A stretch of DNA of 28,523 nt, taken from Candidatus Kaiserbacteria bacterium (GTDB lineage Bacteria > Patescibacteriota > Minisyncoccia > Phycocordibacterales > UBA918). Position 1 is the stretch's first letter. The number at the start of each line of letters is the position of its first letter. The notes beneath the pieces were generated by a model. It worked only from the letters and a program-made list of their open reading frames with translations. It ran no database searches and was not told the DNA's origin. Shown here piece after piece: positions 1-28,523 of this stretch. Location of the stretch: contig JAHFMK010000001.1 of the NCBI GenBank assembly GCA_023264435.1, forward strand, positions 1 through 28,523, given 5' to 3'. A program made the translations under genes and the position numbers.

Positions 1-705
1 TATTGCAAGTGCTGAAAAAAGCACAGTTACCCAAATAATTACAAATAATTGAAAAATATTACGTGTGTCAGTTGCGGGAACATCGGCACGATGCACACTT
101 CCCTCTATCACCGCACCCTGTGCTCTGACAAGGTCAGTATTACTCGTATAGGTAACATTCCCTTTTATACTTGCTTTATCACCAAACACCAATGTTTTTG
201 CACTCGTGAAATCTACATCACCAGACACAGGCGCATTGATACGAAGAGAACCTGATGAACCATGTACAGAACCTGTTACCGGTCCTTCTATCTGTAAATC
301 ATTTCCCCAGAAAAGCACATCACCCTCCACTGAAGCTGTTGAGAGTATGGTGAGTGTACCGCCATAGACGACAACATCACCTTTTACAGGTTTACCTATG
401 ACGACATCACCACCAAAAACACGGACATCATCACCAACGTCACCGTGTATTTGTACGGTCCCTCCGAGCACTGAGAGGTCTCCCGCTACTGGTGCATTAA
501 TGGTAACCCGACCACCCGCCACATATATATCATTTTGTGCTGTCCCCGATATATTCACCGTGGATGCGAGTCCGTAAAAGTCTCCACCGAGAGTCTGGTC
601 AGCATCAATAGAAATATTTTCTCCGCTTCGCACAATAGGACCAGCCATCGCAATATATGGCGTACTCAATACGAATGCGAGACTAAACAACAATATTTTT
701 TTCAT
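1..705 (-). CDS. Secreted/membrane protein with polymer-forming (bactofilin-like) beta-repeats; 3' end runs off the window
   Basis: Not in the ORF track (no stop inside the window). Manual translation from ATG at 705: MKKILLFSLAFVLSTPYIAMAGPIVRSGENISIDADQTLGGDFYGLASTVNISGTAQNDIYVAGGRVTINAPVAGDLSVLGGTVQIHGDVGDDVRVFGGDVVIGKPVKGDVVVYGG..., i.e. signal peptide, repeated (V/I)xGDV-like units, then the start of a hydrophobic helix (IFQLFVIIWVTVLFSALAI). Open for 235 codons down to position 1. Confidence 0.85.
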   Translation of the reverse strand, partial: MKKILLFSLAFVLSTPYIAMAGPIVRSGENISIDADQTLGGDFYGLASTVNISGTAQNDIYVAGGRVTINAPVAGDLSVLGGTVQIHGDVGDDVRVFGGDVVIGKPVKGDVVVYGGTLTILSTASVEGDVLFWGNDLQIEGPVTGSVHGSSGSLRINAPVSGDVDFTSAKTLVFGDKASIKGNVTYTSNTDLVRAQGAVIEGSVHRADVPATDTRNIFQLFVIIWVTVLFSALAI

Positions 706-711
706 CGGTAC

Positions 712-720
712 ACTATACCA
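712..720 (-). promoter_or_regulatory. Extended -10 box (TGgTATAGT) 6 nt before the ATG at 705; likely leaderless promoter
   Basis: Minus strand reads TGG-TATAGT-gtaccg-ATG. Confidence 0.55.
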
Positions 721-743
721 ATTTTTTTGCTTTTTTTCCAGTA

Positions 744-1121
744 TTACTTTGTACCCAAACACGGAAGTAATTTTACTGATTCAATTGCATTTGGAGTACT
801 TCCTTTAAGAATTTCATCAAGCCGTGTCTTACCTACGGCATTCTCTGCACAAGTAATCATCGTTGGTGTAATAGTGAGTGTGTCACTTGTATATCCAAAT
901 GTTTTTAATATTTTTTGTTGTGATTCTGAAAGACTGTGCGTTTGTACAACAATCGGCTCTTTTGGATGTGATGTGGTACTTTGTGCTTCATTTTGTGGTG
1001 ACACCAATGAATGTGTATCGGTATTAATTTTTTGAAGCATAATCCATATATATATACCAAGTGCGATTGCAACAATCAATAAACAGCTGACTATGATCAA
1101 ATAAATTTTGATTGATTTCAT
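744..1121 (-). CDS. Hypothetical single-pass membrane protein (125 aa)
   Basis: N-terminal TM (YLIIVSCLLIVAIALGIYIWIML), S/T/Q-rich linker, small C-terminal domain with two Cys; fills the gap between neighbours on the same strand. Confidence 0.75.
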   Translation of the reverse strand: MKSIKIYLIIVSCLLIVAIALGIYIWIMLQKINTDTHSLVSPQNEAQSTTSHPKEPIVVQTHSLSESQQKILKTFGYTSDTLTITPTMITCAENAVGKTRLDEILKGSTPNAIESVKLLPCLGTK

Positions 1122-1134
1122 ATATGTTTAGATA

Positions 1135-1317
1135 CTAATAACTATGCGAGGCTGTATATACAATTGGTGCTTGCAGTACATGTGCGGTAATAATAGCACT
1201 AATCACAATAATAAGTGCGATAAGAAATAAAATAGCTCGTGAGCGTGAGAACTCCCATGTGCCATTATACCAGTTTCGTACGTATAAAAATGGAAAAATA
1301 AAACGAAATATCTGCAT
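1135..1317 (-). CDS. Hypothetical small membrane protein (60 aa)
   Basis: One clear TM (AILFLIALIIVISAIITA) after an aromatic-rich N-terminus (FPFLYVRNWYNGTWEFS); co-oriented with and tightly packed against neighbours. Confidence 0.65.
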   Translation of the reverse strand: MQIFRFIFPFLYVRNWYNGTWEFSRSRAILFLIALIIVISAIITAHVLQAPIVYTASHSY

Positions 1318-1375
1318 ATGTCTTTTATCGTATCATACGAGGTGGCACATTTTGTGCTTTCCCGTGTAAAAATAT

Positions 1376-2386
1376 TTATTTTGCCTCATCAAATATATGT
1401 TTTCCTTTTTGCCACATTTCGGGATATCCATGTAGCTTCAACCAATACCACCATTCCCCTCCCCAAAGATACTGCTTATCATATCGAGTAGCATGTGCAT
1501 AGGCAACAATCTCATCAAATTTCTCAGCATTCATACGAGAAAATTGTGTCTCGATAGGCACATTCGTGACAGGCTCTAAAAGCCACGGTTCAAGTGAAAG
1601 CTCTATAAGAAACGTTTCCTTTTTTCCGTAAAAAAGTTTCATTATATTTTCTTTCACGCGATAAAACCATGGTGGCAATACTGTTTTAAATTGACCAAGT
1701 TCGGGATTCCAAAAATATACATACACACTGGTTCCAAATGCATCACCATGACTATATGCCCCTTTCCATGTACCAAGATTTCCACTATCCGTTACCAAAA
1801 CGGGTCGTGAAGGGTCAAGCGAATGTACCAGCGCAATCTCCTCTTCGAGAAATGCTTCATCAAGATTTCCACAATGGTCATTTGCAAATACTTCAAGGTA
1901 CGGCTCATTTTCTACTTGCCAATAACTAATCGCGGGTGAATCCTTGTAGCGAGTAACCACTGCTTTTAAATAGTCACGTATCTCTTGTTTTTGTTCTTCC
2001 CATGTTAATGGTTGAGCCCATGATGGTATATGACACTCTGGCCATCGTGGGAGTCTACGCCCAATACCAAAAATAACATTTGCATGAACTGCTTCTACTT
2101 GTTTCATATCAGCATCCATCCATGCAAAATCGTACACATCTTTTTCTGGTTCAATGAGATTCCAATGAGCACTCATTCTAAAATTTCGAACCCCCATGTC
2201 ATGTATCAGAGCATTCAATACCTCTTCCTGATTCAAGCCAAGCTCTTGTATATACGGCACATTAAACGACATACCATATGTAATTTTCTGAGGACTTTGT
2301 TTTTGAGCAAGGAAATACAGTGCGATACCTATAATAAGCACGACAATGGAAATGGTACCAAGAATGTATATAATTCGTTTAGACAT
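1376..2386 (-). CDS. Membrane-anchored clan GH-A glycoside hydrolase (GH5/GH42-like TIM barrel)
   Basis: N-terminal TM anchor; FRMSAHWNLIEP and YDFAWMD segments; WQVENEP acid/base motif; later IELSLEPW Glu; W-rich C-terminus (YLWGGEWWYW). Confidence 0.8.
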   Translation of the reverse strand: MSKRIIYILGTISIVVLIIGIALYFLAQKQSPQKITYGMSFNVPYIQELGLNQEEVLNALIHDMGVRNFRMSAHWNLIEPEKDVYDFAWMDADMKQVEAVHANVIFGIGRRLPRWPECHIPSWAQPLTWEEQKQEIRDYLKAVVTRYKDSPAISYWQVENEPYLEVFANDHCGNLDEAFLEEEIALVHSLDPSRPVLVTDSGNLGTWKGAYSHGDAFGTSVYVYFWNPELGQFKTVLPPWFYRVKENIMKLFYGKKETFLIELSLEPWLLEPVTNVPIETQFSRMNAEKFDEIVAYAHATRYDKQYLWGGEWWYWLKLHGYPEMWQKGKHIFDEAK

Positions 2387-3324
2387 TATTTAAATAATAC
2401 AAGAAAACCAAGCACAATAACAGACACAAAAATTGATTTCTGTAGTATTGATTCTTTAGGACACTCATCACATCCTTTTGGTTTTGTAATTGGTCCAAGG
2501 GTAAAAAAGATACCAAACATCAAAATAAACACGAACTGTAGCCCACCAATTGCTTGTACTACAGCCACATCTCCCATATCTGTTGCCTTGAGTATGAGTA
2601 TAGTTGATATACCTGCTACGAGCTTATTTATTAAAATAATAATACCCGCCTTTGAGGAGGTCGTTTTTGTTTGATCCATGATTTTCCTATAATAGGTTGG
2701 CACCAAAAGAAGTGAGAGTGCGTAGAGCATAAAACAAATTCTTGACCAAAAGAACGCATCGTCAAATGAGGTAATGAGAAAAAGTCCTTTGAGAGCAACA
2801 TAATGAAACCCAAAAAATATTCCTGCGTGAATCGCAAGCATAGCGGTCTTGGGAGTAAAATGAAATCGTGACACTAAAAATGTACCTACTGCAAGGAGTA
2901 TAATTCCGAGTAAAAAATTTGGTGACATCGCTCCTTGCAAGAAAAAATATCCTAATCCGAATGATGCAATTGCTGAGGTAGCACCAACGACTGGCACCAC
3001 ATCAGACGCATCCGCTTGTTGAAATGCGGTGAACATAGAAACGAGTGCCATAAAAAATGCATATGCTGCAAGAAACGAGAGTGCAATGATTTCAAGTGTT
3101 GGACGAGAAATATTTGCAAATGATGGAATATGCATGCCTCCAAATGGGAGCGGTATCAGACTTACAAAATAAATAATAATCCACGCTCCTGAAATGAGAC
3201 AAGTGTAAAATGCATACACAAATGGTTTAGGTAATATTTTTTCATCTGAAACTATCCGTTTATCAATAACGGCAACAATCGCATTTAAAAATTGTGCTCC
3301 AACTGCAAGAAAAATCCAATGCAT
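2386..3324 (-). CDS. EamA/DMT family membrane transporter
   Basis: About 10 hydrophobic helices in two repeats (DASDVVPVVGATS / GDVAVVQAIGGLQ); its stop overlaps the next start (TAATG at 2384-2388). Confidence 0.8.
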   Translation of the reverse strand: MHWIFLAVGAQFLNAIVAVIDKRIVSDEKILPKPFVYAFYTCLISGAWIIIYFVSLIPLPFGGMHIPSFANISRPTLEIIALSFLAAYAFFMALVSMFTAFQQADASDVVPVVGATSAIASFGLGYFFLQGAMSPNFLLGIILLAVGTFLVSRFHFTPKTAMLAIHAGIFFGFHYVALKGLFLITSFDDAFFWSRICFMLYALSLLLVPTYYRKIMDQTKTTSSKAGIIILINKLVAGISTILILKATDMGDVAVVQAIGGLQFVFILMFGIFFTLGPITKPKGCDECPKESILQKSIFVSVIVLGFLVLFK

Positions 3325-3338
3325 ACAAATAATTCTTT

Positions 3339-4574
3339 TTATTGTACCGCATTTTGTTCACAAATGGTCTTATAGATATACGCAGATGGGCGTATTTTCC
3401 GTTCGAGCGTAGTGTAATCAATTTTCACCAAACCAAATCGCTTTTCAAAACCAAGCGCCCATTCATAATTATCTAGGAGTGACCAATAGAAATGCCCACG
3501 AACATCAGCTCCGTTCTGAATTGCCCGCCACACCGCATTCACCTGTGTCGTAATGTACGTACCACGTCTATCATCTTTTGCATCGGCAATACCAGCCTCT
3601 GAAACAAAAAGTGGCTTATTGTATCGTGCAAGCATCATCAAACAATCATAGATACCTTCTGGATATATATCCCAATCCATATCAGTTTTTATGTATGTTG
3701 CTCTATCACCAAATTTTTTTTGAAGATAATAATTGAGTCCAACAGAATCACATTTTTTATAAACCTTATTCATAAAACGATACGTCCACCACCAATTTAT
3801 AAATTGGGCAATGAGTATATTGATTGGATTTTTATTTGATCGAAAAAGAATCACGTGTTTCACTATGGACACATCACTGGCACGTAATACGTGTTTAATT
3901 GCATCGTATGCAAGATTGTGTGCCTGAGCAAGATGCTTTACTACACGGAGATAGAGGAAAAATGGTTTCAAACCCTTTGCATACCGTGCTTTATGCTGTC
4001 GTCCTGAATTAGTAATAGATAAAAAATCGAAAAGTGAAAATCGCTTAAATGGCGGCCATGTTCCTCTATTCCATCCATTTGATGCAAAAACTATTGGCTC
4101 ATTCATAGTTGCATAATGATGACAATATTCCTTGAGGTGTTCCACCACAAATGCACAGTACCGTGAAAATATTTCAGGAGAATCCTTACGCTCAAACCCA
4201 CCTGTCTCCGAGAACCAGAGCGGTAATGTGAAATGCCACAGTGTTATATCGGGACGAATACCTCTCTTTTGTAATGCTTTACAAACTTTCTGGTAATGCT
4301 GGATTGCTTCCATATCAAATTTTCCATCTTCTGGCTCAATGCGTGCCCACTCAATAGAAAAACGATGTGCCGTCTGTCCCAAACTTTTTGCAATATCAAA
4401 GTCCTCTTCGTACCTATGATAGTGGTCACAGGCAATGCCACACACTGGTACTCTTCCTTCTCTTCCCGCTTTTGCCCAATCATTGTTTTCAATTCCACCT
4501 TCTACCTGATATGAAGACGTTCCTGCCCCCCAGAAAAAATCTTTCGGAAATTTTTTTAAACTGTCTTGTTGCAT
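3339..4574 (-). CDS. Glycoside hydrolase family 1 (beta-glucosidase-like)
   Basis: FFWGAGTSSYQVEG N-terminal signature, CDHYHRYEED, RFSIEWARIEP, TMNEP acid/base, VSEAG nucleophile, WSLLDNYEWALG, RFGL. Confidence 0.95.
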   Translation of the reverse strand: MQQDSLKKFPKDFFWGAGTSSYQVEGGIENNDWAKAGREGRVPVCGIACDHYHRYEEDFDIAKSLGQTAHRFSIEWARIEPEDGKFDMEAIQHYQKVCKALQKRGIRPDITLWHFTLPLWFSETGGFERKDSPEIFSRYCAFVVEHLKEYCHHYATMNEPIVFASNGWNRGTWPPFKRFSLFDFLSITNSGRQHKARYAKGLKPFFLYLRVVKHLAQAHNLAYDAIKHVLRASDVSIVKHVILFRSNKNPINILIAQFINWWWTYRFMNKVYKKCDSVGLNYYLQKKFGDRATYIKTDMDWDIYPEGIYDCLMMLARYNKPLFVSEAGIADAKDDRRGTYITTQVNAVWRAIQNGADVRGHFYWSLLDNYEWALGFEKRFGLVKIDYTTLERKIRPSAYIYKTICEQNAVQ

Positions 4575-4592
4575 ACGGTAAGTAGTATAGCA

Positions 4593-5321
4593 TCAAAGGT
4601 ATTTGTTCTTAAAACTCAACGGAGCAAGGTATGTAAACCATTTTTGGTAGAGTTCAGCAGTTGCGATAATGTCGTGGGTATTGTGGTCTGCGATGTCGCG
4701 GAACTTTTTCTGCAGAAAAAGTTCCGCGACATCCTCCCCACCAACCCCATTATTATGGGGACTCTTTATCCCAAATGCACGACAACATTGGTGGAGTGAT
4801 GGTCGCTTCGGTAACGTTCCATAGAATGTAAGCTGATCGAGTACATCAACATGGTGCACTTCTTTTTGTTGTGAGAGGTATCGATGCTCAGCAAAATTAC
4901 GTGAGGGAATAACACCATGTACCACTGAACGAATCATAAGATACGGAACATCAAATCGTCGACCGTTAAAGGTCACCAGTATGTCATACTCCTTCACACC
5001 ATCCCAAAAATCTTCAAGCATCTCTTTTTCACTGCGTGAGCGATAGACAAACACTCCTGCATCCTGTTCTTTTCCGAAGACTTCATCATGGTGATACACT
5101 ACTCCTTCATTTCGCTCTATATCGTAAACACCAATAGCAACTATCTGTCCTGTAAATGGTGAAAGTCCCAAACTGTGTTGAATGCCATACAGATATGTCT
5201 CTTGCTCAGAAGGATTATCGGTTGTTCGTGCAATCCACCGTGTGAGATTCTTTTGTGTGATGGTATCAAGAGAATCCCATGACTCTCCTACTGTTTCGAT
5301 ATCACATACGAGCGTTGACAT
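4593..5321 (-). CDS. RNase H-fold 3'-5' exonuclease (PolB-exonuclease-related, DEDD type), 242 aa
   Basis: ExoI CDIET, ExoII TFNGRRFDVPY, ExoIII HNTHD. Start reassigned to ATG 5321 (MSTLVCDIET), just after the upstream stop at 5326. Confidence 0.85.
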   Translation of the reverse strand: MSTLVCDIETVGESWDSLDTITQKNLTRWIARTTDNPSEQETYLYGIQHSLGLSPFTGQIVAIGVYDIERNEGVVYHHDEVFGKEQDAGVFVYRSRSEKEMLEDFWDGVKEYDILVTFNGRRFDVPYLMIRSVVHGVIPSRNFAEHRYLSQQKEVHHVDVLDQLTFYGTLPKRPSLHQCCRAFGIKSPHNNGVGGEDVAELFLQKKFRDIADHNTHDIIATAELYQKWFTYLAPLSFKNKYL

Positions 5322-5325
5322 ACTC

Positions 5326-6096
5326 TTATTGAGAGACCGTACCCATGAAGCACCCAATACTATACGGGTATTCGTTGGTGATGTGATAGTGATATACGTT
5401 CGTTGCTACACCATTCTGCAATATCTCATGTGTATGTCCATGACATACATCCAGATTACTATTGGAAATAGTTACACCATTTTCAACACTTCCATATACA
5501 CCAAATCCATCGCGTGCATATCCAAAACTGCCATCAGTATTGGATGCATTTATGCTAGTATCAATATTTTTTCCTCGATATATAAACGACCCCGAGTGTA
5601 ACACACCAATAATACTCTCAGATATACATTGAGGTATTCCCGTAAATATGGGAACTGTCGGAATATGAGGGAATTGCATATTTTCGACTGCATTTGTTGG
5701 TGTTGTTGCACATACATACACGCCACCGATGTGTGGTGTTGAAACGACGGACTCTTGTACTCCTGATACTTCAGAAGTGCCTGAATAAGAAGAGACAGTG
5801 GTATCACTGTCAATGGATTTTTTTATCTCTGTTAATTCATTCTCTTTCGTTGTCTCAACATTGCTATCCGTGGTACGACGTAATGATGCACGCACACGGT
5901 CAATAAACCCCTGACTATCAAATTTTTTTGTTTCCTCGTTTTTCGTTACTCCATATGAATCACGCGATGTACCAAACACAACGTGAGACACTACTTCCCT
6001 GTTGAGTCCTGTGTATATATATCCCACAAAAAAAAGACTGGGAAGTAGTATCAGGCTCGCCGTCAAGCCGATTACCATATATTTTGTTCGAATCAT
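5326..6096 (-). CDS. Membrane-anchored YHYH-domain protein (degenerate), 256 aa
   Basis: N-terminal TM; GYARDGFGVYG, LDVCHGHTH, YHYH and EYPYSIGCF motifs. Start reassigned to ATG 6096 (TACTAT 7 nt upstream). Confidence 0.8.
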   Translation of the reverse strand: MIRTKYMVIGLTASLILLPSLFFVGYIYTGLNREVVSHVVFGTSRDSYGVTKNEETKKFDSQGFIDRVRASLRRTTDSNVETTKENELTEIKKSIDSDTTVSSYSGTSEVSGVQESVVSTPHIGGVYVCATTPTNAVENMQFPHIPTVPIFTGIPQCISESIIGVLHSGSFIYRGKNIDTSINASNTDGSFGYARDGFGVYGSVENGVTISNSNLDVCHGHTHEILQNGVATNVYHYHITNEYPYSIGCFMGTVSQ

Positions 6097-6152
6097 GCTC
6101 TGTATAGTACCGCATCTCAGAAATGATATACAGCTCACCTGTGGGCAGGTGA

Positions 6153-7442
6153 TTATTTTACTTTCACACCATCAGGGATTTTTGCAGGGTCAACATAAAA
6201 CCCTTTAATATCTTTACGTCCTATAATAATTGGAAAGCGAAGATGACTTCGTGCAGTATATGTAGCAACCGTCTTGATTTCACGACCATTTAATTTAAAG
6301 CGAATGTGTGCAGTGCGTCGCTTTTGCCTTCCGCTTCCCGAGCGTACATTGACAAGTTTGTCATGTAAATCAAGACCGAGTTCATGTACCAAATCAATAT
6401 CAATAGACGTACGGTACGCTCCTGTATCAATTTTTGCTAAAATTGTTTTTCGTTTTAATTCTCCATAAATAGTTATTTTCTCTATGACGCCAAGCATTCT
6501 ATCGGAAACTTCAACAGCCGAAAGTGCGTCGTCAGCAAACAATTTTTGTGCAAGTTCTATTGCACGAGGGATTGAAGGGATACGCACATTTGCTACTCGT
6601 TCAAGGCGTGTACGAAGTGAATCATTATTTGCTACCTGTATTGAGAGCCCTGGACGGGCATTTATTTCAAGCACAAGTGGCCCTCGTGTTTGATCAAGCA
6701 CAATATCAATACCTACAAATCCTAATCGAGAAGCTTGCTGTGCATGCACCGCAATCGTTAATATTTTTTCCCATTCCGGAATTTTGATACCACCGACCTT
6801 AATCTTTTTATCAGGGATATAGGTTACCCGTTCTCCCTGTGCCACACCATACGTAGTAATACCCGTACGCATATCAATACCAATCCCCACCGCACCGAGA
6901 TGCAAATTTGCCTTTCCATCAGAACGTGCCGTTGGTAATCGTAACATCGCCATGACGGGAATTTTATTACACACAATCACTCGAATATCAGGCACTCCTC
7001 GTTCAGTCAATTTTTTGAAAAAGGAATGAACCATGATACGTTCTTCAATAAATGCATAATCAGGCAAATTATTGAGTGAATGAGCACCATCGAGTGCGCC
7101 AAATGCTTCCGATTCGAGCCCTTGTGTCGTCACGATATTTCCTTTCGAATCAATTCCTTTTTCTCCATCCCACCTTCCGACACACACAATTCCGCGTCCA
7201 CCATATCCATGAGCTGGTTTTAATACAAACTGTCGCGGAAGTGTTTTCCAATCAAATGCACGAATATCATTAAAAGAAGTGAACGCTTCAAGCAGTATTG
7301 TAGTTGGCACCTCATGTTTTAAAAGCTGATGTTTAGTCTGCAACTTATCATCCGCAATAAGTTTATACTTACGCTTATTTAATGTACGAATATACAAATA
7401 ATTTCGTGCATTAAGACCTAAAATTGCATGACTGATTGCCAT
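6153..7442 (-). CDS. Alpha-L-glutamate-ligase-like ATP-grasp enzyme fused to a C-terminal retropepsin-like (RimB/putative ATP-dependent Zn protease-type) domain
   Basis: ILGLNARN, ADDKL, FVLKPAHGYGGRGI, PDIRVIV, AMLRLPT..SDGKANLHLGAVGIGID, LEINARPGL in about aa 1-290; AKIDTGAYRTSID and FPIIIGR in the last ~110 aa. Confidence 0.9.
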   Translation of the reverse strand: MAISHAILGLNARNYLYIRTLNKRKYKLIADDKLQTKHQLLKHEVPTTILLEAFTSFNDIRAFDWKTLPRQFVLKPAHGYGGRGIVCVGRWDGEKGIDSKGNIVTTQGLESEAFGALDGAHSLNNLPDYAFIEERIMVHSFFKKLTERGVPDIRVIVCNKIPVMAMLRLPTARSDGKANLHLGAVGIGIDMRTGITTYGVAQGERVTYIPDKKIKVGGIKIPEWEKILTIAVHAQQASRLGFVGIDIVLDQTRGPLVLEINARPGLSIQVANNDSLRTRLERVANVRIPSIPRAIELAQKLFADDALSAVEVSDRMLGVIEKITIYGELKRKTILAKIDTGAYRTSIDIDLVHELGLDLHDKLVNVRSGSGRQKRRTAHIRFKLNGREIKTVATYTARSHLRFPIIIGRKDIKGFYVDPAKIPDGVKVK

Positions 7443-7444
7443 AC

Positions 7445-8362
7445 CTAATCACTCATCGTATTAAATCGAAAATATTCAGTGAGTCGTAGACCAAAATATC
7501 GTCCAATCATAATATTCATCGGTATCACTAGTAAAATAAGTTCTGGATACAAAATGAGTGTATCCTGTACTACAGTACTCGACGCAAGAAAATATCCAAA
7601 CAACCCCAGCATAAGTGTTGTGCTCGTAATTGAAAATGTCTCCGAAGCACTTTTATGTAACTGTACGGATACGATAGAATCTCCAAGGAGCATAAGAATG
7701 AGAATAGGAAAAATTGACAAACTGAGCACTTTATCAAAGTGAAGTATAGATGCAATCGTGAGTGCGCCGAACACAAATACCGCAAGCAGAAGCATCGAGA
7801 GTGAGCGCTTTGGATAAAACATAATCTGTATACGGGACAATAGTACTTTTGAAACATACGACGCTGTGAGTACCGCGAGCAAAATCAAAATACCCATCGT
7901 CACCCCGACCGCCACGAGTGCAAATGCAAGAATGACTGGTACCAACATATCAAGAGTTGGCAACCCCACCACAACACGCACAAAACTAACCAATGTTCCC
8001 AGAACTGGTGTGAGCAAAATAAGAAATATCGTATTTGCGGGAATACCATTTTGAACTGCTTCTTGCACCCAATAGGCAATAAAAGAAAATATTCCTGGTG
8101 ATTCCACTCGACGTGCCTCAAACAATGATAGGATGGCGACTTTTTCTGGCAAATTCTCAGCTTGTGTTACATCTTTTTTATTTGCCTCCGCAACATTGAT
8201 TTGATCAATAATATTAGATACCGATGACGAAGACTGTTCCGTTAAAACATCAGAAAATGCTTGTGCCTCTGTTATGGTCGAATTATGTTGTATTTCAGCT
8301 TTGACACTGATTGGGACAACCAGAAAGCACACTCCTAGTAATAAAATTATTTTTGTTCGCAT
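7445..8362 (-). CDS. 7TM-domain protein of the type found with transglutaminase/ATP-grasp operons; signal peptide, no transglutaminase domain (305 aa)
   Basis: GIPANTIFLILLTP..LVSFVRVVVGL, SIFPILILM and C-terminal YFGLRLTEYFRF. Start reassigned to ATG 8362 (MRTKIILLLG), which avoids overlap with rlmB. Stop is 2 nt from the ligase start. Confidence 0.85.
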   Translation of the reverse strand: MRTKIILLLGVCFLVVPISVKAEIQHNSTITEAQAFSDVLTEQSSSSVSNIIDQINVAEANKKDVTQAENLPEKVAILSLFEARRVESPGIFSFIAYWVQEAVQNGIPANTIFLILLTPVLGTLVSFVRVVVGLPTLDMLVPVILAFALVAVGVTMGILILLAVLTASYVSKVLLSRIQIMFYPKRSLSMLLLAVFVFGALTIASILHFDKVLSLSIFPILILMLLGDSIVSVQLHKSASETFSITSTTLMLGLFGYFLASSTVVQDTLILYPELILLVIPMNIMIGRYFGLRLTEYFRFNTMSD

Positions 8363-8364
8363 TG

Positions 8365-8391
8365 CATATATACTCTGACAGAATATATATG
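8365..8391. repeat. 27-bp imperfect palindrome immediately upstream of the 7TM start codon
   Basis: catatatactctg-a-cagaatatatatg; 12 of 13 positions pair. Partly low-complexity TA repeats. Confidence 0.5.
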
Positions 8392-8444
8392 AATTGTAAA
8401 GAGAAATGGGTATACATACACATGATATGTGTATCGGTACGGTA

Positions 8445-9194
8445 TTATTGTAATTTTTGTGGATGTCGCATACTCCATGCATAAAACACAATTGATGCAG
8501 CGACTGAAACATTCAATGATTCTACATGTGGAGACATTGGTATACGTAAAGGGATGTCACAGTGTTCACGTGTCTTCTTTCGAATACCATCTGCTTCATT
8601 GCCTAAAATAATTGCGGTTGGTTTTTCAAACAATTCATTCGTAACTGATTGTGTTGCATCACCAGCCAGACCATATATCCAAAATCCGCGTTGTTTTAAT
8701 TCATAGATTATCTGATTTACATTTCCAATACGTACTAATGGAATACGAAAGGCAGTGCCCACAGAAACTTTTATAACAGTCCCATTGAGTGGTGCTTGAC
8801 GATGATCAGGAATAAACACCGCCGAAATGCCAAGTGCTGTTGCTGAGCGAATAACCGCACCAACGTTGTGGGGGTCTTGTACCTCACCCAAAATTGCAAA
8901 CGCGCTCTCGTTCGTGACAATATGGGATGACATAAAATCTTCATATGTGCGTAAGAGTTTTGCTGGGGCTATTTCTGCAACAAAACCTTGATGAACCGCA
9001 TCAATAGGCACTCCCATAGGAGGTTTTTGTGCGGTGAACATTTTTTTTGGAATAGCAGTACGAGTGAGCACATCACGAATTTCATTGCTTTCACATCCCT
9101 CAACAAGATGAACAACTCTTACCACATCAGGTCGCATAGTAAGTGCCTCCATGACTGCATGCTTTCCATATATAAAAATGACTTCATCTTTCAT
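8445..9194 (-). CDS. rlmB: TrmH/SpoU family rRNA 2'-O-ribose methyltransferase (RlmB-like)
   Basis: IYGKHAVMEAL N-terminal domain, VQDPHNVGAVIRSA, ILGNEADGI, IPM...ESLNVSVAASI SPOUT motifs. Confidence 0.92.
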   Translation of the reverse strand: MKDEVIFIYGKHAVMEALTMRPDVVRVVHLVEGCESNEIRDVLTRTAIPKKMFTAQKPPMGVPIDAVHQGFVAEIAPAKLLRTYEDFMSSHIVTNESAFAILGEVQDPHNVGAVIRSATALGISAVFIPDHRQAPLNGTVIKVSVGTAFRIPLVRIGNVNQIIYELKQRGFWIYGLAGDATQSVTNELFEKPTAIILGNEADGIRKKTREHCDIPLRIPMSPHVESLNVSVAASIVFYAWSMRHPQKLQ

Positions 9195-9281
9195 ATCGAT
9201 GAGTGTACCGTGTACGTGTCATTCTGTGAAGTATACATTGCATATTGCTCAATACGTCCATCTATGGTCTACTACACAGCA

Positions 9282-9989
9282 ATGAAATCACGAGGGAAAA
9301 AAGGAACCGCATTTTGGGATGCTGAATATCGTGAAAGTGGACACTTTGCACTTTCGTTCACTCAAAGTGAGGATTTAGAAAAAGCAACGCGTTGGCTTAT
9401 TCGTGAATATGGTGGTACGTACCTCAATATCACCTCATCAGTGCTCGACCTTGGCTGTGGTAATGGAAGAAATCTTCTCTGGCTTGCACAAACCTTTGGA
9501 GTACGGGGTACAGGGTACGACATATCAGCAGAAGCGGTGAAGCAGGCTCGAGTGCAGAGTGAAAAAAACAAACTCAATTTGACCTATGTTGTGCGTTCTA
9601 TTGCAGGCACACTCTCGGTACCCGATGCTTCACAAACGCTTGTGCTCGACTTGATGACCTCTCACTTTTTAAACGCAGATGACCGAGTACAACTGATTGA
9701 TGAAATATTCCGTGTACTCAAACCAGGAGGTTTCCTTATATACAAAACATTCTTACTTGATGAAGATATGCATGCACGGAGAATGCTCACCGAATATCCT
9801 ACTCATGAAGAGAATACTTACATGCATCCACGCATTGGCATGCCAGAACATGTCTCAACCGAAGATGAGATTATTGCACTGTATGGTACAAAATTCACAA
9901 TACATAAAGTGTATCGTTCACATCGACATAAAGGAAAAGATGCGAAACGAAGGAGCATTATGGTATATCTGCAAAAACCTGAATTTTAA
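9282..9989 (+). CDS. Class I SAM-dependent methyltransferase (about 235 aa)
   Basis: VLDLGCGNGRN motif I, GYDISAEAV, FRVLKPGGFL. Start reassigned to ATG 9282 (alternative 9264); the 8988 start would overlap rlmB head-to-head. Confidence 0.88.
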   Translation: MKSRGKKGTAFWDAEYRESGHFALSFTQSEDLEKATRWLIREYGGTYLNITSSVLDLGCGNGRNLLWLAQTFGVRGTGYDISAEAVKQARVQSEKNKLNLTYVVRSIAGTLSVPDASQTLVLDLMTSHFLNADDRVQLIDEIFRVLKPGGFLIYKTFLLDEDMHARRMLTEYPTHEENTYMHPRIGMPEHVSTEDEIIALYGTKFTIHKVYRSHRHKGKDAKRRSIMVYLQKPEF

Positions 9990-12463
9990 TCCCCGCGATT
10001 AGTATCACCCACCACATCCTCAAAATCAGATGGCACAAAGGAAATGGTTTGTCCTCTTCGAATGCCCTGTTCGATAATTTTTCGTGCAATTCGCTCTTCA
10101 AGAATATCTTGCACCGCTCTTCGAATTGAGCGTGCACCAAATTGTGGGTCAAAACCATACCGCATAACAACATCAACTAACGCATCATCGACAGACAATT
10201 CATACCCTCGTTCACGAATTCGTTCTTGTAGTTCTTTAAGCATCAATTGTGCAATATGTCGTTGTTCGTCCATACTCAGAATATCAAATAAAACAACGGC
10301 ATCAAACCGATTGATAAACTCTGGTTTAAAAATACGTTGTTCAATTATCGAATGCACAACCATATCATGCTCATGTTTTAGATTTTTTCCTGCACTAACC
10401 AATGCTCGTATTGTTTCACTCCCTGCATTTGAAGTTGCTATGATGATAGTATTTCGTACATTAATATGTGCACCTCGTGCATCAGTAAATACCCCCTCAT
10501 CAAGTATTTGAAGGAATAAGTCGTGCACATCTTCACTCGCCTTCTCAAGTTCATCAAGGAGGAGTACGCCATAGGGATGCTCATGAAGCGCAGAAGAAAG
10601 TCTGCCTGCTCCTGACTGTGTACCAATAAGTCGTTCAAGTGCATCGACACCACTATATTCAGACATATCAAAACGAATCATTGAATCTTCGCTTCCAAAA
10701 AATGTATAGGCAAGTGCTTTCACTGTCTCTGTCTTCCCCACTCCCGTTGAACCAAGAAAAAGAAATGAACTCATCGGTCGATCTTTACTCTGAATACCTG
10801 CACGTGCTCTCCGCATAGCACCAGCAATAGCGGTAATAGCATCATGTTGACCAATCACACGTTCATGGAGCACTTCTTCGAGATGCATGAGTAAATCACG
10901 CTCCTTAGCATCTACTGGTCCAGACGGAATACCGGTCTTTTCTTGTACACATTGATCAACAAATGAATCGAGAATAAGTGTCACCCCCAATTGTTCTGCT
11001 TTTCCTGCAACTTCTGCAAGAAAGCTTACCGCTTTATCAGGCATGACACCATCCACAAGATAACGGTCAGCACTTTCTGCAACACGCGTGAGTGCAGGAT
11101 AGGTAAAAAATACATGATGTGTATGTTCATACCCCCACACTACTTCTTCGAGCACTCGCACAACACTCGAAATATCAGGATTCTCAATAGTGATTGTTTC
11201 GAAATATTGCAGAAGATTATGATTTGTTTCCAGTGACTGATGATAGTGATCATGGTCAACTGTCGTTATAATTTGCACCTGCGATGAAGTAAGAAATCTG
11301 CCGAAGAGTTCTGATACGTTCACACCCAGATGTGCCACACTTTCAATAAATGCATGCATTCGCTCAATCACAACAATAATATTTCCTGCACGTTCTGCGT
11401 GACTCATTAGACGCATGAATGCTCGTTCGAATTCCTCTTTTGTACTATATGTTGCAACAAATGCATCAGTATCAAATACAATAAGGCGTTTTGCAATAAG
11501 TGATTCAACGGACTTCCCTTCCTTCATTCTCCGTCCCATCTCTATAAGCATATCCATTTCACCTACACCGGGGTCACCAACCAGAATAACATTTGCTGAT
11601 TTCGTACGCGCAAGCACCGTTTCCATTTTTTGGATTACCTCGTTGGCATACGCTGCATCATGTATAAACAGTGAGAGTGCCGAAGTCGTATTAATATCAC
11701 GTGTAAAATGTTGTAACTCATACGCGACACCATATGAAAATTCACGACCAACACCTTTTATTTTCCCCAGATTATCTCTACTCCACCATCGAATATGATT
11801 TTTGTGCAGGAGTCGTACTCGTGAAACCCATTCATTTGCACCAAGAAAGAGATCCTTCGTTATACCATGTGCAAACAAAAATGAAATAAGGGTCTTATCT
11901 CTTTCAAGCAAAAACTCCCCCACATCTTGGAGCGTCAAAAAATAATGTGCCCGTATACTTAACGAATCAATTGAAATGTGTGTTCGTGTTTGTGATACAA
12001 AAGTATCTACCTCTGATGCGGTGATACCGAGACGGAACAATACTTCACGACCATAGGGAGATGCCATAAATCCATGAGTCATATCAGTGGGGTGAGATAT
12101 TCCAATTTGTGCAACCTCCATAGTAACACCTTCACCATCAACAAAATCCTCAGACAAAATTGAAGGCAATCCTCTGAAATAGAGAGTATTATAAAAAAAT
12201 GTCAGTTGTAATAATACTGTGTATGGACCAAGGAGTATCAAAAACCCAGCCGTAAGAAAACGTGCATCATTGAGTACGACACTCGTATCAAAATTACCTG
12301 CACGCATTGAGTAATACAATACAAATCCAATAAGTATACTTCCAAGCACTAATTCAGTACCCGCAAGAAAACGGAGTATCCGTCTCCGTGCAGTACGAGA
12401 GAGAATAGTATCAAGTGCTATTGCCGATATGTAAGTATGAATTTCTTGTGGTATTGTTTTCAT
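9986..12463 (-). CDS. Membrane-anchored ClpA/ClpB-like two-ring AAA+ ATPase with degenerate first AAA module (825 aa)
   Basis: Two N-terminal hydrophobic helices; D1 GDPGVGEM and VVIERMH (degenerate Walker A/B), RYL...MPDKA; D2 VIGQHDAI, FLFLGSTGVGKTE, RFDMSEY, LLLDELEKA, FKPEFINRFD, GARSIRR. Start reassigned to 12463, overlapping the upstream TGA (ATGA). Confidence 0.92.
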   Translation of the reverse strand: MKTIPQEIHTYISAIALDTILSRTARRRILRFLAGTELVLGSILIGFVLYYSMRAGNFDTSVVLNDARFLTAGFLILLGPYTVLLQLTFFYNTLYFRGLPSILSEDFVDGEGVTMEVAQIGISHPTDMTHGFMASPYGREVLFRLGITASEVDTFVSQTRTHISIDSLSIRAHYFLTLQDVGEFLLERDKTLISFLFAHGITKDLFLGANEWVSRVRLLHKNHIRWWSRDNLGKIKGVGREFSYGVAYELQHFTRDINTTSALSLFIHDAAYANEVIQKMETVLARTKSANVILVGDPGVGEMDMLIEMGRRMKEGKSVESLIAKRLIVFDTDAFVATYSTKEEFERAFMRLMSHAERAGNIIVVIERMHAFIESVAHLGVNVSELFGRFLTSSQVQIITTVDHDHYHQSLETNHNLLQYFETITIENPDISSVVRVLEEVVWGYEHTHHVFFTYPALTRVAESADRYLVDGVMPDKAVSFLAEVAGKAEQLGVTLILDSFVDQCVQEKTGIPSGPVDAKERDLLMHLEEVLHERVIGQHDAITAIAGAMRRARAGIQSKDRPMSSFLFLGSTGVGKTETVKALAYTFFGSEDSMIRFDMSEYSGVDALERLIGTQSGAGRLSSALHEHPYGVLLLDELEKASEDVHDLFLQILDEGVFTDARGAHINVRNTIIIATSNAGSETIRALVSAGKNLKHEHDMVVHSIIEQRIFKPEFINRFDAVVLFDILSMDEQRHIAQLMLKELQERIRERGYELSVDDALVDVVMRYGFDPQFGARSIRRAVQDILEERIARKIIEQGIRRGQTISFVPSDFEDVVGDTNRGD

Positions 12464-12846
12464 ATAAAAAATATCATGACTCCATACACCATGCTCAACA
12501 GAAAAATTACGGGCATACATATCCATGCAAATACCACAAGAAACAATCCAACTACACCAAAACACATGAACACGAGTCCGCACAGAATAATTACAAATCG
12601 TATAAGTGCACCGAAGATACGCGACATCACATTAATCAACAATGTTTGAAGTAACTCCTCTATACCCGTCCTTCTATATTGATCTGTAATGCGTTTCCAT
12701 GGCGAAAAAAATGTTTTTAAAAGAAGCGGAATTGAGAAGAAATGTATCAAAAACCATTCAATATTCATCCAGACAGCAAGTATGTTGCGGAATGCTCGTG
12801 TGTAATACCATGCAACAAAATCAAAGACGAGATACGATACTTTCAT
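12460..12846 (-). CDS. Hypothetical membrane protein translationally coupled to the Clp-like ATPase (128 aa)
   Basis: Aromatic-rich N-terminus (FVAWYYT, HFFSIPLLLKTFFSPWKR) and a long C-terminal hydrophobic hairpin; 4-nt ATGA overlap with the ATPase. Confidence 0.85.
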   Translation of the reverse strand: MKVSYLVFDFVAWYYTRAFRNILAVWMNIEWFLIHFFSIPLLLKTFFSPWKRITDQYRRTGIEELLQTLLINVMSRIFGALIRFVIILCGLVFMCFGVVGLFLVVFAWICMPVIFLLSMVYGVMIFFI

Positions 12847-12852
12847 GTATTC

Positions 12853-12858
12853 ATTATA
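12853..12858 (-). promoter_or_regulatory. Consensus -10 box (TATAAT) 6 nt before the ATG at 12846; likely leaderless promoter
   Basis: Minus strand reads TATAAT-gaatac-ATG. Confidence 0.6.
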
Positions 12859-12912
12859 TAGTATGTATCATCGTATTCTGATATACCTATAAACAGATAT
12901 CTACACGCACGA

Positions 12913-13824
12913 TTATTTTTTTTCTTCATAGTAATGAAGCACCGCATTCACTCCTGCCTGATTTTTTTCAAATTCAATAGATTTATGTGTCGCAAGCTCT
13001 ACGGTAATTGCAGGGATATCAATGGATGCAAGCCAGCCCTCTGCATCACCCGTAACGGGGTACGCATCAAAAGTTTCCACTGGTTTATAACCAGATGCTG
13101 TTGCGTATGTTTGCATCAGTGTCCGTGTTGCGGGAAGTATTCCCTTAGTACATTCAGATGCATACACTGCGTTTGATTGACTATGCCAAAAAACAACGGC
13201 GTCTGGTCTCTGTGCGAGTACATAATCTCGAATAGTACGTGCTTCTGGCTCAGAGAATGCTTCAGTACCTGCACTCACTTCCTTTCCCTGCCACATACTT
13301 TTTGGCTTCCATTTACAATCAAAGTTTCGATTGAGGTCTACTGTATGTGCATTAAAACGTCCTGGTGCTTGTGCCGAAGTAAGGTCCACATCTTCAAGAT
13401 GAAACCGACCAACTACTCCGAGTACACGATACACACCATCAGGGTTTGCAGAAGGAATAATACTTATCGTCACATTCTGTGGAATATTTTCTGGATGCTC
13501 CGTAAAATAATCAATAAATGCGTATGCAAGCAATACGCTATTCCATTCATACCCACCATGGATACCGCCCACAAAAAGGAGTTGTGTCTTCCCTGTACCA
13601 AATCGATACACTTCAATATCACGACCTTCAACAGAGGTACCGATGACCTCAAGAGATTTTAAGGAAGCATCGGGTGGTGTTTTTAGTATCTCTTCTGTAT
13701 GTGTATCAGCTTGTTCAGGTGGCACATTCACAGTGCTCTCCTTGAAAAAATATACACTTCCTGCACCAACAATCACCATTATTGCAAGTGCAAGAGTGCT
13801 ATATATAATCGAACGTTTATCCAT
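12913..13824 (-). CDS. Membrane-anchored M14 zinc carboxypeptidase (MpaA-like fold), catalytic residues intact
   Basis: N-terminal TM; IGTSVEGRDI, GGIHGGYE, NPDG, GRFNAHTVDLNRNF, FSEPE, WHSQ (third Zn ligand), TVEL (catalytic Glu). Confidence 0.9.
   Translation of the reverse strand: MDKRSIIYSTLALAIMVIVGAGSVYFFKESTVNVPPEQADTHTEEILKTPPDASLKSLEVIGTSVEGRDIEVYRFGTGKTQLLFVGGIHGGYEWNSVLLAYAFIDYFTEHPENIPQNVTISIIPSANPDGVYRVLGVVGRFHLEDVDLTSAQAPGRFNAHTVDLNRNFDCKWKPKSMWQGKEVSAGTEAFSEPEARTIRDYVLAQRPDAVVFWHSQSNAVYASECTKGILPATRTLMQTYATASGYKPVETFDAYPVTGDAEGWLASIDIPAITVELATHKSIEFEKNQAGVNAVLHYYEEKK
13315..13362. repeat. 48-bp exact direct repeat, copy 1 (copy 2 at 14220-14267), inside the two M14 paralogues
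   Basis: acaatcaaagtttcgattgaggtctactgtatgtgcattaaaacgtcc is identical at both sites. Confidence 0.95.
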
Positions 13825-14762
13825 TATTTTTTATAATGCATGAGAAGTGCATCAATTCCCGCCTTATTCTTATCCCATTCAATGTCAGTATGATTGGTAA
13901 GTAACACACTTATTGCAGGCACTCCTTTCTTTGCAAGCCAGTTTACCATATCACCCGTAATTTCATAGAAATTAAATGAGCTGTACGCTTTATATCCTGA
14001 TGCAGAGGCATACAGATTCGTCAATGTTTTTGTTTCACTCAAGACACCATCATGGCAACTTGATGAAAATACTCCACCCGATGCACTGTACCATACCACA
14101 ACACCTGCTAATGCATGTTTTTGTATGTAATCTCGAACTGCTTTACTTTCTGGTTCAGAAAACGCCTCTGAACCTCCACTCACTGTTTTATTCTGCCACA
14201 CACCAGATGATTTCCAATCACAATCAAAGTTTCGATTGAGGTCTACTGTATGTGCATTAAAACGTCCCGAGGTGAGAACATTGTCATCTGTTGAAACATC
14301 TGCTGGTGCAAATTTTTCGGTAGTTCCCACAACCTTCATGAGTCCATCAGGATTCATGACGGGAATAATAGTTACTTTTACATTTTTGGGAATAACGGAT
14401 GGATTTTCTTTTACATAATCCATCATCGAATATGCAAGAAGCACGGTATTCCATTCATATCCGCCATGAATACCGCCCACAAAGAGAATTTCAGTATCTC
14501 CAGTGCCATAGTGATATGCCATGATGTTTGTACCATCAACCGATTTGCCAATCACTGTTTTTGTCGTGTCAATATTTTCTGCTTGTGAAGGGACATTTGT
14601 TGGTAAGTTATTTTCTACTGTTACTGCATCTGAGTTATTCGGCACGGTAACTGGTGCTTCATTAATAATAGGTGCATTTTTAGTAATTAAAAAATTGTTG
14701 TACACGAGATATCCACCAAGAGCTAATAAAACGACCACCACTGCAATAATAATTTTTTTCAT
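13824..14762 (-). CDS. Second membrane-anchored M14 carboxypeptidase paralogue, probably inactive
   Basis: Same scaffold (GGIHGGYE, GRFNAHTVDLNRNF, FSEPE) but WYSA replaces WHSQ and SVLL replaces TVEL; TAATG coupling to the first paralogue. Confidence 0.88.
   Translation of the reverse strand: MKKIIIAVVVVLLALGGYLVYNNFLITKNAPIINEAPVTVPNNSDAVTVENNLPTNVPSQAENIDTTKTVIGKSVDGTNIMAYHYGTGDTEILFVGGIHGGYEWNTVLLAYSMMDYVKENPSVIPKNVKVTIIPVMNPDGLMKVVGTTEKFAPADVSTDDNVLTSGRFNAHTVDLNRNFDCDWKSSGVWQNKTVSGGSEAFSEPESKAVRDYIQKHALAGVVVWYSASGGVFSSSCHDGVLSETKTLTNLYASASGYKAYSSFNFYEITGDMVNWLAKKGVPAISVLLTNHTDIEWDKNKAGIDALLMHYKK
14220..14267. repeat. 48-bp exact direct repeat, copy 2
   Basis: Identical to 13315-13362. 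Confidence 0.95.
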
Positions 14763-14821
14763 ATAGTGAATATTCTACCATAGATTACTCTCTCTACTCT
14801 TACGCAAAATCACATAAGGAC

Positions 14822-14863
14822 ACAGCCACAAAAAAATCCCGTACGGGATTTTTTTGTGGCTGT
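14822..14863. terminator. Perfect 42-bp palindrome; likely intrinsic terminator for the acidic peptide gene
   Basis: acagccacaaaaaaatcccgt|acgggatttttttgtggctgt; GC core flanked by A7/T7 tracts, 18 nt past the stop at 14882. Confidence 0.75.
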
Positions 14864-14880
14864 ATCTTTGTGGCTATATC
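14853..14880. repeat. 14-bp tandem duplication overlapping the palindrome's right arm
   Basis: tttgtggctgtatc tttgtggctatatc (one mismatch). Confidence 0.85.
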
Positions 14881-14881
14881 T

Positions 14882-14995
14882 TTATGCAACTTCTTCTTTG
14901 GTTGCTTCTTCTATTGACTCTGCTGGAGTGACTGTCTCTTCGGTAACTTCTGTTGTTTCAGCTGGTGTAGCGTCAACTTTTTTCTCTTCATCCAT
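14882..14995 (-). CDS. Small acidic, probably disordered peptide (37 aa)
   Basis: Below the ORF-track cutoff. MDEEKKVDATPAETTEVTEETVTPAESIEEATKEEVA*; strongly biased composition (13 D/E), followed by a terminator-like palindrome. Confidence 0.7.
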   Translation of the reverse strand: MDEEKKVDATPAETTEVTEETVTPAESIEEATKEEVA

Positions 14996-15099
14996 ATGAA
15001 TGTATGATTAGCTACTAAACCTCAGTTCAACACTATACACTGATACTATCTATTAACCTAATATTACATGCATGGAAACTACGCTTGCTTTAATTCCAA

Positions 15100-15130
15100 T
15101 TTCCTACTTGTAGGAAAAGTATGATATACT
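15100..15130 (+). promoter_or_regulatory. Operator-like inverted repeat plus extended -10 box of the AbrB-like operon
   Basis: tttcctac-tt-gtaggaaa (15100-15117) covers the expected -35 region; TGaTATACT at 15122-15130 lies 6 nt before ATG 15137. Confidence 0.65.
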
Positions 15131-15136
15131 TTCTCT

Positions 15137-15376
15137 ATGCCAAAAAAAGATGTTGAACGATTTTATGGCACTGCTACTGTTGGTGAAAAAGGTCAGGTGG
15201 TTATTCCCTGTGAAGCTCGTGAACGCATGAAACTTCAAAAGGGAGACAAGTTGCTTGTCTTCGGTATGGGATGCGACATGATTGCTTTTACCAAACTTTC
15301 AAATATCGAAAAATTTGCATCAAGTCTTTCGAGTCAGTTGGAAACCATTCGTGATGTGATTAATAAAACAAAATAA
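15137..15376 (+). CDS. AbrB/MazE/SpoVT-family DNA-binding protein
   Basis: YGTATVGEKGQVVIPCEARERMKLQKGDKLLVF swapped-hairpin pattern. Confidence 0.9.
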   Translation: MPKKDVERFYGTATVGEKGQVVIPCEARERMKLQKGDKLLVFGMGCDMIAFTKLSNIEKFASSLSSQLETIRDVINKTK

Positions 15377-15388
15377 TAATATAAATAT

Positions 15389-16006
15389 ATGAATTACGAT
15401 ATTATTCCAGAAAAAGAAGCGGTTCAAAAAACAGTTGAAGCACTTACAAACAATGGTTTCAAAACCATTGTTGTTGACACAAAAGAACAAGCCCTCGCAC
15501 ATATCAAAACATTTATTCCACATGGTGCATCTGTCATGAATGCAGCATCGACAACGCTTGAACAAATTGGTTTTGTAAAATATTTACAATCTAATCAACA
15601 TGGCTGGAATAATCTACACGAAGCAATTCTCGCTGAAAAAGACACTGCAACACAAATGCAACTTCGTATGCAAAGCTCCTTTGCACAATATTTCCTTGGA
15701 AGCGTACATGCAATTACCGAAAGCGGGCAACTCCTTTCTGCCTCTGCATCAGGCAGTCAAATTGCACCATATGCATTCACTGCACAAAATCTCATACTCG
15801 TCGCAAGTACCAATAAAATTGTTGCTCGTCTTGAAGATGCAATTCAACGTATTCATGAGTATGTATTTCCACTTGAAGATGCTCGTATGAAGACTGTTGG
15901 ATATCCAGGGAGTGTGCTATCAAAGATATTAATTCATGAGCGTGAATCAGCAATGATGGGTAGAACTATTACACTTCTTCTCGTAAACGAAAAATTAGGC
16001 TTCTGA
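15389..16006 (+). CDS. LUD-domain (lactate-utilisation/YkgG-like) protein
   Basis: GASVMNAASTTLEQIG, LGSVHAITESG, SASGSQ, LILVASTNKIV, RE...RTITLLLVNEKLGF. Confidence 0.8.
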   Translation: MNYDIIPEKEAVQKTVEALTNNGFKTIVVDTKEQALAHIKTFIPHGASVMNAASTTLEQIGFVKYLQSNQHGWNNLHEAILAEKDTATQMQLRMQSSFAQYFLGSVHAITESGQLLSASASGSQIAPYAFTAQNLILVASTNKIVARLEDAIQRIHEYVFPLEDARMKTVGYPGSVLSKILIHERESAMMGRTITLLLVNEKLGF

Positions 16007-16079
16007 TGTTGAAACGACATTGTGCACCTATGATGTTTTGATTACGAAATTACTTATTACATTAGATAATTCAAACACT

Positions 16080-16460
16080 ATGGAAACTAACAATCAATAC
16101 ATTCCGGGAGTTTGCAACATTGGACCCGATGAAATAGCACATCGAAATAAAGTTGCATGGATTGGACTTGCATTCACCATAATTCTTTGGGCTCTCTTTA
16201 TTACACTTGATGTACCTGCACTCTGGCGACTCACCCTCTTCATACCCGCAATGATGTCCGCAACAGGATTTCTGCAAGCATATATGAAATTCTGTGTGTA
16301 TTTTGGCTTTGCAAATTTATTCAATTTTGGAACCGTTGGTACAACCGATACGGTTTCACAAGCAGAATATCGAGCAAAGGATAGAAAGAAAGCATTGCAG
16401 ATAACACTTTTTGCAATATTCATTGGAATAGTGGTGGCATATCTCGGCTACATACTCTAA
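16080..16460 (+). CDS. Conserved-looking hypothetical membrane protein with CNIG and FCVYFG motifs (126 aa)
   Basis: Start reassigned to ATG 16080 (METNNQYIPGVCNIGPDE); three to four TM helices. Confidence 0.75.
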   Translation: METNNQYIPGVCNIGPDEIAHRNKVAWIGLAFTIILWALFITLDVPALWRLTLFIPAMMSATGFLQAYMKFCVYFGFANLFNFGTVGTTDTVSQAEYRAKDRKKALQITLFAIFIGIVVAYLGYIL

Positions 16461-16467
16461 CAACACT

Positions 16468-16908
16468 ATGAAAATACATGAGCTTGGACATGTCGTACTT
16501 TATGTACACGACGTAAAAATATCTGCGAACTTTTACCGTGATACGCTTGGCTTTAATGAGCTCTTTCGTGAAGGACCACTTGCTGGATTTTCATCAGGAC
16601 GAACACATCATGAACTTCTCCTCATTGAAGTTGGTACTACAAAGGAACCTCGTACACATATCGAGCCTGGGCTGTATCATATTGGATTTAAAATTGGTGA
16701 TGGACATGATGCGATACAAGCAGTATGGACTGAGCTTAAAGAAAAGGGTGTGCGTATAATAGGGACAGGAGACCATACGGTTACGGAGAGTATCTACATA
16801 CTCGACCCCGATGAAAATGAGCTTGAACTCTATGCAGATATGGGGGACGCATGGAAGCAAAATCCAAAAGCGATTATGACGCAGACAAAATATCTGAATC
16901 TACAATAA
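16468..16908 (+). CDS. VOC/glyoxalase superfamily protein (catechol-dioxygenase-like)
   Basis: LGHVVLYV..FYRDTLGF, GLYHIGFKI, SIYILDPDENELELY with His/His/Glu metal ligands. Confidence 0.9.
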   Translation: MKIHELGHVVLYVHDVKISANFYRDTLGFNELFREGPLAGFSSGRTHHELLLIEVGTTKEPRTHIEPGLYHIGFKIGDGHDAIQAVWTELKEKGVRIIGTGDHTVTESIYILDPDENELELYADMGDAWKQNPKAIMTQTKYLNLQ

Positions 16909-16918
16909 TCTGATTGAT

Positions 16919-16963
16919 TGATACAAAAAATGTGCGTATTCTATACGCACATTTTTTGTATCA
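16919..16963. terminator. Bidirectional intrinsic terminator (21-bp perfect arms, 3-nt loop) between convergent genes
   Basis: tgatacaaaaaatgtgcgtat-tct-atacgcacattttttgtatca between stops at 16908 (+) and 16976 (-). Confidence 0.85.
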
Positions 16964-16975
16964 TTAATACATACA

Positions 16976-18211
16976 CTATTCATACCGCAATGCTTCAATA
17001 GGGCTTTTCTTTGATGCTTGATGTGCAGGATAAATACCAAATATGAGACCTACAACCACAGACACTCCAACGCCAATAAATGCTCCAAGTACAGGGAATG
17101 TAAATGACCAATTTTCTGCAATGGTGCGAGATAACACCACCGCAGTAATGGCAGAAACCAATGCGCCAAATATAATTCCAATCACTCCCCCAATACCTGT
17201 GAGTATGATTGCTTCGGTGAGAAATTGTCGCAGAATATCTTTGCTTCGTGCACCGAGTGCTTTTCGTAAACCAATTTCTTTGGTACGTTCTGACACAGAA
17301 ACAAGCATAATATTCATAATGCCAATACCACCCACCACCAATGATATCGCAACCACAGCAACCAAAAACGAAGTAAATACGTTCACAATTGTTTCAATAC
17401 GCTTAATAACATCTTCTTGTGTTTGTACATTAAAATCGTCATCTTCACCAAAACCAATATGGTGTGCTTCACGCATGGTGAGCACAATATCATACGCCAT
17501 CTTCAACGCATTCTCAGGTGCATCAGCTTGTATCATCACTTCATTATAGAAATCATTTCCCGTAATGTATGTCTGTGCTGTTGTATATGGAATAACCACC
17601 ATTTTGTTTATGGTTAAGGGCCCTACATCTGAGGTGTTTGTAAAAACACCAACGATTTTAAATTTTTTATCTTTAATTTGAATGTATTCGCCCACAGCAT
17701 TTCCATTACCAAAAACATCTTCTTTGATTGTATCTCCGATAATCGCCACTCGTGCATTTTGATTTATATCATCTTGTGTGAAGAGCGAACCATGTGCTAA
17801 CGTGAGATTAAGCATATCAGAAATAAAATCTGCTGAACCTCCAAATACAAGTGCTCGAAAACGCTGTCCGCGATACTCAATGGGATCAGGAACCATAACT
17901 GATGGTGCAACCATTTTAAGATTTGGGACATTTTCTTTTCGTTTCAGAAGCTCTACATCATGCTTCGTAAGTGAACGTGCAAACAATACATTCGTGATAT
18001 CGGTACTATCCTTACCTGGACGAAGAATCACGGTTTCAGGACCCAGTCCACTCACTTGATCGAGAATGAGTTTTTGTGCTCCTTCACCCAAAGACATAAT
18101 GATGATGATTGCAGAAATACCAATGACAATACCGAGAATAGTAAGTGCCGATCGTGTTAATTGCGAGCTTAATCCTCGAAGTGCTGTAATAAAAATATGT
18201 TTAAATTTCAT
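16976..18211 (-). CDS. MacB/YknZ-type ABC transporter permease
   Basis: RSALTILGIVIGISAII, large extracytoplasmic domain, VGGIGIMNIMLVSVSERTKEIGLRKALGA, QFLTEA, GIYPAHQASKKSPIEALRYE. Confidence 0.95.
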   Translation of the reverse strand: MKFKHIFITALRGLSSQLTRSALTILGIVIGISAIIIIMSLGEGAQKLILDQVSGLGPETVILRPGKDSTDITNVLFARSLTKHDVELLKRKENVPNLKMVAPSVMVPDPIEYRGQRFRALVFGGSADFISDMLNLTLAHGSLFTQDDINQNARVAIIGDTIKEDVFGNGNAVGEYIQIKDKKFKIVGVFTNTSDVGPLTINKMVVIPYTTAQTYITGNDFYNEVMIQADAPENALKMAYDIVLTMREAHHIGFGEDDDFNVQTQEDVIKRIETIVNVFTSFLVAVVAISLVVGGIGIMNIMLVSVSERTKEIGLRKALGARSKDILRQFLTEAIILTGIGGVIGIIFGALVSAITAVVLSRTIAENWSFTFPVLGAFIGVGVSVVVGLIFGIYPAHQASKKSPIEALRYE

Positions 18212-18215
18212 ATTA

Positions 18216-18935
18216 CTATTTCGTAAAATCTTTATTCGCGTTCCTTCTATTCAATATAGGTTTATCACTTTCAATTGCACCATCTACCAAATAAATCATT
18301 CTGTCTGCATGTTCTGCGGTAAATGTTTCATGCGTAATAAGAATAACCGTATGTCCCAATTCATCATGCAATCGCTGTAGCGTTTGCATCACTGCCTGTC
18401 CTGTCTTTGAATCCAAATTCCCTGTTGGTTCATCCGCGAAAATAACCTTTGGCTCATTGACGAGAGCACGTGCAATGGCGGTTCTTTGTTTTTCTCCACC
18501 TGAAAGTTTATTTGTTTCATATCCCAAACGATGGGACATGCCAACAATTTCAACCACCTCCTCAACTCGTTTTTTCCATTCCTGTTCAGGACGACCTGAA
18601 TACAATAATGGTAATTGCACATTCTCAAATACAGTTTGTCTCGGAAGTAAATTAAATGACTGAAATACAAAACCCATTTCTATATTTCGAATACGTGCTA
18701 TTTCATCATCAGTATGCTCCTCAAAACGTCTTCCATTAAATCGATATAATCCCGTGGTTAATTCTGACAAGAATCCAAGAATATGGAGTAATGTTGATTT
18801 ACCTGATCCCGAAGGCCCCATAATAGAAACAAATTCACCCGCCTCAATCGTAAATGATACATCTTTTAAGACAGTAGTATTGATTTCATCACCATAGAAA
18901 GTTTTTTCTAACTTTTCTACCTCAAAAAGACTCAT
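18216..18935 (-). CDS. ABC transporter ATP-binding subunit (MacB/YknY/LolD type)
   Basis: GPSGSGKST, GFVFQSFNLL, LSGGEKQR, IFADEPTGNLD, ILITHE. Confidence 0.96.
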   Translation of the reverse strand: MSLFEVEKLEKTFYGDEINTTVLKDVSFTIEAGEFVSIMGPSGSGKSTLLHILGFLSELTTGLYRFNGRRFEEHTDDEIARIRNIEMGFVFQSFNLLPRQTVFENVQLPLLYSGRPEQEWKKRVEEVVEIVGMSHRLGYETNKLSGGEKQRTAIARALVNEPKVIFADEPTGNLDSKTGQAVMQTLQRLHDELGHTVILITHETFTAEHADRMIYLVDGAIESDKPILNRRNANKDFTK

Positions 18936-18940
18936 ATTAT

Positions 18941-20548
18941 TTAGTTCTGCTTAATTTTTGCAATTGCTTGTTCATTTGCAAACGTTATGATAGGTTCCCC
19001 ACCACTCAGTCCACTTAAAACCTCAGTCATACCATTTGACCCTCGAAGTCCTGTGGTAATTGGCACTTCTGATACTTCGGTTCCATTCTGTATCACACGA
19101 ACAAACTTTCCTTCTTTGTTTTCATAAATAGCCCGTGTTGGAATGGCGATTACATTATGTCGTGTAGCGGTTGTTATCGTAATTTCAGTAGTGAGCCCAT
19201 CCTTGATCATTTCATTTTCCTTATCAAACGCAAGCGTTACCTCAAAAATACGAACCCCCGACACGACGGTAGCATTTGGTGCAACTTTTGTTACCACAGC
19301 AGTAAACGTTTTTCCATCATACGCATCAAACGTAACCACTGCAGTATCTCCAACAGAAACCTCTGCGATATCCACCTCAGAAATATTTACCGTAAGCTCA
19401 AAATCATTTTTTGAGCTTATAGAAAGTACAGGTATGCCTGCGGTAATAATCTGCCCCACATCTGCATTGACCGCAGTGACAACTCCTGCAAAGGGTGCTT
19501 TTATTATTGTATTTTCATATGCAACCTGTGCTTGTGAAAGTGAAGCGTGCATCTGCTCAACCAGAGCACGTTGTGCATTTACTCGTTCGTCACGTGCTGA
19601 ACTTACTACTTGTGTTAATTGAGACTTACTTAGCAGAAATTGAGCTTCCGCTGATTTCACTGCGTTTTCAGCACTTGCGACAGCAAGATTGCGTGTTTCA
19701 ACCACCGCATGATATGCATTCAAATTAGTAAGATAACTACTCGACCGAGTATTAGGAATAGGAATTTCCCATTCTGTTCGTTTCGCAAAATTATCAGGAA
19801 ATTGCAAATATAAACCACGACTACCAATTGGTGATGGTGAAATGGTTGATACCGAATCTGTACCAATCTCCAAACCAGTCACACGATACGATGACCCTGA
19901 AGGGGCATTTGAATCATACAACGCTACTCGATATACACCATCTTCGGTGCCATGATATGTTCCCGTAATGGTAGGACTTACATACGAATATGGAGAATCG
20001 CTTCGTTCATCACTTATCAGATACGCCTGAAGACCAGTTGAACGCAGTGTTTTTTCTGCGTTAGATACAAGCTGATTTTGTTGTGCAATAACATCTGCAA
20101 GGTTTTGTTTTGCATTTTCAAGTAAGGTTTCTACTGAGACCACCGACGATTCTGTCACTGCACGACTCTTATCATCTGCTCCTGAGACTAACTCATGGAG
20201 ACGTGCCTCCTCTGCTTGTAATCTTGACTGTGCCAACAGAATGTCCGTTTTTTGTTGTGTTGCCTCAGTTGTCATAAGTACATCACCTGAACTGACAACA
20301 TCACCTTCATGTACGAGAATGCTCGTAACCTTACCTCCTCGTTCAAACGCAAGATTGACTGCATGTGTGGGTTGCACATATCCTGTTTCTGTAACTTCCT
20401 CAATCACATCGCCATGCTCAACAACACCTGTTTCAACGCCATCGGGCAATGTTTTTGGTCGAGTGTGCATATACCAATACCCCAATCCAATTACTATAAT
20501 ACTTAAAAAAAATGATATATATTTTTTTGAAAGGATATTTTTTTTCAT
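18941..20548 (-). CDS. Membrane-fusion/adaptor protein (MacA/YknX-like) with an extra domain in the helical hairpin (535 aa)
   Basis: TM anchor, lipoyl half (GGKVTSILVHEGDVV), coiled coil, beta-rich insert, coiled coil, IKAPFAGVV, beta-barrel (VNISEVDI..VSVGD..VTFDAY), membrane-proximal domain (IPTRAI..TEVLSGL). Start reassigned to ATG 20548. Confidence 0.9.
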   Translation of the reverse strand: MKKNILSKKYISFFLSIIVIGLGYWYMHTRPKTLPDGVETGVVEHGDVIEEVTETGYVQPTHAVNLAFERGGKVTSILVHEGDVVSSGDVLMTTEATQQKTDILLAQSRLQAEEARLHELVSGADDKSRAVTESSVVSVETLLENAKQNLADVIAQQNQLVSNAEKTLRSTGLQAYLISDERSDSPYSYVSPTITGTYHGTEDGVYRVALYDSNAPSGSSYRVTGLEIGTDSVSTISPSPIGSRGLYLQFPDNFAKRTEWEIPIPNTRSSSYLTNLNAYHAVVETRNLAVASAENAVKSAEAQFLLSKSQLTQVVSSARDERVNAQRALVEQMHASLSQAQVAYENTIIKAPFAGVVTAVNADVGQIITAGIPVLSISSKNDFELTVNISEVDIAEVSVGDTAVVTFDAYDGKTFTAVVTKVAPNATVVSGVRIFEVTLAFDKENEMIKDGLTTEITITTATRHNVIAIPTRAIYENKEGKFVRVIQNGTEVSEVPITTGLRGSNGMTEVLSGLSGGEPIITFANEQAIAKIKQN

Positions 20549-20555
20549 GGAGCGT

Positions 20556-20561
20556 ATTATA
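20556..20561 (-). promoter_or_regulatory. Consensus -10 box (TATAAT) 7 nt before ATG 20548; internal promoter for the ABC module
   Basis: Minus strand reads TATAAT-acgctcc-ATG in the ~80-nt gap after the MFS gene. Confidence 0.55.
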
Positions 20562-20630
20562 TTTGAAAGCAACAAACGTATTCTCTCTCGATATTCATTA
20601 TACTCTGTGCACCACATAATTGAGTAGTGG

Positions 20631-22142
20631 TTATGCACCGATTATCACAGCTTCTACTCTTTTTTTTCTCTTTGTATCACGGAGAAAGAGTGCCACAACA
20701 ACTCCTGATGCCATTACACTCGATGCAATAAGAAATACGGTGCCATACGCAGCAACCTGTGCTTTCAGAATAACAAGTGTGCTCACCATTTGAAGTGTTT
20801 GCGGATCAGTGGTATTGAGAACAGTGTCCTGCCCAATCTGGAGTACATTCGACTCAATGAGATTACTAAGAATTGTACTAAAAAATGCGATACCAACTGC
20901 TCCTGCTATATTACGAACAAGATTGAGTACTGCGGAAGAGACACCAACTTCATTTGCAGGTACTGCATTCGTTGCAGCAGCGGTGAGTGGTGCCATTCCC
21001 AATCCGAGTCCGAGTGCAAAAATAATAAGTGGTATAGTGAGGTCAAGAGACGTAGTCTTGACATCAAGTCCAGAAAATAGATAAATACCGAGGGCTGAAA
21101 TCGCCATACCTGCACCGGCAAGATACCGTAAAGGGACTACCTGCGACAACTTACCTCCGAGCGGCGCAGCGACAAACATTGCAAGTGCCATTGGTACAAA
21201 TAAAAGTCCTGCTTGTGTTGCATCAAATCCTAAATATGTTTGTGCGAACACGGGAATAAGAAACATTGCTCCCATCATGCCTGAAAAAGAAATGAAGGAG
21301 AGTATGAGTACATTTGTAAATACAGGGTTAGAGAATAGTTTCAAATCAACAATTGGATCTTTCTCTCGTTTCTCCACTCTGTAAAATAAAATTGAAAAAA
21401 TAAGTACCACACTATATGCACTTATACTTTCAAATGATACCCATCCCCAGTCTCGGCCACGTTCAAGCACAAGCACGAGTGATGAGAGTACTATGCCCAA
21501 TATGAGTGCCCCTTTATAGTCAAATCCTTTATTCGTATCAACAGGTTTATCATGTGGTAAATACCAAAGTGTCATAAAAATACCAAGAATACCAATTGGT
21601 AAATTGATATAGAAAAGCCACCGCCATGAAAAATTATCAATCAAGGGACCACCTATGAGTGGTCCCAGTGCTGCTGACACGGCAAATGAAGCAGACCAAA
21701 TACCGAGTGCCTGTGTTCGTGCATTTGGGTCAGTAAATGTTCGTGCAATAATCGCCATTGCGGTGGGATATACCGCTGCACCCACCAAGCCTTGCACCAC
21801 CCGAAAAAAGACCATTGATGAGAGATTCCACGCAAGACCTGCAAAAACTGAGATAAACGTAAATCCTACAAAACTCCACAAATAAATTACTCGATTTCCT
21901 AACTTGTCACCCAACTTACCGAACACAGGTACAAAAACCGCGTTTGAAATAATATACGCAGTTGCAATCCATCCTGCACTCGACACTGAAATTTTAAAGT
22001 CATCGATCATGCCTGGCAATCCTAGATTAACCACCGTTCTATCGAGACCAATAAGCAGTGTTCCCACCATAACGGTAATGAGCACGAGCCATGGTGAGTG
22101 TGATGGCTTTGTGGTATCTATTATCGTTGTGTTCTGTGCCAT
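20631..22142 (-). CDS. DHA2 (EmrB/QacA-type) MFS efflux pump
   Basis: LDRTVVNLGLP, GKLGDKLGNR, RVVQGLVG, GPLIGG..SWRWLFYINLPIG, LNLVRNIAGAVGIA; about 14 TM. Confidence 0.95.
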   Translation of the reverse strand: MAQNTTIIDTTKPSHSPWLVLITVMVGTLLIGLDRTVVNLGLPGMIDDFKISVSSAGWIATAYIISNAVFVPVFGKLGDKLGNRVIYLWSFVGFTFISVFAGLAWNLSSMVFFRVVQGLVGAAVYPTAMAIIARTFTDPNARTQALGIWSASFAVSAALGPLIGGPLIDNFSWRWLFYINLPIGILGIFMTLWYLPHDKPVDTNKGFDYKGALILGIVLSSLVLVLERGRDWGWVSFESISAYSVVLIFSILFYRVEKREKDPIVDLKLFSNPVFTNVLILSFISFSGMMGAMFLIPVFAQTYLGFDATQAGLLFVPMALAMFVAAPLGGKLSQVVPLRYLAGAGMAISALGIYLFSGLDVKTTSLDLTIPLIIFALGLGLGMAPLTAAATNAVPANEVGVSSAVLNLVRNIAGAVGIAFFSTILSNLIESNVLQIGQDTVLNTTDPQTLQMVSTLVILKAQVAAYGTVFLIASSVMASGVVVALFLRDTKRKKRVEAVIIGA

Positions 22143-22145
22143 ATA

Positions 22146-22787
22146 TTATTTAATATATATCCATGTACGAGCTGACATACCTGTTTTTAATTCAGGATAT
22201 TTTGAAACATCAAACGATACATAGATATTAAATTTTTTGATTGGACGTTTGTCCGAAATAGAAAATGCAATACCTGTTTCACTTGAAGCAGAGCTAATGT
22301 CATCAACCGTCCCAACATATTCATTTTGAGGAAATGCATCAACAGTAAATTTTACTCGTTGTCCTACTGCTACTTTACTCAGTCCACCAGTTTCTTCTAC
22401 TTGGGCAACCACACGCATCTTCGTATCAGCAATGACAGAGAGTAGAGTTTGTCCAGGAGCATAATACGAACCAATTACTTTTGGTACACCATCAACAACA
22501 CCATCTTCTTTTGCGTACAAAGTCTCCGAACCAACAAGTGCAACTGGTGTACTTTTCTGAACTCGTTCACCATCTTGTACATAGATAGTATTAAGTATTC
22601 CTGGTGCAGAAGGCGTAATGTGGACAATCGGTGCTTCTAGATATGACTTCTCAACAGACACAACGCCTACCGTTGATTGCCAGTAAATATATCCTGCCAA
22701 AGAACCAAAAATCACCACCAGTGCACTTACACTTTGAAACCATGGTGTTCGTATCAGACTTACTTTTTTTTCATTTATATGAGACAT
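22146..22787 (-). CDS. Short EmrA/HlyD-like adaptor lacking the alpha-helical hairpin
   Basis: TM, lipoyl halves joined directly (QDGERVQKSTPVALVG-SET-LYAKEDGVV), beta-barrel (VAVGQRVKFTVDAFP, LKTGMSA). Confidence 0.85.
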   Translation of the reverse strand: MSHINEKKVSLIRTPWFQSVSALVVIFGSLAGYIYWQSTVGVVSVEKSYLEAPIVHITPSAPGILNTIYVQDGERVQKSTPVALVGSETLYAKEDGVVDGVPKVIGSYYAPGQTLLSVIADTKMRVVAQVEETGGLSKVAVGQRVKFTVDAFPQNEYVGTVDDISSASSETGIAFSISDKRPIKKFNIYVSFDVSKYPELKTGMSARTWIYIK

Positions 22788-22803
22788 AGATTTACAATGA
22801 TTA

Positions 22804-24081
22804 TTAGATACTTACTTCATCACCAACTGAAAGACCTGCTACCACCTCAGTATTATCGAGATCATTGATACCAATTGTTACTTCTCGTTCAATAACACCA
22901 CTCGCAGTTTTTAGTTGTACATAATACTTTCCTTCACGCTTATAAATCGCACGATTAGGAATCATCACCGCAACATCTTTGAGAGACATACTTGTTGAGA
23001 GTTCAATTGCAGGAATATTTGGTGTTGCAATTTCTCCGAGTGAAATACGTATCGCAGTGATTTTTCCATCACTCGGTGCCAGAATGCGACGATTATTAAA
23101 TGCTGATTGTGCGATCTGCAATGCCCCACGCGCACTCTCCACTTGTGCCTGTGCCGTTGCAACATCTTCTGGTCGTGCAGATGAAACCACCGATGCAAGA
23201 TTTGCTTCAGCTTGACTGACTGTTGATTGAGCAGTTGCAATTGTCTGATTTTTTGTTTGAAGTGCTGATTGATATGCGGATTCCCTTGTTACATAATCAG
23301 TTGCCTTCTTATTTGGAAGAGAAATTATCCATGTGCGATTTGCACGAGCATCTTTAGGAAATTGAATATACAATCCAGAATTTCCGAGTGGTTGTGGTGT
23401 AATAATAAATGCTGATTCAGTACCCTCAACAAGTCCTGATGTTCGATATGATAAACCTGACTGTGCAGCAGAAGCGTATGTTTTTACTATAATATTCCCC
23501 TCTTTTCCAAGCGTATAACTCCCCGTTATCTTTGGAGCTTCTTCTTCTTCAGTAGAATCAATTTTCTCTGGATAGGCCTGTGGTGACACATTAAGAAGAG
23601 CGGTATACGCATTTTGTACCAATACAGATTGTTGTTGTGTCACTTCCGCCAAATTGACTTTTGCATTTTCAAGTGCTGTGCGTGCAATATCAATAGTTGG
23701 TCCTGTCGCACCATTGAGTACCTTCTGATAATTTGCGTTTGCAATACTCAAGGCTGCCTCTGCCTGCATAATTGGTCCTTGTGTATTTTCCTGATCTAGA
23801 GATGCAAGTACCATATCTTTTTTTACCTCATCACCAACGTGTACCGGAATGTCATCAATACGGCCTCCTGCAAGAAATCCAAGTGAGAGATGTTGTGCAG
23901 ATTTTGGACTCATGTCTTTATTGAGCGAGATACTCCCAGAAGTTGCTCGAATAAATTGCGATACTGAAATACTTGTACGTTGCATATCGTGCAATACATA
24001 GAGAATACCCCCTGCAATAACAAGCGACACCGTAATAACGAGTAATGGTTTATGTAAAAATGCAATAAGTTTTGTTTTCAT
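22804..24081 (-). CDS. HlyD-family adaptor with hairpin insert but lacking the beta-barrel domain
   Basis: TM, GGRIDDIPVHVGDEVKK, coiled coil, beta-rich insert, coiled coil, ILAPSDGKI, then directly IPNRAIY...TEVVAGLSVGD. Confidence 0.85.
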   Translation of the reverse strand: MKTKLIAFLHKPLLVITVSLVIAGGILYVLHDMQRTSISVSQFIRATSGSISLNKDMSPKSAQHLSLGFLAGGRIDDIPVHVGDEVKKDMVLASLDQENTQGPIMQAEAALSIANANYQKVLNGATGPTIDIARTALENAKVNLAEVTQQQSVLVQNAYTALLNVSPQAYPEKIDSTEEEEAPKITGSYTLGKEGNIIVKTYASAAQSGLSYRTSGLVEGTESAFIITPQPLGNSGLYIQFPKDARANRTWIISLPNKKATDYVTRESAYQSALQTKNQTIATAQSTVSQAEANLASVVSSARPEDVATAQAQVESARGALQIAQSAFNNRRILAPSDGKITAIRISLGEIATPNIPAIELSTSMSLKDVAVMIPNRAIYKREGKYYVQLKTASGVIEREVTIGINDLDNTEVVAGLSVGDEVSI

Positions 24082-24083
24082 GA

Positions 24084-24503
24084 TTATGCTTCAATTATAC
24101 GTGCAATAATTCTTTCTAATTCTGCTTTATCGTTCACTGAAAGACACGCAGTTATCTCATCAAGAATTTTTGTTTTTTGTTTTTGTAGTCCATTAATTTG
24201 TTTTTTTGCTTTTTGAGTCAAGCGAATATGCACTACTCTTCGGTCTTCATCATCACGTGTTCTATGAACTAACTCTTGCTTCTCCAACTTCTCAATAAGC
24301 GCGGTTGCTGAAGGTGGCTTGACGTTAAGATGATGTGCAATTGCGTCCATACTCTGGTTCTTTGCTTGTCCCACAAACCACAAAACCTCTAGTTGTGCGA
24401 TGGTTAAATCATGTTTTAGATTATTATCCCGCATACGCTCATTAATCTTGCGTCTTAGATGTAAGAGTAATTCGGGCAAACGTGATGTATTCGTATTATT
24501 CAT
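24084..24503 (-). CDS. MarR family transcriptional regulator
   Basis: LTIAQLEVL, SMDAIAHHLNVKPPSATALIEKLEKQELVHR...DRRVVHIRLT. Confidence 0.95.
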   Translation of the reverse strand: MNNTNTSRLPELLLHLRRKINERMRDNNLKHDLTIAQLEVLWFVGQAKNQSMDAIAHHLNVKPPSATALIEKLEKQELVHRTRDDEDRRVVHIRLTQKAKKQINGLQKQKTKILDEITACLSVNDKAELERIIARIIEA

Positions 24504-24561
24504 AGTTAGTGTGCCTAATAGTTAGGCACACTAACTATATAGGAAATTGAAAATATGTCAA
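24502..24561 (-). promoter_or_regulatory. marR promoter (TTGACA-N16-TATAGT) and 37-bp palindromic operator
   Basis: -35 at 24556-24561 and -10 at 24534-24539 (minus strand); atagttagtgtgcctaa-tag-ttaggcacactaactat (24502-24538) has perfect 17-bp arms. Confidence 0.8.
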
Positions 24562-24606
24562 TACTATATTAACCGTGTAAACACACTTATTGAGTTGTTC
24601 GCACAC

Positions 24607-24996
24607 TTATGAGGTGAATTCTATCTCAAATGGATACATCCCCATGCCACAAGTACCATTGAGTATACCTACCTCGTGCACACCAATGTTTATCTCAGTA
24701 ACACCTGAGGCGGGGAGCGTACTGCTTATGTCCATACTTGGAATACGCACCGATGCCGAACAATCGAACGTACCATTTGTATTAAAACGGACAATCGTAG
24801 GGATACCTGCTTTGGCAGTACTCTTTCGCGGAAGATATCCTCCCTTTGCGGTAACATCAACAATTTGTGTACCATTAACAATCGATACATTATTTTGAGG
24901 AACGTGAACAGCGGTATTCGTAGCATTCTTTGAAAAAAATAATGCTCCACCGATGAGAAAGAGTGCGATAATAATTGAAATTATAGTTATTTTCAT
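24607..24996 (-). CDS. Membrane-anchored cupredoxin-domain protein
   Basis: TM anchor; GGYLP..TAKAGIPTIVRF, FDCSAS, GTCGMGMY C-terminal Cys/Met motif typical of cupredoxins found beside Cu-ATPases. Confidence 0.85.
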   Translation of the reverse strand: MKITIISIIIALFLIGGALFFSKNATNTAVHVPQNNVSIVNGTQIVDVTAKGGYLPRKSTAKAGIPTIVRFNTNGTFDCSASVRIPSMDISSTLPASGVTEINIGVHEVGILNGTCGMGMYPFEIEFTS

Positions 24997-25002
24997 AGAA
25001 TG

Positions 25003-25008
25003 ATTATA
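25003..25008 (-). promoter_or_regulatory. Consensus -10 box (TATAAT) 6 nt before ATG 24996
   Basis: Minus strand reads TAG(stop)-TATAAT-cattct-ATG. Confidence 0.5.
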
Positions 25009-26040
25009 CTAAAAATTAAAGACGGGAGGAATAATACCCAGTATAACCAGACTGTTAATGAGATTAAATACTGCAAAAAGAATGACAATCAATCCTGCTG
25101 ATTTGAAAAAAATACCTGACCGTGCATTCTTGGCAATACTGAATGAACCAAAACTAATGAGTGAAAGAACGGGCAATGTACCGAGTGCAAATACAAGCAT
25201 CGTAAGACCGCCACTTATAAAACTTCCCGTCGAAAGTGCATAAAGTTGCATTGACTGTGTAAATCCACACGGGAGAAAAAATGTTGCCACGCCCACAAGA
25301 AGTGGTGTAAGTGTATGGTTGAGTGTTGCGACACCATGTGCACGACGTGCAATAAACTTTGGTACGGTGATTTGCCATTTTTTTGCACCCTGAAATATAT
25401 CTAAAAGATTGATACCGAGCATAAGCATGACAACAGCAATAATGACATTGAGTGTAACGGTCGCAATCGTATTCAATGTAAACGCTGATCCCAATGCACC
25501 AATAACCCCGCCAAAAATAAAGAAAGATACGATACGCCCTGCATGAAACATGAGTTGTGGTTTCACTCGACTTCCCTCTTTTGCAAATGTTGCAGACATT
25601 GAAAGCAAAAGTCCCCCCACTACCGCCATGCATGTAGAAAGTGATGCGATAACACCAATCACAAATGCTGTACCGTATGTCACCTCACCTCCACTCACCA
25701 CATTCACGATACCCATATTTTGGAGCGCAATAAAAACTGCAATAAAGACAAGTGCAACTGGTACCGCAGTTTTGAAGTCCTGCCACTGTGGTGCATGTAC
25801 TTGTTGTTCGACAGACACTGTATAGCCATGTGATAAAAGCGGTGCAGTCAATTCCTTCGCAATTACTTCGGGAGACTTTCCCTCAAACGCACCAACAATG
25901 TCAACAGAATGATTTTTGAGATGTGCCTTTACTTCATGCACATTCGACAAACTCCCGAGTGTCTGTTCTGTCAGTAGTACACACGCATTGCAATGCATAC
26001 CATGCACATGAAAAGTATATTTTTGCTCAGTTGTTTTCAT
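25009..26040 (-). CDS. HMA domain fused to a DsbD_2/TauE-SafE-like membrane domain
   Basis: VHGMHCNAC metal-binding loop; LSTCMAVVGG, FHAGRI, FFLPCGFTQ, FALGTLP. Confidence 0.88.
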   Translation of the reverse strand: MKTTEQKYTFHVHGMHCNACVLLTEQTLGSLSNVHEVKAHLKNHSVDIVGAFEGKSPEVIAKELTAPLLSHGYTVSVEQQVHAPQWQDFKTAVPVALVFIAVFIALQNMGIVNVVSGGEVTYGTAFVIGVIASLSTCMAVVGGLLLSMSATFAKEGSRVKPQLMFHAGRIVSFFIFGGVIGALGSAFTLNTIATVTLNVIIAVVMLMLGINLLDIFQGAKKWQITVPKFIARRAHGVATLNHTLTPLLVGVATFFLPCGFTQSMQLYALSTGSFISGGLTMLVFALGTLPVLSLISFGSFSIAKNARSGIFFKSAGLIVILFAVFNLINSLVILGIIPPVFNF

Positions 26041-26041
26041 A

Positions 26042-28339
26042 TTATAATAATTTTATATGCTTTAAACGTAATGAATTAAGCACCACCGTTACACTCTCAA
26101 ATGCCATGATTGACCCCGCAATGGCAGGGCTAAGTGTCCACCCATACACAGGAAAGAGAATACCCGCTGCAATCGGGATACCCACTGAATTGTATCCGAA
26201 TGACCAAATGAGGTTTTGCCATACCGTGCGATTGGTTCGTTTTGCGAGATTGACTGCCTCGGCAACTTTGCCAATGTCACCATTGAGTAAAACAATGTCC
26301 GAACTCTCAATTGCAATGTCTGAGCCATCACTCATAGATATTGCTACATCAGCTTGTGCAAGTGCTGGTGAGTCGTTGACGCCATCTCCAATCATCGCCA
26401 CCTTCAATCCTTTTTTTTGAAGGTCAGCAATGATACGTAATTTATCAGCGGGCTTCACCTCGGTATGCACCTCATCAATACCAAGATGCATCGCTACCGC
26501 TTCCCCTGTTTTTTTATTATCACCTGTTGCCATCACAACACGAAGCCCCAATGCTTTGAGTTTTGCAATTTCTGCCTGTGCATCTGCTTTTATCGTGTCA
26601 TGAATCTTCACGAGTGCGAGTACTGTTTTTGTATCAGCCAAATATAATTCTCGTCCACTTTCAAATTGAGCACCATCAAATTGCTTTTTCAAAGCATCTT
26701 CACTGACTCCCGTTACTTCACTCATATACCCAATTGATCCGAGATAATAAGTATTTCCTTCATAATGTGCCTTAAGTCCCTTACCGGTAATTTCTGAAAT
26801 ATCAGAAACAGATATGTTTTGTACTTTTGATACGCTGAGCCATTCTGCAATACTTGCAGAAATTGGATGTCGTGATGACTTTGTCATGGCGTAAATAAGC
26901 GATTGATGAAATGTTGCTTTTGTACTCTTCTCGTCACCCACATCATGTGCACAAAATATTCCTTCTACTGACAACTTATTCTCAGTGAGTGTACCCGTCT
27001 TATCAAAAACAATTGCCTGCACACCTGCAAGTTTTTCAAGACTTTCTGCATTTTTGATAAGAATACCCCGTCTTGCACCCGTTCCAACACCCGTGATAAT
27101 AGCGGTTGGCGTTGCGAGCCCCAAAGCACAGGGACACGCAATCACGAGGACCGCCATCATGGTAGAAAGTGCAAATGCGAGTGCTTTTGCGAAGCCCATT
27201 GAGGCAGGTGCAAAAAACATCCATGATGCAAACGTAATCACCGCAATCACGAGTACAATATATGTAAACACACCCGATATTTTATCAGCAGTTTTTTCTA
27301 TTGGTGCTTTTGAATTTTGTGCATCTTCAACAATCGTAATGATGTGTGAGAGTGCAGTATCCTTTGCGTCTTTCTCTACACGTATTTTAAGGATTCCCTG
27401 AAAATTTTGCGTTCCTGCAAAGACATTCGCCCCTACAAGCTTATCGACTGGTACCGACTCCCCCGTAAGGTTTGACTCATCCACGCTCGACGTGCCGAAG
27501 GCTACCACACCGTCCACAGGGATACGTTCATTTGGCTTTACAATTACCACATCGCCAATAACCACCTGCTCAATGGGAACTTCTATCTCACTCCCATTTC
27601 GCTCAACGAGTGCAGTCTTGCTTGTGAGCTCAGCGAGTTTTTGCAACGCTTCATTTGTCTTTCGTTTTGCATTTGTTTCAAAATATTGTCCCAGTGCAAT
27701 GAGTCCAATCACCACAATGACGACATCATAAAAATTTGAGGTCACCTCAAGGTAAGGTGCAAGTGTTTCCTCAAATGCAGTCACTGCAAAGGAATAGATG
27801 AATGCAACGATAGTAGAAATACCGACAAGCACATCCATGTTGGCAATACCCGTGCGAAGGAATATCCATACCGCTTTAATGTATCGCCGTCCAATACCAA
27901 ATAATACGAACGTTGCGAAGATAGGCATGAGATGATGAAACACTTCATATACTGTCGTCGACATTTTTGGTACAAGTGCATTATCAGCAAGTGCTTCCCA
28001 AAACATCATCACAAACGAGAAGACGACCATAGGAATAACAAATCTCATTTCAAATGCAATCGCCTGTTCACCCATCGCATGATGCATGGTGCGGTGATCC
28101 ATTCCGTTCATTGTGTCTTTTTTTGCATCATCCTCAAATATATACCCCAATGGTGCAATATCACGATTCATCATTTCAAGTGAAAGCTCTGGACCTGAAA
28201 ATGTTACCTTTGCTTTCTCATTGGCAAGCCCCACCGAAACAGAGGCAACACCTGGAACTTTACCCACTTTATCTTGAATGAGTGTGACACAACTCGCACA
28301 GTGCATCCCCTTAATCGTATATATTTTGGCGGTACTCAT
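26042..28339 (-). CDS. copA: Copper-type heavy-metal P1B ATPase
   Basis: GMHCASC, ANMDVLV, TGES, IACPCALGLATP, FDKTGTLT, HP, TGDN, GDGVNDSPAL, GYN in the penultimate TM. Confidence 0.93.
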   Translation of the reverse strand: MSTAKIYTIKGMHCASCVTLIQDKVGKVPGVASVSVGLANEKAKVTFSGPELSLEMMNRDIAPLGYIFEDDAKKDTMNGMDHRTMHHAMGEQAIAFEMRFVIPMVVFSFVMMFWEALADNALVPKMSTTVYEVFHHLMPIFATFVLFGIGRRYIKAVWIFLRTGIANMDVLVGISTIVAFIYSFAVTAFEETLAPYLEVTSNFYDVVIVVIGLIALGQYFETNAKRKTNEALQKLAELTSKTALVERNGSEIEVPIEQVVIGDVVIVKPNERIPVDGVVAFGTSSVDESNLTGESVPVDKLVGANVFAGTQNFQGILKIRVEKDAKDTALSHIITIVEDAQNSKAPIEKTADKISGVFTYIVLVIAVITFASWMFFAPASMGFAKALAFALSTMMAVLVIACPCALGLATPTAIITGVGTGARRGILIKNAESLEKLAGVQAIVFDKTGTLTENKLSVEGIFCAHDVGDEKSTKATFHQSLIYAMTKSSRHPISASIAEWLSVSKVQNISVSDISEITGKGLKAHYEGNTYYLGSIGYMSEVTGVSEDALKKQFDGAQFESGRELYLADTKTVLALVKIHDTIKADAQAEIAKLKALGLRVVMATGDNKKTGEAVAMHLGIDEVHTEVKPADKLRIIADLQKKGLKVAMIGDGVNDSPALAQADVAISMSDGSDIAIESSDIVLLNGDIGKVAEAVNLAKRTNRTVWQNLIWSFGYNSVGIPIAAGILFPVYGWTLSPAIAGSIMAFESVTVVLNSLRLKHIKLL

Positions 28340-28340
28340 G

Positions 28341-28523
28341 CTAGTTTCGTTTTAAACCGTATACTTTTAATATTTCTTTCACCGCAACTGCATCTTTTCC
28401 AGCCTTTATTTGATGTACGACACATGATTCCAAATGATTTTCCATAAGCACATCTTCTACACGTGCAAGCGCCTGCTTCACCGCAGACGTTTGTGTAATA
28501 ATATCTATACAATATGCATTGTG
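28341..28523 (-). CDS. csoR: CsoR/RcnR family metal-sensing repressor, C-terminal part (5' end beyond the window)
   Basis: Not in the ORF track. Manual translation HNAYCIDIITQTSAVKQALARVEDVLMENHLESCVVHQIKAGKDAVAVKEILKVYGLKRN* has the C-x24-H-x3-C ligand set; stop is 1 nt before the copA start. Confidence 0.92.
   Translation of the reverse strand, partial: HNAYCIDIITQTSAVKQALARVEDVLMENHLESCVVHQIKAGKDAVAVKEILKVYGLKRN

Follow-up and report, generated by a model that had tools for sequence, protein, structure and literature searches.

Two adaptors of TolC-containing pumps end their alpha-helical hairpins in a TolC-docking tip. MacA carries the RLS docking motif (RxxxLxxxxxxS/T) at this position and its tip meshes with TolC (PMC3391258), and EmrA of the EmrAB-TolC pump (PDB 4TKO, 8ZAL), which unites a beta-barrel and a long hairpin in one chain and works with an MFS partner and a MarR-type regulator, docks TolC as well. 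Related pumps operate without an outer-membrane partner. Their genes, Spr0693-Spr0694-Spr0695 of Streptococcus pneumoniae and YknX-YknYZ of Bacillus, are arranged in the order adaptor, MacB-type ATPase and FtsX/MacB permease. In this single-membrane setting Spr0693 forms a hexameric tube that reaches ~154 A from the membrane; its hairpin is plain, with an alpha-barrel 56 A high and a disordered loop of ~22 residues at the turn (PMC5768738). The reason why long hairpins persist in the adaptors of bacteria that lack an outer membrane is unsettled (Symmons et al. 2015, PMC4446572).

We analyzed a stretch of 28,523 nucleotides from a Candidatus Kaiserbacteria genome (assembly GCA_023264435.1, contig JAHFMK010000001.1), referred to as the window, in which three adaptor genes belong to two pump modules (Table 1). 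The adaptor C gene is followed by genes for a MacB ATPase and an FtsX permease, without an outer-membrane factor, which is the gene order and composition of the Spr0693 and YknX pumps. Adaptors A and B are followed by an MFS gene, and the MarR gene heading the cluster is kept at the same place in related cassettes. For adaptor C the open frame reaches back to a GTG at 20638; we set the start at the ATG at 20548 because homologs measure 533-536 aa.

Table 1. Annotated features of the two adaptor modules, with positions in the window.
Feature	Position	Strand	Evidence
MarR-family regulator, first in cluster	24084..24503	-	Pfam MarR E 2.1e-15
Adaptor A, 425 aa	22804..24081	-	Alignment to adaptor C; NCBIfam adaptor models below cut-off
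Tip-insert core of adaptor A, residues 183-259	23305..23535	-	Translation; family profile E 5.9e-38
Short adaptor B, 213 aa	22146..22787	-	Pfam HlyD_D23 E 1.4e-12; HlyD_3 E 7.9e-11
MFS transporter, 503 aa	20631..22142	-	Pfam MFS_1 E 3.2e-62
Adaptor C, 535 aa, full MacA/YknX-type with tip insert	18941..20548	-	TIGR01730, Pfam, Foldseek, AlphaFold2
Tip-insert core of adaptor C, residues 192-268	19745..19975	-	Translation; family profile E 7.2e-40
Entire non-helical block of adaptor C, residues 171-271	19736-20038	-	AlphaFold2 strands at 176-264
MacB-type ABC ATPase	18216..18935	-	Pfam ABC_tran E 2.1e-33
MacB/FtsX-type permease, extracytoplasmic core domain	16976..18211	-	Pfam MacB_PCD E 5.7e-39; FtsX E 4.8e-21

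Adaptor C displays the features of a membrane fusion protein. It scored 172 bits against the NCBIfam model TIGR01730 (cut-off 94.9), and its Pfam matches comprise HlyD_3 (E 2.6e-16), HlyD_D23 and Biotin_lipoyl_2, the last of which also matches adaptor A, there below the cut-off. In the AlphaFold2 monomer model (pLDDT 87.5, about 90 across the insert) strands 63-94 and 348-378 flank helices 97-170 and 272-345, giving a lipoyl domain split around an alpha-helical hairpin; beta-barrel and membrane-proximal domains are present and an inner-membrane transporter is encoded next door, as it is for the A/B pair. Foldseek placed MacA of E. coli (5NIK, 3FPP) and of A. actinomycetemcomitans (4DK0) on top, at E 1e-21 to 4e-17, and MacA shares both domain order and transporter class with adaptor C. 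Spr0693 was matched at E 1e-11 (5xu0; structures PDB 5XU0/5XU1), and membrane anchor, split lipoyl domain, hairpin, beta-barrel and membrane-proximal domain are common to Spr0693/YknX and adaptor C.

Adaptor A is anchored in the membrane at its N-terminus and further comprises a split lipoyl domain, a long hairpin bearing the tip insert, and a membrane-proximal domain. We conclude that it has no beta-barrel domain because residues 381-452 of adaptor C have no counterpart in it, whereas A 65-363 and A 372-423 align. A separate protein, adaptor B, provides the missing barrel; it combines a beta-barrel domain with a membrane anchor and possesses neither hairpin nor insert. The A/B pair thus resembles EmrA in its MFS partner, MarR-type regulator and long hairpin, but divides between two chains what EmrA holds in one, with the barrel on B, the insert on A and no TolC. 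The same short gene lies downstream of the head adaptor in other CPR contigs too.

The hairpins of both A and C are interrupted at their tips by a folded domain. In the adaptor C model, helices 97-122 and 127-170 are followed by strands within 176-264 and then by helices 272-315 and 318-345, so that a seven-strand beta domain sits at the hairpin turn between helices 127-170 and 272-315. The folded domain spans ~95 residues, of which 77 form a conserved core, and the hairpin arms measure ~74 residues each. Where Spr0693 has a disordered loop, the turn is thus occupied by a folded domain. The two cores align without a gap and are identical at 34 of 77 positions (44%, E 2e-21), which bears out the proposal of the sequence-only reading that A and C share a homologous non-helical block; the ranges it had given, 19748-20035 and 23311-23589, are right and include a variable linker ahead of the core. 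Its placement of the block at the hairpin tip also held, both in the order of helices and strands and across 264 relatives, in which the lengths of the two arms co-vary (r 0.90) and the insert stays at 72-86 residues while arm length changes.

An exhaustive HMMER search found the insert in 506 protein clusters, always within adaptors and at residues ~160-290, with the short matches representing gene fragments. Every taxon-labeled match came from CPR. Among Patescibacteria the insert is present in 24 of 401 genomes (~6%), whereas ~45% encode some adaptor; TolC-less pumps of this phylum therefore do not in general depend on it. In surveys of other phyla that took the genomes of 16S-bearing loci as search centers, none of 1,374 genomes carried it (0/391 Bacillota, 0/301 Chloroflexota, 0/381 Pseudomonadota, 0/301 Actinomycetota), and the Pseudomonadota count indicates that it is not common in TolC-partnered diderm pumps. 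A lone Chloroflexota match was dismissed as noise (six stop codons, E 3.5e-4). Full-length adaptors A and C share 38% identity over 317 residues (E 5e-55) and fall into separate, well-supported clades in which the nearest relatives of each lie in other genomes; the insert is therefore older than the split between A and C. The two are anciently diverged paralogs within one CPR-restricted subfamily of MacA/YknX-type membrane-fusion adaptors. CPR adaptors with plain hairpins also exist (L170 and L171, ~75 residues per arm), and in other CPR adaptors a different, apparently helical elaboration was seen.

The insert had been described as better conserved than the flanking coils. For the A/C pair this difference is modest (44% in the core, 34% and 40% in the arms). 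It is clearer family-wide, in a set of relatives that was gathered by insert similarity and is biased towards the insert: pairs of relatives are on average 48% identical in the insert, as compared to 33% in the arms and 34% in the remaining domains, and conservation reaches at least 90% in 14 of the 77 insert columns and in 0-4 columns of any other region. That conservation peaks in a dedicated hairpin-tip domain speaks for a genuine function at the distal tube end. Gly, Pro, Tyr and Trp make up most of the invariant positions, and such Gly, Pro and aromatic residues fit the maintenance of a fold as well as an interface. One might accordingly regard the insert as nothing but a structural clamp or spacer. 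It would be a diverged Ig-like beta-sandwich capping the hairpin turn, would keep a very long coiled coil folded and in register, and would have neither a partner nor a part in the exit path. The fold-determining character of the invariant residues speaks for this idea, as does the finding that the best conserved motifs are the junctions of the insert with both helices, expected of a rigid cap, and so does the different elaboration of other CPR adaptors. We nevertheless consider it improbable, given that ordinary adaptors and the plain-hairpin CPR adaptors fold without a cap and that the insert is conserved above every other domain of the protein, beyond what is usual for a passive spacer.

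No catalogued family matches the insert, in agreement with the earlier statement that it could not be assigned to one, and fold searches yielded nothing significant. Neither insert matched Pfam (E up to 10) or NCBIfam (E up to 1), 40 family members gave only scattered chance-level matches (E 0.006 or weaker), and precomputed Pfam lists of homologs contained adaptor domains only. Foldseek of the insert model against the PDB returned nothing with E < 0.001 (best Wzc, E 0.36). The nearest shapes were FlgL, FlgK, FliD (Pfam Flagellin_IN) and the periplasmic domain of Wzc. These flagellar junction and cap proteins and Wzc parallel the adaptors in the topological principle of a helical hairpin with a beta domain at its end, but this is a resemblance only: sequence similarity is absent, and VIA-align scores (Z 5.8-4.1, best FlgL at 5.8) lie below the tool's stated chance level of Z 7-8. 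In the ESM Atlas, FliD and Flagellin_IN clusters were matched at TM 0.64-0.68. The best AlphaFold DB cluster match bears the name 'MBG domain', which we regard as an automatic label, as none of 40 members matched Pfam MBG; the labeled protein, 136 aa and 40% identical, is probably a fragment of a family member. A folded domain at the hairpin tip of an adaptor was not described in the literature searched (full text, reviews, and the Spr0693 and RLS papers).

Whereas the MacA tip combines the RLS motif with TolC contact, the motif is missing from both A and C. Among 264 family members it occurred in 3 within the 46 residues before the insert, as compared to 5 of 264 shuffled controls, and in none within the 39 residues after it. 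A TolC-family gene (Pfam OEP, PF02321) was absent from this genome, which is 85% complete and gave two sub-threshold matches inside adaptor helices. In 22 other carrier genomes OEP matches occurred nowhere outside adaptor genes, with control genomes positive. All the weak OEP matches fall within hairpin arm 2 of adaptors; we attribute them to coiled-coil composition and rejected them as TolC genes. The source organism has no outer membrane. In cryo-TEM, ultra-small cells that are probably CPR displayed a surface layer but lacked an outer membrane (PMC7906910).

The sequence-only reading had interpreted the insert as a cap or docking domain replacing the outer-membrane channel and as a candidate for an undescribed system. 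The tip location and the absence of both TolC and the RLS motif fit the first part. The second was not borne out: both modules are pumps of ordinary types, MacB and MFS, equipped with MFP adaptors, and the novelty is one lineage-restricted domain placed on them. The reading we favor, to which we assign a probability of roughly one half, is that six tip domains would form a ring or 'crown' with which the adaptor tube terminates at the cell wall or S-layer. It assumes, by analogy with MacA and Spr0693, that six adaptor copies assemble into a tube on top of the transporter, with the ring at the far end. Such a crown may prevent the hairpin barrel from coming apart and may shape or guard the opening where the tube meets the cell wall or surface layer, and would take the place held by the TolC-docking interface in double-membrane bacteria. 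The rarity of the domain within its own phylum and the existence of four adaptor loci lacking a neighboring transporter gene weigh against the crown. The functional versions of the proposal, be it cap, nozzle, wall or S-layer contact or host contact, are all no more than compatible with the observations. More tentatively, the six domains might constitute an exit duct or gate that is complete in itself and takes over the function of TolC. If so, CPR pumps of two energy classes would end in a nozzle of their own at the wall or S-layer, forming a two-component trans-envelope conduit specific to ultra-small bacteria without an outer membrane.

The genes surrounding the insert adaptors bear on what the tip might contact. 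At related loci a transporter gene was adjacent in 14 of 18 cases: ATPase and permease lie directly downstream of the adaptor in 11, and an ATPase match only was found in 3 more. MFS pumps accompany the insert in the window and at L014, P0264 and P0053, the last being a 53%-identical relative of adaptor A in the same cassette type. Four loci have no transporter gene adjacent to the adaptor. The insert is thus independent of pump type. This favors a distal role over one in recognizing the substrate or the transporter, and the insert probably acts at the far end of the tube. Apart from transporter genes, MarR and unrelated genes, nothing recurs across 19 loci that would qualify as a conserved partner gene of the tip domain.

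This last result weighs against the idea that the tip is an anchor that tethers the distal tube end within the envelope by binding an S-layer protein or a wall polymer such as peptidoglycan, for which a closed ring would be unnecessary. The insert also lacks matches to the wall-binding families LysM, SLH and PG_binding, and we judge such an anchor to be rather unlikely, even though the tip domain is the point furthest from the membrane in the AlphaFold2 model, four loci hold the adaptor amid Wzy_C/TPR envelope proteins and CPR cells bear a surface layer (PMC7906910). A weak likeness in shape to surface-protein beta-sandwiches (Ig-like domains of SbsA, TM 0.55-0.58) and to the Wzc periplasmic domain points the same way, but these fold matches are all below chance expectation. 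A device that touches the host of a probably episymbiotic bacterium and turns the pump into a conduit for delivery appears very unlikely indeed. The distal position of the domain and the lifestyle of the phylum, with its ultra-small host-attached cells (PMC7906910), are what suggests it. Against this, the operons are under MarR control and have the layout of efflux pumps for drugs or peptides, effector-like neighbors were not found in the 19 loci, the domain occurs in only 6% of the phylum, and the adaptor, with an estimated reach of ~20 nm, would hardly extend beyond the cell's own envelope.

The envelope of CPR bacteria is hard to study and few of these organisms have been cultured. The tip domain is a tractable object in this respect, being small, confidently modeled (pLDDT ~90 in the core) and available in hundreds of natural variants, and it could reveal to which part of this envelope adaptor tubes are joined when TolC is lacking. 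It also matters for annotation: adaptors of this family carry the label 'efflux RND transporter periplasmic adaptor subunit' despite their ABC or MFS neighbors, and they contain a domain that existing models do not cover.

The beta domain of about 95 residues shared by adaptors A and C is a new element on the adaptor of pumps that are themselves of a known type; no description of such a tip domain was found in the reviews and papers searched. The seven genes of the cluster run in the same direction on the minus strand, separated by a few bases except for about 80 bases ahead of adaptor C. The genome (628.6 kb, 105 contigs, completeness 85%) is that of a member of the CPR/Patescibacteria, and the closest named relatives of adaptor C belong to Candidatus Nomurabacteria and Paceibacterota. 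Adaptor C conforms to the MacA/YknX type: it scores 172 bits against TIGR01730 (cut-off 94.9) and matches HlyD_3 and HlyD_D23 in Pfam, and Foldseek places MacA in MacAB-TolC first (E 1e-21), followed by EmrA, AcrA and MexA, with Spr0693 at E 1e-11. Adaptor A lacks the beta-barrel, and adaptor B is a membrane-anchored barrel in which the hairpin is absent. The cassette of MarR regulator, insert-bearing head adaptor, short barrel adaptor and MFS transporter is also present on other CPR contigs, namely with the relative proteins P0264 (18 contigs) and P0053 and at the related locus L014. Its head adaptor consists of lipoyl domain, hairpin and insert without a barrel, and the adaptor is made of two complementary chains. 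As the cassette recurs on other CPR contigs, the head/barrel split represents a conserved design rather than damage.

Coordinates of features in the window and at related loci (L numbers denote fetched loci)
Feature	Location	Position	Strand	Remark
MarR regulator	window	24084-24503	-	
Adaptor A	window	22804-24081	-	425 aa
Insert core of adaptor A	window	23305-23535	-	
Short adaptor B	window	22146-22787	-	213 aa
MFS transporter	window	20631-22142	-	
Adaptor C	window	18941-20548	-	535 aa; ATG chosen to match homologues of 533-536 aa
Insert core of adaptor C	window	19745-19975	-	
MacB-type ATPase	window	18216-18935	-	
MacB/FtsX permease	window	16976-18211	-	
Weak Pfam OEP match	window	19511-19693	-	hairpin arm 2, just past insert
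Weak Pfam OEP match	window	23089-23283	-	hairpin arm 2, just past insert
Four-gene cassette	window	20631-24503		
Four-gene cassette	L173	5588-9223		
Four-gene cassette	L175	130-4013		
Four-gene cassette	L014	7240-11406		
Locus without adjacent transporter	L015	4181-10886		
Locus without adjacent transporter	L016	1133-13334		
Locus without adjacent transporter	L021			
Locus without adjacent transporter	L028			

Upstream of the MarR gene, a metal-handling block (24607-28339, minus strand) encoding a cupredoxin-like protein, a DsbD_2/HMA membrane protein and a CopA-type P-type ATPase directly adjoins the efflux cluster. At L175, whose contig also bears a close relative of adaptor A, the MFS gene is followed directly by genes for the cytochrome oxidase subunits COX_ARM, COX1, COX3 and COX4_pro (4020-7830), which are unusual in a CPR-type genome.

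The sequence-only reading had described a homologous block in both adaptors that is better conserved than the flanking coils. Homology was borne out: the 77-residue cores give a gap-free alignment with 44% identical residues (E 2e-21), a likeness that by sequence comparison is far beyond chance, and A and C are 38% identical across lipoyl, hairpin and insert regions (E 5e-55). The higher conservation also holds for the A/C pair but is modest there (the core reaches 44%, the two arms 34% and 40%, and the lipoyl halves 35-37%), and it becomes clearer family-wide. Among 264 full-length relatives the core displayed an entropy of 1.77 bits compared with 2.1-2.5 in other regions, and 14 of its 77 columns showed conservation of 90% or more, as did 0-4 columns in each of the other regions. 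Mean pairwise identity was 48% for the insert, 33% for the arms and 34% for other domains. Judged from these alignments, constraint on the protein is clearly strongest in the insert core, with the caveat that the 264 relatives were collected by insert similarity.

In the AlphaFold2 model of adaptor C (alignment of 37 sequences, mean pLDDT 87.5), a membrane helix at residues 8-28 precedes the lipoyl strands and helices 97-122 and 127-170. The strands of the insert lie between residues 176 and 264, and after them come helices 272-315 and 318-345, the other half of the lipoyl domain, the beta-barrel and, last, the membrane-proximal domain. Modelled alone from a 40-sequence alignment, the insert has seven strands (pLDDT 84 overall, >90 over the core). 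Independently of any model, the lengths of the two arms co-vary across the family (r 0.90; arm 2 spans 44-85 residues) while the insert keeps a constant 72-86 residues that do not track arm length (r 0.12), as expected for a fixed domain at the turn of a hairpin that changes by paired heptads. Model and co-variation thus agree on the hairpin-tip position proposed earlier. At about 74 residues to each arm, a straight hairpin in adaptor C would measure roughly 110 Å (estimated at 1.5 Å per residue), about twice the 56 Å alpha-barrel of Spr0693 (PMC5768738).

The domain could not be assigned to a known family, as already supposed from the sequence. The A and C inserts matched nothing in Pfam-A or NCBIfam, 40 family members gave scattered chance-level Pfam matches, and precomputed Pfam lists for homologues contain adaptor domains alone. 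A two-sequence profile, run exhaustively with HMMER against 1.84 billion representatives, hit 506 clusters with E of 0.001 or less, 360 of them with E of 1e-10 or less. Almost all are proteins some 500 residues long that match at residues 160-290; the short matches inspected were adaptor fragments. The insert is therefore seen solely within adaptor hairpins. No fold search based on the insert model gave a significant match. In the PDB, Foldseek had nothing below E 0.001 (best the Wzc periplasmic domain, E 0.36); among 48,161 chains, VIA-align ranked FlgL first (Z 5.8), then FlgK, Wzc and FliD, all below the tool's stated chance level of Z 7-8; BFVD and Swiss-Prot models gave nothing significant. 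AlphaFold DB clusters yielded a probable fragment of 136 aa at 40% identity, then weak Ig-like and flagellar matches. In the ESM Atlas, CPR adaptor clusters (Minisyncoccota, Nomuraibacteriota) took the first four rows with TM 0.69-0.76; clusters of FliD and Flagellin_IN came next, together with phage proteins, at TM 0.61-0.69, and one more CPR adaptor cluster stood among them. As modelled, the insert is a beta-sandwich without demonstrable relative.

Using the 40-sequence insert profile on sampled genomes, where a zero stands for not found in those searched, we detected the insert in 24 of 401 Patescibacteria genomes from several families, and in none of 391 Bacillota, 381 Pseudomonadota, 301 Actinomycetota or 301 Chloroflexota genomes. 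The sole Chloroflexota match was rejected as it contained six stop codons. Some HlyD_3-type adaptor was present in 85 of 191 Patescibacteria genomes (~45%), so the insert marks a minority subfamily. That the domain is folded, strongly constrained, restricted to this lineage and located at the hairpin turn is, as a description, near certain.

No OEP-family match above cut-off was found in the window's genome, where two weak matches fall within the second hairpin arm of the adaptors themselves, nor was any TolC-family match found outside adaptors in 22 other carrier genomes. Every weak match, including those at G114:C10:46236-46481 and in four other carrier genomes, falls inside the adaptor gene, in arm 2 just past the insert (best 26.5 bits, cut-off 22). 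Shared coiled-coil composition is their probable origin, but they are consistently placed. Neither A nor C contains the RLS docking motif described for MacA, AcrA and HlyD (PMC3391258), and its frequency in the family is no higher than in shuffled sequence.

Among 18 related loci with an insert-bearing adaptor, 11 have the MacB ATPase directly downstream together with one or two FtsX permeases, three an ATPase match alone, one the short adaptor and MFS transporter as in the window, and four no adjacent transporter. Other recurring genes were not found across these loci. Neighbours in three transporter-less loci, and in part the fourth, encode Wzy_C (O-antigen-ligase-like)/TPR membrane proteins; a TPR protein, a protein of ~1,150 aa without Pfam match and a subtilase also recur there. 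The insert comes with neither TolC nor docking motif and is independent of transporter class.

A maximum-likelihood tree of 31 family members unites the MFS-linked adaptors that lack a barrel (A, P0053, P0264 and three proteins of 345-355 aa) in a single clade (support 100/100) and puts adaptor C into a separate deep clade (98/98). Adaptor A shares 53% identity with P0053, encoded in another genome, and only 38% with C, which together with the separate clades marks A and C as old paralogues. Insert divergence also tracks that of the remaining protein (Spearman 0.42-0.46). Taken together, these results fit a single early insertion, after which the adaptors diversified onto different pumps.

The window pumps resemble in their working both EmrAB and the MacAB-like pumps found in single-membrane bacteria (Spr0693-0695, YknXYZ). 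The tests that define TolC-dependent tripartite pumps came out negative for them. By analogy with MacA and Spr0693 (PMC5768738), the adaptors would form hexameric tubes, and six tip domains could make a crown by which the barrel is held together at its far end; a purely structural cap is a rival reading. CPR-like cells possess a surface layer and lack an outer membrane (PMC7906910). The crown might give the exit its shape where it meets the wall or surface layer; alternatively, the tip domain could anchor the adaptor in the wall or S-layer, or serve as a host-contact device. We give the crown a probability of roughly 0.4-0.5.

Many other Patescibacteria adaptors at the related-phylum loci L153-L169 (e.g. 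G138:C2:453000-458500, G097:C13, G020:C1) are open frames of 600-724 aa with 270-400 residues between the lipoyl halves and no match to the beta insert. This middle region is apparently helical and N/S/T/D-rich, with short motifs common to several members, and its sequence suggests a second, different hairpin elaboration in Patescibacteria.

Follow-up and report, generated by a model that had tools for sequence, protein, structure and literature searches.

Background

The lipoyl domain of efflux adaptors is the tier at which they oligomerize. The membrane-proximal domain (MPD) is not used by MFS pumps. In EmrAB(-TolC) of E. coli (8zal/8zar; PMC13139468), one operon encodes a MarR-type regulator, a transmembrane (TM)-anchored adaptor, and a DHA2 pump, as does the locus studied here. 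The adaptor EmrA unites beta-barrel, lipoyl domain, and long hairpin in one protein, has no MPD, and docks to TolC. It holds EmrB with its barrel and the conserved loop of the barrel; the beta-CL loop of EmrA, residues 294-317, contacts the pump (PMC13139468).

Another similar system is TriABC-OpmH of Pseudomonas aeruginosa (6vej), in which one pump has two different adaptor genes, again as here. TriA and TriB each have the full set of four domains, and their pump is an RND transporter in a diderm. Their roles are not equivalent: one activates the pump and the other stabilizes the distal partner (PMC13328181). DSY0927 of Desulfitobacterium hafniense is a fused dimeric adaptor that combines a hairpin-less MFS-type unit with a hairpin-bearing unit (PMC4338810).

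Single adaptors vary in their domain content. MacA, YknX, and Spr0693 (5nik, 3fpp, 5xu0) are four-domain TM-anchored adaptors of MacB-type ABC pumps. BesA of Borrelia (4kks; PMC3807786) combines a hairpin-less lipoyl and barrel core with an MPD and works with an RND pump. YhbJ-type proteins of Bacillota are seemingly the sole adaptors of their operons. A barrel is present in every adaptor type illustrated by the reviews consulted (PMC4446572), and the only variants named in them lack the hairpin (BesA) or the MPD (EmrA, HlyD).

The window studied here, i.e., the whole stretch of DNA that was analyzed, comprises 28,523 nucleotides of Candidatus Kaiserbacteria bacterium (contig JAHFMK010000001.1). 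A preliminary description of it proposed that two adjacent adaptors, A and B, have complementary domain deletions and co-assemble on an MFS pump.

Results and discussion

Organization of the operon

The operon and the neighbouring adaptor C consist of the following features:

24534..24561, minus strand: best match to a sigma-70-like promoter, TTGACA-16-TATAGT, 11/12 (consensus match only)
24084..24503, minus strand: regulator of the MarR family, at the head of the operon (Pfam MarR, E 2.1e-15)
22804..24081, minus strand: adaptor A, 425 aa (sequence alignment and AF2 model)
22146..22787, minus strand: adaptor B, 213 aa (Pfam, AF2 model, and fold match)
20631..22142, minus strand: DHA2-family (EmrB-like) MFS efflux permease, 503 aa (TIGR00711 and PDB match)
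18941..20638, minus strand: adaptor C, a full-length capped paralogue (reference for A)

The gaps from stop to start are 2 nt between MarR and A, 16 nt between A and B, and 3 nt between B and the MFS gene. The promoter candidate precedes the start of the MarR gene by ~30 nt; the total of sigma-70-like matches in the promoter region is not above that in shuffled sequence.

The permease scores 327.7 bits with TIGR00711 (cut-off 230.2), which places it in the DHA2 (EmrB/QacA) family. Its closest solved relative is EmrB (8zal_J, E 8.6e-57), with a match over residues 21-457 that includes the loop after the thirteenth helix. The pump of the operon is EmrB-like. Two different adaptor genes accompany this one pump. 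The operon differs from the TriABC type, in which an RND pump works with an outer-membrane factor: its transporter belongs to the MFS, and family matches revealed no TolC-type (OEP) gene in the window's genome (85% complete), unlike in EmrAB-TolC.

Adaptor C belongs to the MacB-type pump next door (ABC ATPase at 18216-18935, FtsX permease at 16976-18211) and lies outside the A-B-MFS module. Its true start is probably Met31 at 20548. C and its relatives are four-domain TM-anchored adaptors beside ABC-FtsX genes, as seen in L005, L046, L048, and L049. We considered A as an adaptor for this MacB-type pump and rejected the idea; C-ABC-FtsX genes follow the MFS gene in the window's genome only and are absent from this place in G003, G012, and the other A-type loci.

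Adaptor A has a capped hairpin and no barrel

Adaptor A is composed of a TM anchor, a lipoyl domain, a long hairpin tipped by a beta-rich domain, and an MPD, all encoded on the minus strand:

23977..24048, minus strand: N-terminal TM helix, residues 12-35 (AF2 helix)
23797..23892, minus strand: first lipoyl half, residues 64-95 (BLASTP vs C, AF2)
23593..23781, minus strand: ascending hairpin helix, residues 101-163 (AF2)
23317..23577, minus strand: beta-rich tip ("cap") domain, residues 169-255 (AF2, alignment with C)
23095..23295, minus strand: descending hairpin helix, residues 263-329 (AF2)
22993..23088, minus strand: second lipoyl half, residues 332-363 (BLASTP vs C, AF2)
22969..22992, minus strand: 8-residue junction SMSLKDVA, in place of the 87-residue beta-barrel of C
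22807..22968, minus strand: MPD, residues 372-425 (homologous to C497-550)

In BLASTP, A (P0001) and C (P0003) align in two blocks: A65-363 matches C94-409 with 38% identity (E 5e-55), and A372-423 matches C497-550 with 37% identity. The alignment runs through the two lipoyl halves, hairpin, and tip domain, skips the barrel of C, and resumes in the MPD; the two blocks leave 8 residues of A (364-371) against 87 residues of C (410-496, the barrel). The AF2 model of A (pLDDT 91.4) contains an MPD at 367-424 and no barrel. Both results agree with the preliminary description, in which A passes from the second lipoyl half straight to the MPD. The motif IELSTS, which it put at about 22978-22998, is in fact at 22990-23007, i.e., ~10 nt away; IPNRAIY comes 9 residues further on.

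The TM helices of A (12-35) and B (15-40) are hydrophobic and flanked N-terminally by basic residues, as expected of membrane anchors. The lipoyl domains of A (64-95 and 332-363) and B (54-119) have PDB profile matches to adaptor and biotinyl/lipoyl chains. The MPD of A is matched by the C-terminal part of the NCBIfam CzcB/NccB and IhpB profiles. The barrel typical of the adaptor family is absent from A and present in B.

The hairpin of A is ~95 angstrom long. Its tip domain, located between the two hairpin helices, is modelled with pLDDT 93-97 and is also found in adaptor C. It has no Pfam match, and a search of the ESM Atlas with this domain alone (residues 165-262) returned no usable features. 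A fold search with the whole of A retrieved adaptors only, MacA being the best, and nothing on the tip domain. The TM-scores of 0.25-0.31 are low because the model of A is elongated. The best PDB sequence match of the A profile is a TriAB fusion. A belongs to the MacA/YknX-like capped-hairpin lineage. It differs from MacA in the missing barrel, in the ~85-aa beta-rich domain at the hairpin tip, and in being encoded with an MFS pump.

Adaptor B is a lipoyl and barrel unit

Adaptor B has a TM anchor, a lipoyl domain without a hairpin, and a barrel:

22668..22745, minus strand: N-terminal TM helix, residues 15-40 (AF2)
22431..22628, minus strand: hairpin-less lipoyl domain, residues 54-119 (AF2)
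22155..22415, minus strand: beta-barrel, residues 125-211 (Pfam, EmrA match, AF2, fold match)
22239..22295, minus strand: barrel loop, residues 165-183, motif FSISDKRP (conservation, AF2, HMM alignment)

Pfam HlyD_D23/HlyD_3 match B at residues 89-172. In the AF2 model (pLDDT 91.2) the chain ends at residue 213, and there is neither a hairpin nor an MPD, just as had been proposed from the sequence. The absence of the MPD from this pump-proximal unit is shared with EmrA. By both fold and sequence EmrA is closest to the lipoyl and barrel domains of B: the best fold match is EmrA in EmrAB-TolC (8zar_D, TM-score 0.71 on the query), ahead of the hairpin-less BesA and of MacA, and the best PDB sequence match is EmrA of Aquifex aeolicus (4tko). 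The relation of B to C is only distant (23% identity, E 0.012).

The barrel loop 165-183 includes nearly invariant columns, F175-R181, and is flexible in the model (pLDDT 61). It directly follows the segment aligned by HMM to EmrA 214-289. Its place is predicted to correspond to that of the pump-contacting loop of EmrA.

B resembles EmrA minus the hairpin and is predicted to be YhbJ-like. It has the YhbJ-type architecture and context, in which the gene for an adaptor of ~210-240 aa lies between those for a MarR regulator and a DHA2 MFS pump. Its neighbours in the ESM Atlas include Bacillota proteins of 210-237 aa with Pfam BSH_YhbJ. Unlike the YhbJ-type proteins, B nearly always has a second adaptor upstream. 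BesA shares the hairpin-less core, but differs from B in its MPD and in its RND pump.

The pair is conserved

Each of the 33 A-anchored loci that have downstream sequence (30 in the species-genome collection and three in the window's genus) shows the order A-B-MFS. In these loci barrel-less A is always accompanied by B, as the preliminary description expected. A MarR gene lies before A in 31 of them (it is missing in L027 and L043) and before the adaptor in almost every related locus. In 41 related genomes, adaptors of the A and B types occur together in G000, G003, and G012, and neither occurs elsewhere.

A metagenome scan provided at least 490 confirmed B loci. An adaptor gene lies before B in 70/72 B-anchored loci with room upstream, and an MFS gene follows B in every such locus with room downstream. 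One locus, L117, is MarR-B-MFS, and L114 may be likewise. In total, the A-B-MFS order is kept in >100 loci, with median A-B gaps of 6-11 nt and B-MFS gaps of mostly 3-8 nt. A conserved efflux operon with the four genes MarR-A-B-MFS occurs in many tiny groundwater bacteria of the Patescibacteria.

The missing barrel is general as well. The 120 best homologues of A, 322-438 aa long, lack the barrel, and none of the barrel columns is filled in 71/71 complete barrel-less upstream adaptors. The orthologues therefore do not retain the domain, which would have pointed to a strain-specific deletion.

Units of both kinds also occur as natural fusions of a B-type and a hairpin-bearing unit (P0331, P0359, P0334, P0339, P0375, P0379, and P0384); P0331 is encoded in a MarR-MFS-fusion operon, and the fused relatives carry PF25997. 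In the fusions the B-type unit comes first, there is one TM anchor, and the hairpin-bearing half has a barrel and no tip domain. Here, in contrast, A and B are separate genes with an anchor each, and the hairpin-bearing A has no barrel.

Evolution of the pair

Among 80 complete B-partnered adaptors, nine are full-length, 19 lack the barrel, and 52 lack both the barrel and the MPD. In G030, a full-length 535-aa adaptor is followed by B and the MFS gene, and distant B loci have a full-length capped adaptor upstream of B. The A lineage is MacA/YknX-like and capped, the B lineage is EmrA/YhbJ-like, and their pairing predates the barrel loss of A.

A tree built from the shared columns places the barrel-less adaptors together on one side of a branch (UFBoot 84, SH-aLRT 75), and the barrel state requires one change in 81% of bootstrap trees. 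The careful tree leaves out the long branches L124, L129, L110, and L004. This grouping suggests that the barrel was probably lost once, with moderate support (84/75). The MPD state changes six times on the tree, at least three of the changes being forced by well-supported branches; the MPD is reconstructed as lost at least 3-6 times, after the barrel.

Fission of a single adaptor gene into A and B was rejected for two reasons. First, A and B are distantly related, and each has a complete lipoyl domain and its own TM anchor. Second, the two lineages were already paired while A was full-length.

The barrel-less A genes are under purifying selection: dN/dS is 0.06-0.20, including the retained MPD, and the full-length relatives are in the same range. 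Across the 120 A homologues, at 40-91% identity, 17 columns are invariant and many more are nearly so.

Possible division of labour between A and B

We propose, with a probability of roughly 0.6, that an originally paired adaptor has undergone complementary domain loss, so that gripping of the pump falls to B and the distal arm to A. Two membrane-anchored proteins would thereby share the adaptor function of an EmrAB-like pump. B most likely forms a ring on the EmrB-like pump at its extracytoplasmic face, and A most likely attaches to B at the lipoyl tier and provides the distal part that faces the wall. A full-length capped adaptor paired with B would have lost its barrel, probably once, and then its MPD repeatedly, retaining its membrane anchor, lipoyl domain, and tipped hairpin, with the MPD kept in some lineages only. 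The hairpin, which EmrA carries itself, would here be on a second protein of another adaptor lineage with a tip domain on the hairpin. Unlike TriA and TriB, A and B each lack domains that the partner keeps, and the pump is an MFS protein.

The stronger version of this proposal is tentative, and we give it a little less than an even chance: A and B would constitute an obligate hetero-oligomeric adaptor, with gripping and activation of the pump by the B barrel separated from a distal wall-crossing structure made of the capped hairpin of A. It presumes physical contact and co-assembly of A and B, and the hairpins of A may form a closed conduit. The subunits might be arranged side by side as A3B3, as in TriAB, or in stacked rings. 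A side-by-side A3B3 would have only three barrels and three hairpins, which counts against the model; to our knowledge, such a ring has not been seen in solved pumps. Stacked rings fit poorly because the ancestral upstream adaptor had its own barrel and MPD.

Alternatively, B alone could be the pump adaptor, like YhbJ with YhcA in Bacillus, and A a co-regulated but mechanistically separate envelope protein, e.g., a wall-spanning or wall-binding capped-hairpin stalk or a partner of another transporter. The B-only locus L117, with L114 perhaps another, and the seemingly single YhbJ-type adaptors of Bacillota imply that B may suffice for the pump, with A as an accessory. The similar Bacillota proteins with BSH_YhbJ and the co-induction of yhbI, yhbJ, and yhcA in B. 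subtilis (PMC2788229) are in line with this, as is the fact that the domains lost by A are precisely the pump-touching ones. Nevertheless, we regard this explanation as unlikely. Barrel-less A accompanies B-MFS in all 33 loci and with tight gene spacing, A has lost the barrel only in the lineage where B provides one, and it keeps a conserved lipoyl domain, the oligomerization tier. Moreover, the fusions present B-type and hairpin-bearing units as one polypeptide next to MFS pumps.

It is very improbable that A is a functionless, decaying remnant of a full-length adaptor whose role was taken over by B. The stepwise domain loss, barrel first and then repeatedly the MPD, could be read in this way, but the dN/dS values, the same as in full-length relatives, contradict it. 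So do the invariant columns, the confident AF2 model (pLDDT 91), and the clean deletions without leftover coding DNA, the A-B gap being ~5 nt in the shortest forms.

The possibility that the missing barrel arose from an artefact of assembly or binning, or from a deletion confined to one strain, has been refuted: Logan contigs from three runs (three samples of one groundwater study) pass through the junction in A and across the boundary between A and B without any indel or joint (e.g., X2 record 11, 22245-23511; X1 record 4, 22954-23112; X3 record 17, 22930-23188), which excludes the assembly deletion considered in the preliminary description, and the same architecture is found in >100 independent protein clusters and >70 independent loci.

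A large barrel-less family that is under purifying selection beside a barrel-bearing partner indicates that adaptor roles are separable onto two polypeptides. If the stronger version of the proposal is correct, A would be the first case of an adaptor family working without a beta-barrel, and the operon would offer a natural dissection of the functions of an adaptor in bacteria that lack an outer membrane, with a documented complementary domain loss from full-length through barrel-less to barrel- and MPD-less forms. The operon is also a natural experiment on why such bacteria keep long hairpins and on how two non-identical adaptors share a single pump (the TriAB problem). We know of no other adaptor family that has lost the barrel, and the view that a barrel-less adaptor is unusual holds for all adaptor types in the reviews mentioned above. 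Our literature search on two-adaptor MFS pumps and Patescibacteria adaptors returned TriABC citations and general reviews only; an earlier description is possible.

The annotation of both adaptors is affected as well. A is at present named "biotin/lipoyl-binding protein" or "AcrA". With TIGR01730 (HlyD / RND_mfp), A scores 58.5, B 39.4, and C 172 bits, and only C passes the curated NCBIfam cut-off of 94.9 bits. With the EmrA/EmrK profile (TIGR00998; NF011715), B scores 40.9 and A 24.4 bits against a cut-off of 390.8, so neither passes.

Domain composition of the adaptors

Adaptors A and B are encoded on the minus strand, between a MarR gene and the gene of an MFS pump. The top promoter-like site lies immediately upstream of MarR, and the intergenic gaps are 2 nt (MarR/A), 16 nt (A/B) and 3 nt (B/MFS).

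Genes of the locus (window positions)
24084-24503, minus strand, MarR
22804-24081, minus strand, adaptor A, 425 aa
22146-22787, minus strand, adaptor B, 213 aa
20631-22142, minus strand, MFS pump, 503 aa
18941-20638, minus strand, adaptor C
18216-18935, minus strand, ABC ATPase
16976-18211, minus strand, MacB/FtsX permease

The preliminary description proposed that A skips the beta-barrel present in its capped paralogue C, and this was borne out by BLASTP, multiple alignment and an AlphaFold2 model. Residues 65-363 of A align with residues 94-409 of C (38% identity) and residues 372-423 with residues 497-550; the 87-residue barrel of C is replaced by 8 residues in A, and the multiple alignment has the same gap. 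The model of A (120 homologues, pLDDT 91.4) includes a transmembrane helix, two lipoyl halves and a membrane-proximal domain (MPD) homologous to that of C, with the barrel absent. The hairpin consists of two helices of ~63-67 residues each, and the tip domain (residues 169-255) is beta-rich and confidently predicted. The IELSTS motif is indeed present, at 22990-23007, about 10 nt away from its initial placement. In the model of B (pLDDT 91.2), a transmembrane helix is followed by a hairpin-less lipoyl domain and a barrel, after which the chain ends, in agreement with the earlier view of B as a protein without hairpin or MPD.

The tip domain comprises ~85 aa in both capped adaptors (window 23317-23577 in A, about 19740-19975 in C), is confident and beta-rich, and has no Pfam match in either. 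It also occurs in nearly all full-length relatives, partnered with B-MFS or ABC-FtsX alike.

C scores above the curated adaptor cut-off, and A and B both score below it. By sequence, the closest solved relatives of A are the TriAB fusion, MexJ and MacA; by fold, they are MacA and EmrA. The best structural match of B is EmrA in the EmrAB-TolC complex (8zar_D, TM-score 0.71 on query), followed by BesA, which has no hairpin, and MacA; its best PDB sequence match is EmrA 4tko. The pump passes the NCBIfam DHA2/EmrB model, and its closest solved relative is EmrB. Loop 165-183 of B is nearly invariant in the family, is predicted with low confidence and directly follows the segment aligned with EmrA 214-289. 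Its position is that of the conserved loop with which EmrA traps the periplasmic helix bundle of EmrB (PMC13139468).

Conservation and co-occurrence

The absence of the barrel characterises the whole family rather than one strain: the barrel is missing from all of the 120 best homologues of A (322-438 aa, identity from 91% down to ~40%), labelled as Patescibacteria, Paceibacterota or Minisyncoccia. They fall into two length classes: in the alignment, the long one (~420 aa) retains the MPD and the short one (~355-365 aa) stops right after the second lipoyl half. The B family forms a matching set of proteins of ~213 aa.

When single genomes representing each species were searched with the A profile, 37 loci were obtained, 30 of them A-type with downstream sequence. 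The order A-B-MFS was found in all 30, and MarR precedes A in 28 (it is absent in L027 and L043); barrel-containing C-type matches adjoin ABC-FtsX genes instead. At no A-type locus with downstream sequence was A found without B, including those of G003 and G012, two genomes of the window's genus with the same MarR-A-B-MFS order. In the reverse test, a metagenome scan with the B profile, 80 of at least 490 confirmed loci were kept; an adaptor precedes B in 70 of the 72 with room upstream, and an MFS gene follows B wherever there is room downstream. Across 41 related genomes, A-type and B-type genes have exactly the same distribution, namely the three genomes G000 (the window's own), G003 and G012; a fourth, G030, encodes a full-length 535-aa adaptor, then B, then MFS. 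The module is patchy among the window's relatives, and its parts travel together.

Two loci require comments on their origin. L132 (G012:C62, a 7.3 kb contig) has the same gene set as L030 (DASTSP010000062.1); its G+C content is 60%, that of the window is ~40% and that of G003 43%, with all three placed in one genus; the contig may be mis-binned or the module recently transferred. L019 (CAYPVH010000010.1) goes by the record title "uncultured Gammaproteobacteria bacterium". For MarR, A and B alike, however, BLAST gives the same values as for the Paceibacterota contig L020, and over the tree columns its A protein does not differ from that of L020; it was probably binned under a wrong label.

Probable order of domain loss

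At more distant B loci the upstream partner is a full-length capped adaptor with barrel and MPD. Among 80 complete B-partnered adaptors, the barrel is missing from 19, and barrel and MPD together from 52; the other nine are full-length. In a tree built from shared columns only, with the barrel and MPD columns omitted, one branch (UFBoot 84, SH-aLRT 75) sets the barrel-less proteins apart, and full-length proteins surround them; one change in barrel presence suffices in 81% of bootstrap trees. MPD presence needs six changes, at least three of them forced by well-supported branches. To our knowledge, all other adaptors have a barrel. Because of this, and because the MPD of A is homologous to that of C, a single loss of the barrel followed by repeated losses of the MPD is the parsimonious reading. 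Such an order agrees with what is established: little of the mass of an MFS pump lies in the periplasm, and MFS adaptors (EmrA) do without an MPD (PMC4446572, PMC13139468). In the reduced forms the genes lie closer together: median A-B gaps are 6-11 nt vs 24 nt in the full-length state, and B-MFS distances are mostly 3-8 nt vs values of up to 150 nt.

Paired, hairpin-less and MPD-less adaptors are already known. In the part of the literature covered by our search, we found neither a barrel-less adaptor family nor this Patescibacteria operon nor the stepwise complementary loss described.

Possible joint function of A and B

We consider it fairly probable (roughly 60%) that A and B make up one functional adaptor. 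B would probably be the pump-proximal tier, seated on the EmrB-like pump via its barrel and conserved loop. A would be tethered by its own transmembrane helix and a poorly conserved linker of ~30 residues, probably joining via the lipoyl tier, with its hairpin (~95 angstroms) and tip domain projecting into the wall. In the window's genome (0.63 Mb, 85% complete, with the window as contig C81) we found no TolC-type gene; genomes of relatives are 0.5-1.1 Mb in size.

Natural fusions speak for joint work of the two adaptor kinds. A B-profile search of 1.8 billion representative proteins revealed single chains with a complete B-type unit followed by a hairpin-bearing adaptor unit: P0331 (in a MarR-MFS-fusion operon), P0359 (behind two ABC half-transporters), P0334, P0339, P0375, P0379 and P0384. 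DSY0927, a fusion of the same kind, was read as a sign of heterodimer adaptors with distinct roles (PMC4338810). In TriABC one adaptor is reported to stabilise the distal partner and the other to activate the pump (PMC13328181); the A-B pair resembles this division of labour, but takes it as far as domain loss. The arrangement could be a side-by-side A3B3 ring or stacked rings, and the fusions and TriAB favour the former. P0349 (705 aa), also among the profile matches, is a three-part fusion in which a B-type unit and a hairpin-bearing adaptor unit are joined to a multi-pass membrane domain.

Alternatively, B may suffice for the pump while A does something else. Short B-like adaptors also occur in Bacillota, where the Pfam domain is named after YhbJ, and YhbJ-type adaptors appear to act singly; in B. 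subtilis yhbI (MarR), yhbJ and yhcA (MFS) respond jointly to benzoate (PMC2788229). A B-only locus, L117, and possibly L114 point the same way. However, A is strictly associated with B-MFS, and B-type units are found fused to hairpin-bearing ones; both facts weaken this explanation, which we consider rather unlikely. L117 (Ga0335085_10297683) has the order MarR-B-MFS with no upstream adaptor, and its B (241 aa) has a longer N-terminal tail; at L114 no recognisable adaptor was found within 344 nt upstream of B.

Decay of A runs counter to the selection data: purifying selection acts on barrel-less A genes, retained MPD included, and their dN/dS (0.06-0.20) matches that of full-length relatives. 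An assembly deletion is excluded, since independently assembled contigs of three sequencing runs cross the junction in A and the A/B boundary without an indel or joint.

Population and neighbourhood

Groundwater metagenomes contain the window DNA. Over 22100-24100, two A-gene haplotypes that differ by a few percent were found side by side within groundwater samples (runs X1 and X2; the paired contigs show 0 and 8 differences); their coexistence means that the population is not clonal.

A complete MacB-type pump (adaptor C, ABC ATPase and FtsX permease, 16976-20638) directly follows the MFS gene. This adjacency was not seen in G003, G012 or the other A-type loci and so is peculiar to the window's genome. 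The metagenome contig Ga0210057_1015768 (L104) encodes a full-length adaptor, B, MFS, ABC ATPase and FtsX permease with no second long adaptor; a single long adaptor might serve both pumps there. Upstream of the operon, on the same strand (25009-28339), are genes of a heavy-metal P-type ATPase with an HMA domain and of an HMA-DsbD_2 membrane protein, and the neighbourhood looks like an export/detoxification island.
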